A DNA stretch of 64,000 nt, from NCBI GenBank assembly GCA_965207225.1, contig CBDBLV010000005.1, positions 608,001 through 672,000 of the forward strand. The letters run 5' to 3'. This document shows positions 1 to 64,000 of the stretch, piece after piece. Below the pieces are notes generated by a model. The model ran no database searches, was not told the origin of the DNA, and saw only the letters and a program-made list of their open reading frames with translations. Source of the stretch: Dehalococcoidia bacterium. Its GTDB lineage: Bacteria > Chloroflexota > Dehalococcoidia > Plut-88900. A program made the position numbers and the translations under genes. Numbering within the stretch: the stretch's first letter is position 1; the number at the start of each line of letters is the position of its first letter.

Positions 1-1
1 A

Positions 2-1291
2 ACCATCGTGGCCACCAGCGGGGTAGACGCCCGCAGGCTGGCTGGAAGGCTGGACGTGACGATCAAGGTCACGAACGCCGAGGACCGCGGCAGCGTGGAG
101 TTGTCGCAGATAGAGCCTCGAGAGGGCCGGATAGTGACGGCCACGCTCACGGATGAAGACGGCAACGTCAACATCAGCACGTGGCAGTGGCAGTACGTTG
201 AGCTCCAGTCGGGTGAGGTCTGCAACCCCGGCGAGGGTGACACCGCTCCTACCGGTACGTGGGCTGATATACCGAAGGCAACGTCGGCCTCCTACACGCC
301 GAAGGACTTCGTGGTTGCGGGCGCAACGACCGATATAGCTAACAAGTGTCTGCGGGCGACGGCGACCTACACGGACGGCATCGACCATGCGGATGACACT
401 GTCACACCTGCTCACACCGAGCCCGACACCGCCACGCAGGCGACGGATGCGGTCGTGCAGGTAGCTGGTGCCACCAACAGCGCACCGAGCTTCCCCGACC
501 AGGATCTGACAATGGTAGGCGACCAGTCGGACGAGACGAGCCGGTCGGTAGCTGAGAACACGCCTGCGAAGATGGGCATAGGGTCAGCGGTGGATGCTGA
601 CGATGACGACGGTGACCTGCGTCTGTACTCGCTGAGTGGGCCTGACGCCGACTCCTTCGGGATAAACCGGAAGACCGGCCAGATCATGACGAAGGCGAAG
701 CTGGACTTCGAGACGAAGGACACCTACATAGTGATAGTGACGGCGACCGACCCGTCGGGTGCCAATGACTCCATCACGGTGACCATCAACGTCACAGATG
801 AGAACGACGACGCAACCATCGTCCAGGTCACCGAGCCCGAGGAGCCCGAGTCCACGAACAACGCCCCCGCCTTCCCGGCGGACAGCGTGACCCGCACCGT
901 TGCCGAGAACTCCGAAGGCGGCGCCAACGTCGGTGACCCCGTCGTTGCCACCGACGAGGACGAAGGCGACGAGGTCTCCTACAGCCTGGTTGACGAGTCC
1001 GGCAGCTTCGAAATTTGGCCCTCCGGCCAGATCACCGTTGCCGAAGGCGCCAACCTGGACTTCGAGACCCAGTCCAGCTACACCGTCACCGTTACCGCCA
1101 CGGACGGCACCGACAGCTCCTCCGTCGAGGTCACCATCAACATCGGCAACGTCGGGCTAGCCAGCCCATACGACGCCGACGACAACGGTGAAATCAGCAA
1201 GGCGGAAGCCGTCAACGCGGTACAGGACTACTTCGATGACGAGATATCCAGGGAAGCCGTGCTCGAGGTCATAAGGATCTACTTCGGATAG
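2..1291 (+). CDS. Cadherin-repeat surface protein with C-terminal EF-hand/dockerin-like tail (5'-truncated)
   Basis: Cadherin motifs (N.AP.F, RSVAEN, DADDDG, LDFETK..Y.V.VTATD); tail YDADDNGEISKAEAVNAVQDYFDDEISREAVLEVIRIYFG; frame open from the window start. Confidence 0.85.
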   Translation, partial: TIVATSGVDARRLAGRLDVTIKVTNAEDRGSVELSQIEPREGRIVTATLTDEDGNVNISTWQWQYVELQSGEVCNPGEGDTAPTGTWADIPKATSASYTPKDFVVAGATTDIANKCLRATATYTDGIDHADDTVTPAHTEPDTATQATDAVVQVAGATNSAPSFPDQDLTMVGDQSDETSRSVAENTPAKMGIGSAVDADDDDGDLRLYSLSGPDADSFGINRKTGQIMTKAKLDFETKDTYIVIVTATDPSGANDSITVTINVTDENDDATIVQVTEPEEPESTNNAPAFPADSVTRTVAENSEGGANVGDPVVATDEDEGDEVSYSLVDESGSFEIWPSGQITVAEGANLDFETQSSYTVTVTATDGTDSSSVEVTINIGNVGLASPYDADDNGEISKAEAVNAVQDYFDDEISREAVLEVIRIYFG

Positions 1292-1299
1292 AGAAAAAA

Positions 1300-1336
1300 T
1301 TGCCGAGGGGCTTAAACAATCAAAGCCCCTCGGCAA
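1300..1336. terminator. 14-bp intergenic stem-loop
   Basis: ttgccgaggggctt / aagcccctcggcaa perfect inverted repeat, 9-nt loop; no U-tract on the + strand. Confidence 0.55.
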
Positions 1337-1390
1337 AACCGAAAACAATCAAACGAAGTCCTAAAGAAAGACACACAGGGAGTAGAGAAA

Positions 1391-3061
1391 TTGGCCAGAA
1401 GAGCGCTGACACTGCTGGGTGTCCTCGCAATCGTCGGGGTGGCGGGCCTGTCGCTGTTGATTCCGAACGCCGTCAACGCGGACGAACACAGCGCCACTAG
1501 GTCCTTCGTCTCCAGTTCGGTTGCCACAGGTGCCGAGTTAGAGATAGAAATCACCGCCGAAAATTACGGGTCCTTCGCCCAGGTCGAAGAAACACTTCCG
1601 GAGGGGTTCATATTCCTCCGCTCGGACCTGGACGACAGCAGCATCGAAACTGATGGCCAGAACGTCAAGTTCACCCTGTTCGGTGAGGACCACTTCCACT
1701 ACACGGTCTCCGCATCCCAGGCCTCCGGAGACTACACCTTCTCCGGCACAGTTAAGGACGACAACAGGAACGTGCGTGACGTAAGCGGAGACACCACGGT
1801 CACCGTCAGCGGCGCCGCTCCCCCAGTCGCCGAGCGGACCCTCTCTTCCGACACCGTCCTCCCCGGTCGCCAGCTAGTCGTCTCCGTTTCGGTAGCCGAC
1901 TACGGCATCGGCGGGCGCCTCGTGGAGACCATCCCAGCCGGCTTCGACGTCGTCCCCACCGCCGACAGCTCAGTCAGCGTGTCCGGTGGCAACATATCCT
2001 TCATCCTCCTGGGTGAAGAGTCCGTCACCTACACCCTCATCGCCCCTGACGACCCCGGAGTCCACAACTTTGTTGGTACTATCACCAACTTCGACAAGAT
2101 CTCCGAAGCAGTCGGTGGCGCCGCCCAGGTGACCGTTGCCCCCAGGCCCGCCGCAACCGCCACCCGCTCCTTCGACGCCCCTCGCATTGAGGTCGGCGGC
2201 GAGATCGACGTAAAAGTCGCCCTCACCGACTACGGCGTCGGCGGCAAGCTCGTCGAAACCCTCCCCGAAGGCTTCACCTTCGTAGCCAGCGACCTCGGCG
2301 TAGGCGCCACCAGCGTCGCCGGCCAGAACGTCACCTTCTACCTCCTCGGCGAAGACTCCGTGAGCTACGTAGCCACCGCCCCCGGAGCAGAAGGTTCAGA
2401 CGCCGTCTACAGCTTCAGCGGTGTCCTCAGTGACATCGACAAGAACGATGTGGACGTAACGGGTGACGCAGATCTCCTCGTCGGTACCGTCAACCCAACC
2501 TTCTCCGCGGATGAGACCGCCGTCCGTGAGATCAACGAAAATACCCCGGCCGGCGTCCGCATCGGCGACCCGATCATGGCGTCCGCAGCAATCGGTGGCC
2601 TCACCTTCGAGATTACCAGCGCCGCCGCAGACACCTTCGACATCGAGAACGATGGCCAGCTCCGCACCAAGGGCGACCTGGACTACGAGACCCGGTCCAG
2701 CTACTCGCTCAAGGTGACCATCACCGACGAGTTCGGTGGATCAGCATCCCTCGTGGTCACCGTCCAGGTCCTCGACCGTGACGAATATGTCCCACCGACG
2801 GCCACGCCTGAGCCCACGGCTACCCCGGCACCCACGGCCACCCCAGTCCCGACGGCAACGTCGGTACCGCAGCGACCCACGGCCACCCCAGAGCCTACGG
2901 CCACCCCGGTCCCGACTGTAGAGCCCACGGCCACCCCGACCGTTGTGGAGCCAGACGAGGAAGCTGGGTTCCCGGTATGGGCCATTGTGATAATCGTAAT
3001 CGCAGCGGTCGTAGTGGTAGGCGGCGGAGGGTATGTCGTGTACCGCAGGCAGCAAGGCTAA
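1391..3061 (+). CDS. Membrane-anchored surface protein: signal peptide, 3 cohesin-like beta repeats, cadherin domain, PT linker, C-terminal TM helix
   Basis: Signal peptide MARRALTLLG...VNA; three ~105-aa repeats (A.RSF...YG...ETLPEGF...F.L.GE...Y...Y.FSG...V.G); LDYETRSSY cadherin; PTATP repeats; WAIVIIVIAAVVVV...YRRQQG. Confidence 0.8.
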   Translation: MARRALTLLGVLAIVGVAGLSLLIPNAVNADEHSATRSFVSSSVATGAELEIEITAENYGSFAQVEETLPEGFIFLRSDLDDSSIETDGQNVKFTLFGEDHFHYTVSASQASGDYTFSGTVKDDNRNVRDVSGDTTVTVSGAAPPVAERTLSSDTVLPGRQLVVSVSVADYGIGGRLVETIPAGFDVVPTADSSVSVSGGNISFILLGEESVTYTLIAPDDPGVHNFVGTITNFDKISEAVGGAAQVTVAPRPAATATRSFDAPRIEVGGEIDVKVALTDYGVGGKLVETLPEGFTFVASDLGVGATSVAGQNVTFYLLGEDSVSYVATAPGAEGSDAVYSFSGVLSDIDKNDVDVTGDADLLVGTVNPTFSADETAVREINENTPAGVRIGDPIMASAAIGGLTFEITSAAADTFDIENDGQLRTKGDLDYETRSSYSLKVTITDEFGGSASLVVTVQVLDRDEYVPPTATPEPTATPAPTATPVPTATSVPQRPTATPEPTATPVPTVEPTATPTVVEPDEEAGFPVWAIVIIVIAAVVVVGGGGYVVYRRQQG

Positions 3062-3112
3062 TCGGTCCCAATAGCGGCTGCACCAGCTCTGCAGCATAAA
3101 CTAGAGTGAATA

Positions 3113-3150
3113 CCGTCCCCGGGGAGTAATCCCCGGGGGCGGATCCTCTT
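3113..3150 (+). terminator. Stem-loop/intrinsic terminator after scaffold gene 1
   Basis: ccgtccccgggga-gtaa-tccccgggggcgg followed by a T-rich stretch; homologous hairpin at ~11047-11084. Confidence 0.6.
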
Positions 3151-3216
3151 TAGTGAGTTCTCCTCCTATTTCAGCTACAATGCCCCTGCACCACCTCACG
3201 CCTCGGGAGTACTTCA

Positions 3217-3519
3217 ATGCGCCTGACCGCCAAGGAGATGGACCGCCTGACCATCTTCACCGCCGCCCAGCTTGCCCGCAGGCGTCGGGACAAGGGCCTG
3301 AAGCTAAACTATCCCGAAGCTGTTGCCCTCATCTCCGATGAGCTCCTCGAAGACGGCCGCGAAGGCAAGTCCTACGAAGAAGTGATTGAGCGCGCAGGCC
3401 GAATCCTCACCCGAGACGATGTCCTGGACGGCGTCCCCGACCTGGTAACCCCCCTCCGCCTGGAAGTAACCTTCGACGACGGCAACAAGCTCATATACTT
3501 GGAGGATCCCATCAAGTAA
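3217..3519 (+). CDS. ureA: Urease subunit gamma
   Basis: MRLTAKEMDRL...LARRRRDKGLKLNYPEAVALI...EVTFDDGNKL, 100 aa. Confidence 0.95.
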   Translation: MRLTAKEMDRLTIFTAAQLARRRRDKGLKLNYPEAVALISDELLEDGREGKSYEEVIERAGRILTRDDVLDGVPDLVTPLRLEVTFDDGNKLIYLEDPIK

Positions 3520-3520
3520 G

Positions 3521-3904
3521 GTGAGTCACTCTATGAAGCCCGGCGAAGTTATCAGCAGTGAAGTCGCACTCCCAATAAATCAGGACAGGACAGCAGTCAC
3601 CATTTCGGTGACCAATACCTCTGACCATGCGGTTCAGGTCACTTCCCACTACCATTTCTTCGAAGCGAACAAGCGCCTCCGCTTCAACAGGACTGCAGCC
3701 TACGGGAAGAGACTCGACGTACCCTCGGGCTCCGCTGTGCGATGGCAACCTGTCGAGACCCGAGACGTTACCCTCATCGACATCGCCGGCAAACGTCGAG
3801 TCTATGGCTTTCAGGGACTGGTCAACGGCCAATTGACCGACGAACAGCGCGGCGAGGCCCTCCGTTTGGCCCAGGCCCGAGGTTTCCTTAATCAGGAAGC
3901 TTGA
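3521..3904 (+). CDS. ureB: Urease subunit beta
   Basis: MKPGE...VTNTSDHAVQVTSHYHFFEAN...AYGKRLDVPSGSAVRW...VYGFQGLVNG. Confidence 0.95.
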   Translation: MSHSMKPGEVISSEVALPINQDRTAVTISVTNTSDHAVQVTSHYHFFEANKRLRFNRTAAYGKRLDVPSGSAVRWQPVETRDVTLIDIAGKRRVYGFQGLVNGQLTDEQRGEALRLAQARGFLNQEA

Positions 3905-3906
3905 AC

Positions 3907-5583
3907 ATGACCCACGAGATGGACAGGGCCCATTACAACGCCCTTTACGGCCCCACCGTCGGGGACCGCATCCGATTAGGTGACACTGACCTCTTCCTCC
4001 TGGTAGAAGCCGACCACACCTCCTACGGAAACGAGATCACCCACGGCTGGGGGAAGAACACCCGCACCGGGATGATGCACGCTTACCGTACGCCCAGTGA
4101 CAGCGAGCTTGATGATGTCATCGTGGGCGCTGTAGTTGCCGATCCGGTTCTAGGCATATTCAAGGGTGATATCGGGATCAAGGACGGTGTGATAGCTGGC
4201 ATTGGTCGAGCTGGCAACCCTGACATAATGGACGGCGTCGACTTGGTCTTGGGCCCCAACACCAACGTCTTCCCTGCTGCCGGGCTGATCGCTACCCCCG
4301 GAGGCGTCGATAGCCACGTCCACATTTATCACAACCCAAAACTGCTCGAAACGGCCATCGGGGCGGGCGTCACTACCTTTATCGGTGCTGGACTCAACCA
4401 CAACGGTGAATTCACCATCCACAAGTACTTCGAGGCCTTCGAAGGCGTCCCCATAAACCTTGGCGTCCAGGGCCGAGGCGCCGCCAGCCACCCCGCCCCC
4501 ATCGAGCGCAATATCGAAGCCGGCGCCTGCGGCATGAAGATCCACGAAGACGAGGGTGCTTATCCCTACATCATCGACCTCTGCCTTCAGGTCGCCGAGC
4601 AATACGACGTTTCAGTCGCCCTTCATACCGACGGTCTTCAGGAGTCCATGCAGGTAAACGACACTATAGAAGCAATCGGTGGCAGGGCCCTCCACGCATA
4701 TCACGTCGAAGGCGTTGGAGGTGGCCATGCCCCTGACCTTCTCAAACTGGCCGGTGTCGAAAACATAATGACCTCATCCACCACCCCCACCGTTCCCTAT
4801 ACCGCCGGCACCTACCAAGAACACTTCCCCATGACCGCCCTTGTTCATGGCCTAACCCCTCATCTTCCCACGGATGTCGCCGCCCTTGAAGCCCGTGTCC
4901 GTCGCGAGACCATGGCCGCAGAGGACGTTCTCCACGACATTGGCGCAGTTCCAATCATCAACTCCGACTCCCAGGGAATGGGCCGTATCGGGGAAGTCGT
5001 TACTCGCACTTGGCAGCTTGCCCACAAGATGAAGAGGGAACGAGGGAGCGTTAATCCGGATCACGACAACGACCGAATCCTCCAGTATCTGGCCAAGATT
5101 ACGATCAACCCTGCCATTACCCACGGCATTTCCGAATATGTGGGGTCACTCCGTAATGGCAGGATGGCAGACATTGTCCTTTGGGACCCTCGCTTCTTTG
5201 GAGTGAAGCCCGACACCGTCTTCAAGGGCGGCTTCGTCGCCTGGGGCCCCAGTGGGGAAGGCAACGCTTCTGTAACCGGTTCCCAACCTACAGTCTATGG
5301 TCCGGCTTTTGGCGCCATGGGTCACGCTGCCGGGAAACTAAGCGCTTTCTTCGTCTCTCAGGCATCGCTTGATAAGGACTTACCTAAGCGCCTGCGTTCG
5401 CGCAGAAAGTTCCTCCCCGTCAGAAACGTACGTAGCGTCTCCAAGAGGAAAATGATCCTTAACACCCGAAACCCCATGATAGACATTGACCCCTGTACAT
5501 CCCGGGTTCTCGTTAATGGCGTCGAAGCCATTTCAGAAGCCGTCAGAGAATTTCCACTAAATCGCCAGTATGTCATTACTTGA
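3907..5583 (+). CDS. ureC: Urease subunit alpha (divergent)
   Basis: YGPTVGDRIRLGDTDL; metal-ligand motifs DSHVH, MKIHED, ALHTD, YHVEGVGGGHAPD, SDSQGMGR. Confidence 0.93.
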   Translation: MTHEMDRAHYNALYGPTVGDRIRLGDTDLFLLVEADHTSYGNEITHGWGKNTRTGMMHAYRTPSDSELDDVIVGAVVADPVLGIFKGDIGIKDGVIAGIGRAGNPDIMDGVDLVLGPNTNVFPAAGLIATPGGVDSHVHIYHNPKLLETAIGAGVTTFIGAGLNHNGEFTIHKYFEAFEGVPINLGVQGRGAASHPAPIERNIEAGACGMKIHEDEGAYPYIIDLCLQVAEQYDVSVALHTDGLQESMQVNDTIEAIGGRALHAYHVEGVGGGHAPDLLKLAGVENIMTSSTTPTVPYTAGTYQEHFPMTALVHGLTPHLPTDVAALEARVRRETMAAEDVLHDIGAVPIINSDSQGMGRIGEVVTRTWQLAHKMKRERGSVNPDHDNDRILQYLAKITINPAITHGISEYVGSLRNGRMADIVLWDPRFFGVKPDTVFKGGFVAWGPSGEGNASVTGSQPTVYGPAFGAMGHAAGKLSAFFVSQASLDKDLPKRLRSRRKFLPVRNVRSVSKRKMILNTRNPMIDIDPCTSRVLVNGVEAISEAVREFPLNRQYVIT

Positions 5584-5832
5584 CTTTGTGGCGGTTTTGG
5601 AGCAAACCTTTATTGGGTAATATGAGCCCTAACCTGACAAATTGACCGCTTTTCCTCTGTGAATTTCATAGAAAACCCTACCAATTCTCGCCGCGAAACA
5701 GTACAATCTGTAGGCTATAAGGTTCAAAGCATGTGGTATCATTCACCGAAGATTGGTCTCCTCTGTTCTGAAGCGAATGGCATAGGCCGTTCACAGGCGA
5801 ACAAGAGGCTGACCCCAGCGGAGATTGACTAA

Positions 5833-8800
5833 ATGACAAGTGCGATAAAGTCCCGGAGCTCGAAAACCCCGTCGCGCGTATTAGTGGTGGCGGCTGCATT
5901 CCTGGCAGCTGTCATGTTCATGACGCTTTTCCTGCCTTCTCTTTTGCTCGAATTCGGACACGCGCAAGGGCAGGTCGAGCCCGTGCAGGTCTCCAAGCTA
6001 TTCCTTGAGAATAGCGAGGATCCGGTCACAGAGTTCGGCGCCGTAGACCCTGAAGGCCAACCCATCAGATGGCAGCTCTCCGGCAATGACTCCGCTGACT
6101 TCTCAGTCAATGAAGGTGTCCTAACCTTTACCGTCCCACCCGATTTCGAAAACCCGGCAGACCAGAACCGGGACAACGTCTATGAAGTCACCGTGGAAGC
6201 CCGTGACCCTGGCTTTAACATCGCACCTGCCGAACTCACCATTCAAGTCCTGAACATTGACGAGGACGGCATCGTAACCCTTTCCACCGATAGGCCCCAG
6301 CAGGGCGTGCGTGTCACAGCCAGCGTCACCGACCCCGACCGCATAACCTCGCAAATTGAATGGCAATGGTCCAAGTCCCTCAACGGAGTTACGGGCTGGG
6401 CCGATATTTCCGGCGCAACCGCCGGCCACTACGTACCTACGGAATTTGATGTCGGCCATTACATCCGGGCCACTGCAACTTACAACGATGTCCAGGGCGG
6501 TGATACCTCCAAGTCTGCCCATGGCATTTCGGCCAACGCTGTTGTGGCAGAGCCCCACATCAACCGCGCACCTGAATTCCTTGACCGCTCCCCGACCAGA
6601 TCTGTCAACGAAAACGTCGCCGCTGGCACCCCGGTCGGAGACCCCGTCGCCGCAGAGGACCAGGACAATGACGACCTGACTTACGTACTCGGTGGCGCCG
6701 ACGCTTCAACTTTCTCCATTGATAGCTCCACCGGCCAGATCTCGGTCGGTGCGGGCGCCAGTATTGACTTTGAGACCAAGAGTAGCTACAGCGTAACTGT
6801 CACGGCTTCGGACCCTTCGGCCACCAGTGACGCTGTGACCGTTACCATCTCTGTCAATGATGTAAATGAACCCCCCACCGCCCCCTCGGGGGACACGGCA
6901 ATCGACTATCCCGAAAACGGAACCTCGGCAGTCCAGCGCTTCACCTCCTCCGACCCCGAGGGTGATTCCTTGAGATGGTCCCTCTCCGGTGATGACGCCT
7001 ACGATTTCTCCATCGCCGAAGGAGTCCTCAGCTTCGTCTCTTCGCCTGATTTTGAAAGTCCTGCCGACAGAGACCTTGACAATGTCTACGATGTGACCAT
7101 CAGCGCTGGCGATACCGCCGGCAAGACCACTTCCATTGATGTGACCGTAACCGTAACCAACGTGGATGAAGCAGGCACGGTTACCCTGTCTTCAGATCAG
7201 CCCGGAGAAGGCGTTAGCTTTTCGGCCCGCTTAGCCGACCCTGACCGCATTACCTCTACGATCTCCTGGCAGTGGTCCCGCTCCACGGATTCCGCAGCTG
7301 GTTGGGTTGATATCCCCAACTCCAACTCTGGAATCTACGTACCTTCTGTAGTTGATGTCGGTCACTACCTCCAGGCTACGGCCACCTACAGAGATGCCGA
7401 AAGTGCAACCGACAACAAGACCGCGAGCCGGGTTTCCGCTAATGCGGTCCTTGCCCGACCTGAAATCAACATCGCCCCCGAATTCCTTGAGGATGACCCA
7501 GCGTCAAGGAGCGTTAACGAGAACGCGGCTGCTGGCGCCGCTGTCGGTGATCCGGTCGCCGCAGAGGATGCCAACGGTGATGAGTTGACCTACACCTTGG
7601 GTGGCGATGACTTAGCCTCCTTCTCCATAGATGCTGCTACCGGTCAGATCTCCGTTGGCAACGGCACTGTACTTGACTTCGAGTCCCAGTCATCCTACTC
7701 CGTGTCCGTCACAGCTACTGACCCTGAGGGCCTGTATGACAGCATTGGCGTCTCAATATCGGTCAACGATGTTGACGAGGCCCCGTCCATCTCCGCAGAT
7801 TCAACCGAGATGGAGTACGCCGAGAACGATACTGACCCAGTCGCTACCTTCAGCGCTTCCGACCCAGAAGGTGTAACCCCCATCGGTTGGGAGCTCTCCG
7901 GTGACGACTCCGACAACTTCACAATCGCGGACGGTGTGCTCTCCTTCAGCGCCTCCCCAGACTATGAAAACCCGACTGACCAGGGTCTAGACAATGTCCA
8001 TAACCTCTCCATCGGCGCCAGGGATACCACAGCCAATATCACTTGGCTCGCAGTCACCGTGACTGTTACCAACGTTGAAGAGGCAGGCGCGGTAAGCTTG
8101 TCCACCGGTCAGCCCACCGAGGGCGTCCGGATAACCGCTACACTGAGCGATCCTGATCACATCGCCTCCAGGGTCTCTTGGCAGTGGGCCCGGTCCGCAG
8201 ATGGGTCTAGTTGGACTGACATCGAGGATGCTAACTCCGCCATCTACACACCTGGCCGGGACGACGGCAATCACTACCTCCGGGCTACCGCTAGTTACAA
8301 TGACCGTGAAGATGCTGTAACCACTAAGACTGCCAGCGCCCAAACCGATGAAGCGGTTATCCCTGTAGAGCGTCCCAACCAGCCGCCGACTTTCACAGAC
8401 TCTGACCCAACGGGTAGGTCAGTCAACGAAAACGCCGCAACGGCCGCCCCTGTTGGAGCCCCGGTCGATGCCGAGGACCCGGATGACGAGACCCTCGTCT
8501 ACACCCTAAGTGGTGATGATGCAGACGCCTTCGACATCAACTCGGCTACCGGTCAGATCTCTGTCGCCGAAGGCACTGAGCTCGACTTCGAGACCGACAA
8601 CAGCTACAGCGTCATCGTCACAGTGGTTGACCCCGCTGGCGCCAGTGACACCATCGGTGTCCTGATCTCCGTTACCGACGTTGATGAGACCCCCACAATC
8701 TTCGAAAAAGAGCTCATCATCCTCGAAAGCAGGCCTTCCGACTACACGGAGAACAGCATCCACAAGGTCGCTACTTACGCAGTCGATGGGACAAAGACCG

Positions 8801-9168
8801 AGGGTGTCGTTTGGACCCTTACGGGTGTGGACGCCGGCCTCTTCAGCATCACCCAGCTTAATGGGTTGGTAGAGCTCACCTTCAATTCCTCGCCGGACTA
8901 CGAAAACCCGATGGACCAGGGTAGGGACAACGAATACAACATCACCATCGTTGCTACCAACAACGAGGGTACCGAGTCTACTCTATCCGTAATCGTCACA
9001 GTCTCTGATGACCCAGACGACAATGCAGGCTCCGCAGCAGTCTTCGACCTCAACGGTGACGGAGTAATCGACCGGGCCGAAGCGCTCGCAGCCGTGAGAG
9101 ACTACTTCAACGACGACATCACCCTAGACCAGGTCCTGGCGGTTATCGTCCGGTACTTCGCCAGCTAA
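5833..9168 (+). CDS. Large secreted cadherin/Ig-repeat protein with C-terminal EF-hand/dockerin-like tail
   Basis: N-terminal hydrophobic signal; three ~300-aa super-repeats (cadherin PDFENP.D..DNVY + Ig-like WQWS.S...GHY.RATATY + cadherin LDFE); tail FDLNGDGVIDRAEALAAVRDYFNDDITLDQVLAVIVRYFAS. Confidence 0.88.
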   Translation: MTSAIKSRSSKTPSRVLVVAAAFLAAVMFMTLFLPSLLLEFGHAQGQVEPVQVSKLFLENSEDPVTEFGAVDPEGQPIRWQLSGNDSADFSVNEGVLTFTVPPDFENPADQNRDNVYEVTVEARDPGFNIAPAELTIQVLNIDEDGIVTLSTDRPQQGVRVTASVTDPDRITSQIEWQWSKSLNGVTGWADISGATAGHYVPTEFDVGHYIRATATYNDVQGGDTSKSAHGISANAVVAEPHINRAPEFLDRSPTRSVNENVAAGTPVGDPVAAEDQDNDDLTYVLGGADASTFSIDSSTGQISVGAGASIDFETKSSYSVTVTASDPSATSDAVTVTISVNDVNEPPTAPSGDTAIDYPENGTSAVQRFTSSDPEGDSLRWSLSGDDAYDFSIAEGVLSFVSSPDFESPADRDLDNVYDVTISAGDTAGKTTSIDVTVTVTNVDEAGTVTLSSDQPGEGVSFSARLADPDRITSTISWQWSRSTDSAAGWVDIPNSNSGIYVPSVVDVGHYLQATATYRDAESATDNKTASRVSANAVLARPEINIAPEFLEDDPASRSVNENAAAGAAVGDPVAAEDANGDELTYTLGGDDLASFSIDAATGQISVGNGTVLDFESQSSYSVSVTATDPEGLYDSIGVSISVNDVDEAPSISADSTEMEYAENDTDPVATFSASDPEGVTPIGWELSGDDSDNFTIADGVLSFSASPDYENPTDQGLDNVHNLSIGARDTTANITWLAVTVTVTNVEEAGAVSLSTGQPTEGVRITATLSDPDHIASRVSWQWARSADGSSWTDIEDANSAIYTPGRDDGNHYLRATASYNDREDAVTTKTASAQTDEAVIPVERPNQPPTFTDSDPTGRSVNENAATAAPVGAPVDAEDPDDETLVYTLSGDDADAFDINSATGQISVAEGTELDFETDNSYSVIVTVVDPAGASDTIGVLISVTDVDETPTIFEKELIILESRPSDYTENSIHKVATYAVDGTKTEGVVWTLTGVDAGLFSITQLNGLVELTFNSSPDYENPMDQGRDNEYNITIVATNNEGTESTLSVIVTVSDDPDDNAGSAAVFDLNGDGVIDRAEALAAVRDYFNDDITLDQVLAVIVRYFAS

Positions 9169-9199
9169 ATGGTAGACTGGGCAAGCAGCTAGAATAGCC

Positions 9200-9240
9200 C
9201 ACCGCCTCCAGGGTGCATCCCTGGGGGCGGTGATGCTTTT
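9200..9240 (+). terminator. Stem-loop between adhesin and scaffold genes
   Basis: caccgcctccaggg-tgcat-ccctgggggcggtg followed by atgctttt. Confidence 0.55.
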
Positions 9241-9346
9241 GGAGCCTTGGACTGGATTAAACCCCCCAGCCCGAGAGAGGCCCTTGGCTGACCAATCCCA
9301 GCACTACAAAAGGGGCGCGCTCCAACCCCTTAAAGAAAGAAGGAAC

Positions 9347-10996
9347 TTGGTCAAGAAAGCGCTGATGCTGCTGGGAGTCCTCGCAATTGTCGGGGTCGCT
9401 GGCCTATCGCTGTTGCTGCCGGATGCCGTGAATGCAAGCGAGCACAGCGCGACCAGGTCCTTCTCCACCAATCCCGTAATCACCGGCGCCGAGCTGGAGG
9501 TCGAGATATCGGTCTCCGGCCTCGGCTCCTTCGGCCAGGTCCGGGAAACCCTACCGGAAGGCTTCTCCTTCGGCCGCTCCGATGAAGCCTCCACCACCGA
9601 CGGACAGAACGTCACCTTCACTCTCCTCGGCGGCGACAAGTCCTTCAGCTACTCCGTCACCGCCCCCTCGACGGCCGGGTCATACCAGTTCTCCGGCACC
9701 GTCAGCGACTCCAACAGGGACGCCCGGGACACCGGCGGCGACTCCTCCATAGAAGTGATAGACCCGCCCCTCGGGGCCCAGAGGTCCATAAGCCGTTCGT
9801 CCGTAACCACCGGAGAGCAGATAACAGTAAGCATAGACGCCTCGGGCTTCGGGATCGCGGCATCCGTGGAAGAGAGCCTTCCCGCTGGATTCTCCTACAT
9901 GGCCAGCAGCCTCTCCGCCGCCGCCGTTAACGTGAGCGACGACAGTATCAAGTTCACCCTCCTCGACGAGGACAGCTTCAGCTACACCCTTGTCGCCGGA
10001 GACCCCGGTGACTACACCATCTCCGGCACAATCACCGGCTTCGACAGGGCCTCCGAAGCCATCACCGGCGACGACAGCTTGATGGTAGTCGCATCCGTAG
10101 ACGCCGCCGCTGCCCGGTCCTTCGGCCCCGCCTTCGCAGACCCCGAGGGTGAAATCGCAGTGAGCATCGCGGCCTCGGGCTACGGGGCCGCCGCCCAGAT
10201 CGTGGAAATCATCCCTGATGGCTTCACCTACGTTGGCACGGACCTTCCCGGTGGCGCAATAGACACCTCCGGACAGTCCGTCACCTTCGTCCTGCTCGGC
10301 GAGTCGAGCTTCAGCTACACCGTATCGGCCCCCGCCGAAATGGGCGTCTACGCCTTCAGCGGTACCCTGACTGACATCGACCAGGCCGAGTCGGCAGTCG
10401 GTGGCGCAGCGGACCTCCACGTCAGCAACCCCGGCATCGTAATCGACGACAGCGGCGTCCGTGAAATCAACGAAAACACCCCGGCCGGCGTCCGCATCGG
10501 CGACCCGATCATGGCGTCCGCAGCAATCGGTGGCCTCACCTTCGAGATTACCAGCGCCGCCGCAGACACCTTCGACATCGAGAACGATGGCCAGCTCCGC
10601 ACCAAGGGCGACCTGGACTACGAGACCCGGTCCAGCTACTCGCTCAAGGTGACCATCACCGACGAGTTCGGTGGATCAGCATCCCTCGTGGTCACCGTCC
10701 AGGTCCTCGACCGTGACGAATACGTTCCACCGACGGCCACGCCTGAGCCCACGGCTACCCCGGCACCCACGGCCACCCCAGTCCCGACGGCAACGTCGGT
10801 ACCGCAGCGACCCACGGCCACCCCAGAGCCTACGGCCACCCCGGTCCCGACTGTAGAGCCCACGGCCACCCCGACCGTTGTGGAGCCAGACGAGGAAGCT
10901 GGGTTCCCGGTATGGGCCATTGTGATAATCGTAATTGCAGCGGTCGTAGTGGTAGGCGGCGGAGGGTACTTCGTCTACCGCAGACAGCAAGGCTAA
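9347..10996 (+). CDS. Second membrane-anchored 3x cohesin-like/cadherin/PT/TM scaffold protein
   Basis: Paralog of 1391-3061; TTG start at 9347 after an AG-rich RBS aligns with the paralog's signal peptide; C-terminal ~180 aa essentially identical. Confidence 0.8.
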   Translation: MVKKALMLLGVLAIVGVAGLSLLLPDAVNASEHSATRSFSTNPVITGAELEVEISVSGLGSFGQVRETLPEGFSFGRSDEASTTDGQNVTFTLLGGDKSFSYSVTAPSTAGSYQFSGTVSDSNRDARDTGGDSSIEVIDPPLGAQRSISRSSVTTGEQITVSIDASGFGIAASVEESLPAGFSYMASSLSAAAVNVSDDSIKFTLLDEDSFSYTLVAGDPGDYTISGTITGFDRASEAITGDDSLMVVASVDAAAARSFGPAFADPEGEIAVSIAASGYGAAAQIVEIIPDGFTYVGTDLPGGAIDTSGQSVTFVLLGESSFSYTVSAPAEMGVYAFSGTLTDIDQAESAVGGAADLHVSNPGIVIDDSGVREINENTPAGVRIGDPIMASAAIGGLTFEITSAAADTFDIENDGQLRTKGDLDYETRSSYSLKVTITDEFGGSASLVVTVQVLDRDEYVPPTATPEPTATPAPTATPVPTATSVPQRPTATPEPTATPVPTVEPTATPTVVEPDEEAGFPVWAIVIIVIAAVVVVGGGGYFVYRRQQG

Positions 10997-11156
10997 TCGG
11001 TTAGACCAGCGGTTGCCCTGGCCAGATAGCATAAAATAGAGTGAAATCCGCCCCCGGGGAGCAATCCCTGGGGGCGGATTCTTTCGTGGTGCGTGAGTTC
11101 TCCTCCTATTTCAGCTACAATGCCCCTGCACCACCTCACGCCTCGGGAGTACTTCA

Positions 11157-11459
11157 ATGCGCCTGACCGCCAAGGAGATGGACCGCCTGACCATCTTCAC
11201 CGCCGCCCAGCTTGCCCGCAGGCGTCGGGACAAGGGCCTGAAGCTAAACTATCCCGAGGCTGTTGCCCTCATCTCCGATGAGCTCCTCGAAGACGGCCGC
11301 GAAGGCAAGTCCTACGAAGAAGTGATTGAGCGCGCAGGCCGAATCCTCACCCGAGACGATGTCCTGGACGGCGTCCCCGACCTGGTAACCCCCCTCCGCC
11401 TGGAAGTAACCTTCGACGACGGCAACAAGCTCATATACTTGGAGGATCCCATCAAGTAA
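11157..11459 (+). CDS. ureA: Urease subunit gamma (copy 2)
   Basis: Protein identical to 3217-3519. Confidence 0.95.
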   Translation: MRLTAKEMDRLTIFTAAQLARRRRDKGLKLNYPEAVALISDELLEDGREGKSYEEVIERAGRILTRDDVLDGVPDLVTPLRLEVTFDDGNKLIYLEDPIK

Positions 11460-11460
11460 G

Positions 11461-11844
11461 GTGAGTCACTCTATGAAGCCCGGCGAAGTTATCAGCAGTG
11501 AAGCCGCACTCCCAATAAATCAGGACAGGACAGCAGTCACCATTTCGGTGACCAATACCTCTGACCATGCGGTTCAGGTCACTTCCCACTACCATTTCTT
11601 CGAAGCGAATAAGCGCCTCCGCTTCAACAGGACTGCAGCCTACGGGAAGAGACTCGACGTACCCTCGGGCTCCGCTGTGCGATGGCAACCTGGCGAGACC
11701 CGAGACGTTACCCTCATCGACATCGCTGGCAAACGTCGAGTCTATGGCTTTCAGGGACTGGTCAACGGCCAATTGACCGACGAACAGCGCGGCGAGGCCT
11801 TCCGTTTGGCCCAGGTCCGAGGTTTCCTTAATCAGGAAGCTTGA
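11461..11844 (+). CDS. ureB: Urease subunit beta (copy 2)
   Basis: Four aa differences from copy 1. Confidence 0.95.
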   Translation: MSHSMKPGEVISSEAALPINQDRTAVTISVTNTSDHAVQVTSHYHFFEANKRLRFNRTAAYGKRLDVPSGSAVRWQPGETRDVTLIDIAGKRRVYGFQGLVNGQLTDEQRGEAFRLAQVRGFLNQEA

Positions 11845-11846
11845 AC

Positions 11847-13523
11847 ATGACCCACGAGATGGACAGGGCCCATTACAACGCCCTTTACGGCCCCACCGTC
11901 GGGGACCGCATCCGATTAGGTGACACTGACCTCTTCCTCCTGGTAGAAGCCGACCACACCTCCTACGGAAACGAGATCACCCACGGCTGGGGGAAGAACA
12001 CCCGCACCGGGATGATGCACGCTTACCGTACGCCCAGTGACAGCGAGCTTGATGATGTCATCGTGGGCGCTGTAGTTGCCGATCCGGTTCTAGGCATATT
12101 CAAGGGTGATATCGGGATCAAGGACGGTGTGATAGCTGGCATTGGTCGAGCTGGCAACCCTGACATAATGGACGGCGTCGACTTGGTCTTGGGCCCCAAC
12201 ACCAACGTCTTCCCTGCTGCCGGGCTGATCGCTACCCCCGGAGGCGTCGATAGCCACGTCCACATTTATCACAACCCAAAACTGCTCGAAACGGCCATCG
12301 GGGCGGGCGTCACTACCTTTATCGGTGCTGGACTCAACCACAACGGTGAATTCACCATCCACAAGTACTTCGAGGCCTTCGAAGGCGTCCCCATAAACCT
12401 TGGCGTCCAGGGCCGAGGCGCCGCCAGCCACCCCGCCCCCATCGAGCGCAATATCGAAGCCGGCGCCTGCGGCATGAAGATCCACGAAGACGAGGGTGCT
12501 TATCCCTACATCATCGACCTCTGCCTTCAGGTCGCCGAGCAATACGACGTTTCAGTCGCCCTTCATACCGACGGCCTTCAGGAGTCCATGCAGGTGAACG
12601 ACACCATAGAGGCAATCGGTGGCAGGGCCCTCCACGCATATCACGTCGAAGGCGTTGGAGGTGGCCATGCCCCTGACCTTCTCAAACTGGCCGGTGTCGA
12701 AAACATAATGACCTCATCCACCACCCCCACCGTTCCCTATACCGCCGGCACCTACCAAGAACACTTCCCCATGACCGCCCTTGTTCATGGCCTAACTCCT
12801 CATCTTCCCACGGATGTCGCTGCCCTTGAAGCCCGTGTCCGTCGCGAGACCATGGCCGCAGAGGACGTTCTCCACGACATTGGCGCAGTTCCAATCATCA
12901 ACTCCGACTCCCAGGGAATGGGCCGTATCGGGGAAGTCGTTACTCGCACTTGGCAGCTTGCCCACAAGATGAAGAGGGAACGAGGGAGCGTTAATCCGGA
13001 TCACGACAACGACCGAATCCTCCAGTATCTGGCCAAGATTACGATCAACCCTGCCATTACCCACGGCATTTCCGAATATGTGGGGTCACTCCGTAATGGC
13101 AGGATGGCAGACATTGTCCTTTGGGACCCTCGCTTCTTTGGAGTGAAGCCCGACACCGTCTTCAAGGGCGGCTTCGTTGCCTGGGGTGCGAATGGAGAAG
13201 GCAATGCCTCCATATCCAGGTGTGAGCCAACTATCTACGGACCTGCCTTCGGGGCTATGGGGCGCGCCGCGGGTAGACTCAGCGCCTTTTTCGTATCCCA
13301 GGCATCTCTTGACAAAGGTCTGGCTGAGAACCTGCGCTCCCACCGAAAGCTCCTGCCCGTCAGAAACATACGCAGCGCATCCAAGAGGAAAATGGTCCTC
13401 AACACCCTTAATCCGACCATCGACGTTGATCCCCGGACCTCTCGCGTTCTCGTGGACGGTCGGGAGGCTGTCTCAGAGGCAGTAAAGCAGGTACCGCTCA
13501 ACCGACTCTATGTGATTACATGA
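11847..13523 (+). CDS. ureC: Urease subunit alpha (copy 2, different C-terminus)
   Basis: Same as copy 1 up to GGFVAWG, then a diverged last ~110 aa. Confidence 0.93.
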   Translation: MTHEMDRAHYNALYGPTVGDRIRLGDTDLFLLVEADHTSYGNEITHGWGKNTRTGMMHAYRTPSDSELDDVIVGAVVADPVLGIFKGDIGIKDGVIAGIGRAGNPDIMDGVDLVLGPNTNVFPAAGLIATPGGVDSHVHIYHNPKLLETAIGAGVTTFIGAGLNHNGEFTIHKYFEAFEGVPINLGVQGRGAASHPAPIERNIEAGACGMKIHEDEGAYPYIIDLCLQVAEQYDVSVALHTDGLQESMQVNDTIEAIGGRALHAYHVEGVGGGHAPDLLKLAGVENIMTSSTTPTVPYTAGTYQEHFPMTALVHGLTPHLPTDVAALEARVRRETMAAEDVLHDIGAVPIINSDSQGMGRIGEVVTRTWQLAHKMKRERGSVNPDHDNDRILQYLAKITINPAITHGISEYVGSLRNGRMADIVLWDPRFFGVKPDTVFKGGFVAWGANGEGNASISRCEPTIYGPAFGAMGRAAGRLSAFFVSQASLDKGLAENLRSHRKLLPVRNIRSASKRKMVLNTLNPTIDVDPRTSRVLVDGREAVSEAVKQVPLNRLYVIT

Positions 13524-13659
13524 TGAGGCTCTATGCCCAGGTGCTCCTAACTGAGTGTCAACCCTGGGTCGTTTGAAGTGGTCGGGCAATATATCTTCCC
13601 GCTCTGCTGCCAGGAATGCAAAGGCCTCGCCAAAGCTGCTAATGTGGATCACAAAGGAA

Positions 13660-13734
13660 TGGAGCCAGCGAAGGGAATCGAACCCTTGGCCTGCGGTTTA
13701 CGAAACCGCTGCTCTACCGCTGAGCTACGCTGGC
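13660..13734 (-). tRNA. tRNA-Thr(CGT)
   Basis: Reverse complement gccagcgtagctcagcggtagagcagcggtttcgtaaaccgcaggccaagggttcgattcccttcgctggctcca; anticodon CGT, encoded CCA. Confidence 0.96.
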
Positions 13735-13817
13735 CTCAATGCCGGGCCCTCACGCCCGACATACCATATTATCAATAGGAATCCGCCCTTTGTAAATCTA
13801 CCCCTTCGCCCCGACTC

Positions 13818-13845
13818 TGGACATTCCCAGCACCCCGGCTATAAT
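13818..13845 (+). promoter_or_regulatory. Putative sigma70 promoter
   Basis: TGGACA-N16-TATAAT upstream of the 13889 ORF. Confidence 0.5.
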
Positions 13846-13888
13846 TGGAGCAGCGGCTTGGAGCCGCCACCAAACCACTGGAGACAGC

Positions 13889-14080
13889 ATGGACCGCATA
13901 CCTTCAAGTATTCTTCTCCCTCTCATGGCTGGCATCTTCGTCCTCGTTGTTGGTGGAGGGCTGGGGGTCATATTCACCCTCGCCGGAATCATGGGCACCA
14001 TCATCATCGGATTGGCCATAGTTATCCTCTCACCTATCATTGCCTTCTGGTTGGCTAAGGGCCAGCGCACTAGCTCCTGA
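13889..14080 (+). CDS. Small 2-TM membrane protein
   Basis: 63 aa, two hydrophobic helices, GGAG RBS, hairpin terminator at ~14110-14140. Confidence 0.65.
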   Translation: MDRIPSSILLPLMAGIFVLVVGGGLGVIFTLAGIMGTIIIGLAIVILSPIIAFWLAKGQRTSS

Positions 14081-14223
14081 CCTCACTCCAACAGAGCCAG
14101 CCCATCAAGAAAGAGAGCGTATTGCGCTCTCTTTTCTCTTTCCTTCAGCCGGTGCCTCCTGTTGCGCAACAGCCGACCGGAAATGTAGTATGCCCCCGAC
14201 CCCCAACCTTCCAGGAGGTGACC

Positions 14224-15435
14224 ATGTCCCGGCTTGTCATCACCAACTGCCACCTTATCGACGCCGTTTCAGATCACGCGCAGCCCGATGCCAGCATCGC
14301 CATAGAAGACGGCCTCATCACCCACATCGAGACAAACGGCAACAGCATAGATGCCGACGGCACCCGAGTTATTGATGCCGGGGGCGGCTGGCTCCTCCCG
14401 GGACTCTGGGACGTCCATGTTCACCTCATGTTCCCCTATCCCCCGCCTAAGACCATCCCCGAGCGCGTCGTCAGCTACGGTAAAAATGCCATGGAAGGCC
14501 TCACGGGGAGTGGAGTCACCGGCATCCGCAGCGGCGGTATTGAGCACTGGATAGACGTCGCCTGGCGGGACGCCTTCACCTCAGGCCAGTACCTGGGCCC
14601 CCGAGTCTTCGCTTCCGGCTACTTTCTCACCACCACTGGCGGACACGGCACCCGATGGCCCTTCTCTCAGCAGTGTGACGGCCCTGAAGACTTCGTTCTC
14701 GCCGTCCGAAAGCAGATCGAGAATAACGTTGACCACATCAAGCTGAACCTATCCGGCGGCATCATGGGCCCCGACTGGGACCGCCACTGGCACAGCTTCT
14801 TCCTCCCAGACGAGATGGAAGCCACCTACCAGGTCTGCCACCAGCGAGACATGAAGGTTATGTCCCACGCCGCCAACCCCGACGCCGTCAAGGGCGCCGT
14901 TCGCAACGACACCTGGACCGTAGAGCACGGCTACATAATGGACGATGAGTGCCTCGATATGATGAAGGAAAAGGGCACCATCTACGTCCCCACCCTCGGC
15001 ATCAGCCACCTCACCCCCAGGCAGGTTACCAATGAATGGGAGCAAGAGTACCTGGAGGTAAAGCAGATCTCCGCCGAAATGCTCGCCCGAGCAGACGCCG
15101 CCGTCGAAGAGCACGCCATGTGGTTCAAGAAGGCCCTCGACTCCGGTGTCAAGATGGCCCTCGGCTCAGACCTCGGCCCCGTCAAGGATGCCGTTCACCT
15201 GGAGATGGGCCTCTGGGTCCGGGACGGAGCCACGCCCATGCAGGCCATCAAGGCAGCTACCGCCATGTCCGCCCTGACTTGCGGCGTCGATGACAAGCTC
15301 GGCACCGTAGAGGTAGGAAAGATTGCTGACCTCATAGTCGTCGGCGCCGACCCCCTTGAGAACATCGATAACATGCGCCAACTCCGGATGGTCTTCAAGG
15401 ACGGTCGCCTCGTCGTCGATAAGACCACTGATTGA
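14224..15435 (+). CDS. Amidohydrolase (imidazolonepropionase/Xaa-Pro dipeptidase-like)
   Basis: LLPGLWDVHVH, DHIKL, SHA, VEHG, GSD, GTVEVGKIADL; GGAGGTG RBS before ATG 14224. Confidence 0.9.
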   Translation: MSRLVITNCHLIDAVSDHAQPDASIAIEDGLITHIETNGNSIDADGTRVIDAGGGWLLPGLWDVHVHLMFPYPPPKTIPERVVSYGKNAMEGLTGSGVTGIRSGGIEHWIDVAWRDAFTSGQYLGPRVFASGYFLTTTGGHGTRWPFSQQCDGPEDFVLAVRKQIENNVDHIKLNLSGGIMGPDWDRHWHSFFLPDEMEATYQVCHQRDMKVMSHAANPDAVKGAVRNDTWTVEHGYIMDDECLDMMKEKGTIYVPTLGISHLTPRQVTNEWEQEYLEVKQISAEMLARADAAVEEHAMWFKKALDSGVKMALGSDLGPVKDAVHLEMGLWVRDGATPMQAIKAATAMSALTCGVDDKLGTVEVGKIADLIVVGADPLENIDNMRQLRMVFKDGRLVVDKTTD

Positions 15436-15461
15436 CCTCCCCACTGCAAGGAGCTTCCCCC

Positions 15462-16598
15462 ATGTCTGAAATATACACGCCCTCCGTATACTCCAACCTG
15501 GGCGTCAAACGAGTCATCTGTGCCCGCAGCAGCTCCACTGTCCTCGGCGGCTCCATCCTCAGCCCCACCGTCCAGAACGCTATGGAGAAGGCCAACCGTA
15601 TCTACGTGGAAATGCCCGAACTTATCGAAAAGGCGGGCGAGGCCATCGCAGACCTCATTGGCGCCGAGGCCGCCCACCCCACCCCCGGTTGCTTTGCTGC
15701 CGTCTCTCTCGGTGTGTCCGGCGTTATGACTGGCGGCGACCCCGACCTCGTCTCCCGCCTCCCGGACACTTCTGGCCTAAAGAACGAGTTCCTCATCCAG
15801 AAATGCGCCCGATACTCCTACGACCGTAGCGTCACTGTTTCCGGCGCCCGCATGATCGAGGTAGGCGATGATGACCAAACAACGCCCAACCAGCTAGTCC
15901 AGGCCATAGGCCCGAGCGCCGGCGGCATCGTCTACGCAGCCCACCAGGAATGCGAGCCCGGGATCCTCCCCCTCTCCGAGGTAGTATCCATAGCTAAGGA
16001 AGCCGGTATCGCCGTAATCGTCGATGCCGCCTACCAGGTCTATCCCCTCGAGCGCATCACAGAGCTTGTCAGCAGCGGCGCCGACATCGTCTGCTTCAGT
16101 GCCAAGTACATGGGCGGCCCCAACTCCACGGGTTTCCTATGTGGCAATAAGGAAGCTGTGCGTGCCGCAGCCCTCAACGGCTTCATGGCCTTCGAGACGG
16201 AGAAGAACCGAAACCTGGGCCGGGGCTACAAGATTGACCGACAGGAAGTTGTCGCAGTCGTCGCCGTTCTGCGGGAGTGGCTGAAAATGGACCACGAGGC
16301 CCGGCTCGCCGACCAGGACCGTCGATTCCAGGTCGTCGCGGAGTCCCTCGCCGGCCTTCCCCACCTCGACGTTACCCAGGGTTGGTACGACCGCTACTGC
16401 TCCATGGAAATGAAAATCGCCATCGACGAACAGGCCCTCGGCCGCACCGCCGCCTCCGTCGAACAGGCCCTCAGGGAAGGCGACCCCTGCATCTGGCTCT
16501 GGCTCGAAGGATCATCCCTCAAACTCGGCGTCGACACCCTCCTGGAAGGTGAAGAACACATCCTCGCCCGCCGCCTCCGCGAAGAGCTAACTACCTGA
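15462..16598 (+). CDS. SelA/DgaE-like PLP-dependent enzyme
   Basis: LGVKRVICA..S.TVLGGS, VIVDAA, GADIVCFSAKYMGGP, GRGYKIDRQE. Confidence 0.8.
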   Translation: MSEIYTPSVYSNLGVKRVICARSSSTVLGGSILSPTVQNAMEKANRIYVEMPELIEKAGEAIADLIGAEAAHPTPGCFAAVSLGVSGVMTGGDPDLVSRLPDTSGLKNEFLIQKCARYSYDRSVTVSGARMIEVGDDDQTTPNQLVQAIGPSAGGIVYAAHQECEPGILPLSEVVSIAKEAGIAVIVDAAYQVYPLERITELVSSGADIVCFSAKYMGGPNSTGFLCGNKEAVRAAALNGFMAFETEKNRNLGRGYKIDRQEVVAVVAVLREWLKMDHEARLADQDRRFQVVAESLAGLPHLDVTQGWYDRYCSMEMKIAIDEQALGRTAASVEQALREGDPCIWLWLEGSSLKLGVDTLLEGEEHILARRLREELTT

Positions 16599-16739
16599 AG
16601 TACTCGAAAAACTCTTTCAAAGAACTAATTTCATGCCTAGCCCCGTCTAGGATCGCCGAGAACGCCCCTCTCCCTTCCAACCCGACTCCGAAGTCATCCC
16701 AACCCCAAAATCGCACCCTTTTGTGGCCCGATTTTCCCC

Positions 16740-17846
16740 CTACCCCCCGTTCAACGAAAACCCATAAATCCGCGCCGCATTCTCCCCCACTATCTTCCGC
16801 TTGTCGCTCTCCGACAGGTCACCGAACGTCCTCTCGATTACTTCCTGCGAATTCGGGAACGTCCCCTCGTCGTGTGGATAATCGCTTCCCCACAGCAGAA
16901 CGTCGGCCCCTGTCAAAGAGATGTTTAGCAATGCAGGAAGATCATCTCCAAAGGTTAGCCCGCCCTGCCTCTTGAAATACTCGCTGGGTTGCATCTGGAG
17001 CTTGGGACGGATCCACATGTGTTTTTTCTCGGCCTGCTCGTCCAGTGCGTAAAGGAGCCACGCTAGCCACCCTGCCCCACACTCCGCCACCACGAACCGG
17101 ATCCCGGGGTGCCTCTCCAGCACCCCCGAGCAGATCAGGTCCGTTATCGGCTCCTGCACCTGCGACATCCCGCACACCAGCCACTTGATGAATCCGCCCT
17201 GCTCCTCCTCCCCTATCTCATCCGGGAACGGATCATAGTCCACCGCCCGGGCATGTAGGCTCAGCGCCATTCCCGAATCCTCGATAGCCTGCCACAGCGG
17301 CTCGTACTCCGGCTGGTTGTAGGGCAGCCTGCTCACCAGGGCGGGTATGGACGCCACCTTGAACCCCAGGGCGGCCAGCCTCTTGATCTCCTTAATCCCC
17401 CTGTCGATGTCGATCACCGGGACCACCCCGACCGGTGCAAACCTGTCTCCCTGGGGCCGGAAATGCTCGATCACCCAGTTGTTGTATGGCTGTGCCACCG
17501 CCATCTGGTAGTCGGGGTCCGGCGAGCTGTAGATCCAAAGGGTGTAGTCGGGATAGATCACCTCGGCGCTCACCCCGTCCCGCTCGATCTCTGAGATCCG
17601 CCGCTCCAAGTTCCGACCACCCCATTCCTCGTGCCGGAACTCCTTCTCACGGTCCTCTTCCGTCAGACGGGCCTCCGCCAGGTCCAGCCTCCGTCGTTTT
17701 CGCCCCTCCACCACCCGGTACGTGGCCCCGTTTTCCTGGATGATCTTTGGAGTCCTGTGCCGGAACTCCGGCGCCACCAGCTCCGTGTACAGCTCGGGAG
17801 GCTCCGCTACGTGCGAGTCCGCCGATATGATCGTGTAGCCTGCCAT
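16740..17846 (-). CDS. Amidohydrolase_2 family protein
   Basis: ISADSHVAEP...SLHA...AECGAGW...WGSDYPHDEGTFP...GENAARIYG. Confidence 0.9.
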   Translation of the reverse strand: MAGYTIISADSHVAEPPELYTELVAPEFRHRTPKIIQENGATYRVVEGRKRRRLDLAEARLTEEDREKEFRHEEWGGRNLERRISEIERDGVSAEVIYPDYTLWIYSSPDPDYQMAVAQPYNNWVIEHFRPQGDRFAPVGVVPVIDIDRGIKEIKRLAALGFKVASIPALVSRLPYNQPEYEPLWQAIEDSGMALSLHARAVDYDPFPDEIGEEEQGGFIKWLVCGMSQVQEPITDLICSGVLERHPGIRFVVAECGAGWLAWLLYALDEQAEKKHMWIRPKLQMQPSEYFKRQGGLTFGDDLPALLNISLTGADVLLWGSDYPHDEGTFPNSQEVIERTFGDLSESDKRKIVGENAARIYGFSLNGG

Positions 17847-17898
17847 GTTTCGCCTCCCTGCCCCTTATTTGACCTGCGGCCCCGATGCCCGGGCCCCG

Positions 17899-19032
17899 TC
17901 AGCCGTTGCCGTTCACCGGGAATCCATACAGCTTCGCGGCGTTGTCGCAGACTATCTTCGCCTTGTCCTCCTCCTGCACTCCCTCAAACATCCGCTCGAT
18001 TACTTCCTGCGAGTGAGGGAATGTACCCTCGTCGTGCGGGTAGTCGCTTCCCCACATCAACGACTCCACACCCGCAATCTCCCGCGTGATTATCCCCACA
18101 ATATCGTCCGAGAATGTCGAGTATCCCTGCCGTTTGAAGTACTCGCTTGGCAGCATCTCCAGTTGCGGCACTTCCCACATGTGACGCCGGTGATGGTTGT
18201 CGTCCATCTGCACAAGCAGCCAAGGTATCCACCCGATACCCGCCTCCGCCAGCACGAATTTCAGATTGGGGTGCCGGGCGCAGGCTCCCCCCGCTATCAG
18301 CTGCACCATCGGGTACATCGCCTCCGTCATCCCCAGCACCTGTCCCAGTTGGTCCGATCCCGGAGAAGTCATCCTGGGCTCCCTTGAAGGAGGCTTCCCG
18401 CTTGGGCCCCCGCTGAACACGTGGAACGCTACAGGCACGCCCAGCTCCGCTGCATTCGCCCAGAACTGCTCGTATTCGGGCATATTGTATGGGACTAGGG
18501 GCATCGACACCGGCAGCGAGAATGACCGGTACCCCAGTCCCGCCGCCCGTTTCGCCTCGTCTATCCCGTCCTGGATGTCTATCACCGGTATCTGTGCCGA
18601 TACCACGAACTTGTCCGGGTGCCCCCCGAAGATCTCGTGGTGCCAGTCGTTGTACAGCTGAGCCAGCGCCAGTTGGTATCCCGGGTCCGGCGACGCAAAT
18701 ATCTTGAACACCGCCTGCGGATACACCACCTCTGCCACGACTCCATCCTCTTTCTGGTCCGCAAGCCTCGTCGGGATGTGTGTCCCGCCTTCCCGGTGCT
18801 GCACCCGACCCAGCGCTTCCCCGTCCCGCCAGTACCGACGCATGTCATCCTCGTTGAGAGGGTGGGGAGCCTCCATTGCCGAGGGACTCTGCCCGTCGTA
18901 CATCAGGTATCTCTTCCCGTTGATCACCTCTTCGTGAGGCGCCCGGGCCCTGTATTCCGCCGGAAGCCGGTCATATATCTCCTCCGGCTCGTTTGAATGT
19001 GAGTCCGCCGAGATTATTGCCAACTCAGACAT
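17899..19032 (-). CDS. Amidohydrolase_2 family protein
   Basis: ISADSHSNEP...AFHV...AEAGIGW...WGSDYPHDEGTFP. Confidence 0.9.
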   Translation of the reverse strand: MSELAIISADSHSNEPEEIYDRLPAEYRARAPHEEVINGKRYLMYDGQSPSAMEAPHPLNEDDMRRYWRDGEALGRVQHREGGTHIPTRLADQKEDGVVAEVVYPQAVFKIFASPDPGYQLALAQLYNDWHHEIFGGHPDKFVVSAQIPVIDIQDGIDEAKRAAGLGYRSFSLPVSMPLVPYNMPEYEQFWANAAELGVPVAFHVFSGGPSGKPPSREPRMTSPGSDQLGQVLGMTEAMYPMVQLIAGGACARHPNLKFVLAEAGIGWIPWLLVQMDDNHHRRHMWEVPQLEMLPSEYFKRQGYSTFSDDIVGIITREIAGVESLMWGSDYPHDEGTFPHSQEVIERMFEGVQEEDKAKIVCDNAAKLYGFPVNGNG

Positions 19033-19047
19033 CTTCGTCTTTACCCC

Positions 19048-20148
19048 CTAGTTTGCTGGGAACCGGTACAGTTCCGCAGCATTCTCGTATACGACCTTCC
19101 GCTTGATATCCTCTGAATACCCTTCGAAGATCCGGTCTACGACCTCCTTGGAATGGGGGAACGTGCCCTCGTCGTGCGGGTAGTCGCTGCCCCAAAGCAA
19201 AGCCCTCTCCCCGATGTAGCCCAGTGTCGTGAGGGCAACCGGGTCATCCCCGAAGGTTGCATGGCCCTGGCGCTTGAAGTAGTCGCTCAGATTTAGTTCC
19301 AGCTTCTCTTCCAGCCACATGTGCTTTCTCTGGTACTGCTCGTCTAGAGCGTAGAGTACCCATGCCAGCCACCCCGCCCCGCACTCCACCACCACGAAGT
19401 CCATCCCTGGATGCCGCATCGGCACGCCCGACGCCAGCAGGTGGGAGACGGGCTCGATGCCCTCAGCCATGCTGATAATCATGTAAGGAAGGAAGTCATT
19501 GTCCGTCTCCTCCTCTCCCACGTTCTCTGGGAGGTGGTCTTCGGTGCCGGTGTTGAAGTGAAGGCTGAATACGATGCCCGTGTCTTCGAGGGCGCTCCAG
19601 AGGGGCTCGTAGACTTTTCTGCTGTAGGGCTGGTTCTTGATGCCGATGGGGCTGCTGACGAGCTTGAAGCCCATCTTGGAGAGCCTGTAGACCTCTTCCA
19701 CCGCAGCGGGCACATCCAGGGTGGGCAGTATCGCTGCCGGGGCCAGTCTGTCGGGCCTGCTCCCGAAAAGCTCGTGTATCCAATCGTTATAGGTGCGGGC
19801 CACGGTCATCTGGAATTCAATGTCTGGAGACCCAAGGTACGTCAGCAAGTCGTTGCAGTAGATGATCTCCCCCACCACCCCGTCCTTGTCCTGGTCCTCC
19901 AGCCTTCGTTTGATGTCCCGACCCTGCGTTGGGTCCTCCCGCCACTCCCGGCTCAGGTCGTCCTCTTCCACCCTGCCCTCTGCGATGTCGTACCTTCTTG
20001 GCTTCCGTCCCTCCACTATCTGGTATTCGCCGCCGTTGATAATCTCCGTGTGGGGAAGCCGCAAGCGGAAATGCTCCGGCACCCTCATCTTGAATTCGTC
20101 GCTCTCCTGCACGTGGGAGTCGGAGGATATGAAACGCAGTTCAGCCAT
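19048..20148 (-). CDS. Amidohydrolase_2 family protein
   Basis: ISSDSHVQE...SLHF...ECGAGW...WGSDYPH. Confidence 0.9.
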   Translation of the reverse strand: MAELRFISSDSHVQESDEFKMRVPEHFRLRLPHTEIINGGEYQIVEGRKPRRYDIAEGRVEEDDLSREWREDPTQGRDIKRRLEDQDKDGVVGEIIYCNDLLTYLGSPDIEFQMTVARTYNDWIHELFGSRPDRLAPAAILPTLDVPAAVEEVYRLSKMGFKLVSSPIGIKNQPYSRKVYEPLWSALEDTGIVFSLHFNTGTEDHLPENVGEEETDNDFLPYMIISMAEGIEPVSHLLASGVPMRHPGMDFVVVECGAGWLAWVLYALDEQYQRKHMWLEEKLELNLSDYFKRQGHATFGDDPVALTTLGYIGERALLWGSDYPHDEGTFPHSKEVVDRIFEGYSEDIKRKVVYENAAELYRFPAN

Positions 20149-20814
20149 CGTAGTATCCTCTCTTCAGCTCGCTGAGAACCCGTATAGGTCGGCGGCATTC
20201 TCGTATACGACCTTCCGCTTGATATCCTCTGAATATCCCTCAAAGATGCGGTCTATGACCTGCTTCGAATGGGGGAACGTGCCCTCGTCGTGCGGGTAGT
20301 CGCTGCCCCAAAGCAAAGCCCTCTCCCCGATGTAGCCCAGTGTCGTGAGGGCAACCGGGTCATCCCCGAAGGTTGCATGGCCCTGGCGCTTGAAGTAGTC
20401 GCTCAGATTTAGTTCCAGCTTCTCTTCCAGCCACATGTGCTTTCTCTGGTACTGCTCGTCTAGAGCGTAGAGTACCCATGCCAGCCACCCCGCCCCGCAC
20501 TCCACCACCACGAAGTCCATCCCTGGATGCCGCATCGGCACGCCCGACGCCAGCAGGTGGGAGACGGGCTCGATGCCCTCAGCCATGCTGATAATCATGT
20601 AAGGAAGGAAGTCATTGTCCGTCTCCTCCTCTCCCACGTTCTCTGGGAGGTGGTCTTCGGTGCCGGTGTTGAAGTGAAGGCTGAATACGATGCCCGTGTC
20701 TTCGAGGGCGCTCCAGAGGGGCTCGTAGACTTTTCTGCTGTAGGGCTGGTTCTTGATGCCGATGGGGCTGCTGACGAGCTTGAAGCCCATCTTGGAGAGC
20801 CTGTAGACCTCTTC
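19151..20814. repeat. ~550-bp direct repeat (19151-19698 and 20267-20814) inside adjacent amidohydrolase paralogs
   Basis: Apparently identical DNA at offset 1116, with diverged flanks. Confidence 0.88.
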
Positions 20815-21264
20815 GACTGCTGCTGGGACATCCAGTGTCGGCAGGATGGCGGCTGGTGCGAATCTGTCGGGGTGTTCGCCGAACAGCTCATGGACCCAGT
20901 CGTTGTAAATCTGGGCCACGGTCATCTGGAACTCTGTGTCTGGAGACCCGAGATACGTCAACAGCGCATTGCAATAGATGACCTCGCCCACCACGCTGTC
21001 CCGGCCCTGGTCTGACAACCGGCGCTCGATGTTCCGTCCCCCGTCCGGGTCCTCCCGGAAATTGCGGTTGAGATCGTCCTCGGAGATGCGGGCCTCCGCA
21101 ACGTCAAACCGCCGAGGCTTTCGCCCCTCCACTATCTCGTACTCGCCGCCGTTGATAGTCTCCATGTGGGGAAGCCGCAAACGGAAGTTCTCCGGCACCC
21201 TCATCTTGAATTCGTCGCTCTCCTGCACGTGGGAGTCGGCGGAGATGAAACGTAAATCAGCCAT
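20164..21264 (-). CDS. Amidohydrolase_2 family protein
   Basis: Close paralog of 19048-20148; AGGAGGT RBS before ATG 21264. Confidence 0.9.
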   Translation of the reverse strand: MADLRFISADSHVQESDEFKMRVPENFRLRLPHMETINGGEYEIVEGRKPRRFDVAEARISEDDLNRNFREDPDGGRNIERRLSDQGRDSVVGEVIYCNALLTYLGSPDTEFQMTVAQIYNDWVHELFGEHPDRFAPAAILPTLDVPAAVEEVYRLSKMGFKLVSSPIGIKNQPYSRKVYEPLWSALEDTGIVFSLHFNTGTEDHLPENVGEEETDNDFLPYMIISMAEGIEPVSHLLASGVPMRHPGMDFVVVECGAGWLAWVLYALDEQYQRKHMWLEEKLELNLSDYFKRQGHATFGDDPVALTTLGYIGERALLWGSDYPHDEGTFPHSKQVIDRIFEGYSEDIKRKVVYENAADLYGFSAS

Positions 21265-21436
21265 TCTTACCTCCTGGCCTGGTGAGGCGCACACGCCTCA
21301 AAGACAACTCCCAATAAGACTGGGATTCCCGAGTGATTGAGGTGATTGTACTACCGGCGTAGGCAGTGTCAATTAGGCTATCGTGGAAAACAACCCGACA
21401 CCCGCTCCCGACACTGTATCGGAGTTCGGAGTCCTA

Positions 21437-21937
21437 TCACACCAGCCTCGGCCGCACCGCTTGCGACGCCTCGTACCCCTCGTCCCTCGGCAGCCCCTGA
21501 CCCTTTGCCGCCTGCACAGCCAGTTGGTCGCACCGCTCATTCTCACGATTGCCCGCATGCCCCCGCACCCACCGGAACTCCACCTCATGCTCTTCTAGAA
21601 GCTTAAGGAGCTGTGCCCACAAGTCCGGGTTTACTGCCTGCTCTTTCTTATTGCGCATCCAGTCGTTTGCCCGCCACTTCTTCGCCCAGCCTTTCGAGAC
21701 CGCATCGACAACGTATCGCGAATCGGTGTGCAGGACTACACGGCTCGGTTGGTTGAGAGCCCGCAGGGCCTTGATCGGCCCCATCAGTTCCATCCGATTG
21801 TTTGTCGTCAGCCGGTACCCGCCGCTGAGTTCCCCACGTTGGTTCCCCGACTGAAGAACTATCCCATATCCCCCCGGCCCCGGGTTCCCGAGGCACGCCC
21901 CATCAGTGTGGATAGTAATTCGCGGCTTTGAAGTCAT
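21437..21937 (-). CDS. rnhA: Ribonuclease HI
   Basis: TDGACLGNPGPGG, TTNNRMEL, TDSRYV, WVRGHAG..ENERCD. Confidence 0.97.
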   Translation of the reverse strand: MTSKPRITIHTDGACLGNPGPGGYGIVLQSGNQRGELSGGYRLTTNNRMELMGPIKALRALNQPSRVVLHTDSRYVVDAVSKGWAKKWRANDWMRNKKEQAVNPDLWAQLLKLLEEHEVEFRWVRGHAGNRENERCDQLAVQAAKGQGLPRDEGYEASQAVRPRLV

Positions 21938-21946
21938 TCCTAGGCC

Positions 21947-22696
21947 CTAGGGCCACGTCTTCCCGAAGTCATTCCTCAGCAGCACCTTGCCCGTGAACGA
22001 CACATCCTGCTGCGCCAACCACACCGTAGCCGGGACTACAACCTCTGCAGGCTCTATCACCAACCCCCGAGGGTTCGCTCCCGCATCCCAGTTCCTCGTC
22101 ATGTACGAAGTTACCAGCCCCGGGCTCATCGCATTCACTGCAATGCTATACGGTCTCAGGTCCTCGGCCATATTCAGCGTGAACCGGTCTAGAGCGGCCT
22201 TCGACGCCCCGTAAGCGATGTGGTTTTCGTCGGTCCAGTTCGCCTGCCTTGATGTCACGTTGATAACGTTCCCCCGACGCCTCTTCATCATCCCGGGCAC
22301 GATGTATTTGCACGTCAGGAACGGCCCTCGCATGTTCACCGCCATCACCCGGTCGAATTCCTCCACCGACATATCCGTTATCGACCCCCGTATGGACAGT
22401 CCCGCATTGTTGATTAGCACGTCCACTGGCCCCGCCTCCGATTCCACCCGCTCCACCATTGCCCTCACCTCTCCTTCATCCGTCACATCACACCCAATCG
22501 CTATCGCCCTCCCCCCCGACTCCCTTATCCTCTCCACCGTCTCCTCCAGCGACCCCGCTCCCTCACCGGTCCCCGGCATCAGTGTGCGTGCGACCGCAGC
22601 AACAAAAGCTCCTTCCTCTGCAAACCCGTACGCTATCGCCTCCCCCACCCCGCGGCTCGCGCCCGTAATCAGTACAACCTTGTCTTGGAGAGTCAT
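21947..22696 (-). CDS. SDR family oxidoreductase
   Basis: TGASRGVG, NNAG, YGASK. Confidence 0.93.
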   Translation of the reverse strand: MTLQDKVVLITGASRGVGEAIAYGFAEEGAFVAAVARTLMPGTGEGAGSLEETVERIRESGGRAIAIGCDVTDEGEVRAMVERVESEAGPVDVLINNAGLSIRGSITDMSVEEFDRVMAVNMRGPFLTCKYIVPGMMKRRRGNVINVTSRQANWTDENHIAYGASKAALDRFTLNMAEDLRPYSIAVNAMSPGLVTSYMTRNWDAGANPRGLVIEPAEVVVPATVWLAQQDVSFTGKVLLRNDFGKTWP

Positions 22697-22756
22697 CTGG
22701 TGGGTTCCGGATGTCGGGCAATGCGACCGGACAAATCCAGGTCACCTGTCTTGGTT

Positions 22757-23092
22757 CTACGCAAGCAGCTGGCTCGAGGCCCCTTCGCTTTCCAACCGCA
22801 TCTCACCGGCGTCTGCGCATATGTGGACGGTGGGCGGCGAGACCATCATGGGACTCAACATGTCTTCGAATAGTATCCGATCGCTATGCCCTTCCCACTG
22901 CTTCCAGTCCTGGATGCTGCGCCATGTGCTCACAACTATCATCGTCGAGTTGTCGCCTACGTCAACCAGAGTCTCCCCCGAGATGTACCCCGTCTGCCTC
23001 GTCGCCATCGCCCTCATCTCAACGAGGATGTTCAGCGCCTGGGCTTCTCTCCCCGGAAGCACGTGCCGCTCTATGACAATCTTGGCTTGCAT
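22757..23092 (-). CDS. Antibiotic biosynthesis monooxygenase (ABM) domain protein
   Basis: GYISGETL...VVSTWRS..DWKQW...S.R. Confidence 0.8.
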   Translation of the reverse strand: MQAKIVIERHVLPGREAQALNILVEMRAMATRQTGYISGETLVDVGDNSTMIVVSTWRSIQDWKQWEGHSDRILFEDMLSPMMVSPPTVHICADAGEMRLESEGASSQLLA

Positions 23093-23275
23093 TGCAAATC
23101 TCGGCCGACTACCGCCATCCACCGGCGCTCTTGCAGTTCTTGCAATCCCCTGTCTCCGTAGAACTTACTCGCCATAGTGTCCCCTGTCAATTCCGGCAAG
23201 CTCTGCTGTGATTGCATCGGCCCCCCAACGTGCTACCCTTTCTTGGTCCTTTATCTGCCCAAGGGGTTAACAGAC

Positions 23276-24289
23276 ATGAAAATTACTGCTCCCGTAGACA
23301 CAAAGCAGCTCTCCGAAGTTCCCCAAAAGGCCGCACGCGCCGACGCCCTAGGCTTCGACACCATCGCCCTCCCTGAGCTCACCCTCGACCCCTTTCTAGC
23401 GTCCACCCTTGCCGCCGAGCACTCCACGCGGCCGGGCATCCAGACCTCTATCGCGGTGGCCTTTCCCCGTAGCCCCATGATCACCGCCTATATGTCCTGG
23501 AACCTGCAGGCTCTGTCCGGCGGCAGGTTCGAACTCGGTCTCGGCACCCAGGTCAAAGGCCACAACGAACGCCGTTTCAGCACCCCCTGGGTCTCCCCCG
23601 GCCCCCGACTCAGAGAATACATCCAGTCACTCAGGGCAATCTGGGACACCTGGCAGAACGACGCCCCTCTGGACTTCCGCGGCAAGTTCTACAACTTCAC
23701 CCTGATGATCCCCGTCTTCGACCCCGGCCCTATCTCCCACCCCTCAATCCCCATCTCCATCTCCGCAGTCAACACCTACATGCTGCGTCTCGGCGGGGAA
23801 CTGACCGACGGCGTCCAGCTCCACAGCTTCTGCACCGACAAGTACGTCTCTGACGTAGTCCTCCCAACCATCGAGGATGGGGCCAAACGCGCAGGCAGGT
23901 CTCTAGAGGATGTCGAAATATCGGGCGGAGGCTTCATCATTTCCCACTCCCCCGGAGAAAATATCGATTCCCGCATCGAGTCCCTCCGCCAGCGCATCGC
24001 CTTCTACGCCTCTACCCGGACCTACAAACCCGTTATGGACGTCCACGGCTGGGGAGACGTAACCCTTGAGCTTCACTCTCTGTCCCTCCAGGGTCGCTGG
24101 AAAGACATGCCCAACCTCATCACCGACAACATGATCGACGCCTTCGCCGTCATCGGCCCCCACGACATCCTGCCCGGCCTCATTCAGAAACGCTTCGGCG
24201 GCTGGGCCTCCAGTATCTCCCTCGGCCTCCCTGATGCCCCTGAACACGAGCTGAAGAGTCTAATAGAGGCGATAAAACTCATCCCTTAA
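23276..24289 (+). CDS. LLM-class (probably F420-dependent) oxidoreductase
   Basis: DPFL...TSIAVAFPRSPM...SGGRFELGLGTQVKGHNERRF...RIAFYASTRTY. Confidence 0.9.
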   Translation: MKITAPVDTKQLSEVPQKAARADALGFDTIALPELTLDPFLASTLAAEHSTRPGIQTSIAVAFPRSPMITAYMSWNLQALSGGRFELGLGTQVKGHNERRFSTPWVSPGPRLREYIQSLRAIWDTWQNDAPLDFRGKFYNFTLMIPVFDPGPISHPSIPISISAVNTYMLRLGGELTDGVQLHSFCTDKYVSDVVLPTIEDGAKRAGRSLEDVEISGGGFIISHSPGENIDSRIESLRQRIAFYASTRTYKPVMDVHGWGDVTLELHSLSLQGRWKDMPNLITDNMIDAFAVIGPHDILPGLIQKRFGGWASSISLGLPDAPEHELKSLIEAIKLIP

Positions 24290-24298
24290 CCCCAGGCT

Positions 24299-24739
24299 TC
24301 ACGAGAATATCTCCAGCAGCCGCTTCCTCCGGTACCCGAATATCTTCCTCAACTCCCTCGCCACGAACAGCTTCTGTACTGGCCACCCGTACGGTACCCG
24401 GTAGTCGACGTGGTCCGTAATCAGCGTCCCCTCATCCGTCTCCCTGAAAGTGTGCCGGTGCAGCCAGTACCTGTACGGTCCACTCACCTGGAAATCGCAG
24501 AACTCGAATGGCGGGTCCCAAACCGATATCTCGCTCTTCCAGTTGAAAGGCACCCTGTAGAGACTGATCCGGTAATCTATAATGGTCCCTAGCCCAATCT
24601 CTATCGGCGTCGGTGTCACTATCGAAAACCTCACCCACGGTGGCGTCATCAGGTTCAGGTTTTCCGCGGAAGCAAAGAACTCGAACACCGGCTCCCGAGG
24701 ATGGTTTAGCAACAGCTCTTCGTGCAATTGGTAGATCAT
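24299..24739 (-). CDS. SRPBCC/polyketide cyclase-like protein
   Basis: VFEFF...NL...TPPW...W.SEI..WDPP..F.D.Q..GPY..W.H.HTF. Confidence 0.85.
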   Translation of the reverse strand: MIYQLHEELLLNHPREPVFEFFASAENLNLMTPPWVRFSIVTPTPIEIGLGTIIDYRISLYRVPFNWKSEISVWDPPFEFCDFQVSGPYRYWLHRHTFRETDEGTLITDHVDYRVPYGWPVQKLFVARELRKIFGYRRKRLLEIFS

Positions 24740-24873
24740 TGGGTTTGCACACTGGAGACGGCCGTAAAACTCTACGCCAACTGCTATATTACATGGGCAG
24801 TCTATCGAACGAATAGGCCCCGAATCCCCTCCCCGTCCCCTTCGGGCCTCCAGCAGCGTATTGAGGTGAATAA

Positions 24874-26016
24874 ATGAAAATCCTCGACAGCGACATGCAC
24901 GTACATGAACCCTGGGACATCTGGCTCAACTACATCTCCCCCGAGTTCCGGGACCGCGCCCCCGTCGGCGCTTCCAAAGACCCCATGGACATGAACACCC
25001 TCATCGATGGCAAACCCATCGGCTTTGCCCAGGATACCGGCGTCAGGGACAACCGTGAAGAGGAAATCCACCGCGAGGTCGAAAAACGCCAGGCCGAGCG
25101 CCTCCCCGAGGGTATCGCCGCCCGCTTCGACGCCAAGTCTCAGGTGCACGCCATGGACGTCGAGGGCCTAACCGCCGCCGTCCTCCTCCCGACTCGCGGC
25201 CTCGCCGTCGGCGCCGTCGATTTCAACGACCGCGCCTATGCCTCCGCCGTCTCCCGAGGCTACAACGACTGGCTCTATGATTTCTGCTCCCAGGGTCCCG
25301 GCAGACTCTACGGCGCAGCCATGATTACCCTCGAAGACGTGGATGATGCCATAGCGGAGATCAAGCGTGCCCGCACCGACCTCGACTTCAAGGGTGTCTT
25401 CGCCCGACCCAACCCTATTCGCGACCGTAACTGGCACGACGCTGTTTACGATCCCCTCTGGGAAGTCTGCCAGGACCTCGACCTTCCCATGATCTTCCAC
25501 GAAGGTTTTCGCAGTAACCTGCCCCAGGCCATGGCCGAACGCTTCCTGCGCGAACAGGACAAGGTATGGACCATGGCCCACGTCGCCTGCCACCCCATTG
25601 AGCAGATGTACGCTTGCCTGTGCCTATGCGTCGGTGGCGTCTTCGAACGATTTCCCAGGCTCAGGGTCGGCTTCCTGGAAGGCAACTCCAGTTGGATACC
25701 TTTCTGGCTCTGGCGCATGGACGAACACTACGAACTCCGTCGGGACTGGACCACCAACTACATATCCATGGCCCCCAGCCAGTACTTCAAACGGCAGGGC
25801 TACGTCTCCATAGACGCCGACGAAGAGCCCGCCAAGTACGCCGTTGACTGGGCCGGCGACGAAAACTTCGTCTTCTCCACCGACTACCCCCACACAGACT
25901 CCAAGTACCCCCACGCCGTCGAGGAGTTCCTCAAGCTCCCCATCCCCGACGACTCCAAGCGCAAAATCCTCTGGGACAACTGCGCCAAACTCTATGCCAT
26001 GTCCAACGGCGCCTAG
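24874..26016 (+). CDS. Amidohydrolase_2 family protein
   Basis: LDSDMHVHEP, IFHEG, FLEGNSSW, FSTDYPHTD, NCAKLY. Confidence 0.9.
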   Translation: MKILDSDMHVHEPWDIWLNYISPEFRDRAPVGASKDPMDMNTLIDGKPIGFAQDTGVRDNREEEIHREVEKRQAERLPEGIAARFDAKSQVHAMDVEGLTAAVLLPTRGLAVGAVDFNDRAYASAVSRGYNDWLYDFCSQGPGRLYGAAMITLEDVDDAIAEIKRARTDLDFKGVFARPNPIRDRNWHDAVYDPLWEVCQDLDLPMIFHEGFRSNLPQAMAERFLREQDKVWTMAHVACHPIEQMYACLCLCVGGVFERFPRLRVGFLEGNSSWIPFWLWRMDEHYELRRDWTTNYISMAPSQYFKRQGYVSIDADEEPAKYAVDWAGDENFVFSTDYPHTDSKYPHAVEEFLKLPIPDDSKRKILWDNCAKLYAMSNGA

Positions 26017-26185
26017 TCCGCCTGTTTGGGTGGTGGGGCCGCTCACCCTGAGCCACGTAGAAGCATGTTCTGCACCCCGTCCAAGGGGATCGAGCTGGGA
26101 GTAGCCCACCCGTCTCCCGATTGCCTGTCATCCCGAGTCCCGAGAACAATCCAGGGAAGGCCGTTCCCTCCCCCAGTATTGAACT

Positions 26186-26225
26186 AGAGGCTGACGTTGA
26201 CGCTTCAGCGTCAACGTCAGCCTCT
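26186..26225. repeat. Perfect 19-bp-arm palindrome between convergent genes
   Basis: agaggctgacgttgacgct-tc-agcgtcaacgtcagcctct. Confidence 0.8.
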
Positions 26226-26297
26226 GTTCTTCTCTCCCCCTCTCCCTTACAGGCCCTAAGGAAGAGGGGGGCAAGGGGGTGAGGGTTCCCTAACCTC

Positions 26298-27140
26298 CTA
26301 CAGCACCTGCCACACCCGCTTCCCCTCCAGCCTCACAATCCGCCCGAATCCCGGCGCCGGGAAATGTCCCGCCGCCATCTTCAGGCCCTTATCCTCCACC
26401 ATCTTCATCACCGACTCCCGCGTCTCCCGCGCCACCTCGTGATCGCAGTCCGCCATCACCTTCCACCCCGTCTCATGCACCTGTCTCGGATGGTGCGCCA
26501 CGTCCCCCAGGATCAGCCCCTGCTCCCCCTGCGACGTTATCAACAGGCTCATGTGTCCCGGCGTATGCCCCGGCGTGAGTATCGCCGTGATCTCATCGGT
26601 TATCACCCACTCCTCCCCCGACACCACGTCCAGCTTCCCCATGTCGTGTAGTGGCTCGACTGTTTCCGGTTCATAGTAGTACTTCTCCTTCGCGTCGGGC
26701 TCATTGCGGAAGAAGTCCCAGTCCAACTCATGGGTCACGTATCGGGCACTGGGAAACAGCACCTCCGGCCCATTGCCGTTCCGAGACACGTTCCAGCCCG
26801 TGTGATCGAAGTGAAGATGAGTCATGAACACCATGTCCACTTCGTCCGCCGGCACCTTGTTCGTCCTCATCTCACTGAATAGCGAACCCCACTCCCCATC
26901 GATTCCCTCCCCCGGCACATCCCCCATCCCCGTGTCCACCATCAACGTCTTCCCACCGGACCTGATTAAGAAAGATCCCAAGTTCGTAGAAAACCCCGGC
27001 TCAACCTCCGCCGACACGCACCCGCATCCCCAATTTCTTGCCACTTCATCCCCATACATCTCCCGCACTGGCCCGTCCATGTTCCCGTCCGATAAGGACA
27101 GTACCGTAACGTTCCCTATGGTCATCAAATTGCCAGCCAT
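26298..27140 (-). CDS. MBL-fold metallo-hydrolase
   Basis: VDTG, THLHFDHTG, TPGHTPGH, GDVAH, GHF. Confidence 0.92.
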   Translation of the reverse strand: MAGNLMTIGNVTVLSLSDGNMDGPVREMYGDEVARNWGCGCVSAEVEPGFSTNLGSFLIRSGGKTLMVDTGMGDVPGEGIDGEWGSLFSEMRTNKVPADEVDMVFMTHLHFDHTGWNVSRNGNGPEVLFPSARYVTHELDWDFFRNEPDAKEKYYYEPETVEPLHDMGKLDVVSGEEWVITDEITAILTPGHTPGHMSLLITSQGEQGLILGDVAHHPRQVHETGWKVMADCDHEVARETRESVMKMVEDKGLKMAAGHFPAPGFGRIVRLEGKRVWQVL

Positions 27141-27401
27141 GCCTTTTCCTCCACGTTCAAAGCTCCTCCATTCCCCAACCCACAAAGCCATTTAACTCCG
27201 CCCCCACCCCTTTGTCGAGGGGGCTGTGACATTTTCCCCTTGCCTCTTCACCACTCCATGCAATAACGTAGTCCCCATGACAATGCATCCTCCTCATCCC
27301 CGATTGTCCTGCACTGTCATACCGCACCTCGAAGAGATTTTCTTGCCGAATCAAACATACAGGCATGGGGACAATCGGAAACAATCAACAAAGGAGACTA
27401 A

Positions 27402-28211
27402 ATGCGCACCAAGCAGCTCGGCAATACCGGCGTCCAAATTCCCGAAATAGGCCTCGGCACCTCCCAGTACAACGCAGGCCCCGAGCCTCTCGTACGTGGC
27501 ATAGAGGCCGGCGCAAACCTCATTGACACGGCGTCGCGGTATGGGACGGAAGACGTCGTAGGTGAGGCCGTAAAAGACCGACGAGAGTCAGTAATCGTGG
27601 CAACCAAAGTCTCGGGTGCCACCGTGAAATATGACCAGGTTATCGAATCCGCCAATGAGAGCCTCGTCAGGCTCGGCATCGAACAGATTGACCTGTTCCA
27701 GGTTCACTGGCAGGACCCCAATGTCCCAATCAGGGAGACCATGAGCGCCTTGGAGACCCTCGTTGACGAAGGCAAAATCCGCTACATCGGCGTAAGCAAC
27801 TATACCGCCGACCAGATGAAGGAAGCCCAGGACTGCCTGAAGAACAACCCCCTCGTCTCCAACCAGGTCCTTTACAACCTCGCCGACCGCGAGATAGAAG
27901 ACGAAGTCCTGCCCTACTGTCAGGAAAACGGCATCACCGTCCTTGCCTTCAGCCCCCTCGCTCAGGGTAGGCTGGCCTCCCTCTCCTTCTTCTGGCGCAC
28001 CAACGCCATGAACACCCTCCGCCGCATAGCGGCCGAGCTGGGAAAGACCAGCGCCCAGGTCGCCCTCAACTGGTGCGTCTCCCGACCGAACGTAGTGCCC
28101 ATACCCAAGTCCAGCCAGGAGGCCCGGGTCCTTGAGTTCTGTGCCTCCTCCGGCTGGGACCTCACCCCCGACCACGTCGCAGAGCTAGACCGCGTCTTCG
28201 TCCGCTACTAG
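27402..28211 (+). CDS. Aldo/keto reductase
   Basis: IGLGT, IDTASRYG, ATKV, IDLFQVHW, GKIRYIGVSN, PIPKS. Confidence 0.93.
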   Translation: MRTKQLGNTGVQIPEIGLGTSQYNAGPEPLVRGIEAGANLIDTASRYGTEDVVGEAVKDRRESVIVATKVSGATVKYDQVIESANESLVRLGIEQIDLFQVHWQDPNVPIRETMSALETLVDEGKIRYIGVSNYTADQMKEAQDCLKNNPLVSNQVLYNLADREIEDEVLPYCQENGITVLAFSPLAQGRLASLSFFWRTNAMNTLRRIAAELGKTSAQVALNWCVSRPNVVPIPKSSQEARVLEFCASSGWDLTPDHVAELDRVFVRY

Positions 28212-28301
28212 CCCGGCTCATTCCCAAGTGTCATCCCGATGCTCCGCGAGGGACATGGGGTGGGATCCCCTCCGCACTGCACAAGGAGCCTCAAGTACAC
28301 A

Positions 28302-29921
28302 TCAGGGACTCGGAGAACTGCCCCGAACCTTCCTCCAACCTCGCATTCGGCTCCCATACCGCCTGAACACTACCAACACCCCAACTCCCATCAATATAAC
28401 CGGACTGAATATTCCCAACCAGATCAGCACCCACAACGCCACCTTTGCCACCGTCGTCAGCCCCCTCACTGCCGTTTTTGCCGTCTCTCCGACATCCCAG
28501 CCACCCACCGCAAATCCCTCCACCTCCGTAACGAAGACTTCGAATGAACTGGTTGAGCTCACCCGACCCACCTCGCTCATCGCACTCACCGTCACAGTAA
28601 CCTCATACGGTCTCGGCCTGAAGTCGGAGTATTCGTGCGCCGCTGCAATCCTGCTCTCCCCATCCTCCACGCTGCCCGACTCCGTGGGAGACCCGTCCCC
28701 GAAGTCCCACTGGTACTCGAAGTCCCACAGGTCAGCAGGCCTCGTGAAGCTCGCCGAGTATTCCGCTTCATCCCCTTCCTCTACCGTCTGGTTATCCCCG
28801 GCAAACACCTCGATTGTCGGCACCTCCTTCACCTCGACTTCCATCGACGCCGACCCCTCCACAATCCCCTCCTCCCCGACACCCGTCAGGTCCACCCTTA
28901 CGATGTACGGCGAGTCCCGGTCATCCTCGTATACATGCGTCACGGTAGCGGTCAGACGGGTCCCGTCGGGTCTCAAAGTGCTCCCCTTCCCGGCAGTTGA
29001 TGTCCCATCCCCGAAGTCCCACACGAACGCGAACTCATCTATCCCCTCCGGCGCCGTGAAAGATGCCCGGAACCGCCCCACCTCCCCCACCCTCAGCGAC
29101 ACATCCTCGGCCGGGTCCACTTCTATCTCCACAGGCGAGACCCGCATGCTCACCTCGATCAACGAAAACGCCGAGGTCTGCCTCAGGTAGTTGATCCTCC
29201 CCTGCATCCCCTCGATCCGCTCCTCCAGCCTCGAAAGCTCCTGCTGCACCAGCAGCGCATCTTCCACTTCCTCCGCCTGCTCCAGGAACGTTAGCAGCCG
29301 GTTCCGGGTCGCCCTGAGGCTGACCAACCTGGACTCAACATCGACGTACTCATCCGTAACGTCCTGGCTCGTAACACTCTGCGACTCCACCTCCAGCCCA
29401 AGCCCCTCAATTCTGCCCAGCGCCTCATCCAACGATGCCGCCGGCACCCGTATTGCCACCGACCCCGTGTGCCGCGACGTCCGGTCGGAGCTTACCGTCC
29501 AACCGCCCAACTCTGATGCGATACCGGTGACCCGGTCTACCGACTCCCCGACCTCCTCCACCACCAATGACATCCGGGCCGTATGCACGATGATCCGGTT
29601 CTGGGCATAGGAGGCCAACTCTACTGCCAACTCAGCCCCGTCTTCCCCGCTATCCAGGCTGTCGTCCACAAAGCCCTCGGATGCCGCTGCTTCCTCCTCC
29701 ATCTCCATGGCATCATCAGCGTCCATCATAATCGCCGGCTCCGGGACGGACTCCTCCATCGCGCCCGAGTCCGCCCTGTCTGACAACATCGCCAATTCTT
29801 CCGTCTCTTCTGACGTAGAAGCCCACTCCCATTCCCCGGATTCCGACGTCCCGCACGCTGATGCCAAGGCCACCACTGCCACCGCCGCCAACGCTAATAT
29901 CACCCGGACCAGTCTATTCAT
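28302..29921 (-). CDS. DUF4349 lipoprotein with two PKD domains and C-terminal membrane segment
   Basis: Lipobox LASAC; IRVPA...SQDVTDEYVD; two WDFGDG motifs; hydrophobic C-terminus. Confidence 0.82.
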   Translation of the reverse strand: MNRLVRVILALAAVAVVALASACGTSESGEWEWASTSEETEELAMLSDRADSGAMEESVPEPAIMMDADDAMEMEEEAAASEGFVDDSLDSGEDGAELAVELASYAQNRIIVHTARMSLVVEEVGESVDRVTGIASELGGWTVSSDRTSRHTGSVAIRVPAASLDEALGRIEGLGLEVESQSVTSQDVTDEYVDVESRLVSLRATRNRLLTFLEQAEEVEDALLVQQELSRLEERIEGMQGRINYLRQTSAFSLIEVSMRVSPVEIEVDPAEDVSLRVGEVGRFRASFTAPEGIDEFAFVWDFGDGTSTAGKGSTLRPDGTRLTATVTHVYEDDRDSPYIVRVDLTGVGEEGIVEGSASMEVEVKEVPTIEVFAGDNQTVEEGDEAEYSASFTRPADLWDFEYQWDFGDGSPTESGSVEDGESRIAAAHEYSDFRPRPYEVTVTVSAMSEVGRVSSTSSFEVFVTEVEGFAVGGWDVGETAKTAVRGLTTVAKVALWVLIWLGIFSPVILMGVGVLVVFRRYGSRMRGWRKVRGSSPSP

Positions 29922-30096
29922 ATGCAAGACTCACCTCCGACGATACTGTCCCTCATGCCAATCATAACGTCTCACCCTCCCGAAATGTTCCTGACCTCGC
30001 TGCCCTGCCTAAATGTCATTCCTATGTGACCCGCGGGGCATCTGGGGAGGGGCCCGGCGCCGAATCACACTTTTGTTCCTCGCACCTCGGTTCGTA

Positions 30097-31984
30097 CCCA
30101 AATCCACCGCCTAAAGGTAGGAATCTGATTTTCTGACCTTTCGGTTGGGCCGGTGGGGGCGTCGATTGGCTACTGACAGGGTTAGCAGTGGTTTGGCGGG
30201 GCCGATGGTGGACGTATGAGGGTCTTGGGGTGCTGCTTTACGATGTTTTGCGTCGATTTTGAGCCGTTTGGCCTCGTAGGAGGACGCAGCGTCCCTACGA
30301 CGGTTATCCACGTCGCTTGACCGATAGGCTGTGGCGCGGACCGTCTCAGATTCAGGGAGGGCCGTGAGCCAGCGCCGCTATTCTCCGGTGTGCCCCGACC
30401 AGCAGCGGGAACGATGGATGACCTCGCGCCAGTCGGATCAGCAGCTTCCTGGCATGGTAGACCACTCGACCGGCAAGGTCGATCAGAGCGAAGCGCACCG
30501 CCTTGAGCCGCTTGGTCACCCACTCATCACCCAGCGCCAACTGCTTGACCGCCGAGTTCAGGTTGAACGCCAGCACCGTTATCGCCCACCACGCTGCGTT
30601 GGCTCCGAACTGTCCCGACGGCAGTCTCCCGCCCGCCAGGTCCTCCTTCAGCACACTATGGACCTCCTCGCCTTTCCCGCATCTCTCACGGTACCACCGC
30701 ACAACCTCGTCTCCCGGAAGCTCCCGGTTCGTCACTATCCCGCTGATCTTGTACCAGCCGTGGTTCGGCATCTGCATGACCGGAACCGACAGCTCAAACT
30801 CACTCTCCATGCCCGGTAGCGGCGGTCGCCTCAGAGGTTCTCTGACGGCTATGAAACGGTAGGCGGGACCCTCCTTGTAGCGACCTAATCGACTGGACAT
30901 GAAGCCCACCTCGGCCCACTCCTGCCCCGTCTCCACCTCGAACTCCCCCATCATCCGGGGCAACTGACGCCACTCGCTCTCTTCCACCAGCGCCGCCTCA
31001 TGCTTGAACTCGTCCGTGACGCGTACCCCAATCGCGAACTCGATCACTCCGAACCGTTCGTCTCTCCCCTCGGCGCAGTACTCCAGAAGATCGTTCTGGT
31101 AGCCTGCCGTGTCGGACCGCAGCATCACCCGCTCCACTCCCTCGGGTACGCACTCCAACGCGTCTCGCAACACTCGTAGCTGCTCAAATCCCGCAGGAAC
31201 GTTGCCGTCTCTGAACTCCGAGTGGACGACCAGGTCCGCCTCGGCCCAGTATGTCGTTAGCGGCTGATAGGCTTTGAATCCCTTGTAGCAGTAGAGCGCC
31301 TCCTGCTTGTGAGTCTCGACCAGCGTCGCGTCCATATCCAGTGTCGCCTGCCTATGCCCGACGTGGCCCTGGACAAAGCCCACCATCTCGGCGTTGACCT
31401 TCCCAAGTCCGTCCAGCGCGTCGTTGGCCTGGGGTATGAACGCCGTATGAGGCTGCCTCGCCTCCTCCTGGGATGCGTCGTGGAACTGGCTCAGATACCG
31501 GAACACCGCCGATGGAGACGGCACATAGCGGTGTCGGTCACGCCGCCACCGGTTGCGCACCGCCCTGCGCTCCGAAGCTCGCTGCCGGTGGGTCTCCACC
31601 CTTCCCAACATCCGGCCAAGGCCCTCGTCCGCCTCCAGCACGCGAAGGTCGTCCACCCCTTCGCCGCCCGCCAGGTTCAACAGCGTCAGTGAGGTGACCA
31701 TCTGACGGTCCGTCCAACCCTGGCCTCCCTCTCTGACCCTCACGTGGCGTCTGATCGACTCGCCAAGGCCGATTGCCTCGGCCATCTCCAGGTAGACTGC
31801 CAACCCCGATAGCGCCGTCATGCCCCCGATGCGGTTCTCTGCCCTGTACTGGAACGGTAGGACTCCATGTTGCATAATAACTGCACCTCGTTGGTGATGG
31901 TTTGGGATTGTCACTTACCATCTTAGTCAGCTTTGCAGCCGACTCCAACGAGGTATTCTCATTCAATTAGGCGGTGGATTTGGG
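30097..31984 (-). mobile_element. IS1380-family insertion sequence
   Basis: Perfect 18-bp terminal IR cccaaatccaccgcctaa; 5-bp TSD tcgta (30092-30096 and 31985-31989). Confidence 0.92.
30352..31914 (-). CDS. IS1380-family transposase
   Basis: TLDMDAT, YQPL, FRDGN, LRSDTAGY, Y..RCGKGEE....LK.D, F.ANAAW. Confidence 0.9.
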   Translation of the reverse strand: MTIPNHHQRGAVIMQHGVLPFQYRAENRIGGMTALSGLAVYLEMAEAIGLGESIRRHVRVREGGQGWTDRQMVTSLTLLNLAGGEGVDDLRVLEADEGLGRMLGRVETHRQRASERRAVRNRWRRDRHRYVPSPSAVFRYLSQFHDASQEEARQPHTAFIPQANDALDGLGKVNAEMVGFVQGHVGHRQATLDMDATLVETHKQEALYCYKGFKAYQPLTTYWAEADLVVHSEFRDGNVPAGFEQLRVLRDALECVPEGVERVMLRSDTAGYQNDLLEYCAEGRDERFGVIEFAIGVRVTDEFKHEAALVEESEWRQLPRMMGEFEVETGQEWAEVGFMSSRLGRYKEGPAYRFIAVREPLRRPPLPGMESEFELSVPVMQMPNHGWYKISGIVTNRELPGDEVVRWYRERCGKGEEVHSVLKEDLAGGRLPSGQFGANAAWWAITVLAFNLNSAVKQLALGDEWVTKRLKAVRFALIDLAGRVVYHARKLLIRLARGHPSFPLLVGAHRRIAALAHGPP

Positions 31985-31990
31985 TCGTAC

Positions 31991-33214
31991 CAGGGCAATT
32001 GCATCTAAATTAGTTTAGGCAGAGTATAAAATTGGGGTCAGTCTCAGTGAGGAGATTGGCCGATGGACAATAGTAGCCCTGCTTCGCTTACGGAGCATTT
32101 TAGCAGCCTCGATGACCCGCGTATAGACCGAACCAAACGCCACGAGTTGATCGACATTCTTACTATTGCGCTCTGCGGCGCCATAGCGGGAGCGGACAGT
32201 TGGGTAGACGTGGAAGCGTTCGGCAGGCGCAAGGAAGGATGGTTGCGCAGTATGCTGGAACTGCCCAACGGCATTCCCTCGCACGACACCTTCGGCAGGG
32301 TGTTCGCCAAGCTGGACGCTGAGCAGTTCGAGCGCTGTTTCACCGAGTGGGTGCTGGCAGTCAGTGAGGTTCTGCAAGGTGATGTGGTGGCCATAGACGG
32401 CAAGGCGGTGCGACGCTCGCACGATCGATACGTAGGGAAGGGCGCTATCCACATGGTCAGTGCTTGGGCCTGTGCGAGCGGCGTGACGCTCGGGCAGACC
32501 AGTGTGGACCGACGCTCCAACGAGATCACGGCGATACCCCGGTTGCTTGAGATGCTCGCGGTCGAGGGATGCATCGTGACGATAGATGCCATGGGCTGCC
32601 AGAGGGAGATTGCATCGAAGATACTGGAGGAGGAAGCCGACTACGTGCTGGCGGTCAAGAGAAACCAGGTACTCCTGCACGAGGGAGTGGTCGATGTCTT
32701 CGACCTCATCCGCAACTCCTGCTTCGACGACATAGACCACGACTACCACGAGACGGTGGATGCTGGTCATGGACGAGTCGAGACGCGCCGCTGCTGGACG
32801 GTGTCTGACCTCGGCAACGTCAGATACGTCGATGAGTACAGGCGATGGCCGGGGCTGACTACGCTGGCGATGGTGGAAGGTGAGCGACGCATAGGAGACA
32901 AGACGACGATGGAGTCGCGCTACTACATATCGAGCCTGCCCAACGATGCGAGTGCCTTACTCAGCGCGGTGCGCAGTCACTGGAGTATAGAAAACCAGTT
33001 GCACTGGTCGCTGGACGTGACGTTCAATGAGGACGGGAGCCGGGTGCGTAGCGGGAACGGGGCCGAGAACTTCTCCGTGCTGCGCCGCATGGCTCTGAAT
33101 CTGCTCAAGGCCGAAAAGTCCACAAAGCGCAGCCTCGCAGGTAAGCGAAAAGACGCCGCCTGGGACAATGACTACCTACTCAAGGTCCTTGCTCAATAAG
33201 ATGCGATTGCCCTG
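31991..33214 (+). mobile_element. ISAs1-family insertion sequence
   Basis: IRs cagggcaattgcatct / rc cagggcaatcgcatct; 10-bp TSD cggttcgtac (right copy 33215-33224; left copy interrupted by IS1380). Confidence 0.92.
32063..33199 (+). CDS. ISAs1-family transposase
   Basis: DPR, GIPSHDTF, AIDGK, SNEITAIP, TIDAMGCQ, HGRVETR, HWSIENQLHW.LDV.F.ED. Confidence 0.96.
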   Translation: MDNSSPASLTEHFSSLDDPRIDRTKRHELIDILTIALCGAIAGADSWVDVEAFGRRKEGWLRSMLELPNGIPSHDTFGRVFAKLDAEQFERCFTEWVLAVSEVLQGDVVAIDGKAVRRSHDRYVGKGAIHMVSAWACASGVTLGQTSVDRRSNEITAIPRLLEMLAVEGCIVTIDAMGCQREIASKILEEEADYVLAVKRNQVLLHEGVVDVFDLIRNSCFDDIDHDYHETVDAGHGRVETRRCWTVSDLGNVRYVDEYRRWPGLTTLAMVEGERRIGDKTTMESRYYISSLPNDASALLSAVRSHWSIENQLHWSLDVTFNEDGSRVRSGNGAENFSVLRRMALNLLKAEKSTKRSLAGKRKDAAWDNDYLLKVLAQ

Positions 33215-33270
33215 CGGTTCGTACTCCTGCCTTAAGCAACGCTCTCCATTTGTGATACACTAATCTTTCC

Positions 33271-33299
33271 TTGACATTGCACTCGTAAAGTGATAGATT
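33271..33299 (+). promoter_or_regulatory. sigma70 promoter of the ilv-leu operon
   Basis: TTGACA-N17-TAGATT with TG extended -10. Confidence 0.75.
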
Positions 33300-33321
33300 T
33301 CACTGACTTGTCAATAGTGCA

Positions 33322-33563
33322 AAAGCTGTGAAGAGGAGTAGTAGGAGTTCCTGGAAGTCTGCAGAGAGCCGGGGTTAGGTGAAAGCCCGGCGGCTATAGG
33401 ACCCCGAACTCGCCTCAGAGCTGCCTGATTGAAAGCCCCGACCGGGCAACTAGATCCGACCGGATGACTACCGTTAAAAGTCCTGAGGCCTCTCCGTATC
33501 GTGGGAGGCGAAGAAGGGTGGTACCGCGGACTCTCCGCCCCTTTTGGGGTGGGGATTTTTTTT
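33322..33563 (+). promoter_or_regulatory. T-box riboswitch (Leu, CUC specifier) with terminator
   Basis: Stem I motifs AGAGA and GGTGAAA; GAA-CTC specifier at 33406-33411; T-box AAGGGTGGTACCGCG at 33514-33528; GC hairpin plus T8. Confidence 0.9.
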
Positions 33564-33636
33564 ACCCGAATCATAATCTTGGAAATAAGCGAGTTCACCG
33601 GGGCCCCTCACCCGGCCCCCGAGTTGGTGGTCTGCA

Positions 33637-35331
33637 ATGAAACTTAACGGTTCACAAATAGTCTTGGAATGCCTGAAGGCCGAGGGGGTGGATGTCATGT
33701 TCGGCCTTCCGGGAGGGGCCGTCCTGCCCTTCTATCAAACCCTCCCCGAATACCCCGAAATCCGGCACATCCTCGTCCGCCATGAGCAGGGCGCCGCCAT
33801 GGCCGCCGACGGCTACGCCCGCTCTACCGGCAGGGTCGGCGTCTGCGTTGCCACCTCGGGGCCCGGGGCAACTAATCTGGTCACCGGCATCATGACCGCG
33901 CAGATGGACTCCGCTCCCGTGGTCGCTATCACCGGCCAGGTACCGAGGGCCATGATAGGCAAGGATGCCTTCCAGGAGTCCGACGTTACCGGCATCACCC
34001 TCCCCATTACCAAGCACAACTACCTGGTCATGGACACCAACGACCTGCCCATGGTTATCAAGAAGGCCTTCCATCTCGCCCGCACCGGCCGCCCGGGGCC
34101 CGTGCTTGTGGACATCCCCAAGGACGTCCAGACCGAAGAGATTGAGTTCCACGGCTACCCCGAAGTCGCCGAGATGCCAACCTACAACCCGACTCCGGAC
34201 GTCAATGCCGCAGACGTCAAGCGCGCCGCCCAAATGATTAACGCCGCCGAAAGGCCCATAATCATCTCCGGTCGTGGCGTGAACATCTCCGGCGCTCACG
34301 CCCAGCTCCTGGAACTCGCCGAAAAAGCCCAGATCCCCGTCATTACCACCCTGCTTGGCCTCGGCTCCATCCCCGGCAGCCACATCCTCAACGTTGGAAT
34401 GCCCGGCATGCATGGCGTCGCCTGGGCCAGCATGGCTATCGACGAAGCAGACCTCCTTATCGGTATTGGCATGAGGTTCGACGACCGCGTAACTGGTAAC
34501 GTCAACCTCTTTGCCCCCAGGGCAAAGAAGATTCATATCGACATAGATGAGTCCGAGGTCGCCAAAAACGTTATAGTTGACCTAGCACTTGTCTCCGACG
34601 TTAAGAACGTTCTCGATGAATTGAACCCGCTCGTGGAACGCAAGGTCCACGCCGATTGGGTCGGCCAGATCGATGAATGGCGTTGTACTCACCCCTCCCT
34701 CTCTATACGGGAGACCGATCAGCTCCTCCCCCAGTACATTCTGTCTCAGCTCAACAAGGAGTCCAACGGTGAGTCCATCATCGTCACCGGTGTTGGCCAG
34801 CACCAGATGTGGGCCGCTCAGCATTTCATCTCCGACAAGCCCGGCCGATTCATAACCTCTGGAGGCGCTGGCACCATGGGCTACGAGGTCCCGGCCGCCA
34901 TGGGCGCCCAGGTCGGCAACCCGGGAAAGGTGGTCTGGTCCATCTGCGGCGACGGCGGCTTCCAGATGACAATGTCGGAAGTCCTCACCATGGTCCAGAA
35001 CAACATACCCGTCAAGCTGGCCGTCATGAACAACGGCTTCCACGGCATGGTGCGCCAGTGGCAGGAGCTCTTCTACAACAAGAGCTACGTTGCCACCGAG
35101 TTCCACACCCCCGACTTCGTTAAACTCGCAGACGCCTTCGGCTGTATGGGCATCAGGGTCACCGAAAAGGAACAGGTCGTCCCCGCCATCCACAAAGCAA
35201 ACTCCCACGACGGCCCCGTCATAGTCGATTTCGTCGTTCCCGTAGAGGAAAACGTATACCCATTTATCCCGCCAGGCGGCTCCGTCGGCTCTATGGTCGA
35301 AGACCCCAACTTCAGTACGGCCATGGGATAG
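33637..35331 (+). CDS. ilvB: Acetolactate synthase large subunit
   Basis: FGLPGGA, RHEQ, TSGPGATN, DAFQE, GRPGPV, RFDDRVTG, GDGGFQM, GMVRQWQ. Confidence 0.97.
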   Translation: MKLNGSQIVLECLKAEGVDVMFGLPGGAVLPFYQTLPEYPEIRHILVRHEQGAAMAADGYARSTGRVGVCVATSGPGATNLVTGIMTAQMDSAPVVAITGQVPRAMIGKDAFQESDVTGITLPITKHNYLVMDTNDLPMVIKKAFHLARTGRPGPVLVDIPKDVQTEEIEFHGYPEVAEMPTYNPTPDVNAADVKRAAQMINAAERPIIISGRGVNISGAHAQLLELAEKAQIPVITTLLGLGSIPGSHILNVGMPGMHGVAWASMAIDEADLLIGIGMRFDDRVTGNVNLFAPRAKKIHIDIDESEVAKNVIVDLALVSDVKNVLDELNPLVERKVHADWVGQIDEWRCTHPSLSIRETDQLLPQYILSQLNKESNGESIIVTGVGQHQMWAAQHFISDKPGRFITSGGAGTMGYEVPAAMGAQVGNPGKVVWSICGDGGFQMTMSEVLTMVQNNIPVKLAVMNNGFHGMVRQWQELFYNKSYVATEFHTPDFVKLADAFGCMGIRVTEKEQVVPAIHKANSHDGPVIVDFVVPVEENVYPFIPPGGSVGSMVEDPNFSTAMG

Positions 35332-35343
35332 AGATCGCTTGCT

Positions 35344-35889
35344 ATGGCACTGCCCAGACACATATTAGTCGCCCTCGTGGAGGACAAGCCCGGAGTTCTC
35401 AACCGGGTCTCGGGTTTGTTCCGACGCCGCGGTTTCAACATCGCCAGCCTCGCCGTGGGGCACAGCGAAACGCCCAAACTCTCCCGCATGACCCTCGTCG
35501 TCGAAGGTGGAGAAGGCGTCCGAGTCCAGGCCGCCCGACAGCTCCGCAAGCTCGTCGGCGTCATGGAGGTCAAAGACATCACCGGCTCCCACACCGTGGC
35601 CCGGGAACTGGCCCTCATCAAGCTCCGCGCCCTCGCCAAAGACCGTAACGATATCATCAACGTCATCGGTATTTTCCGCGCCGACATCATAGACGTGGAT
35701 GTCGATACTATGATTATTCAAGCTACGGGTGACGCCGAGAAAATAGAGGCGCTGCACTCCATGCTCCTTCCCTTTGGCGTGCTGGAAATGATGCGCACCG
35801 GTGAGGTCGCCATGGTACGCGGGGCCGCAGGCCGACGGGGGGACGGCGTCGTTCAGCCCATCGTCTACGAAGATATAGGAGGAGTTTAA
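35344..35889 (+). CDS. ilvN: Acetolactate synthase small subunit
   Basis: [25 protein letters not shown]...RELALIK. Confidence 0.96.
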
Positions 35890-35893
35890 CGTC

Positions 35894-36901
35894 ATGGCCA
35901 TTAACGCTAAGGTCTACTACGACAATGACGCCGATATCTCAATGCTCGATGGCAAGACCATCGGTGTGATCGGCTACGGCAGCCAGGGTCATGCCCACTC
36001 CTTAAACCTGAAGGACAGCGGCTGCGAAGTAATGGTCGGCCTCTACCAAGGCAGCAAGAGCTGGGAGAAGGCCGAACAGGCTGGCCTCCGGGTCGCCGAG
36101 GTCGCCGATGTTGCCAAAGAAGCCGACATAATGATGATGACTATCCCCGACGAACGTCAGGGTGGCGTCTTCGCCGACCACATCGCCCCGAACCTGAAAT
36201 CTGGCCAGACCCTCATGTTCGCCCACGGCTTCAACATCCACTACAAGGAGGTCGTTCCGCCGACCTACGTGGACGTAAGCATGATCGCCCCTAAGGCCCC
36301 AGGCCACCGACTCAGAGAGCTCTTCACCGAGGGCGTCGGAGTACCCGCCCTGGTGGCCATCCATCAGGACGCCAGTGGAAGTGCCAGGGATGTGGCTCTG
36401 GCTTACGGCAAGGGCCTCGGGTCCACCAGGGCCGGCGTCCTGGAGACCACCTTCAAGGAAGAGACCGAGACAGATCTTTTCGGCGAGCAGAGCGTCCTCT
36501 GCGGCGGCGTCACCTCCCTCATCAAGGCAGGTTTCGAGACCCTCGTAGAAGCCGGCTACCAGCCCGAGGTCGCCTACTTCGAATGTCTCCACGAAGTCAA
36601 GCTCATCGTAGACCTAATCTACCAGGGCGGACTGGAGTACATGCGCTACTCCGTAAGTGACACCGCCGAATATGGTGACTACTCACGTGGCAGCCGTATT
36701 ATCGACGATAACGTACGCTCATCTATGAAGAAGGTCTTGGCCGAAATCCAGGACGGTACCTTCGCCCGGGAGTGGATCGCCGAAAACCGCGAAGGCCGCA
36801 CAAACTTCGACGCCATGAGGAAGAGAGACAAGTCCCACACAGTGGAAGTGGTCGGCAGGGACCTGCGGGAGATGATGTCCTTCCTTAACAGGCCGACCTA
36901 A
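35894..36901 (+). CDS. ilvC: Ketol-acid reductoisomerase
   Basis: [48 protein letters not shown]. Confidence 0.98.
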
Positions 36902-36955
36902 GGTCGGCGCTGAGGGGTCCGTCATCCTGCAGTACGGTTATCTGGGAGGTTCACA

Positions 36956-38494
<1,539 letters not shown>

Positions 38495-38596
38495 ACTGGC
38501 TGGCTCCGGGATCGGCAATGGCAGACGGGGTCTGGATGCACAGAGTGCGTACAGGCCCCCGCGCTGCTGACTTCTGGACGACTCCAGGCAATAGAT

Positions 38597-39694
38597 ATGA
38601 CTAAATCAAACATAGCAGTCCTTCCAGGTGACGGCATCGGCCCCGAGGTCATGGAGCAGGGCTTACGCGTCCTCCGTGCCGCCGAGTCCCGCTTCGGCCA
38701 CGACTTCAATCTGCAGGACGGCATTGTCGGCGGCTGTGCCATAGACGAATTCGGCACCGCCCTCCCCGACGACACTCTCAAAACCTGTAAGAAGAGCGAT
38801 GCCGTTCTCTTCGGCGCCGTCGGCGGCCCCAAGTGGGACGACCCCAAGGCTTCCGTCCGACCCGAACAGGGGCTCCTTGCCCTGCGTAAGAAGCTCAACC
38901 TCTTTGCGAACATCCGGCCCGTGAAGGTCTATCCCCAGCTCCGGGACGCCACGCCCCTTAAACCCGAGAACCTGGACGGCGTCGATATGATCGTCATCCG
39001 TGAGCTCACTGGTGGCCTCTACTTCGGCAAGCCCAAGCGCCAGTGGACCACCTCCCGTGGCCGCAGGGCCGTCGACTCCATGGCTTACTCCGAAGACGAG
39101 ATCCGCCGCATAGTCCGCGTTGGCTTCGAAGTCGCACGCGGCCGGTCCCGTAAGAAGCTCACCTCTGTCGACAAGGCCAACGTCCTGGAGTCTTCCCGCC
39201 TCTGGCGTCAAATAGTCCTCGAAATGGCCCCCTCCTACCCCGACGTTGAACTCGACCACCTCCTCGTCGACACCTGCGCCATGCACCTCGTCCGCCAGCC
39301 AGCCCGCTTCGATGTCATAGTCACCGAAAACACCTTCGGAGACATCCTCACCGACGAGACCGCCGTCCTTTCCGGCTCCATGGGCATGTTGCCTTCTGCC
39401 AGCCTGAATATGGAAGATGGTGAGAGAGGCGCTGTCGGAGTCTACGAGCCCTGCCATGGCTCCGCCCCCGACATCGTCGGTCAGAACAAGGCCAACCCGT
39501 GTGGCATGATTCTCAGCGTGGCCATGATGCTCCGGCATTCCCTCGGCCTCGAAGAGGAGGCCCTTACCATTGAGTCCGCTGTGGAGCAGGTCCTCGCCGA
39601 GGGCTACCGCACCCCCGACATCGCCGAGGATGGCACGGAAAGCACCGGCACCGTAGAGATGGGCGCCCTTATCGCCAGCAAAGTGGCGGCATAG
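38597..39694 (+). CDS. leuB: 3-isopropylmalate dehydrogenase
   Basis: PGDGIGPEV, AVGGPKWD, RELTGGLYFG, DKANVL, FGDILTD, EPCHGSAPDI. Confidence 0.97.
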   Translation: MTKSNIAVLPGDGIGPEVMEQGLRVLRAAESRFGHDFNLQDGIVGGCAIDEFGTALPDDTLKTCKKSDAVLFGAVGGPKWDDPKASVRPEQGLLALRKKLNLFANIRPVKVYPQLRDATPLKPENLDGVDMIVIRELTGGLYFGKPKRQWTTSRGRRAVDSMAYSEDEIRRIVRVGFEVARGRSRKKLTSVDKANVLESSRLWRQIVLEMAPSYPDVELDHLLVDTCAMHLVRQPARFDVIVTENTFGDILTDETAVLSGSMGMLPSASLNMEDGERGAVGVYEPCHGSAPDIVGQNKANPCGMILSVAMMLRHSLGLEEEALTIESAVEQVLAEGYRTPDIAEDGTESTGTVEMGALIASKVAA

Positions 39695-39707
39695 AAACGA
39701 CACCCCG

Positions 39708-41312
39708 ATGACTACTACCACAAAACGGCTGACTCTCTACGACACTACTCTTCGTGACGGCACCCAGATGGAGGGAATCTCCCTCTCCGTCGAGGACAAG
39801 CTCAAGATTACGCGCATGTTGGACAAGCTCGGCGTCGACTTCGTAGAGGGCGGCTGGCCCGGCTCCAACCCCAAGGATGCCGAGTTCTTCGAACGCGCCC
39901 GTGACCTTGAACTTGAAAACTCCACCGTCGTAGCCTTCGGCGCCACCCGACGCGCCAATGTAAGCGTCGACCAAGACCCCCAGATTGAGGCTCTGCTGCA
40001 GGCCGAGACCAAGGTGATAACCCTTGTCGGCAAGAGTTCGGCCCTCCACGTCCGTTCCATCCTCGAGACCACCCCCGAGGAAAATCTCGACATGATCGCC
40101 GACTCCGTCCGCTACCTTAGAGACAAGGGCCGGCGCGTCATATTCGATGCCGAACACTTCTTCGACGGCTACCGGGAAGACCCCGACTACGCCATCAAGA
40201 CCGTCCAGGCCGCCCACGATGCCGGCGCCGAGTACGTCGTCCTTTGTGATACCAATGGTGGCCGCCTCCCCTCGGAAATTTCCGAAATCATCAGCCAGGT
40301 TCAGAAGGCAACTGACGCTAGTCTGGGCATCCACGCCCACAATGACGCCGACATGGCCGTTGCCAACAGCATCGCCGCCGTCAACGAGGGCGTCGCGCAG
40401 GTCCAGGGGACCATCAACGGCTACGGAGAACGCTGCGGCAACGCTAACCTCGTCTCCATCATCGGCAACCTCAAGATCAAGATGGGTATCGACTGCATTT
40501 CAGACAACCAGCTGTCTCATCTCACTGAGGTCTCTAGATACGCGAGCGAACTCGTGAACCTCCCTCCCGACGAACACCAGCCCTACGTCGGCATGAGCGC
40601 TTTCAGCCACAAGGGGGGTATGCATGTAGCAGCCGTGAACAAGCTTGAAGAAAGCTACCAGCACGTCCCGCCCGAGCTCGTGGGCAACACCAAGCGAGTC
40701 GTTGTGTCGGAGCTATCCGGCCGGGGCAACATCGCTTACAAGGTCAGGGAGCTGGGTATCGACGTTGACCTGGGCCCCGACGGCACAAAAGAAGTCCTGG
40801 GCCGTATCAAGGACCTCGAGAGCAAGGGCTTCCAGTACGAAGGCGCCGAGGCCTCATTTGAGCTCCTGGTCAGACGGGCTCACAGCGGCTATAAGCCCCC
40901 CTTCGAGCTGGTCGACTTCATGGTCCTCGTGGAAAACAGCCGCCGGTCCCCCAGCATGACCAGCGATGCCGAGCCCTACCTTCTCGCCGAGGCAATGGTC
41001 AAAGTCAAAGTCGGTGAGGAAACAATCCACACCGCCGCCGAGGGCAACGGCCCCGTCAACGCTCTTGACCTCGCCCTCAGGAAGGCCCTCCAGCAGTTCT
41101 ACCCCCGGCTCTCCGTCGTCCAACTCTCGGACTACAAGGTTCGCATCGTAGATGAAAGCTCGGGAAGTTCAAGCTACATCCGCGTGCTGATCGAGTCCAC
41201 AGACGGCGCCCGGGTCTGGAGGACGGTCGGAAGCTCCACTAACGTGATAGAAGCTAGCTGGCTCGCCATGGCAGATAGCCTGGAATTCTGGCTAATCAAA
41301 AACCAGGACTAG
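39708..41312 (+). CDS. cimA: Citramalate synthase
   Basis: DTTLRDGTQ.EG, EGGWPGSNPKD, DAEHFFDG, LCDTNGG, HKGGMH, TVGSS.NVIEASW. Confidence 0.93.
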   Translation: MTTTTKRLTLYDTTLRDGTQMEGISLSVEDKLKITRMLDKLGVDFVEGGWPGSNPKDAEFFERARDLELENSTVVAFGATRRANVSVDQDPQIEALLQAETKVITLVGKSSALHVRSILETTPEENLDMIADSVRYLRDKGRRVIFDAEHFFDGYREDPDYAIKTVQAAHDAGAEYVVLCDTNGGRLPSEISEIISQVQKATDASLGIHAHNDADMAVANSIAAVNEGVAQVQGTINGYGERCGNANLVSIIGNLKIKMGIDCISDNQLSHLTEVSRYASELVNLPPDEHQPYVGMSAFSHKGGMHVAAVNKLEESYQHVPPELVGNTKRVVVSELSGRGNIAYKVRELGIDVDLGPDGTKEVLGRIKDLESKGFQYEGAEASFELLVRRAHSGYKPPFELVDFMVLVENSRRSPSMTSDAEPYLLAEAMVKVKVGEETIHTAAEGNGPVNALDLALRKALQQFYPRLSVVQLSDYKVRIVDESSGSSSYIRVLIESTDGARVWRTVGSSTNVIEASWLAMADSLEFWLIKNQD

Positions 41313-41408
41313 CCATTCCCGGGTGCAGGCCGCTCGCCCTGAGCGGAGTCGAGGGGTTGAGCGGGGGCGGCACAGTATTGCCGGGTCCTCAAGTGGCCCA
41401 ACCCCACC

Positions 41409-41846
41409 TCACCCCCCTATACCCACATCCTCCTCCCTGATCTCCCCATCCTCAATGTGAAATCCCCTCACCTCTGGCGATTCCGGGTTCCTCAAGGACA
41501 CCAGGAAATAAAGCACCCCCGGCCACAGGCTCTGCTTCTCCCCCGACGCCTCATCCACATAAGTTGCTAGCCTCACATCCGTCGGCGAAGGATACGCTTC
41601 GCTGAAAGTGTGCGAATGGTAGAAACCCAATATCTCCCACCCCTCCCCATCCACCTCTTCGAAAATCCTGAACTGCTCCTGCGGGTCCATCACGTACTTC
41701 ACCGGGCTCGGCTCCGCATTCCGCACCCTGTACACCCGCTTCACCTCCCCACCCGACCCCGCCAGCATCCCGCAGCATTCATTGGGTGCATCAGCCTTCG
41801 CGTGGGCGATCATCTCGTCCGCGTGTTCTTTGCTTAGCCTGAACAT
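41409..41846 (-). CDS. JAB/MPN (M67, Mec-like) metallopeptidase
   Basis: PNECCG, YHSHT.SEAYPSPTD JAMM motif. Confidence 0.9.
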   Translation of the reverse strand: MFRLSKEHADEMIAHAKADAPNECCGMLAGSGGEVKRVYRVRNAEPSPVKYVMDPQEQFRIFEEVDGEGWEILGFYHSHTFSEAYPSPTDVRLATYVDEASGEKQSLWPGVLYFLVSLRNPESPEVRGFHIEDGEIREEDVGIGG

Positions 41847-41869
41847 CTACTCAACCCGACTCCTGAGAT

Positions 41870-42919
41870 TTATCCGACAACGTGAATTGTCTCGGGGTGC
41901 TCCGCGACCACCTCCCCAATCACCCTAGCCCCGACCACCCCATGCTCAACAAGCGCCCCCATCAATTTATCAGCCCTCTCTTCTGCCACCGAGATCAGCA
42001 GCCCCCCCGAGGTCTGGGCATCGGCCATCAGCACTTTCATCGCCTCGGGGATATCCCTTTCCCAGACCACCCTATCCTTTAATGAAGCCAGGTTTCGCTG
42101 CGTCCCGCCGGGTGCTATGCCCGCCTCTGCCAGCTCCCGTGCCCCGGGAATTAAGGGCACCTGTCTAAGACTAATTCGGGCCCCCACCCCGCTCCCCTCC
42201 ACCATCTCCCGCAAATGCCCCAGCAGCCCGAAGCCCGTAATGTCCGTGCAGGCATTCACCCCAACCCCGACCATTGCCTCCGACGCACTTTTGTTCAGTT
42301 CCGCCATCAGCTTAACCACCCGACCTTCCGTCTCCGCATCCGACTTCCCAGCCTTCAAAGCCGTCGTGATTATCCCCGTGCCAATCGCCTTGGTCAGCAC
42401 CAGTCTGTCTCCGACCCTCGCCCTGGAGTTCGTTATCTGTTCCCCTGGCCTCACCAGCCCCGTCACAGACACCCCGTACTTGGGCTCCTCATCGTCTATC
42501 GTGTGCCCCCCGCCGATGATCGCCCCGGCCTCGGTCATCTTGTCTGCCCCGCCCTTCAGGATTCTGGCCAGGATCTCCTTCGGCAGACCTATCGGAAAGC
42601 AAACGATGTTTAGCCCGATGAGCGGAGTGGCACCCATCGCGTAGATGTCGCTCAGCGCATTCGCCGCCGCTATCGCCCCGAACCAGTACGGGTCGTCCAC
42701 TATGGGAGGGAAGAAGTCGACGCTCTGCACCAGCGCGACCGAATCGCTCAGCTTGTAGACCGCGCTGTCATCCGCCGTCCCCGATCCCACTAAAAGGTTC
42801 GGGTCATCGACTTTCGGAAGGCTCTTCAGGACCTGCACCAGGTCCTCGGGGCTGAACTTGGAAGCTCAGCCCGCGCAGTGGGCCAATTCAGTTAGGCGCA
42901 ACTCTTTAGCCTTAGCCAT
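41870..42919 (-). CDS. selD: Selenophosphate synthetase, selenocysteine-containing
   Basis: Upstream in-frame ATG at 42919 gives MAKAKELRLTELAHCAG-UGA(42868-42866)-ASKFSPEDL; DFFPPIVDDP, ANALSDIYAMG, GGHTIDD, TDITGFGLLGH, DAQTSGGLL. Confidence 0.95.
42828..42846 (-). promoter_or_regulatory. Bacterial SECIS-like hairpin
   Basis: AGGACCUG-GUG-CAGGUCCU starting ~20 nt 3' of the in-frame UGA. Confidence 0.75.
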
Positions 42920-43032
42920 TTTCTTACTGGGAACCTATACCTCGGACCGCGTTGAGATTATAGTCGACAAACCCCATACACGCGAGTTGAGCACTAAAGT
43001 GGGGATGCTCTGCAGACGGAGGAACGGAGGGG

Positions 43033-43389
43033 CTAATACAGAATAGCGTGGGTCGGGACCAGCTTTTGTGCGACCGGGTCCACCGCCAAAAGAAGTATTT
43101 CCAGCGTCACAGCCCCAAGCAAAGGCGCCGTATCCTCCGCCCCGAAAATCACAGGGCTTATAGCGCTGGAACCATTTATGGTCACGCGCACTTCCCCGAC
43201 ATCCATCTCTTCTCGATGACCATCGGCCATTTCAAACGTGGCTTTTCGACTTGGCGAAACACCTAGCTCTTTGAGCAGGTTAATGGGCAACATCGAATAG
43301 GTAGCCGCAGTATCTACCGTGGCCTCAATATCTCGCGACAGGTTGTCGTCCAACGAGGAAATACGCAAAGGACAATTGAATACATCCAT
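43033..43389 (-). CDS. Clan AA (retropepsin-like) aspartic protease
   Basis: A.VDTAAT, ADG, LLGAVTLE...VDPV; 118 aa. Confidence 0.75.
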   Translation of the reverse strand: MDVFNCPLRISSLDDNLSRDIEATVDTAATYSMLPINLLKELGVSPSRKATFEMADGHREEMDVGEVRVTINGSSAISPVIFGAEDTAPLLGAVTLEILLLAVDPVAQKLVPTHAILY

Positions 43390-43432
43390 GCTAAGAGTTT
43401 AGCACATTCAGTTCACGAAATGTAGGCAGGAT

Positions 43433-43927
43433 TTAGCTCCCTACTGGCCCGCCGCCCTCGCCCGTGAACTTCCACGCATTCTCCCCCACCCCCGTCACCC
43501 GCCAACGCGGCATCACGTACTCCGAATCCTCCGACTTCTCGAACACCACCTCCACCGGGTTCCCGATCGCCACCGCTTCCTCATCGTCCGTCAGCACCCC
43601 CACAATCCTCGTTATCGAACCATCCTCGTTGGTGCAGTCCGGCAGGTCTATGACTGCCGTGATGTACGGCACTGCGGGAACGAATGGCGCCAGGATCGGC
43701 TGCACGACCACGTTATAGCTGTAAATCACGCCCTTGCCCTCAGTCTCATACCACCCGAGACTCATGGATGTGCAACCCGGGCACGCGGGAAACGGTGGAA
43801 AGAACTTCCGGCTGCAGTCGCTGCACTGACGTACCAGCAGCCGGTCTTCCTTCGTCGCGTCCCACCACTCCTTCGTGTCCGGGTCGGGCTTGACGTTGAT
43901 CAGGGAATAGTCGATTGGTCCGGGCAT
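43433..43927 (-). CDS. DUF35 Zn-ribbon/OB-fold protein
   Basis: WWDA...L.VRQCSDC...FPP...CPGC...G.G.IYSY.VV...PY. Confidence 0.9.
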   Translation of the reverse strand: MPGPIDYSLINVKPDPDTKEWWDATKEDRLLVRQCSDCSRKFFPPFPACPGCTSMSLGWYETEGKGVIYSYNVVVQPILAPFVPAVPYITAVIDLPDCTNEDGSITRIVGVLTDDEEAVAIGNPVEVVFEKSEDSEYVMPRWRVTGVGENAWKFTGEGGGPVGS

Positions 43928-43933
43928 TGAAGC

Positions 43934-45157
43934 CTACCTCCTGATGATCATGGCGCTGCTCTCGGTCTCCGTGCCCCACGCGAGGCAGGCGGCAATCTCC
44001 GCCTTCTTCAGCTGGCGGCAGCCCTTGTCTCGGTCGTACGTGTGCTTACCCTCCGCCCACTCGGGGCACGAGTCATCCGTCCGATGCCTCAGTTGCCGCA
44101 CGTTTTCTATCACCATCGCTATCCCATGCGTGTACCCCTCGGATAGGTGGCCCCCCGACAGATTGGACGGCAGCTTCCCGTCTATCTGCAGCGTACCTCC
44201 CTCCACGAACCCCCCGATCTCTCCCACGGGCGCGAACCCGTACCCTTCCAGCAATATGAGCGACGTGAACGTGAACGCGTCATACGCCGAAACGAAGTCT
44301 ATGTCGTCGTGCGTCACCCCCGACATCCCGAACAGCCGGTGCCGGCCGTAGTTCGCCCCAACATAGTGGATCTTCTCCCGGTTCCACCTGTAGGACGCGT
44401 CCGGCGTCTGTGTCCGGGCCGTGCCTCCCATGATGAACACAGGGGGCTGCTTCAAGTTGTATGCCCACTCCCGGGGCGCGACTATGATCGCTGCTGCCAC
44501 GTCCGTCTCCAGGCAGCAGTCAAACAGCCGGAACGGCTTCGATACCCACCGACCCTTCAGGTAATCGTCCATCGAAAGGGGCCGGTCGTAGAAGATAGAC
44601 TTCGGATTCAGGTTTGCATGTCTCCTGTGCGCCACCGCCACCTCCCCCAGGTGCCTGGAGGTCAATCCGTAATCACGCATGTATCTCATGCAGGTAAGCC
44701 CATGGTGCTGGGCCGGAGTCGTGAATCCCCACGCATCCCACATGTCAGATATGCTCGATACATTCGTCACCGGCGCCGGCCCGTCCGGGTCCTGGCCCCC
44801 GAACCTCAGCCCCGACCTCCCGTTCATCGAACGGAATATCACCATGTTCCGGCAGTACCCCGCCTCGATCAGCCCGATGGCGTGCGCCACCAGCGTCTCC
44901 GTGCTGTTGCCGCCCCCGATGATGTCCACCGCGTAGTCCAGCCGGATCCCGAGGGACGACGCCACCGCCGCTGAATCGCACGAGTCCCCGTACTGGTACG
45001 AGGTCATCCCGCTGATCTCCGACGGGTCCAGCCCAGAGTCCGCCATCGCATTCCGCACCGCCTCGCAGGCCATCGACAGCGTCGTACGGCCCGAAGGCCG
45101 CATGTGCGGGGTCTCGCCCACGCCCACTATGCAGTATTTGTCCGTTAGTGCTCCCAC
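43934..45157 (-). CDS. Ltp2/SCP2-type thiolase-fold protein (probable aldolase)
   Basis: IVGVGET, HANLNP, FDCCLETD, YDAFT, GGHLSEGYTHG; no catalytic Cys. Confidence 0.85.
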   Translation of the reverse strand: MGALTDKYCIVGVGETPHMRPSGRTTLSMACEAVRNAMADSGLDPSEISGMTSYQYGDSCDSAAVASSLGIRLDYAVDIIGGGNSTETLVAHAIGLIEAGYCRNMVIFRSMNGRSGLRFGGQDPDGPAPVTNVSSISDMWDAWGFTTPAQHHGLTCMRYMRDYGLTSRHLGEVAVAHRRHANLNPKSIFYDRPLSMDDYLKGRWVSKPFRLFDCCLETDVAAAIIVAPREWAYNLKQPPVFIMGGTARTQTPDASYRWNREKIHYVGANYGRHRLFGMSGVTHDDIDFVSAYDAFTFTSLILLEGYGFAPVGEIGGFVEGGTLQIDGKLPSNLSGGHLSEGYTHGIAMVIENVRQLRHRTDDSCPEWAEGKHTYDRDKGCRQLKKAEIAACLAWGTETESSAMIIRR

Positions 45158-45164
45158 GCTGCCT

Positions 45165-46388
45165 CTACCTCCTGAGAATCATTGCGCTGCTCTGCCCCTC
45201 GAACGACCACGCCAGGCAAGCCGCAATTTCTGCTTTCTTTAGCTGGCGGCACCCCTTGCTCCGGTCATAGGTGTGTTTTCCCTCCCCACATCCCGGACAC
45301 GCATCGTCTGCCCGGTGCCTCAGCTGCCGGACGTTCTCTATTACCATCGCTATCCCGTGCGTATACCCCTCCGACAGGTGCCCACCCGACAGATTGGACG
45401 GCAGCTTGTTGTCTATCTGCAGCGTCCCGCCCTCCACGAAGTCCCCAATCTCCCCCTCGGGCGCAAACCCGAACGCCTCCAGTAGAATCAGCGATGTAAA
45501 CGTGAAGGCGTCGTACGCCGACACGAAATCTATGTCGTCATGCCCCACCCCCGACATCCCGAACAATCTATTCCTCCCATAGTTCCCGCCCACCTTGTGG
45601 ATCTTCGGCATACCCCACGGGAACGCCGCACCCGGCGCCTGCACTCGTGCCGTGCCCCCCATGATGAACACTGGGGGCTGCTTCAGGTTGTACGCCCACT
45701 CCCGGGGCGCCACTATGATCGCCGCCGCCACATCCGTCTCCAGGCAACAGTCGAACAGCCGGAATGGCTTGGAAATCCACCGCCCTTTCAGGTAGTCCTC
45801 CATCGAAAGTGGCCTGTCGTAAAAGACTGCCTTGGGGTTCAGGTTCGCGTGCCGCCGGTGCGCCACCGCTACCTCGCCCAAGTGCCGGGAGGTGAGGCCG
45901 TAGTCGTGCATGTACCTCAGGCAGGTGAGGGAATGGTGCTGGGCGGGCGTCGTGAATCCCCAGGTTTTGTCGAAGTCCCCGACTCCCCTGATGACAGGTA
46001 TGGATGCCGACCCTCCCGGGTCCTGGCCCCCCGGCCTCCGCCCCGACCGGCCGTTCATGGACCGGAAAATCACCATGTTCCGGCAGTATCCCGCTTCAAT
46101 TAGCCCGATGGCGTGGGCCACCAGCGCCTCCGTGCTCGACCCTCCCCCGATGATGTCCATCGAGTAGTCCAACCTCATCCCCAGTGCTGACCCCACATCC
46201 TTCGAAGCACACGAGTCGAAGCCCTGGTAGGACGTCATACCGCCTATGTCCGAGGCTTCCAGCCCTGCATCGTCCAGCGCTTTGCGCACGGCCTCACAGG
46301 CCATGGACAACGTCGTCCGGTTGGAAGGGCGCATGTGAGGAGTCTCCCCCACGCCCACTATGCAGTACTTGTCGGTCAGGGCTCCCAA
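45165..46388 (-). CDS. Ltp2/SCP2-type thiolase-fold protein (tandem paralog)
   Basis: Same motifs as 43934-45157. Confidence 0.85.
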   Translation of the reverse strand: MGALTDKYCIVGVGETPHMRPSNRTTLSMACEAVRKALDDAGLEASDIGGMTSYQGFDSCASKDVGSALGMRLDYSMDIIGGGSSTEALVAHAIGLIEAGYCRNMVIFRSMNGRSGRRPGGQDPGGSASIPVIRGVGDFDKTWGFTTPAQHHSLTCLRYMHDYGLTSRHLGEVAVAHRRHANLNPKAVFYDRPLSMEDYLKGRWISKPFRLFDCCLETDVAAAIIVAPREWAYNLKQPPVFIMGGTARVQAPGAAFPWGMPKIHKVGGNYGRNRLFGMSGVGHDDIDFVSAYDAFTFTSLILLEAFGFAPEGEIGDFVEGGTLQIDNKLPSNLSGGHLSEGYTHGIAMVIENVRQLRHRADDACPGCGEGKHTYDRSKGCRQLKKAEIAACLAWSFEGQSSAMILRR

Positions 46389-46609
46389 AGCGCTACAACC
46401 TTAAACCATTTCCCCCTAGCTTTCCACAGGTCTAGGGTGAAGCTAATAGCTGTTCTTACCCTTGTTCGGGACCTCTGGATAACCTGTGAACATAGGGTCT
46501 GGGCCGCTCATGCTGAGGCCCTCGAAGTATGAGTGGGGGGGTCGTACGGGCCTGGATAATGCGCCCAATTGGCCTATATCTACAGTTACGCAAATGCGCC
46601 GTGACTCGG

Positions 46610-47911
46610 TCACGGAATATGCGGAGCTGGCTCTGTCCCTATATGCCCCTCCTCTTCCAGCTGCCTAACCCGCTCATCGTCGTATCCCAGTAGCTCCCTG
46701 TACACGTACTCGTTCCCGTACCCCAGGTGCGCCGGAGGCTTCCGGATAGCATTAGGAGTCTTTGCCATCTTCCACATGAACCCGACATGGTCGTGCACCC
46801 CGAGGTCCGGGTCATTCACCCTCTCAAAGAACCCCCGGGCCTCGATGTGCGGATCGGAATGTGCCCCCCTCTCGTCCAGCACCGGCGCAGCCCCCACCCC
46901 GACCTCCTGCAGCCTCTCCATCACTTCGTAATTCGTCAGAGCTTTTGTCCATTCCTCCAACTTGCCGTCTATCTCTTCCTGGTTCTGCCACCTACCCAAC
47001 ACTGTCCTGTATTTCCTCTCCTTCACCCATTCCGGCTCCCCCATCGCCCGACACATTGCCTCCCACCCCGCATCGCTTCCCACCGATATCGCCACCCAGG
47101 AGTCCTCTCCCTTGCACCGGTACACCCCGTGCGGCGCCATAGACGTATGCCCGTTCCCAAGCGACGACCTCACCCTCCCGTTCATCGTGTAGTCCATGAT
47201 CGGCGCCGCTAGGTACGGAATGAAGTTCTCGCACAGCGGTATTTCGATTAGCTGTCCCTCTCCCGTGCGCCTCCGATGCCTCATGGCCATCAATACTGCC
47301 ATCACTGCGCTATATGCCGCTCCCGCATCGCTCTGGTTCGACTCGGGCCTCTGCGATATGTCCGTGTCCCGGTATCCCTTCAGCCAGCTGTGACCCGCCA
47401 CCCCCTCCACGTGCTGGCCCCACGACCGGTACCTGTGGTACTTACCCTCCAGCCCGAACGCCGGCATCCTCACCATGATGATTCCGGGGTTGTGCTTCTT
47501 CAGTTCAGCATACGTCAGCCCAAGCTTCTTCATCGTGTCCGGCATGTTGTTCTCTAGGAACACGTCCGCCTTGGACACCAGGTCCATCAGCACTTCCAGC
47601 CCCTTCTCCCGGGTCACGTCCACTGTCATGCTGCTCTTGTTGCGGGCATGAGTGTTGAACAGCGCCCCCCTGTCCCATGCCCGGGCCTCCGGGTACCGAC
47701 CCGCATACCCGTATCCCATCTCTATCATCATCTGAAAATACTCTTTGCTCGGCTTCATCAGCCCCGTCCGAGTCGTCGTGCCCAGGAACTGCGTCGACTC
47801 CACGCGAATCACGTCCGCGCCCCAGTCGGCCAGTATCTGCCCGGCATGAGGCCCAGCCCACACCACCGTGACTTCCAGCACCCTTATCCCTTCGAGAGGT
47901 AACTTACCCAA
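46610..47911 (-). CDS. Family III CoA-transferase (CaiB/BaiF)
   Basis: PLEGIRVLE..WAGP...LADWGADVIRVE, RNKSS, ADVFLEN, GEGQLIE. Confidence 0.92.
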   Translation of the reverse strand: MGKLPLEGIRVLEVTVVWAGPHAGQILADWGADVIRVESTQFLGTTTRTGLMKPSKEYFQMMIEMGYGYAGRYPEARAWDRGALFNTHARNKSSMTVDVTREKGLEVLMDLVSKADVFLENNMPDTMKKLGLTYAELKKHNPGIIMVRMPAFGLEGKYHRYRSWGQHVEGVAGHSWLKGYRDTDISQRPESNQSDAGAAYSAVMAVLMAMRHRRRTGEGQLIEIPLCENFIPYLAAPIMDYTMNGRVRSSLGNGHTSMAPHGVYRCKGEDSWVAISVGSDAGWEAMCRAMGEPEWVKERKYRTVLGRWQNQEEIDGKLEEWTKALTNYEVMERLQEVGVGAAPVLDERGAHSDPHIEARGFFERVNDPDLGVHDHVGFMWKMAKTPNAIRKPPAHLGYGNEYVYRELLGYDDERVRQLEEEGHIGTEPAPHIP

Positions 47912-47927
47912 TCGCCTTCTCCAACAC

Positions 47928-49121
47928 TTAAACGACTCCCGCCTGCCTCAGTTTTGAAAGCTCTTCCCGGCTATAGCCCAGCATCCCGCAATACACTTCC
48001 TCATTGTGCTGCCCCAAAGTCGGTGCCGCCGACTTCACCTGCCACGGTGTCCGGTACATCTTCAACGACTTCCCGGGCATCGTCATCTCTCCCGCGATCG
48101 GGTGTTTGACCTGCGCCCACATCCCCCGTTCCCAGAAATGACCGTCGCTAAGCAGATCTTCGGTTGTGTTTACGACCCCGGACAACACCCTCTTCTGCTG
48201 CGCGATCTCCCAAGCCTCCAGTTTCTGCTTGCCGTATAGCCAGGAGATGATTATCCCGGAGATCTCTTCGATGTTCGCCGGGTCCCGTCTCCCTTCCGGC
48301 GTATTGAACCGCGGGTCCTCCATTAGGTCCTCCCGCTCAATCAGCCTGCACACCCGGTCGAACCCGAACTCTCCTCCCAGCAGGTTGATATACCCGTCCG
48401 AACACGGAAAGGGCCCCGACCCTATGCCCATGTGGTCCAGGTTCCTGTCCCCCACCGTACCCGTGTACGAATACGCCAGCAGCTTCGCCGCCCGACGGTC
48501 GATATTCCCCAACTGTACCTCCGCCGCCGCTATGTCGATATAGTCCCCTTCCCCCGTGGCCTCCGCCCTGTGGAACGCCACCATCCCCGCCGTTGCCGCT
48601 GCCAGCCCGGTGTGCAGGTCCGACACGTTGTTGGCCGCGTTCACCGGCTCTCGCTCCGGGTTGCCTGTGAAGTACATCGGGCCGCCGAAAGCGTAGGGTT
48701 GTATCTCGTAGCTCTTGTAGTCCTTGTAAGGCCCACTCTGCCCGAAGGGCGTTATCGACACCGCGACCAGCGCCGGGTTGACCCTCTCCATCTCCTCGTA
48801 GGTCAGGCCCAGGCCATCCATCACCCCAGCCCCCCTCCCCTCCACCACCATGTCCGCCCAGCAGAGCAGGTCCTTCAGTACCCTCCGCCCCCGCCCCGAC
48901 TCCAGGTTCAGCGTGATGCCCTTCTTGTTGACGTTCAGGTACTGAAAAAGCCCGCTGGTCTCGGGATTGGGAATGTCCCCCAGGAAAGGCCCCGACATCC
49001 GCAGCGGGTCCCCATGCAAGGGCTCCACCTTGATAACCTCGGCCCCAAAGCAACCCAGTAACCTCGTGGCATTCGCAGGCGGAATCCCAATGCCCAGGTC
49101 CAGCGCCTTCACCCCTTCCAT
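47928..49121 (-). CDS. Family III CoA-transferase (start uncertain, may extend to ~49172)
   Basis: GAEVIKVEP..GDPLR, LNVNKKGITLNL, ITPFGQSGPY, APTLGQHNEEV. Confidence 0.9.
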   Translation of the reverse strand: MEGVKALDLGIGIPPANATRLLGCFGAEVIKVEPLHGDPLRMSGPFLGDIPNPETSGLFQYLNVNKKGITLNLESGRGRRVLKDLLCWADMVVEGRGAGVMDGLGLTYEEMERVNPALVAVSITPFGQSGPYKDYKSYEIQPYAFGGPMYFTGNPEREPVNAANNVSDLHTGLAAATAGMVAFHRAEATGEGDYIDIAAAEVQLGNIDRRAAKLLAYSYTGTVGDRNLDHMGIGSGPFPCSDGYINLLGGEFGFDRVCRLIEREDLMEDPRFNTPEGRRDPANIEEISGIIISWLYGKQKLEAWEIAQQKRVLSGVVNTTEDLLSDGHFWERGMWAQVKHPIAGEMTMPGKSLKMYRTPWQVKSAAPTLGQHNEEVYCGMLGYSREELSKLRQAGVV

Positions 49122-49290
49122 AGCGCGCGGGGGCAGGAAGGCATCGAGCTTATGGGTGTCCAGGTATGGCAACGGTTGCGCTGGGAAGGTGGTCGGGTTC
49201 CGGGGATTATAGCATCGGCATTGTGCCAAATCGGGCTTTAGGTACACCCTCCCGTCTGTTAGAATCACCCCATCCACCCGAGGTAATTTC

Positions 49291-50064
49291 ATGGGCTTCG
49301 TAACTGTAGAAGGCAGAAACGTCCACTACCAGTTCCCGTCCCAGGCCGAGGCCCGCGTCCGCCAGGGCCATAACGTCCTCATGGTTCACGGCGCCGTCGA
49401 CAACCATCTCGTCTGGCGTCACCAGCACGCCTACCTTGAGCGTGAACACACCCCCCTCTCCATCGACCTCCCGGGTCACGGAGACTCCCAGGGGCCCCCC
49501 ATCGACACCCCCGCCGACTTCCGGCACTTCATCAAATCCTTCGTCGATGTCATGGACCTCGCCCCCTTCGTATTCGCCGGCCACTCTATGGGCGGCTCCA
49601 TGGCTCTGGACTACGCTATCCACCACCCCGACGACGTGACAGGCCTCATTCTGGTAGGGGCCGGTGCTCATTGGGAGCTGTCCGCCGAGCACCTTGAACT
49701 CTGGACCACCGACCCCGAGCGTGCCCAGCGTGAAAACGTCGCCCTCCTCTTTTCGAAGAAGACCTCTCAGCGCCTCGTCGACGAATACGCCAAACAGCTT
49801 GCTGCCCAGGGACCCGGGACCTGCACCGCCGACTTCCTCAATTGCGACCGCTACGACCTCCTCGGCCAAATCAATCAAATCCAGGTCCCGACCCTCGTTG
49901 CCGCCGGAGACGAAGAGGAATGGCTCGAAAATTCCCGAGAAATCCACGACAGTGCCATGAACACCACCTTCGAGATAATTCCCGCCGCCGGTCACGCTGT
50001 CATGATCGAGCAGCCGGCCCTCCTGAACGAAAAATTCGGGGCCTACCTGGAATCCCTGCCCTGA
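49291..50064 (+). CDS. Alpha/beta hydrolase
   Basis: VHGA, DLPGHGDS, GHSMGG, AGH. Confidence 0.92.
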   Translation: MGFVTVEGRNVHYQFPSQAEARVRQGHNVLMVHGAVDNHLVWRHQHAYLEREHTPLSIDLPGHGDSQGPPIDTPADFRHFIKSFVDVMDLAPFVFAGHSMGGSMALDYAIHHPDDVTGLILVGAGAHWELSAEHLELWTTDPERAQRENVALLFSKKTSQRLVDEYAKQLAAQGPGTCTADFLNCDRYDLLGQINQIQVPTLVAAGDEEEWLENSREIHDSAMNTTFEIIPAAGHAVMIEQPALLNEKFGAYLESLP

Positions 50065-50100
50065 AGCCCTTGTCCGTAGTCACATGAGTTGGGGGAACAG

Positions 50101-50871
50101 ATGCCAAACGTACAGGTAAACGGCAAGAACGCCTTCTACGCCAGCCCGAGAGACCTCGCCGCAGGCCAGCAAAAGGGCAAGATAGTGTTGCTGGTGCATG
50201 GCGCACGAAGCAATCACAAGATTTGGGCCCCTCAGCTCCAGGCCCTAGCCCCGTGGCACACCCCCATCGCCATGGACCTCCCCGGACACGGCGACTCCGA
50301 AGGACCCGGCGCCACCAACGTCTCCGACTATCGGGACTTCGTCAAAGCCTTTGCCGACACCCTCGGCCTCGAATCTTTCGTCATGGCCGGCCACTCCATG
50401 GGCGGCTCCATCGCCCTCGACTACCTCCTCGCCTATCCCGGCGTCGAGGCCTACATCCCCGTCGGCTCCGCCCCCCAGTGGAACATCGACGACGCATACA
50501 TAGACGTCTACCGCAAAGACCCCGAGAAGGCCATCCAGGAGAGCGCAGGCCGAAACTTCTCCAAGAGCACTCCCAGGGCCATAGTCGAGCTAAACGAGTG
50601 GAACAACAGCACAACCCCTATAGAGGTCGGCATCGGAGACCTGGAGGCCTGCAACGCCTTCAACCAGGCCCCGAGGCTCGGCGACGTCAATGTCCCCACC
50701 TGCGTCATCTGCGGCGAGGAAGACCTCTACGTCGACGGCTCCCAGGCCCTCCGCGATGGCATTTCCGGCTCCCAGGTCCACTGGATCAAAAACGCCGGCC
50801 ACGACCCCTCCATCGAACAACCCCTCGCCACCAACCAAATCCTCCTCGATTTCCTCAACTCCCTAGCCTAG
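50101..50871 (+). CDS. Alpha/beta hydrolase (tandem paralog)
   Basis: VHGA, DLPGHGDS, GHSMGG, GEED, AGH. Confidence 0.92.
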   Translation: MPNVQVNGKNAFYASPRDLAAGQQKGKIVLLVHGARSNHKIWAPQLQALAPWHTPIAMDLPGHGDSEGPGATNVSDYRDFVKAFADTLGLESFVMAGHSMGGSIALDYLLAYPGVEAYIPVGSAPQWNIDDAYIDVYRKDPEKAIQESAGRNFSKSTPRAIVELNEWNNSTTPIEVGIGDLEACNAFNQAPRLGDVNVPTCVICGEEDLYVDGSQALRDGISGSQVHWIKNAGHDPSIEQPLATNQILLDFLNSLA

Positions 50872-50975
50872 CCGTGAGACAAGCTGCGCATCTGGAGTCG
50901 GTCAATAACCCTCAACTTACCCTGTGTTAACATTCCCACCGGACCCCACCCCCCCACCCAAAGGAGAACCGACCC

Positions 50976-52136
50976 GTGACCGGCTGCCTTGACGGAGTAA
51001 AAGTTCTGGAGCTCGCCCGCTATCAGGCCGGGCCCCGGGCCGGCATGGTCATGTCCGACATGGGCGCCGAGGTTATCAAGGTCGAAAAGCCCGGCGGCGA
51101 GGAGACCCGTGCCCACGCTCCCCTAGTCAACGGCACCAGCGTCTACTTCACCGTCTACAACCGCGGCAAGAAGAGCATCACCCTCAACATGCGCACCGAG
51201 GAGGGCAAGGAGATCTTTCGGGAGCTCGTCAAGACCGCCGACGTCGTCCTCGAAAACTTCCGTCCCGGCGTCATCGCCAAAATGGGCTTCTCCTACGAAG
51301 AGCTCAAGAAGATCAAACCCGACATCATCCTCACCTCCGTCTCCGGCTTCGGTCAGTACGGCCCCTACAAAAACCGACCCGCCTTCGACCCCATCGGTCA
51401 GGCTATGTCTGGCCTCATGGAGGTCACCGGCATCCATGAAGGCCACCCCGTCCTCACTGGCTCCCCCATAATCGACCGCATTACCTCTCTCCACGCCTGC
51501 ATCGGCACCCTAGGCGCGATCATCCACCGCAACACCACTGGCGAAGGCCAGATCATCGACGTAAGCCTCCTGGACACCGGCGTCACCCTCATGGAGATCC
51601 CCATATCTCACCACATGGGCACGGGTGCCGGACTTGAAGACTACTACGCCTCCGTCTACAAGGCTAAGGACGGATACGTCACCATCCCAGCTACTTCCCG
51701 CACCCTCTGGACCCGGGTCTTCCTCGCCATGGGCCAACACGAGCTAGCCGAAGACCCGACCATCCTCGGATTCGAGGCCGATGCAGGCTCCAAGGCCAAG
51801 CGTCTCAAACTCCTCACCGACTGGGTCGCCTGCAATACCGTCGCTGACATCACCGAAAAGCTCGTCGCCAACGAGGTCCCGGTCGGCCCCGTCCAGACAC
51901 CCGCCCAGATGTCCCGGGACCCACATATGAGCGAACGCGAGATGATGGTTCCCGTCCCCACCGAGAACGGCCAGCATGAGATCATGGCCCCGGGCCTGAG
52001 TATAAAATTCTCAAAGACCAGGGGTGCCGTTGGCAAGGTCCCCGCCGCTGGCGAACACACCTGCGAAATCCTCGGCCAACTCCCCGGCATGACCCCCGAC
52101 AAAATCGAAGACCTCCGGGCCCGCGGCGTTCTCTAG
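50976..52136 (+). CDS. Family III CoA-transferase
   Basis: LDGVKVLE..AGP, NRGKKS, ENFRPG, SGFGQYGPY, GEGQIID. Confidence 0.93.
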   Translation: MTGCLDGVKVLELARYQAGPRAGMVMSDMGAEVIKVEKPGGEETRAHAPLVNGTSVYFTVYNRGKKSITLNMRTEEGKEIFRELVKTADVVLENFRPGVIAKMGFSYEELKKIKPDIILTSVSGFGQYGPYKNRPAFDPIGQAMSGLMEVTGIHEGHPVLTGSPIIDRITSLHACIGTLGAIIHRNTTGEGQIIDVSLLDTGVTLMEIPISHHMGTGAGLEDYYASVYKAKDGYVTIPATSRTLWTRVFLAMGQHELAEDPTILGFEADAGSKAKRLKLLTDWVACNTVADITEKLVANEVPVGPVQTPAQMSRDPHMSEREMMVPVPTENGQHEIMAPGLSIKFSKTRGAVGKVPAAGEHTCEILGQLPGMTPDKIEDLRARGVL

Positions 52137-52170
52137 TATCCCTATTTCAATTCGCCCATAACAAATCCCA

Positions 52171-53304
52171 ATGGAATCAATCAAAGACAAGTGCGCCATC
52201 ATCGGCATCGGTGAGACCGAGTACTCCAAGGACTCGGGTCGCAGTGAGCTTTCCCTCGTTCTAGAAGCCTCCATGAAGGCCATCGACGATGCCGGCCTCC
52301 AACCCGAGGACATAGACGGCATGGTCCGTTTCGTAGTGGACCCTACCCCCGAGGAAGAGGTCATTGCCTCCCTCGGCATCCCAGAGCTCACATTCTTTGA
52401 CGAGCTTGCCTACACCGGCACCGCCGCCGGTGGCCTTGTAGCCCACGCTTGCATGGCTGTCGCCACTGGCTTGGCCAACAACGTCCTCCTCTATCGGGCC
52501 ATGAATGGGCGGTCCGGCAAGCGATACGGCTCTGGCGCCATAACCGGCCGCCGAGGGCAGGGTCAGTCGGCATTCATGGAACCCTTTGGCCTCCTCGTCC
52601 CGGGCCAGCAACTCGCCATGTACGCCCGACGCCATATGTACGAATACGGCACCACCAGCGCCCACTTCGGCGCCATATCCGTCGCCTGCCGAAAGCACGC
52701 CAACATGAACCCCCGAGCCATCATGTATGGCCGACCCATGACCATCGAAGACCACCAGAACTCCCGCATGATCTATGACCCCTTCCACCTCTTCGACTGC
52801 TGCCTGGAGACCGACGGCGGTGCCGCCATCGTCATCTCCTCCTCCGAACGTGCAAAGGACATGCGCCAACGACCCGTCTACGTTTCCGCCGTCGCCCAGA
52901 GCCTCGTTCCCCCGATCATCGAAAACGGACCTATTTCCCAGACCGTAGCCGCAAAAGCCGGCCCCCGACTCTTCAACATGGCTGGTATCACCCCCCAGGA
53001 CATAGACGTCGCACAAATCTACGATCACTTCAGCGCCCTGGTGCTTTTTGCCATCGAAGACTACGGCTTCTGTCCCAAGGGAGAGGGCGGCCCCTTCGTT
53101 GAAGGTGGCCGCATAGAGATTGGCGGCGAGTTGCCCATAAACACCGCCGGAGGCCACCTCTCCGAGGCCTATGTCCACACCGTCAACCACATCATCGAAG
53201 GCGTCCGGCAGTTGCGTGGCACCTCCACCGCCCAGGTCCCCGATGCCGAGCACGTCCTCGTAGACACCGGCGAAGGCGTCGGCGCCATGGTCCTCCGCAG
53301 GTAA
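52171..53304 (+). CDS. Ltp2-like thiolase-fold aldolase
   Basis: GIGETEYSKDSGRSEL, FDCCLETDG, YDHFS, GGHLSEAYVH. Confidence 0.88.
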   Translation: MESIKDKCAIIGIGETEYSKDSGRSELSLVLEASMKAIDDAGLQPEDIDGMVRFVVDPTPEEEVIASLGIPELTFFDELAYTGTAAGGLVAHACMAVATGLANNVLLYRAMNGRSGKRYGSGAITGRRGQGQSAFMEPFGLLVPGQQLAMYARRHMYEYGTTSAHFGAISVACRKHANMNPRAIMYGRPMTIEDHQNSRMIYDPFHLFDCCLETDGGAAIVISSSERAKDMRQRPVYVSAVAQSLVPPIIENGPISQTVAAKAGPRLFNMAGITPQDIDVAQIYDHFSALVLFAIEDYGFCPKGEGGPFVEGGRIEIGGELPINTAGGHLSEAYVHTVNHIIEGVRQLRGTSTAQVPDAEHVLVDTGEGVGAMVLRR

Positions 53305-53310
53305 CCGACC

Positions 53311-53727
53311 ATGCCTGAAAACACCCCCCTCCCCCTTCCCGTCCCCACCATCGACAATCAGGCCTTCTGGGAAGCCTGCAACCGACAAGAGCTAATCATC
53401 CAGCACTGCCCCCGCTGTGACACCCTCCGACACCCCCCCAGACCCCTTTGCCCCCGCTGCCGACAGGGAAATCTGGGCTGGAAGCAAGTATCAGGCCTCG
53501 GGACCATCTACAGCTACACCATCACCCACCAGGCCATCCATCCCGCTCTGAAAGACCGGGTCCCATGGAACGTCATTATGGTCGACCTCGACGAAGGTGT
53601 CCGCATGATCAGCCACCTAGTCGACTGCCCCACCGAGAACATCCGGATCGGCATGCGCGTCCAAGCCGTCTTCAAAGAAGTCGAAGTTGGCGTAACCCTC
53701 CCCTACTTCCGCCCTGCCGCTACGTAG
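53311..53727 (+). CDS. DUF35 Zn-ribbon/OB-fold protein
   Basis: FWEA...QHCPRC...HPPRPLCPRC...SG.GTIYSYT...VDLDEGVRM. Confidence 0.92.
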   Translation: MPENTPLPLPVPTIDNQAFWEACNRQELIIQHCPRCDTLRHPPRPLCPRCRQGNLGWKQVSGLGTIYSYTITHQAIHPALKDRVPWNVIMVDLDEGVRMISHLVDCPTENIRIGMRVQAVFKEVEVGVTLPYFRPAAT

Positions 53728-53814
53728 CGAATGCGGATATTATCCCCGCTCGCCCTTAGCCTGTTGAGGAGCCACTCGGGGGAGTATAGCCCGGCCCTCA
53801 CTCGGCACTCGTAA

Positions 53815-53844
53815 TTGACCCCCCCACCCCGCCCCTGCTATATT
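53815..53844 (+). promoter_or_regulatory. Promoter of tRNA-Ala
   Basis: TTGACC-N18-TATATT with TG extension. Confidence 0.6.
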
Positions 53845-53856
53845 CCACCCCGGATC

Positions 53857-53932
53857 GGGGATGTAGCTCAGTTGGGAGAGCGCCGCGTTCGCAATGCGGA
53901 GGCCGGGGGTTCGAATCCCCCCATCTCCACCA
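53857..53932 (+). tRNA. tRNA-Ala(CGC)
   Basis: ggggatgtagctcagttgggagagcgccgcgttcgcaatgcggaggccgggggttcgaatccccccatctccacca; anticodon CGC, G3-U70 pair, CCA. Confidence 0.96.
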
Positions 53933-54119
53933 CCCCACCCGATTCCGCCCCCTCCTAAACTCTAGCTGTGGTGCTGGCGCTGCGGTCGCACTGCAACCGA
54001 CTTGAATCTGTCGGCCTCAAAGTCCGAATACATGAATTGAAGATCGAGCCGTCTACCCTGCCCCATCAACGCGATTTCAGGATATCCCGACTCACCTGGC
54101 CCCACTAGCGTATCTACCC

Positions 54120-55034
54120 CTACGCCGATAGCGCCGCGGCCACTTCCTTGATCTTCCCCTGCCCCGATTCGGTCAGCTCACCGACTGCCTTGACAATATT
54201 CGGGTGCTCCAGCCCGGACACCAGGAAGGTCCACCGCCACGCCCGCTGCGTCTCTGTGGTGATCTCCTCCTTCTCGGCATCCGTAAACGTCCGCCCCGTC
54301 GCCTTCTCCAGGGCCTCTATGTTCAGCCCAATCTGCTGGGCCAGCAGCCCGTCGATCGCACCGCCAAGCTCCAGGACTTCATCGATTGCCGCTTCCCGCT
54401 CTTCCAGGCTAAGGTTCTCAGCCACTTCGCCGATTAGCAGCGTGTCCAGCTTAGCGTGCTGAGACTCTTCCAGCCAGTGAAACCTCAGGAGGTCCCGGAA
54501 CAGCCCATCGAAGTCTGCTTCATCCCGCACATGCTCCACGTAGTGGAGCTGCGTGAACCATTCGATAATCGCCGTCAATACCATCACCGCCAGCTTCGAC
54601 TTGCCCCGGACTACCTTTGCCACCTCCTCCCGACCTGGTATTAGGCCGCACTCAATACCGAAACCCTGGCCAAAAAGATCAACCGATCTCCGAAACAGCT
54701 CCTGGTGCTTCAGCTCTTCCTCCGCGAATCGCAGCAGCGAGCGTGCCCTGATTTCGTCGCCATAGACATCCTTCATGGCCTCTTCCGTGACGGTGGGGAT
54801 GATGAACTCCTCCACGAACGCGAAAAGGTGGCAGTAGCCGTTGCCCATGATCTGGTTCAACTGACGCTTCTCATCGTCATTCAAGCACCCGATCCCGTCT
54901 ACGCCTGTCAGCCTGTTGGGCAGAAAGCGTTTCGAAAAGTCGAAATTCTTGTCGGCCAGGACATCGTCTTCCAGCCAGGAGACCCTCTTCGAGATGTCCA
55001 GGCAATCTTGGTACGTGTAGTTGTGGGATAGCAT
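54120..55034 (-). CDS. Ferritin-like diiron protein (AurF-like)
   Basis: Helical protein with E, EELKH, E, EESQH diiron-ligand pattern. Confidence 0.65.
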   Translation of the reverse strand: MLSHNYTYQDCLDISKRVSWLEDDVLADKNFDFSKRFLPNRLTGVDGIGCLNDDEKRQLNQIMGNGYCHLFAFVEEFIIPTVTEEAMKDVYGDEIRARSLLRFAEEELKHQELFRRSVDLFGQGFGIECGLIPGREEVAKVVRGKSKLAVMVLTAIIEWFTQLHYVEHVRDEADFDGLFRDLLRFHWLEESQHAKLDTLLIGEVAENLSLEEREAAIDEVLELGGAIDGLLAQQIGLNIEALEKATGRTFTDAEKEEITTETQRAWRWTFLVSGLEHPNIVKAVGELTESGQGKIKEVAAALSA

Positions 55035-55140
55035 GAGTTTCTCCTCCTTGCAGCCGTCCCTTTGCAGGGACCTTGATGCTTAGCTGATCGGGTCCTCCAC
55101 CGACCCATTATATAGCTAACGGCCAAAAGCCTTTCACTTG

Positions 55141-56028
55141 CTATTGCGGGTCGACCTCCAGCGGCAACGACGGATCGGCTGCGTACTCCGACAGTGAGGC
55201 GTCGTACACCGCAATGTCTTCGTACCCCAGCAGCGAGAGTACGAAGGCGTCATCGGATGCGGCTATGCCGCCCCCGCAGTAGGTAACCACCCGCCGAGTC
55301 CTGTCTGCGCCCGCCTCTTCGAACATTGAAGCCAGTTCCTCCGCCGGGCGGTACAGCCCCGTCTTTGTATCGATCAGCTCCATCGCCGGCACGTTGGATG
55401 AGCCGGGAATGTGCCCGGGACGCCCGTAGACCCGACCCCCGTCTGCACCCGAGTGCTGCTCTCGCCCCAACGCGTTTATCAGGCATCCGCCGTCCCCGCC
55501 GTCGGACTCGACGAAGGCCATGACCTCTCCCAGATCGGCGAACCTGGCAGTGTCGACAGTCGGCGTGAAGATGGTGGCTTCGTACTTCGCCCCATCAGTC
55601 GACACTGCCCTCCCCTCAGCGACCCACCGACGCCATCCCCCGTCCAGCACCGCCGCACCATTGCAGCCCATCGACCGGAACATCCACCAAAACCTCGCCG
55701 CCCACATCGAACCCGACCGGTCATATAAGATCAGCTTCGACGACTCCGAGATTCCATGTCTCCCGGCCGCCTCGGCAAACGCTTCCGCCGGGGGTATCAT
55801 GAAGCGGAAGCGCTGTTCGTTATCGGAAAAGTCGCCCTGCAGGTCCAGGAATCCCGACCCGGGAATATGTCCTCCCTCGTACTCTCTTCGCCCCGACTCC
55901 ACCCCGTAGCCCCCGCCATCGCGCGGATGCAGGAAAACGGTCGTCTCGAAGACCCGCACGTCGTCATCCGACAGGTGTTCCGCCAACCAATCCGTCGAGA
56001 CCAGGAACTCAGGATGTGTGAAGGCCAT
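55141..56028 (-). CDS. Tandem rhodanese sulfurtransferase
   Basis: LVSTDWL, GHIPGS (twice), LDGG...W, YCGGGIAAS, YDAS..E. Confidence 0.93.
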   Translation of the reverse strand: MAFTHPEFLVSTDWLAEHLSDDDVRVFETTVFLHPRDGGGYGVESGRREYEGGHIPGSGFLDLQGDFSDNEQRFRFMIPPAEAFAEAAGRHGISESSKLILYDRSGSMWAARFWWMFRSMGCNGAAVLDGGWRRWVAEGRAVSTDGAKYEATIFTPTVDTARFADLGEVMAFVESDGGDGGCLINALGREQHSGADGGRVYGRPGHIPGSSNVPAMELIDTKTGLYRPAEELASMFEEAGADRTRRVVTYCGGGIAASDDAFVLSLLGYEDIAVYDASLSEYAADPSLPLEVDPQ

Positions 56029-56119
56029 GATCATCTCCCTTCAGTCGGCCTTGAACGGTGGCCTCCCGGTCTCGCTCCAGTATCCGCCCCACGCCCTTGG
56101 CCTGCAACGTGCTCAGCCC

Positions 56120-56659
56120 TCACCCGACCGAAATCGCCAACCCCTCAATGAACTCCAGGCCCGGCAGCTTCTCCATCTCCCGGGGCCCCATTTTCACCTT
56201 GGCAGACCGGCTCCCCGCTCCCAGGATGATGTAGTCCATCTCCAGCAACCGCACGTCCGCGTAGATTGGCAGACCCTCCGGCAACGCCAGCGCCGTGACC
56301 CCGCCGATCATCATCCCCGTCACCTCGCGGGTCACCTCCGCCGAGGCAAACGACGCTCGAGACACCCCCATAAGCCCCCGCACCCGCTTGTTCACGTCCA
56401 GCCGGTCGCACGCCCTCACGATCCCCGCGCAGTACGCCGCCGGGCCCCGCTTGCTGGCCACGATGATCGTATTGGCGCAATGAGGAGCGTCAAAACCATA
56501 CTGTTGACAGAAGTCCGCGGTGTCGCCGTACTGCGGGTCTATCTCGATCCACTCCCAGCCCGCAATGCCCAATTCGTCCAGCGCCGCCCGCACTCGTCCT
56601 TCAATCTCTTCAGGTGTACTCAATATCCTGTCCTTCGTGGGGAAATTTGGGTGGCTCAT
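56120..56659 (-). CDS. YbaK/EbsC family protein
   Basis: DTADFC..YG.....AN.I.V, TGMMIGGVT, GAGSRS.K. Confidence 0.85.
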   Translation of the reverse strand: MSHPNFPTKDRILSTPEEIEGRVRAALDELGIAGWEWIEIDPQYGDTADFCQQYGFDAPHCANTIIVASKRGPAAYCAGIVRACDRLDVNKRVRGLMGVSRASFASAEVTREVTGMMIGGVTALALPEGLPIYADVRLLEMDYIILGAGSRSAKVKMGPREMEKLPGLEFIEGLAISVG

Positions 56660-56997
56660 AAGTCGGCTTCGTGCTGCCGCCGAAGATTCGAGAGGGTGGG
56701 TTGGTAATGGCATTGCCGGGTTCGTCCTCAAACAGCAACTGCCGTACCCTCTTTACGAACTTCTCAGGAAACTCCCTTGTGATACAGAATAACCTCCCCC
56801 TTCCCCCGACCTATTCTACACACCCAAGAAAGCTCGCTTTGGACAAATCGGCAAAGGGGCCCCTGCTAATTTGCGCGCCGGATAGCAATTGGCGAACTTC
56901 GATAGCCTGGGAGTAGAATCAGCTCCGAGACCCGCGTCGCAGCGTTACTACAGGGTGGCTCCATGCCGGTTGCGGATTTCGGGTAGTTGGAGGGACT

Positions 56998-58395
56998 GTG
57001 GGCGGAGTAGGCCGGATAGTATTGGTCTCTAACAGAACGCCTTCCCTGACCGCGCCTTCCAGCGCCGAGGAAAGACGTAGCCTTTCCGTCGGTGGTCTCG
57101 TCAGCAGCCTCAGGCCCTTCCTGGAGGACGTTGGCGGCATCTGGCTGGGCTGGGACGGAAATCTGGACAGCCGGCAGGACGCCATCCCTGTTGCAGTCTC
57201 CGAGGCCAAAGGCATCCATCTCGCCTCCGTGTCTCTTACTGCCGCCGAGGTAGAGAGCTTCTACAACATCTTCTGCAACCGGATGCTCTGGCCTGTCCTC
57301 CACGGTTTTCCCGACAAGGCGACCATTTACCACGACAGTTACCGCATATACCGCAACGTAAACCGCAAATACGCCGCCTCCCTCATGCACCTGCTGACTC
57401 CCGGTGACCTGGTGTGGGTCCACGACTTTCACCTCTTCCCCCTTGGCCGAGAGCTTCGCAAGCTCGGATGGATGGGCAAGATGGGGTTCTTCCTTCACGT
57501 CCCCTTCCCCCCACCCGAGACCTTCGGCATCCTGCCCTGGGCCCGAAAGCTCCTGACCTGCCTTTTTGACTATAACCTCGTAGGCCTTCAGACCCAACAT
57601 TATGCCAATAACCTTCGTCAGACCTTGGACTACGGGCTGGGAGTGAGATTCGACGGTGGGACCGCGCATCACGAAGGCAGGTCCTCGGAGGTGCGCTCAT
57701 TCCCCGTTGGCGCCGATGCCCAGGCTTTCAGCGAAATGGCCAGGAGCCAGGTCTCGACCCCAGTCAGGCGTTTGCTGGGGGAACTCCCCAGGGGCGGGCA
57801 GCTTCTCCTCGGGGTGGACAGACTTGACTATACAAAGGGGATATTTCAGCGGTTGCTGGCCATTGAGCGGCTGCTCGAAGATCAACCGGAGCTTCTCGGT
57901 CGGATCACTCTCATCCAGGTTTCTGCGCCCAGCCGGGTCAACATCCCCGAATATGCCCTGGAACGCGAGCGAGTCGACTCCCTCGTTGGCAGGGTCAACC
58001 GTAGGTTCGGGTCGACTCATTGGAGACCCATACTCCCTCTTCGCAGCTCCTATTCCCAGCAGGACTTGGCCCACCTGTACCGGGAGGCCGACGCCTGCCT
58101 CGTCACCCCCCTCCGGGACGGCATGAACCTGGTCGCTAAGGAGTTCATAGCCTCCCAGACCTCAGACCCCGGAGTCCTGGTCCTCTCCCGCTTCTGCGGT
58201 GCCGCAGAGACCATGCAGGACGCCGTTATGGTCAACCCTTACGATTTTCAGCAGACGGCTTCCGCCATCTATACTGCCCTGACCATGCCTGGGACCGAGC
58301 GGCAGCGTCGTTGGAAGGCGCTCGTTGAGGACGTACGCAAGCACACCGCGCGCCACTGGTGCGACAGCTTCCTCGCCGCTCTGGGTGACGCTTAG
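56998..58395 (+). CDS. otsA: Trehalose-6-phosphate synthase-like GT20 glycosyltransferase
   Basis: [48 protein letters not shown]. Confidence 0.88.
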
Positions 58396-58526
58396 GCCGT
58401 GTAGTGCAAAGCACCTGCTTCACCCGGCTCCTGACGCCGGAGGATCACCCGACCCGGCATTAAACTTCACGCCCATGCGGTGCTAGAATGGTGTAGCTCC
58501 CATACCTGTGACGTCGAGGAGGCGCT

Positions 58527-60377
58527 ATGTACGACTATGGACTGATAGGCGACATGTCCTCGGCCGCGCTGGTCGGCGCTGATGGGTCCATTGATTGGTG
58601 CTGCCTTCCCCGGTTCGATTCACCCAGCGTCTTCGCATCCATCCTCGACGATAGTATCGGTGGCCGGTTCCGTATCCGGCCCAACGGCGACCACACAAAG
58701 ACCGGTCAGGCATACCTGCAGGATACCAACATCCTGGAGACCACCTTCACCACCCCGACGGGCGTCGTAAAGGTTGTCGATTTCATGCCGATTCACGATA
58801 ACGACAGGGATGGCAAGCCTGATAAGAATCCCGCCGAGCCCCCGGAGCTCCACCGCATCGTGACATGCACGGATGGAAGCGTAGAGATGCGCTGCGAATA
58901 TGAGCCTCGACACGATTACGCCCGCACCGTGCCCGCGTTTCGCCTGCTCCGAGGCAACGGCAACGGCCTCGCCGTCGAGACCAGGGGCGGCCAACAGGAC
59001 ATGACCATGCTCAGCAGCGTCCCCCTGTCGGTGGAGACCGATGCCGTAAAGGGAGAGTTCGCACTGGCCCAAGGGGAGTCGGCCATCTTCGTTTTGGCCT
59101 ACGGCAATGGGAGGTCGGCAAATCTCGAACGGTACCGTACCCGGGAGAAGCTACAGCTTACCCGGAGATACTGGCAGGGCCTCGTTGCAGGCATGAATTA
59201 CGCTGGCCTGTGGCGCGAGCAGGTGGTACGGTCATTCCTCGTATTGCACCTGATGATGTACCGCGGCACCGGGGCCATTGTAGCCGCCCCGACGACCAGC
59301 CTTCCGGAAACCCTTGGCGGGTCCCGGAACTGGGACTATCGCTACTCGTGGCTGCGCGACACCAGCTTTACCGTCGACGTCCTCTACCGGCTTGGAGATA
59401 TGTACGGAGCCGACCTCTACATACATTGGCTGCTGGAGCAGTGCCAGCTGGACCACCGCCCCCCACAGATCCTGTACGGAATTGCGCCGTCCTCGTCACA
59501 CGAGGAACAAATCCTTCACCACCTGCGTGGCTACGAGGATTCCCGGCCGGTACGTATAGGCAACGCCGCAGCCGACCACCTTCAGTTGGATGTATTCGGT
59601 GAGGTCATTGCGTCGATCCACTCGCTGCTGGTGTTGCACGGGGAAATACCGGAGGAGGCGTGGAACCTCGTATGCTCCCTGGCCGAAATGGCCATCGAAA
59701 ACTGGCGCCGCCGCGACAGCGGCGTTTGGGAGGTGCGCGGAGAAGAGCAGCATTTCGTATATTCGAAGGTGCTCTGCTGGGCCGCCCTCGACACCGCTGC
59801 CTACATTGCAGCAGCCGTAGAGCAGCGGCGGCAATACCGGCGCTGGTCGCAAGAGGCGTACATCATCAAGACGGAGGCGCTCGACCTCGGATGGAGCGAG
59901 TCAAAGCAGGCCTTCCGTCAGCGCTATGGCAGCGACGCCCTGGACGCCTCCAACCTCGCCATACCCTTCTTCGGCTTCATTCCAGCCGAAGACCCCCGGG
60001 TGAGGCAGAACCTCGACGCGATACAGCGGGAGCTGGCCCAGGGCCCCCTGGTCTGGCGCTACATCCCGGAAGAGACGGACGACGGCTTGGACGCACAGCC
60101 GGAAGGTGCATTTACCCTGCTGAGCTTCTGGCTTTTGGGCAACTTGATTTATACGGGTCAGGCCGACCAGGCCCTGGACCTGTTCCATGAGACCATCACC
60201 CGCTGCTCCAACCATCTTGGCCTCTTTGCAGAGATGATCGATCCCTCAACCGGCCGTCAGTTGGGCAATTTCCCCCAGGCGTACTCCCACATCGGCCTTA
60301 TTCACACGGCCTTGAACCTCTCGGGCTTTATCGCCGACACCCCAACCCGGCTCATCCGTCGGCGCGAACCAAGGTAG
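58527..60377 (+). CDS. Glycoside hydrolase family 15 (trehalase-like)
   Basis: DYGLIGD, PRFDSPSVF, AAPTTSLPE..GG.RNWDYRYSWLRD, WEVRG, GNFPQAYSH. Confidence 0.93.
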   Translation: MYDYGLIGDMSSAALVGADGSIDWCCLPRFDSPSVFASILDDSIGGRFRIRPNGDHTKTGQAYLQDTNILETTFTTPTGVVKVVDFMPIHDNDRDGKPDKNPAEPPELHRIVTCTDGSVEMRCEYEPRHDYARTVPAFRLLRGNGNGLAVETRGGQQDMTMLSSVPLSVETDAVKGEFALAQGESAIFVLAYGNGRSANLERYRTREKLQLTRRYWQGLVAGMNYAGLWREQVVRSFLVLHLMMYRGTGAIVAAPTTSLPETLGGSRNWDYRYSWLRDTSFTVDVLYRLGDMYGADLYIHWLLEQCQLDHRPPQILYGIAPSSSHEEQILHHLRGYEDSRPVRIGNAAADHLQLDVFGEVIASIHSLLVLHGEIPEEAWNLVCSLAEMAIENWRRRDSGVWEVRGEEQHFVYSKVLCWAALDTAAYIAAAVEQRRQYRRWSQEAYIIKTEALDLGWSESKQAFRQRYGSDALDASNLAIPFFGFIPAEDPRVRQNLDAIQRELAQGPLVWRYIPEETDDGLDAQPEGAFTLLSFWLLGNLIYTGQADQALDLFHETITRCSNHLGLFAEMIDPSTGRQLGNFPQAYSHIGLIHTALNLSGFIADTPTRLIRRREPR

Positions 60378-60422
60378 GGTTTGGCTGGGCCTTTTCATGA
60401 CAACCGCTAAAGGAAAGCAATA

Positions 60423-60770
60423 GTGGGCCGGGGCAAGATATTCAACTGGACCGACGTAGACCCTTGGCCCTTCAAGCACTCCTGGCTGGTCGAAAAAGTC
60501 GTTAACGGCAGGAACATGCAGCTTATTCGCGCCGAGTTCCAGCCCGGCGCCACCTACCGACTCCACTCCCATGAGCGCGAACAGTTCAGCTTCATGCTCA
60601 GCGGCCGGATGCGCCTCACCGTCGGGGATGAAGTCAGGGAAATCGGCCCCGGAGACGTATGGTATGCCCCGAGCAACGTGCCCCACGGCGGCGAAATCCT
60701 CGGAGACGAGCCCGTGGTATTCGTTGACGTCTATTCTCCCCCCGCCGAAGAGTTCCTGGACAACGGTTAG
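60423..60770 (+). CDS. Cupin domain protein
   Basis: HSHEREQ...SG...VG...GD....P.NVPHG. Confidence 0.88.
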   Translation: MGRGKIFNWTDVDPWPFKHSWLVEKVVNGRNMQLIRAEFQPGATYRLHSHEREQFSFMLSGRMRLTVGDEVREIGPGDVWYAPSNVPHGGEILGDEPVVFVDVYSPPAEEFLDNG

Positions 60771-60885
60771 CCTTCTTATGGCTATATACTGATTAGTCCC
60801 GTCCATCGACCACGCAGGCAATACTGGTCAAAGCCGCCTGGTTGTGTTATCAACGAAGAAGAATACAGTCCCGTCTGACAAGAAT

Positions 60886-62052
60886 ATGGACAGATCTAAT
60901 AACAGCCGAACAGATACTGTGAATGTGGCCCCGGAGCGGTCCGGCATGGTGCCGGTAGCTGCCCGGGAGCGACTCAAGAGCTTGCTGGAGAAATTCCAGG
61001 TGTCGGGGCAGCAGATGTTGGGCTATCCCACGAACCGGGACTTCGACTACCGGGAATTGCTGTCCTTTCTGCAATTCAGCGGTAACAACATCGGAGACCC
61101 GTTCCACGATAGCAACTACGCCAGCAACACCCACGATATAGAGCGCGAGGTTATCGGCATCTTTTCAGACCTGATGCGCATTCCCCGCGACCAGGCCTGG
61201 GGATATGTCACCTCCGGCGGTACGGAAGGCAACATGTATGGGCTGTACATAGGGCGAGAAATGTTCCCCGACGGCGTTGTCTACTTCTCCCAGGATACCC
61301 ACTACAGTGCCGTGAAAATCCTCCGGCTCCTCAAGGCCAGGAACATAATGATTAAGAGCCAGCCCAGTGGTGAGATAGACTACGAAGACCTGTATGAGAC
61401 GATACGGATTAACCGGGACGTTCCCGTGATCTTCCTGGCTAACATCGGTACAACCATGAAGGGTGCGGTCGACGATGTCGACAAGGTGCGCGGCATACTG
61501 AACGACCTTGCAGTTACAGACTTCTATATCCACGCCGACGCCGCGCTTAGTGGAATGGTCCTCCCCTTCGTCGATGACCCGCAGCCCTACGGCTTCGATA
61601 GAGGCTTCGACAGCGTTGCCGTGAGCGGTCACAAGATGATCGGGGCCCCTCTCCCGTGCGGCGTCGCATTGACCCGACGGGAGTACGTCTCGCGCATCGC
61701 CCGGTCCGTCGAATACGTGGGAGTCCTGGACACCACCCTGACCGGCTCCCGGAGCGCATTTGCACCACTTATGATTTGGTACGCGTTCCAGCGCTACGGG
61801 CTTGAAGGCTTTAAGAGCATGGTTGCCGAGAGCCTCGCCAGTGCAGAGTACGCCGTGGAACGCTTCAATGAGGTTGGTATCCCCGCCTGGCGAAACAGGA
61901 ACTCCTTGACCGTGGTTTTCCCCAGGCCCTCCGAGGACGTCGTCCGCAAGTGGCAGATAGCGCCTTTCCAGGACATAGCGCACCTCATCACCATGCCGAA
62001 CGTCACCCGAGAGGCCATAGACGCCCTCGTCGATGATGTCCTGAAAGACTGA
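60886..62052 (+). CDS. PLP-dependent histidine/serine decarboxylase family enzyme (start uncertain)
   Basis: GYP.N.DFDY, NNIGDPF, WGYVT.GGTEGN, THYS, NIGTTMKGAVD, HADAAL, SGHKMIG. Confidence 0.88.
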   Translation: MDRSNNSRTDTVNVAPERSGMVPVAARERLKSLLEKFQVSGQQMLGYPTNRDFDYRELLSFLQFSGNNIGDPFHDSNYASNTHDIEREVIGIFSDLMRIPRDQAWGYVTSGGTEGNMYGLYIGREMFPDGVVYFSQDTHYSAVKILRLLKARNIMIKSQPSGEIDYEDLYETIRINRDVPVIFLANIGTTMKGAVDDVDKVRGILNDLAVTDFYIHADAALSGMVLPFVDDPQPYGFDRGFDSVAVSGHKMIGAPLPCGVALTRREYVSRIARSVEYVGVLDTTLTGSRSAFAPLMIWYAFQRYGLEGFKSMVAESLASAEYAVERFNEVGIPAWRNRNSLTVVFPRPSEDVVRKWQIAPFQDIAHLITMPNVTREAIDALVDDVLKD

Positions 62053-62463
62053 TTGCCGGAGGACCCTCGATTGGACAGAATCATAGTTATGGTAAAGGAC
62101 GATGTCGGGGTGATAGCTGGCATTACCGGAGTTCTTGCAGCCGCCGGTATCAACCTTCGGTCCCTCAACACCGAGAACACCGGCGAGACCGGCCTGGTGA
62201 TCATAACCGCTGATAACACCGATGAAGCGCTGCGGGTGCTGACGGAAGCCGGCTTTCGAGCGGTCCTCGATGATGTGCTCGTAGTTCGACTCCCAGACGA
62301 ACCCGGGGCCCTTGCCAAGATCGCAGAGAGATTCAGGCGCGCAGGCGTCAACATTCAAAGCCTGCATATCCTCGACCGGCACGAAGGCTACGCCACGGTC
62401 GCTCTGGCAGCCGATGATCGGACCCAGGCAGAGGAACTGATCGGGCAGGATGCAATCATCTAG
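62053..62463 (+). CDS. Double ACT-domain protein
   Basis: D.VG.IA.I...LA.AGIN and DEPGALAKIA..F..AGVNI. Confidence 0.85.
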   Translation: MPEDPRLDRIIVMVKDDVGVIAGITGVLAAAGINLRSLNTENTGETGLVIITADNTDEALRVLTEAGFRAVLDDVLVVRLPDEPGALAKIAERFRRAGVNIQSLHILDRHEGYATVALAADDRTQAEELIGQDAII

Positions 62464-62537
62464 ATATCGCAGACCTGTATGCACTGTCGACTGGAAGATA
62501 AGGCAGTTCCCTGAACATCCATGTAGGAGGACACCCG

Positions 62538-62840
62538 ATGGGCACCACCGACGCCCTTGACGACAGGTACGAAGAAGCCGAAAGAGGCCTTGACTGGCTC
62601 GAAAAACTCGAGGCCCTCCAGGCCCGCTCCGCCTCCGACAAGGCCGCCTACGAAGTCGCCGAGTACGTCATGAAACTCCGCAACGCCGTAACCAGGCTCG
62701 CCGGCGACCGACCCACCTCCCAGCTGACCAGGGACGTGGGCCAAGAGACCACGCGTCTCGTCGAGGAACTCCGCTACTGGGGCGACCACGACTACTGGAA
62801 CACCAGGATCCGCCCCGCCCTCCTCAAATCCGACCCCTAA
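62538..62840 (+). CDS. Hypothetical helical protein
   Basis: AGGAGG RBS, host-like codon usage, 100 aa. Confidence 0.6.
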   Translation: MGTTDALDDRYEEAERGLDWLEKLEALQARSASDKAAYEVAEYVMKLRNAVTRLAGDRPTSQLTRDVGQETTRLVEELRYWGDHDYWNTRIRPALLKSDP

Positions 62841-62876
62841 CCCACCTATCCTCAGAATTAAGGAGCCCCGACACCC

Positions 62877-64000
62877 ATGACCCCACCCCGCTTCCCCCCC
62901 ACCTCCCGCCCCTGGCCCGACATCCAGGCCGAGATGGCCTCCGCTCACGCTGAGGACAAACCCTGGTACGCACCCCGGCAGTTCAAGGGCGGCAGCTACT
63001 TCGGCGGAGAGGATGTCGTCCAGGTCGCCAACGACGCCTATCAGATGTACATCAACCACAATGCCCTCTTCGCCCCCGACCTCTTCCCCAGCCTCGTCAA
63101 GTACGAACGCGAGCTCCTCGATGCCCTACTCGAAATGCTCTCCGCACCCGACGGCGCAGGCGGCAGCCTCACCTCCGGCGGCACCGAGAGCATCGTCGTC
63201 GCCGTAAAGGCCGCCAGGGCCTGGGCCCGAGACCACAAACCCGACGCCACCGCCCCAGAAATCGTCGTCCCCCGCGCCGCCCATCCCTCCTTCGACAAGG
63301 CCACCCACATCCTCGGCATCAAGACCGTCCGGGTCCCGACCAGCACGGACTTCCACGCCGACCTCCGGGCCATTTCAGACGCCATCAACGAAAACACCAT
63401 CCTCATCGCCGGTTCCGCTCCCTCTTATCCCTACGGCGTCACCGACCCCATCTCCGAAATCGGCGCCCTCGCCCAAAAGCATAACCTCTGGTGCCACGTC
63501 GACGCCTGTCACGGCGGCTATGTACTCCCCTTCGCCCGAAGGCTAGGCTACCCTATCCCCGACTACGACTTCGCCGTCGATGGCGTCACCTCCATTTCCG
63601 TCGACGTTCACAAGCTCGGCTACGCCAACAAGGGCGTCTCCGGCCTCCTGCTCCGTGATGAAGCCCTCGTCGAATACCAGCGCTTCACCTTCGAAGACTG
63701 GCCCTCGGGCCTCTACTCCACCCGCAGCAACACCGGCTCCCGCTCCGGTGGCGGCGTCGCATCCGCCTGGGCCGTCCTCAACTACCTCGGCGAGGAGGGC
63801 TACCTCCGCATTGTTGAAAGAATCCTCGACACCCGGGACCGCTTCATCGACGGTATCAACTCCATCGATGGCCTCCGAGTCTACGGTACGCCCCACGCCT
63901 ACCTCGTAGCCTTCGGCCCCGACCTCCAACACGAGCCCTCAAGAGACCTCGACATCTTCGCCGTCCACGACGGTATGCTCGACAAAGGCTGGAACAGCAA
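62877..64000 (+). CDS. Sphingosine-1-phosphate lyase-like PLP enzyme (3'-truncated; absent from the ORF track)
   Basis: Manual translation: FPSLVKYE, TSGGTESI, AHPSFDKA, GSAPSYPYGVTDPI, HVDACHGG, GVTSISVDVHKLGYANKG; AAGGAG RBS. Confidence 0.85.
   Translation, partial: MTPPRFPPTSRPWPDIQAEMASAHAEDKPWYAPRQFKGGSYFGGEDVVQVANDAYQMYINHNALFAPDLFPSLVKYERELLDALLEMLSAPDGAGGSLTSGGTESIVVAVKAARAWARDHKPDATAPEIVVPRAAHPSFDKATHILGIKTVRVPTSTDFHADLRAISDAINENTILIAGSAPSYPYGVTDPISEIGALAQKHNLWCHVDACHGGYVLPFARRLGYPIPDYDFAVDGVTSISVDVHKLGYANKGVSGLLLRDEALVEYQRFTFEDWPSGLYSTRSNTGSRSGGGVASAWAVLNYLGEEGYLRIVERILDTRDRFIDGINSIDGLRVYGTPHAYLVAFGPDLQHEPSRDLDIFAVHDGMLDKGWNS

Follow-up and report, generated by a model that had tools for sequence, protein, structure and literature searches.

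A candidate two-part surface display system pairing calcium-loop tails with membrane-anchored DUF11/BatD-type repeats in Dehalococcoidia and archaea

Tail-bearing cadherin proteins and their neighbouring anchors

A marine Dehalococcoidia bacterium secretes two long adhesins, neither with a C-terminal transmembrane (TM) helix. How might they be held on the cell, and what part does the membrane protein encoded after each of them play? We analysed a 64-kb stretch of DNA (the window), in which all features described here lie on the plus strand. The first adhesin gene, cadA' (2..1291), is the 3' part of a cadherin-array surface protein gene whose 5' end is truncated by the window edge, and its product matches Pfam Cadherin in two stretches (E 1.7e-23). 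The second, cadB (5833..9168), encodes a 1111-aa cadherin-array surface protein (Pfam Cadherin E 5e-44) with a signal-like hydrophobic segment at the N-terminus. Tail A (1166..1288; cadA' residues 389-429) consists of the Ca loop DADDNGEISKAE, a helix, a short turn and a second helix, closing in YFG before the stop codon; Tail B (9040..9165; cadB residues 1070-1111) has the Ca loop DLNGDGVIDRAE, a helix, a turn and a helix, and closes in YFAS before its stop. The first-pass annotation had described two unanchored cadherin-array proteins with a Ca-loop tail and a degenerate second helix repeat, and this is what we find: tails of about 42 residues whose second helix lacks a loop. Both tails are among the seeds of the tail HMM, against which they score 75 bits (Tail A, E 2.2e-21) and 82 bits (Tail B, E 1.1e-23). 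Translated in six frames, the whole 64 kb contains just two instances of the loop motif D.[DN].[DNS]G.[ILV]...[ED], one at each of these C-termini.

The gene following cadA', scafA (1391..3061), encodes a 556-aa membrane anchor protein with a signal peptide (cleavage-like VNA, nt 1472-1480), three DUF11/BatD-type beta-sandwich repeats (1490..2503; individually 1490-1828, 1826-2158 and 2156-2503), a cadherin-like stalk domain (2525..2785; Pfam Cadherin E 7.1e-8), a PT-rich linker (2786-2968) and a TM helix with a basic stop-transfer segment (2969-3049), ending in YRRQQG. Its repeats match the repeat HMM at E 1e-23 to 5e-25, and the AF2 model of repeat 1 is all beta (pLDDT 95.8). The second anchor, scafB (9347..10996, 549 aa), has the same architecture as scafA, with a signal peptide also ending in VNA, three repeats (9446..10441; 9446-9772, 9773-10108 and 10106-10441) matching the HMM at E 7e-18 to 5e-24, a stalk at Pfam Cadherin E 1.3e-7 and the same YRRQQG end. 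Its last 178 residues are those of scafA except for one Val/Phe difference beside the TM helix, and it is 86% identical to its orthologue in locus L007. Every element that had been proposed for each anchor (signal peptide, three beta-rich repeats, cadherin stalk, PT linker, TM segment) is present, with two corrections: the repeats measure 109-116 aa (about 112) rather than ~105, and scafB starts not at 9230 but at TTG 9347, which is homologous to the scafA start and has an RBS-like GAAGGAA upstream. Pfam BatD matched scafB repeat 2 (34.2 bits, where the cutoff is 24.1; E 4e-8), and the other five window repeats, scanned individually, gave no DUF11 or BatD match.

A GC-rich, 14-bp hairpin lies 3' of each tail gene, at 1300..1336 between cadA' and scafA (RNA fold -27.3 kcal/mol, z -6.96) and at 9200..9232 between cadB and scafB, the latter terminator-like with a TTTT-containing stretch, so co-transcription with the anchor is uncertain in the window. 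The window also contains a duplicated 3-kb segment. Copy 1 (2518..5513), with the anchor stalk, linker and TM plus ureA, ureB and ureC, and copy 2 (10453..13453), with the scafB stalk, linker and TM plus ureABC2, are 95.9% identical in DNA (blastn); the ure products, which have urease Pfam matches, are 100% (ureA), 96.9% (ureB) and 94.6% (ureC) identical between copies. Window positions 9340-17000 match L007 9994-17652 at 95.7%, and full-length cadB orthologues occur in three loci (L001, 83%; L002 and L010, 60%) with no anchor gene after any of them. The second pair thus appears to be the product of a local insertion or duplication of anchor plus ureABC, or conceivably of an assembly join, and therefore provides no independent evidence. 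The pair reported as seen twice is indeed present twice in the sequence, but as one ancestral pair plus a local rearrangement.

Classification of the tail and the repeat

The tail family has one canonical Ca loop (consensus DxDxDGxIxxxE) and an exit helix, followed by a sequence-related second segment that retains an Ile and a helix pattern (I..x4..[AV]..YF) without loop positions 1-5. Across 63 family tails, D1, N/D3, N/D/S5 and E12 are each present in 63, I8 in 61 and G6 in 48, showing that the loop is under strong constraint. It has all the features of a canonical 12-residue EF-hand loop (ligands at 1, 3, 5 and 12, Gly at 6, a hydrophobic residue at 8), and in sequence searches of the PDB its closest matches, confined to the loop region, are EF-hand proteins. 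In the AF2 model of Tail A (pLDDT 89.5), residues 1-17 are coil or loop and helices span 18-29 and 35-46, so that the tail is predicted to be a dockerin-style loop-helix (F-hand) without an entering helix. With neither an entering helix in the model nor a second functional loop, it falls short of a full EF-hand; the window tails score 13.7-20.2 bits against EF-hand Pfam models with cutoffs of 25-30, and the matches of Tail B (EF-hand_5, E 4e-4; EF-hand_1, E 6e-4) are both under curated cutoffs. It thus shares with the EF-hand families PF13405 and PF00036 the loop and its invariant ligand positions, and differs from them as an extracellular, C-terminal module.

Dockerins consist of two duplicated segments of ~22 residues, each a Ca-binding loop plus a helix, giving two Ca sites. 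The tail has one complete loop only. Dockerin_1 (PF00404) did not match the window tails even at E<=10, and at E<=1 it matched 2/63 family tails, weakly (best 0.006), while EF-hand_6 matched 55/63. Foldseek against the PDB, for a domain this small, returned no match at E<=0.001 and placed the dockerin 8x39_B at rank 16 (E 9.9); small Dockerin_1/EF-hand clusters among the atlas neighbours (0.81-0.82) count as a lead only. By sequence, then, the tail is EF-hand-like and not Dockerin_1, and the earlier label of dockerin is not supported as family membership.

The repeats had likewise been called cohesin-like. Among 125 family repeats, DUF11 matched 55, BatD 16 and Cohesin one (E 0.0028); the Cohesin profile (PF00963) matched none of the window repeats. 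Most homologous anchors carry precomputed PF01345 or PF13584, and the atlas neighbours are DUF11/CARDB clusters (lead level). The suggested fold comparison gave a divided answer: Foldseek did match cohesins (2xdh, 2jh2, 4ums, 5n5p, 3ul4 and 6kgf, E 4e-5 to 4e-4, TM 0.54-0.60; 2xdh at E 3.6e-5, TM 0.60), but CLIPPER, AgI/II, integrin, pilin and YcnI matched equally well or better (TM up to 0.69), and the likeness extends to adhesin and BslA beta-sandwiches. Pfam Cohesin and Dockerin_1 occur together with the repeat in one protein (L052:2493-4514), which makes repeat and Cohesin distinct domains, and another protein combines the repeat with Dockerin_1 (L057:9947-10570). With the tail HMM the L052 dockerin reaches only 5.4 bits, compared with 23-84 bits for the tails at E<=1e-4. 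The repeats are best classified, on their profiles, as DUF11/BatD-type and not as cohesins.

Gene order, cargo and anchoring across loci

We retrieved 66 loci with patterns derived from the anchor only. In 48 of them (counting L026, with a weak tail at i-E 0.0031) a tail-ending gene is directly upstream of the anchor, its stop codon at most 600 nt before the first repeat on the same strand, and in a further 5/66 repeat and tail are fused in a single ORF; the synteny check proposed at the outset thus recovered a conserved, functionally coupled pair. Chance would place a tail in such a slot in ~1.5% of cases, a rough estimate for a locus length of about 20 kb. Of the other 13, 4 are truncated where the contig begins, 2 have tails below threshold immediately upstream, and 7 are true misses, with a repeat protein and no tail gene although the upstream sequence can be read. 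Dehalococcoidia MAGs supply most of the loci, and many of the 48 therefore lack phylogenetic independence. The order is kept with cadherin arrays in Dehalococcoidia, with Peripla_BP_2 binding proteins (L044, L056, L057, L059), with SBP_bac_5 binding proteins in Methanosarcinales (L012, L043) and with Big_2 proteins in ANME-2 and Syntrophoarchaeum (L046, L052). The pair is conserved in many bacteria and archaea. Orphan tail genes without an adjoining repeat gene are common in the flanks and include the three cadB orthologues, three subtilases and an RCC1 protein. Six repeats beside tails of the 'F-D-P-W-x-Y-D' type (4 bacterial and 2 archaeal, from two cargo families) fall on one side of a branch in a quick repeat tree whose branch support is only 78-88 SH-aLRT; this tail type requires 1 change on the tree, a number as low as this being reached in 0/500 shuffles, which suggests that tail and repeat types cluster together.

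A profile search with the tail gave 7078 cluster representatives at a threshold of E<=1e-3 and 1460 when this was tightened to E<=1e-10. Among the best 150, a full tail was found in 115, C-terminally in 71 and in 2-4 copies in 42, with N-terminal and tandem placements too; Pfam scans of 78 of these found Cadherin in 29, a peptidase or phosphoesterase domain in 6 and Cohesin in 2. Tail cargo elsewhere includes Peripla_BP_2, SBP_bac_5, Peptidase_S8 (subtilases), Peptidase_C1 (papain-like), LRR and Cohesin proteins. The tail is an autonomous module carried by many kinds of exported cargo. The idea of an enzyme-free scaffold for adhesion accordingly fits this window but not other genomes, where subtilases, a papain-like protease and binding proteins bear the tail. 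Of what defines cellulosome-like display as a functional class, a modular tag on varied cargo and a cell-anchored multi-repeat scaffold encoded nearby were both found.

For 60 of 71 tails, no more than 4 residues separate the tail from the stop codon, and 53/65 uncut tail ORFs have an N-terminal hydrophobic segment. A crude test found a C-terminal TM helix with basic residues in at least 55 of 78 repeat ORFs that have no tail, compared with 0/9 repeat-tail fusions; archaeal anchors have a PGF-CTERM-like signal at the C-terminus. In the archaeal locus L012, the gene order is an SBP_bac_5 protein with the tail, a 4-repeat protein, a 2-repeat protein with a PGF-CTERM-like end, two permeases and two ATPases. 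In L056, L044 and L059, a tail-bearing Peripla_BP_2 protein and then a TM-anchored repeat protein are encoded within corrinoid-uptake clusters (FecCD in all three, ABC_tran in L056 and L044, CobA/BtuR in L056, CbiZ in L059). None of the four Peripla_BP_2 proteins that bear the tail has a lipobox cysteine, and all have a type I signal peptide; two tail-less paralogues in the same clusters have a lipobox (L056:11300-12253, LTAC; L044:13906-14835, SLAC). In these Dehalococcoidia corrinoid-transporter operons, tail and anchor occupy the place that the lipobox has in paralogous binding proteins.

A proposed tethering mechanism and its alternatives

We consider it somewhat probable that tail and repeat are the two parts of a non-covalent system by which exported proteins are held at the cell surface, one that resembles cohesin-dockerin but is built from other parts. 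Cargo would be exported via an N-terminal signal peptide, each protein carrying the ~42-residue Ca tail, usually at its extreme C-terminus; it comprises the two cadherin-array adhesins in the window, and proteases, LRR proteins and ABC-importer substrate-binding proteins in other genomes. The neighbouring gene supplies a type I membrane protein with one to six DUF11/BatD-type repeats outermost (three here), raised above the C-terminal TM helix on a stalk of cadherin domain and PT-rich linker. The Ca-loaded tail would then bind a repeat, presumably specifically and in a Ca-dependent manner, and keep the cargo attached to the cell; with three repeats, one anchor could carry as many as three cargoes, encoded both by the adjoining gene and by orphan tail-bearing genes elsewhere. 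The coupled pair, the autonomous tail, the anchored repeats and the alternation with the lipobox match what dock-and-anchor display predicts. We give even odds to the wider reading that this is a widespread, undescribed dock-and-anchor system, with an EF-hand-derived, one-and-a-half-loop Ca tail and DUF11-type receptor repeats, in organisms that lack an outer membrane (Dehalococcoidia/SAR202-like Chloroflexota and Methanosarcinales/ANME archaea), its cargo extending from giant adhesins and proteases to ABC-importer binding proteins.

The two genes might instead cooperate without any tail-repeat binding, the tail dimerising or binding another envelope component (S-layer, wall polymer) and the repeat protein acting as a co-expressed surface partner, whether spacer, co-adhesin or coat subunit. 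Since EF-hand motifs tend to occur in pairs, the single complete Ca loop per tail makes tail-tail dimerisation a live alternative; the tandem tails of 42/150 best representatives could pair mutually, orphan tails are common, and the repeat fold is that of a generic surface beta-sandwich. We nonetheless regard this explanation as rather unlikely, as it does not account for a repeat gene immediately downstream of three cargo classes that are unrelated to one another, in both bacteria and archaea, for repeat-tail fusion in 7 loci, or for a lipobox missing from tail-bearing binding proteins and present in tail-less paralogues, and dimerisation by itself would not keep a soluble binding protein on a cell lacking an outer membrane.

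Improbable, in our judgement, is that the parts are very divergent true dockerin and cohesin homologues, a remote branch of the known non-cellulosomal family. The absent entering helix, the internal helix duplication, the two weak Dockerin_1 matches, the atlas clusters (lead level only) and the cohesins among the Foldseek matches would all suit such descent, as would the broad InterPro signatures that call many ANME binding proteins 'dockerin' in the relevant passages of PMC9012536 and PMC5244752. It is opposed by the preponderance of DUF11 and BatD over Cohesin matches, by the single Ca site with Glu at position 12 in every family tail, and by the true Cohesin and Dockerin_1 domains that coexist with the repeat in L052 and the Dockerin_1 in L057, the L052 dockerin scoring far below the tails with the tail HMM. 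More ordinary still, the tail could be a stand-alone Ca cap stabilising the last cadherin domain, the repeats could be plain Ig-like stalk domains in a surface protein with no relation to it, and the gene order could be synteny that related Dehalococcoidia have inherited. Cadherin arrays already bind Ca, one bacterial class supplies most loci, and the second window pair is a rearrangement product; this reading is nevertheless largely refuted already because the cargo is diverse, and we think it very improbable, given also the N-terminal and tandem tails and the recurrence of the adjacency in Methanosarcinales, ANME-2 and Syntrophoarchaeum and inside ABC-importer operons.

Under the preferred tethering reading, the closest functional parallel is the cellulosome, whose anchoring scaffoldins combine cohesins with a cell-envelope anchor (summarised in PMC9012536). 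Both systems put a small Ca-binding loop-helix tag at the end of varied exported cargo and have a cell-anchored protein whose all-beta, receptor-like modules are arranged in tandem on a Pro/Thr-rich linker; both have many tagged proteins for few anchors, and adaptor-like fusions. Here, however, the ~42-aa tail has one complete Ca loop with Glu12 and prefers EF-hand models over Dockerin_1, ~112-aa DUF11/BatD-type repeats replace Cohesin, the anchor is a TM helix or PGF-CTERM-like signal rather than SLH or sortase, and adhesins and transporter binding proteins take the place of glycoside hydrolases as cargo; tag-receptor binding is here a proposal. If the proposal is right, it would represent functional convergence with cohesin-dockerin. 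Non-cellulosomal cohesin and dockerin modules of archaea and bacteria were reportedly treated by Peer et al. in 2009.

We know of no function attached to the DUF11 (PF01345), BatD (PF13584) and CARDB-like surface protein families. The window-type repeats match DUF11 and BatD models, but this subfamily has a fixed context, stalked, after a tail gene and with a C-terminal membrane anchor, and tethering would be its DUF11 repeats' first function. Lipobox anchoring also keeps binding proteins membrane-bound where the cell has no outer membrane, by a covalent lipid on the cargo itself, in contrast to the non-covalent, separate anchor protein that would replace the lipid here. 'Dockerin'-tagged NikA/OppA and TroA binding proteins have been described in ANME archaea (Chadwick et al. 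2022, PMC9012536; Timmers et al. 2017, PMC5244752). As far as the relevant passages go, they share with the present system Methanosarcinales/ANME hosts, SBP_bac_5 and Peripla_BP_2 cargo, a C-terminal Ca-loop tag and the idea of attaching functional proteins to the cell's outer layer; those passages assume cohesins as partners and name no DUF11-type receptor. The conserved neighbour here is instead a DUF11/BatD-type repeat anchor, and the wider dock-and-anchor reading, if right, would account for the many ANME binding proteins tagged in this way.

Two tail and anchor gene pairs in the window

The window carries, on the forward strand, two cadherin-array genes that are each followed by a gene for a membrane anchor protein and by urease structural genes. 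cadA' (2..1291; Pfam Cadherin E 1.7e-23), whose 5' end lies beyond the window, precedes scafA (1391..3061) and a first copy of ureA/B/C (3217..5583); cadB (5833..9168; Cadherin E 5e-44), which has an N-terminal hydrophobic signal-like segment, precedes scafB (9347..10996) and a second copy (11157..13523). Both cadherin proteins lack a C-terminal membrane segment and end in a tail of ~42 residues (nt 1166-1288 and 9040-9165, + strand). The loop motif D.[DN].[DNS]G.[ILV]...[ED] occurs at only two sites in six frames of the 64 kb, one in each tail. scafA and scafB share a common plan, comprising a signal peptide ending in VNA, three repeats, a cadherin-like domain, a Pro/Thr linker, a TM helix and YRRQQG. 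The first-pass annotation had described a tail with a three-repeat anchor, seen twice, and the sequence bears this architecture out once the scafB start (TTG at 9347) and the repeat length (109-116 aa) are slightly adjusted. An NCBIfam scan of the four proteins gave no match above cutoff. Strong GC-rich hairpins with 13-14 bp stems follow cadA' (1300-1336), scafA (3113-3142) and cadB (9200-9232), so in the source genome the tail and anchor genes may be transcribed separately or with attenuation between them.

The two pairs cannot be counted as repeated evidence, because the second looks like a product of rearrangement. DNA identity is 95.9% between 2518-5513 and 10453-13453, a span covering the anchor stalk, linker, TM helix and ureABC, and the urease copies share 100% (ureA), 96.9% (ureB) and 94.6% (ureC) protein identity. 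Positions 857-9240 are colinear with related locus L001 (78.7%) and 9340-17000 with L007 (95.7%). The seven related loci examined (L001, L002, L005, L007-L010) agree in gene order: a big tail protein comes first, then anchor, ureABC, orf167 (undetected in L008 only), amidohydrolase and PLP enzyme. They hold one ureABC only, directly 3' of the anchor gene. A full-length cadB orthologue sits between ureABC and orf167 in L001, L002 and L010, and in none of these three does an anchor gene follow it; the scafB-ureABC2 block is inserted after cadB in the window only. The block likely arose through local duplication or recombination, though, judged by sequence alone, the second pair could conceivably be an artefact of an assembly join. 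The block adjoins a tRNA-Thr gene (13660-13734, -), which may mark the recombination site. This tRNA-Thr(CGT) lies within a 167-aa ORF (13555-14058, +) at the block's downstream edge that has no Pfam match and may be spurious. No urease accessory genes (ureD/E/F/G) were found among the window ORFs scanned.

Further along the window, four tandem Amidohydro_2 paralogues (16740-21294, -) and a fifth (24874-26016, +) form a paralogue-rich catabolic block with three CoA-transferase III genes, three thiolase-like genes and a luciferase-like monooxygenase gene. A 541-aa DUF4349 and PKD protein (28302-29927, -), likely an envelope protein, has neither tail nor repeat. Two DDE transposase genes stand back to back at 30352-31914 (-; DDE_Tnp_1_4) and 32063-33199 (+; DDE_Tnp_1 with DDE_Tnp_1_assoc).

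Association of tail and anchor across genomes

We collected 66 loci with 10-kb flanks by scanning genome contigs, one genome per species, with anchor-derived patterns only, and searched all their stop-to-stop ORFs with HMMs of the tail and the repeat. Most loci came from Dehalococcoidia MAGs, which places the window in that class, and the rest from Methanosarcinales, ANME-1, ANME-2, Syntrophoarchaeum, Methanosalsum and one Calditrichales. The synteny of tail and repeat was upheld: in 48 of these 66 anchor-found loci, L026 with its weak tail included, a tail-ending ORF precedes the first repeat on the same strand, its stop at most 600 nt away. Fusion of tail and repeat in one ORF was the sole arrangement in five loci, and two more have both arrangements. 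The 13 loci with neither comprise four cut at the contig start, two with sub-threshold tails just upstream and seven true misses.

The two kinds of ORF have complementary topology. Tails end ≤4 residues from the stop codon in 60 of 71 cases, and 53 of 65 uncut tail ORFs have an N-terminal hydrophobic segment. Of 78 repeat ORFs that lack a tail, at least 55 terminate in a TM helix with basic residues, and several archaeal ones carry, by eye, a PGF-CTERM-like C-terminal signal; none of the nine repeat and tail fusions has a C-terminal TM helix. A weaker observation is that repeats adjoining 'FDPWxYD'-type tails, four bacterial and two archaeal and from two cargo families, cluster in one group of a quick tree (1 change; 0/500 shuffles as low; SH-aLRT 78-88), which is consistent with tail and putative receptor moving together.

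Relation to cohesins and dockerins

The display system had been proposed as cellulosome-like, so the parts were compared with dockerin and cohesin. In an alignment of 63 tails the canonical EF-hand loop is strongly conserved, with D1, N/D3, N/D/S5 and E12 in 63/63, I8 in 61/63 and G6 in 48/63. After the loop come ...A..DYF, a short turn and a further segment, I-[TS]-[KR]-x-x-[VA]-x-x-[VL]-I-x-L-Y-F, in which the helix pattern recurs with loop positions 1-5 missing. An AlphaFold2 model has the loop and two helices (pLDDT 89.5). Pfam matches among the 63 tails were EF-hand_6 (55), EF-hand_1 (50) and Dockerin_1 (2); the window's two tails score under curated cutoffs and have no Dockerin_1 match. 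A PDB sequence profile search with the tail returned EF-hand proteins, in the loop region only. Two other roles for the tail were considered and rejected: a T1SS/RTX-type C-terminal signal, given no GGxGxD repeats, N-terminal signal peptides and hosts that we take to have no outer membrane, and a sortase or PEP/PGF-type sorting signal, given that the tail is amphipathic and has no TM segment.

Among 125 aligned repeat sequences R4, E34, P37 and Y71 are invariant and an ETLPxGF motif is present, with Pfam matches to DUF11 (55/125), BatD (16/125, scafB repeat 2 scoring above the curated cutoff) and Cohesin (1/125). The AlphaFold2 model is an all-beta domain (pLDDT 95.8), and the repeat profile found no solved relative among PDB sequences (best E 0.095). 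Comparison by Foldseek had been suggested for both parts. The tail model had no PDB match at E≤0.001, which is uninformative; the repeat had 116 (TM 0.5-0.7), and these include cohesins (2xdh from Archaeoglobus, E 3.6e-5, TM 0.60; also 2jh2, 4ums, 5n5p, 3ul4 and 6kgf) and equally the CLIPPER adhesin domain, integrin, AgI/II domains, BslA, pilins and YcnI. Because the matches spread over so many surface domains, the modelled fold is that of a general surface beta-sandwich, with cohesin one look-alike among many. Protein-atlas look-ups, which serve as leads only (scores 0.81-0.90), pointed to DUF11/CARDB clusters for the repeat, and for the tail to small clusters without names and a few of Dockerin_1/EF-hand type.

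Genuine cohesins and dockerins also occur beside the tail and repeat. One protein (L052:2493-4514) combines a repeat with FlgD_ig, PKD, Cohesin (E 8.7e-12) and Dockerin_1 (23.4 bits vs cutoff 22.9), and another (L057:9947-10570) consists of a repeat and Dockerin_1. The L052 dockerin scores 5.4 bits against the tail HMM, on which tails with E≤1e-4 reach 23-84 bits. This coexistence and this low score argue that tail and repeat are, by sequence, distinct from dockerin and cohesin. The two systems nevertheless seem to be cross-wired by adaptor-like proteins, namely these two and the proteins P0203 and P0211, in which a Cohesin domain precedes a tail. Two papers (PMC9012536; PMC5244752) report many 'dockerin' domains in ANME archaea, notably on NikA/OppA and TroA binding proteins, with cohesins as their assumed partners. 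Among DUF11, pfam01345, EF-hand, SBP_bac_5 and pfam00404, the PMC9012536 supplement text yielded one unrelated EF-hand row only, and the literature consulted, mostly titles and abstract openings, gave no description of a tail/DUF11-anchor pair or a DUF11-type partner.

Cargo, transporter operons and function

A tail profile search over 1.84 billion cluster representatives gave 7078 matches at E≤1e-3 and 1460 at E≤1e-10, so that the family runs to thousands of 50%-identity clusters; a word-index search with a 47-aa tail found three close matches only and is uninformative on distribution. Of the best 150 representatives, a full tail is present at least once in 115, at the C-terminus in 71 and in two to four copies in 42, the other 35 being multi-loop Ca proteins without a full tail; the repeat is also present in two of the 150. 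A Pfam scan of 78 tail representatives found Cadherin in 29, Cohesin followed by a tail in two, and otherwise fn3, He_PIG, Ig, LRR, Peptidase_C1, Trypsin_2, Peptidase_S8 (two), Peptidase_M11 and Metallophos. The 41 locus tail ORFs that were scanned carry cadherin or cadherin-like domains (18), Peripla_BP_2 (4), SBP_bac_5 (4), Peptidase_S8 (3), LRR (2), Peptidase_C1 (1) and, for the rest, single or unassigned cargo types. The tail is a modular tag and no mere accessory of cadherins, and the idea of an adhesion-only scaffold fits this window alone, because elsewhere proteases and ABC-importer binding proteins bear it too.

In a Methanosarcinales locus (L012) SBP_bac_5 with tail is followed by a protein of four repeats, then by one of two repeats whose end is PGF-CTERM-like, and after these by two BPD_transp_1 permeases and two ABC ATPases. 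Three Dehalococcoidia loci (L056, L044, L059) have the gene for a TM-anchored repeat protein immediately 3' of a Peripla_BP_2 and tail gene, and their content of FecCD (all three), ABC_tran (L056, L044), CobA/BtuR (L056) and CbiZ (L059) indicates corrinoid uptake; in L057 the repeat and Dockerin_1 protein stands between the two. Where a cell has no outer membrane, its binding proteins need a tether. The four tail-bearing binding proteins carry an ordinary signal peptide (...SLA|TTYP) and lack a lipobox cysteine, and two tail-less paralogues of the same clusters have a lipobox (L056:11300-12253, LTAC; L044:13906-14835, SLAC). On the tail-bearing binding proteins, tail and adjoining anchor occupy the place of the lipid anchor.

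Adjacency, fusions and operons together make docking of the tail on the anchor repeats the best-supported functional reading, and of the original proposal it is membership in the cohesin and dockerin families that falls away by sequence. The system lies outside these families and is not restricted to adhesion. We lean towards direct binding of tail to repeat, if only somewhat, and hold functional coupling of tail protein and anchor with greater confidence; such binding, its Ca dependence and its stoichiometry are inferences. A complex prediction of scafA residues 30-470 with tail A scored 0.00, was run without controls and speaks neither for nor against.

If the tail does bind the repeats, bacterial and archaeal surface display would gain a second protein-protein 'plug and socket', one of independent build, and a role could be assigned to a subfamily of DUF11-type domains. 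Binding would explain how anchor-less binding proteins, proteases and very long adhesins are retained on Dehalococcoidia, ANME and Methanosarcinales cells, would offer protein engineering a small Ca-switchable pair (~42 aa and ~112 aa), and would bear on the attachment of uncultured marine Chloroflexota to particles, hosts or partners; one study (PMC8163846) reports an enrichment of cadherin-domain proteins in sponge-associated MAGs.

Several loci (L037:6989-10774, L055:6938-10768, L062:2309-4252, L032, L049) encode secreted chains with one repeat and a C-terminal tail and no separate anchor gene nearby, with LRR/fn3, papain-like protease or lactonase-like character. Binding of tail to repeat, if it occurs, could let such single-chain proteins associate with one another head to tail. 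P0038, an 802-aa homologue, unites four repeats with a cadherin domain and two tandem tails; it has a signal peptide and no TM anchor.

Follow-up and report, generated by a model that had tools for sequence, protein, structure and literature searches.

Among nickel enzymes, urease is the textbook case, and metallocenter assembly is modeled on its maturation by UreDEFG. The locus described here raises the question of what kind of enzyme is encoded by urease genes that retain the catalytic residues but are found without the maturation chaperones or a canonical substrate pocket. It lies in a 64,000-nucleotide stretch of DNA (the window) from a sponge-associated Dehalococcoidia genome (4.03 Mb in 5 contigs, 92.3% complete, 8.3% contamination). 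Here, we report the anatomy of the locus, the distinct clade to which its UreC-like protein belongs, the absence of accessory genes, and the purifying selection that acts on it, a description in which we place high confidence.

Organization of the Locus

Two near-identical ureA-ureB-ureC-like operons are present in the window, at 3217-5583 and 11157-13523 (Table 1); the range 3217..13523, which an earlier note on this DNA had treated as one feature, has to be divided between them. In copy 1, ureB starts 1 nt past the ureA stop codon, and ureC shares its first 4 nt with the end of ureB, stop included. The ureA-like product of copy 1 scores best in NCBIfam against the gamma portion of NF009671, a bifunctional gamma/beta model. 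Residues 4-124 of the ureB-like product align to positions 109-230 of the same model and to positions 105-225 of NF010592, a Helicobacter-type fused subunit.

Table 1. Features of the locus, in coordinates of the window
Feature	Position	Strand	Remarks
Repeat surface protein (cadherin domain, Pro/Thr linker, C-terminal membrane anchor)	1391..3061	+	Upstream of copy 1
Duplicated segment, copy 1	2518..5513	.	C-terminal part of surface-protein gene, intergenic region, and ureABC
Terminator-like G+C-rich hairpin, 13 pairs, then T-rich tail	3113..3142	+	Between surface-protein gene and ureA
ureA-like (urease gamma), copy 1	3217..3519	+	100 aa; PF00547, 121.9 bits, full length
ureB-like (urease beta), copy 1	3521..3904	+	127 aa, C-terminal extension; PF00699, 126.2 bits
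ureC-like (urease alpha), copy 1	3901..5583	+	560 aa; short-loop clade A1; PF00449 and PF01979
Cadherin-repeat protein	5833..9168	+	1111 aa; between operons; PF00028, 4 stretches
BatD/cadherin surface protein	9230..10996	+	Upstream of copy 2
Duplicated segment, copy 2	10453..13453	.	blastn
ureA-like, copy 2	11157..11459	+	Protein identical to copy 1; identical DNA block
ureB-like, copy 2	11461..11844	+	4 amino acid differences from copy 1
ureC-like, copy 2	11841..13523	+	560 aa
tRNA-Thr (CGT)	13660..13734	-	Directly downstream of copy 2
Amidohydrolase	14122..15435	+	437 aa; PF01979; conserved neighbor
PLP enzyme, DgaE/SelA-related family	15432..16598	+	Conserved neighbor; TIGR01437, 160 bits (cut-off 385)

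The operons belong to a direct duplication of ∼3 kb, with 95.9% identity over 3007 nt between the two segments (blastn). Identity is uneven, at ∼100% from 3153 to ∼5200 and 70-79% thereafter. In the run that best represents the locus, word depth is 19.7 in the shared block as against 9.8 in the unique flank. In codons 1-430, the two ureC copies are separated by 6 synonymous changes and no non-synonymous one; for codons 431-560, dS is ∼2 and dN/dS is 0.065. Copy 2 shares 99.3% identity with the one copy present in a relative (L006). Comparison with 8 orthologues gave dN/dS values of 0.03-0.16, and the ureC-like genes are under strong purifying selection.

The terminator-like hairpin ahead of ureA suggests that ureABC may form its own transcription unit, the scan being a consensus one that found 2 sites against 2.4 expected. 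A promoter scan limited to the sigma-70 type returned no sigma-70-like site. A sponge metatranscriptome run (X22, 46 million letters, contigs) contained a small part of the stretch, in 4 contigs that lie at 2731-2886 and 5750-6400 within the surface-protein genes to either side; 0 of 4 lie on ureABC, which is uninformative on ureABC expression either way.

Active Site of the UreC-like Protein

Copy 1 of the ureC-like product contains the urease alpha N-terminal domain (PF00449, 140.3 bits) and the amidohydrolase barrel (PF01979, 160.8 bits), and the two copies score 731 and 738 bits on the subfamily model NF009686 (cut-off 354). With the equivalog model TIGR01792 (cut-off 680), copy 1 falls below the cut-off at 672.1 and copy 2 barely exceeds it at 682.2, which counts against the whole explanation offered below. 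Every full-length match among 34 in a PDB sequence search was a urease, H. pylori UreB (1e9z_B) scoring 532.9 bits (HMMER). An AlphaFold2 model built on a 112-sequence alignment (pLDDT 90.4; a version with 23 sequences reached only 54.4 and was discarded) superposes on solved ureases with a TM-score of 0.96, an rmsd of 1.5-1.9 Å, and 44-47% identity. The next-best structures (TM-scores of 0.43-0.51) are dihydropyrimidinase/hydantoinase, allantoinase, and dihydroorotase, which share the superfamily and ligand pattern but are single-subunit enzymes of 14-18% identity that lack gamma and beta subunits and the urease N-terminal domain.

In agreement with the earlier note, the metal ligands His139, His141, Lys213, His242, His268, and Asp356 are all retained in both copies. 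Also kept in both are His215, Asp217, His316, and Arg332, which we take to be His219, Asp221, His320, and Arg336 in K. aerogenes numbering. The three-subunit gene set, fold, and ligands are thus those of canonical nickel ureases (K. aerogenes, S. pasteurii, and H. pylori; 2kau, 4ubp, and 1e9z), whereas the surroundings of the metal site differ. The flap mlmvchhl reads mtalvhgl (MVCHHL to ALVHGL) both in the HMMER alignment to 1e9z_B and in a 165-sequence MAFFT alignment, with Val in place of the flap Cys and Gly in place of the second flap His. The active-site loop GGGTGPA..TTCTPG is reduced to GAG----------LNHNGEF, a 10-residue deletion, and further motifs are altered (ihedwg to ihedeg, htdtlne to htdglqe, sdsqamg to sdsqgmg, and ggGk..RdGm to gwGkntRtGm). 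Each change listed in the earlier note was recovered, and the substitutions relative to canonical ureases include Cys319 to Val, His321 to Gly, Trp222 to Glu, and Ala363 to Gly. Among the canonical sequences of this alignment, all 22 keep the long loop and the flap, one having Asn at the second His. Presumably, the missing part of the loop includes the Ala that in ureases binds urea through its carbonyl; the residues that we take to contact urea by side chain (His219, Asp221, His320, Arg336, and Met364) are all kept.

Phylogeny and Distribution

The UreC phylogeny that the earlier note had called for places the protein outside the canonical clade, in a short-loop clade defined by the loss of ∼10 residues from the loop, an aromatic side chain at position 50, HTDG, SDSQGMG, a flap of the form [V/I/C]-H-x, and monophyly, all of which hold for the window protein. 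Clade A forms a monophyletic group of 131 tips; the grouping of A with D, a sister subclade nested inside the short-loop clade, has a support of 0.963, and the window's own subclade of 28 tips has a support of 1.0. A further clade, B, together with the short-loop sequences splits from canonical sequences plus clade C (support 0.99). All 131 clade A sequences contain His139, His141, Lys213, His215, His242, His268, His316, and Asp356, and 130 of 131 contain Asp217 and Arg332. Short-loop and canonical sequences are separated at 26 alignment columns; position 50 is Trp, Tyr, or Phe in 115/115 short-loop sequences and Gly in 32/32 long-loop ones. Judged from these alignments, the changes to the loop, flap, and other motifs are real rather than due to chance, given that they recur across the 131-sequence clade and that dN/dS against orthologues is low.

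Hosts of the clade are Dehalococcoidia, other Chloroflexota, and, as far as the names given by the sources show, Planctomycetota, Methylomirabilis, Tectomicrobia/Entotheonella, and Bathyarchaeia; members are also present in metagenomes from soil and sponges. In D-like Chloroflexota operons, ureA and ureB are fused. No genome of the 12 in the phylum sample that bear A or D also has a canonical UreC, where ∼1.3 would be expected, a count too small to interpret. The literature searched, with subscription journals outside its scope, contained no paper on the clade or on the metal or substrate of its members. One study describes UreC groups of Nitrospirales that have accessory genes (PMC12342949), and a passage of another refers to urease only as an assay reagent (PMC13625781).

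Absence of Accessory Genes

As the earlier note had stated for the window, no UreD/E/F/G or nickel transporter was found among the 51 ORFs scanned with Pfam, a set that comprises all but a few short ORFs. Profile searches of the 4.03-Mb genome found no UreD, UreE_C, UreF, or UreG/HypB-type GTPase, no NicO, HupE/UreJ, or CbiM, and no UrtA or urea carboxylase over the cut-off. The search for UreD and UreE covered this genome; that for UreG and UreF was extended to 8 same-family genomes carrying the UreC-like gene (7 of them single-contig), and neither protein was found in any (0/8 for each). Of the results that the earlier note had named as refuting its reading, neither a place within the canonical clades nor ureDFG encoded elsewhere in the genome was found. 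In two canonical control genomes (G233 and G075), both UreG and UreF adjoin ureC, and the TIGR00101 search picks up HypB-type GTPases in control genomes but none in this genome at E ≤ 0.001.

The same association is seen across the phylum. UreC was detected in 66 and UreG in 46 of 401 Chloroflexota genomes; 21 of the 401 have UreC without UreG, and all of the 19 that could be typed have a non-canonical UreC (19/19), whereas the typed single-copy UreC of genomes that also have UreG is canonical in 19/19. Given that the lineage lacks UreD/E/F/G and a recognized nickel importer, the metal center must be assembled without nickel-chaperone machinery.

Gene Neighborhoods

The surface-protein gene upstream of copy 1 is syntenic in seven relatives (L006-L011 and L013). 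The 1111-residue cadherin-repeat gene 3′ of ureC also occurs in L007 and L009, the homologue in L010 being two ORFs. An ORF at 13555-14058, overlapping the tRNA-Thr gene, is spurious. The amidohydrolase further downstream has a distant likeness to a Caulobacter Xaa-Pro dipeptidase model (NF051886, 213 bits; cut-off 500), and its cluster recurs at 6 of 13 A1 loci and 6 of 40 D loci; the PLP enzyme cluster recurs at 6 of 13 A1 loci.

Clade A neighbors are lineage-dependent. In the window's genus, they comprise cadherin surface proteins, the amidohydrolase, and the PLP enzyme; L014-L016 have two-component and GMC/DAO oxidoreductases, L012 has formamidase-like and alpha/beta hydrolase genes, and soil A2 contigs have amidase, M20, and binding-protein genes. 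No shared functional partner or single pathway emerged among the compared loci. Neighboring ORFs in high-GC contigs were chosen by a GC3 criterion, and one neighbor cluster (cluster 3, "antisense ureAB?") was discarded as an artefact of antisense frames in such contigs.

Substrate of the Short-loop Enzymes

The genome contains 15 arginase-family ureohydrolase genes (PF00491), and no other urea-degrading enzyme was detected in it. Genomes of the window's family have 10-16 PF00491 genes each, whereas 11 other Chloroflexota have 1-3. At two clade A loci (L064 and L065), ureC is followed after 18 nt by an arginase-family gene, and two arginase genes lie beside an accessory-free clade B operon (G171). 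The arginase-family genes, in the genome and beside related operons, favor urea. Three genomes of the same family (G403, G409, and G411) have 10-15 arginase genes each and no UreC-like gene that could be found; coupling between arginase and urease is therefore not obligatory.

These genes have to be weighed against a different reading, which we regard as possible but somewhat doubtful, in which the protein is an amidohydrolase of ureido compounds (N-substituted ureas) or small amides on a urease scaffold, with urea at best a side substrate. The short loop and altered flap would fit, for example, an N-carbamoylated amine or amino acid, and both changes are clade-wide and covary with the aromatic residue at position 50. 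In the D subclade, an agmatine-deiminase-like gene is found at 15 of 40 loci, in 5 of them between ureB and ureC. The product of a deiminase is an N-substituted urea; given that this gene scores 332 bits, under the AguA equivalog cut-off of 382, its guanidino substrate may not be agmatine. Some A2 loci have dihydropyrimidinase/hydantoinase, M20 carbamoylase, and amidase neighbors, with matches to D-hydantoinase (TIGR02033, 573 bits) and hydantoinase/carbamoylase-family amidase (TIGR01879, 360 bits). UrtA was found in none of 26 genomes whose UreC is non-canonical and in 5 of 14 whose UreC is canonical, although these are related genomes rather than independent samples.

The rebuilt pocket and the D-subclade deiminase-like gene favor N-substituted ureas. 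Counting against urea are the non-canonical pocket, with 10 loop residues gone and substitutions in flap and pocket, and also that deiminase-like gene, the hydantoinase, carbamoylase, and amidase neighbors in A2, and the three arginase-rich genomes without a UreC-like gene. On the other side, the side-chain contacts to urea are all kept, no PAD_porph gene is present in the window's own genome, no single partner pathway accompanies clade A, and the arginase expansion, with arginase genes adjoining the operons of L064, L065, and G171, points to urea. The D-subclade linkage is itself ambiguous because a deiminase acting on free guanidine would yield urea.

Metal Center Assembly and Known Systems

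Helicobacter mustelae UreA2B2 is an enzyme of the urease fold that is not known to depend on linked accessory genes, and the title of PDB entry 3qga describes it as an iron-containing urease. The parallel drawn with it in the earlier note stands as regards the lack of linked accessory genes but does not extend to sequence, since UreB2 is no specific relative: 3qga_C scores 514.5 bits, below H. pylori (1e9z_B), jack bean, and K. aerogenes nickel ureases. Bacillus subtilis, like the genome examined here, is not known to have urease genes other than the structural ones; its three genes ureABC encode a canonical-type nickel urease of low activity.

A second Streptomyces cluster, ure(AB)C (SCO5525-5526), has fused gamma and beta subunits and no adjacent accessory genes (PMC2492869 and PMC3293853), and the genomes with ure(AB)C also hold a full ureABCFGD cluster (PMC3293853). 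By contrast, the window's lineage has no full accessory-bearing cluster. As compared with that fused arrangement, UreA and UreB of the window score best on the fused model NF009671, though encoded by separate genes.

These comparisons bear on the proposal, which we consider improbable, that the protein is an ordinary nickel urease whose accessory proteins were missed through incomplete assembly or extreme divergence. The completeness and contamination of the assembly, the activity of the B. subtilis nickel urease without ureDEFG, and SBP_bac_5 (NikA/Opp-type) binding-protein genes beside some A2 operons are in its favor. Against it, UreG and UreF were not found in the 7 single-contig relatives by searches that recover both in controls and canonical Chloroflexota, HypB-type GTPases detected in control genomes have no match here at E ≤ 0.001, and the protein lies outside the canonical clade.

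A catalytically dead protein, or a structural or regulatory role for the kept urease fold, is very improbable: degenerate relatives do exist (an orphan paralogue in G410 (L145, P0048-like) has Tyr for Asp221 and no recognizable flap motif, and the full nine-residue catalytic set is absent in 22 of 185 aligned sequences covering at least 500 query columns), but both window copies keep ten catalytic positions, ureA/ureB linkage with translationally coupled junctions, and strong purifying selection.

Discussion

The reading that we prefer is that each operon encodes a putative gamma/beta/alpha enzyme of urease architecture, belonging to the short-loop clade, that would activate itself and use urea; taken as a whole, we give this explanation an even chance of being correct. 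Because the full urease catalytic set is kept (two His-X-His ligands, the Lys that ureases carry in carbamylated form, two more His, Asp, the polarizing His/Asp pair, the general-acid His of the flap, and the flap Arg), the protein is read as an active binuclear-metal amidohydrolase, predicted from its residues to release ammonia from a carbamoyl-nitrogen bond. Carbamyl-lysine binuclear amidohydrolases are not known to need chaperones for taking up Zn, Co, or Mn and CO2. By analogy with them, activation would proceed by spontaneous carbamylation and metal loading, and the metal may be other than nickel. The likeliest substrate would be urea made in the cell from guanidino compounds by the 15 arginase-family ureohydrolases, an intracellular supply that would make a urea transporter dispensable. 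The interpretation in the earlier note is supported in part, by the position outside the canonical clade, the clade-wide pocket changes, and the accessory genes not found; its substrate other than urea and its metal other than nickel are conjectural.

The short-loop branch is a large and uncharacterized part of the urease family. A clade with the catalytic residues but without the chaperones or the canonical pocket offers a test of what the accessory proteins are needed for, of the metals that the scaffold accepts in an aerobe, and of the substrate range of the fold. For this organism, whose family has 10-16 ureohydrolase genes per genome, their combination with the accessory-free urease suggests a specialized route for harvesting the nitrogen of guanidino compounds. 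More tentatively, and with rather less than an even chance, the short-loop branch, perhaps with sister clade B, may be a widespread second kind of urease-fold enzyme, chaperone-free through another metal or self-loading, at least part of which hydrolyzes N-substituted ureas from guanidino-group deiminases rather than urea. Short-loop genes are annotated in their sources as "urease subunit alpha," and ureC serves as a marker gene of ureolysis. Should the metal or the substrate of the clade be a different one, conclusions on nitrogen cycling in soils and sponge symbionts would have to be revised, and if it is indeed a second kind of enzyme, a sizeable share of ureC in soil, sediment, and sponge metagenomes would not be reporting nickel-dependent ureolysis.

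Duplicated ureABC-like Operons

The region at 3217-13523, described in the earlier note as a single atypical urease feature, does contain urease-like genes, but these form two operons (copy 1 and copy 2) rather than one feature. In each operon, the ureA-like (100 amino acids), ureB-like (127 amino acids), and ureC-like (560 amino acids) products were assigned by Pfam to Urease_gamma, Urease_beta, and Urease_alpha plus Amidohydro_1, respectively; ureA and ureB are separated by 1 nt, and ureB and ureC overlap by 4 nt. A direct duplication of ∼3 kb (2518-5513 versus 10453-13453, 95.9% identity) carries both operons and also spans the C-terminal portion of the surface-protein gene upstream of the operon. 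Two of the four surface-protein genes encode Pro/Thr-rich linkers together with a membrane anchor at the C terminus, and the duplication takes in the final 550 nt of both anchored genes. An ORF at 13555-14058 (167 amino acids), seemingly conserved in relatives, overlaps the tRNA-Thr gene on the opposite strand and is most likely not a gene.

Features of the window, with position and strand or basis where assigned
Feature	Position	Strand	Basis or remark
ureABC-like operon, copy 1	3217-5583	+	ORF translation, Pfam
ureABC-like operon, copy 2	11157-13523	+	ORF translation, Pfam
Four large surface-protein genes, cadherin or BatD-like repeats	2-1291, 1391-3061, 5833-9168, 9230-10996		around the operons
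Strong hairpin	3113-3142		ahead of ureA
tRNA-Thr (CGT)	13660-13734		opposite strand to ORF 13555-14058
Four tandem Amidohydro_2 paralogues	16740-21294	-	65-75% identical at 5' ends
Two DDE transposase genes	30352-33199		Pfam

Between 3153 and about 5200, the duplicates are ∼100% identical; over the final 300 nt of ureC, identity is 70-79%. Codons 1-430 of the two ureC copies differ by six synonymous and no non-synonymous changes; for codons 431-560, dS is ∼2 and dN/dS is 0.065, and by this comparison the tails of both copies are under purifying selection. The copy 1 tail is distant from every sampled relative (dS >1.8 to all), and the copy 2 tail matches that of the related locus L006. The two copies are read as a gene-conversion pattern in which the 5' two kilobases would have been recently homogenized; before this, they may have been old paralogues, or one copy may have been gained from a diverged relative. 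An assembly artifact as the source of the duplication was ruled out by word depth in the best-matching public run (19.7 for the unitig spanning the identical block at 3153-5237, which holds no differences, versus 9.8 for the unique flank at 5208-6400), together with a single contig that continues from this flank for a further 4055 letters and enters the beginning of the following repeat copy.

In close relatives, ureABC is single-copy, with the exception of genome G410, which has an extra divergent orphan paralogue. Locus L006 is arranged like copy 2 (99.3% protein identity), and L007 and L009 have a cadherin gene after ureABC, like copy 1; in L010, the stretch homologous to the cadherin gene is broken into two ORFs. 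The orphan UreC of G410 (L145, G410:C1:2215604-2229277) is 62% identical and similar to database relative P0048, has Tyr at the Asp221 equivalent, SDSQGFG, and an unrecognizable flap motif, lacks adjoining ureA or ureB, and has probably degenerated or been repurposed.

Retained Catalytic Residues and a Remodeled Active-site Loop

Alignment bore out all of the motif changes listed in the earlier note. Canonical MLMVCHHL is replaced by MTALVHGL, IHEDWG by IHEDEG, HTDTLNE by HTDGLQE, SDSQAMG by SDSQGMG, and GGGK by GWGK, and the loop GGGTGPA..TTCTPG becomes GAG----------LNHNGEF, 10 residues shorter. The flap retains the catalytic His, and the preceding Cys and following His are gone. The metal ligands are intact, as had also been proposed: residues aligned with Klebsiella aerogenes His134, His136, Lys217, His246, His272, and Asp360 are all present, and the equivalents of His219, Asp221, His320, and Arg336 are also kept (K. 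aerogenes numbering; positions as given by the alignments). No variation was seen at the six ligands, His215, or His316 (window numbering) among 131 short-loop (clade A) sequences, and Asp217 and Arg332 occur in 130.

The two copies scored 672.1 and 682.2 bits against a curated urease-alpha equivalog model with a cut-off of 680. A structure model built from a 112-sequence alignment (pLDDT 90.4) superposed on solved ureases with a TM-score of 0.96 and an rmsd of 1.5-1.9 Å, and dN/dS values of 0.03-0.16 correspond to strong purifying selection. The fold and catalytic set are like those of canonical Ni-ureases, whereas the loop, flap, and maturation differ. Twenty-six alignment columns distinguish short-loop from canonical sequences. 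Residue 50 covaries with loop length, being Trp, Tyr, or Phe in all 115 short-loop sequences, Phe in 11 of 15 clade-B-type sequences, and Gly in all 32 long-loop sequences, which suggests that an aromatic side chain here may pack into the space of the missing loop. Taken as a whole, this anatomy speaks for a predicted active binuclear amidohydrolase of the carbamyl-lysine type, with urease subunits as its quaternary partners.

Phylogeny of the Short-loop Clade

The best 120 database relatives (54-90% identity, mostly 555-562 amino acids) have the same motif states and carry source names from Dehalococcoidia, Chloroflexota, Planctomycetes, Candidatus Methylomirabilis, Tectomicrobia/Entotheonellaceae, and Bathyarchaeia. 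The 131 short-loop sequences of a 165-sequence alignment formed one clade apart from 22 canonical sequences. Two further groups were resolved: clade B (nine sequences; 4-residue loop deletion, GFGK, flap VHR, and GGGH-PN) and clade C (three alphaproteobacterial sequences; 3-residue deletion, canonical motifs otherwise kept). The C variants at L017, L018, and L022 read SDSQGMG and keep HEDWG and MVCHHL.

A wider tree of 163 sequences (FastTree support values, midpoint root) brought in loci from metagenomes and representatives chosen at 50% identity; only every fourth sequence of P0001-P0120 was kept, and sequences with coverage of <500 query columns were removed, as were 22 whose catalytic string was incomplete. 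Here, the short-loop group had a support of 0.963. Its first branch is A1, the Dehalococcoidia subclade of the window (28 tips, support 1.0), followed by the mostly soil A2; D, with an 11-residue deletion, WGYAK, HEDWG kept, HTDGLNE in its soil members, and flap VHG, is nested within the group, where it pairs as sister with A2 (support 1.0). The short-loop group in turn has clade B as its sister (support 0.993), with canonical and C sequences on the opposite side. The window protein falls outside the canonical clade and inside the short-loop clade in both trees. We rate the group as a well-defined, widespread, uncharacterized urease-family branch. A literature search, with most subscription journals outside its coverage, returned no account of the short-loop clade, its metal, or its substrate.

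Within Chloroflexota, clade B loci were observed at L025-L027, L029-L032, L035, L046, and L143 (G171:C1:522000-536000). D-like short-loop UreC occurs in ten Chloroflexota genomes (L133-L142, from families f53 and f67 in the phylum sample), of which nine have KIHED[YN]G with an N-H-G or V-H-G flap and G216 alone has KVHEDWG. A fused gamma/beta gene was detected upstream in 3 of these 10 loci, the two loci scanned for neighbors are flanked by MFS transporter and proline-racemase-family genes, and neither UreG nor UrtA was found in the ten genomes. In G349, ureC is broken across two frames.

Absence of Maturation Genes

The earlier report that the window lacks accessory genes can be extended to the whole genome (4.03 Mb, 5 contigs, 92.3% complete, 8.3% contamination), in which UreF, UreD, UreE_C, and UreG were not found, the UreG model being one that also picks up HypB-type GTPases in control genomes. 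Searches of this genome also gave no match to NicO, HupE/UreJ, or CbiM/NikM and nothing above cut-offs for UrtA or urea carboxylase; the only full urease-alpha genes were the two window copies. UreG and UreF were likewise absent from all eight same-family genomes bearing the ureC-like gene, seven of them single-contig, and in canonical Chloroflexota controls both adjoin ureC.

Across 401 evenly sampled Chloroflexota genomes, UreC was matched in 66 and UreG in 46, each tally including the unpublished genome G038. UreC occurred without UreG in 21 genomes. Apart from two fragments, every one of these UreC sequences is non-canonical (19 genomes: 2 clade A, 7 clade B, and 10 D-like). All 19 typed genomes with UreG and a single UreC copy are canonical, with 24 further genomes outside the typing; G176 and G267 have a B-type ureC plus a second copy adjoining ureG. 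Among fetched loci, UreD and UreG genes were found in 0 of 13 A1, 0 of 34 A2, and 0 of 40 D loci; canonical or C loci had UreD in 5 of 6 and UreG in 4 of 6. Given that many locus contigs are short, the genome-level absence bears the weight rather than these counts. The C loci L017, L018, and L022 all have UreD, and L017 and L022 have UreG.

With the UreDEFG pathway unavailable, the metal centre would have to form unaided. It does so in dihydropyrimidinases, allantoinases, and dihydroorotases, which were the next-best structural matches after ureases. Among the closest known systems is ureABC of Bacillus subtilis. The parallel previously drawn with UreA2B2 of Helicobacter mustelae holds for independence from accessory genes but not, by sequence match, for specific kinship. 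Streptomyces has a ure(AB)C cluster that, like the window operons, is reported to lack accessory genes (PMC2492869); a complete ureDGFCBA cluster is also encoded in these Streptomyces genomes (PMC3293853).

Candidate Substrates

Urea from internal ureohydrolases is ranked first as substrate, with about an even chance of being correct. Urea produced in the cytoplasm would require no urea transporter. Outside the window (for example, at C5:1630284-1635816; L146:6240-11913), the genome encodes 15 arginase-family proteins (PF00491; 19-82% pairwise identity), five of them in tandem, and no other urea-degrading enzyme was detected in it. An arginase-family gene also lies 18 nt past ureC in clade A contigs L064 and L065, and two arginase genes flank the clade B operon of G171.

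A ureido compound (substituted urea) is ranked second and is considered possible rather than probable. The remodeled pocket is consistent with such a substrate, as are the D-hydantoinase, carbamoylase-family M20, and amidase genes that adjoin soil A2 loci. None of 26 genomes with a non-canonical UreC had UrtA, versus 5 of 14 with a canonical one, counts that are not independent given that the genomes are related. In addition, an agmatine-deiminase-like gene (PF04371), scoring under the AguA equivalog cut-off, is present in 15 of 40 D loci (L087, L091, L092, L095, L103, L111, L112, L114, L117-L119, L123, L127, L130, and L132), in five of them between ureB and ureC. A deiminase converts a guanidino group to a ureido group, and the D operon suggests a two-step route from guanidino compound to ureido compound to amine. 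What little probability remains is split between two readings, a canonical Ni-urease whose accessory genes are hidden and a protein without activity.

With regard to urea itself, arginase-family genes number 10-16 per genome across the taxonomic family versus 1-3 in 11 other Chloroflexota, an expansion that points to specialized catabolism of urea-releasing guanidino compounds.
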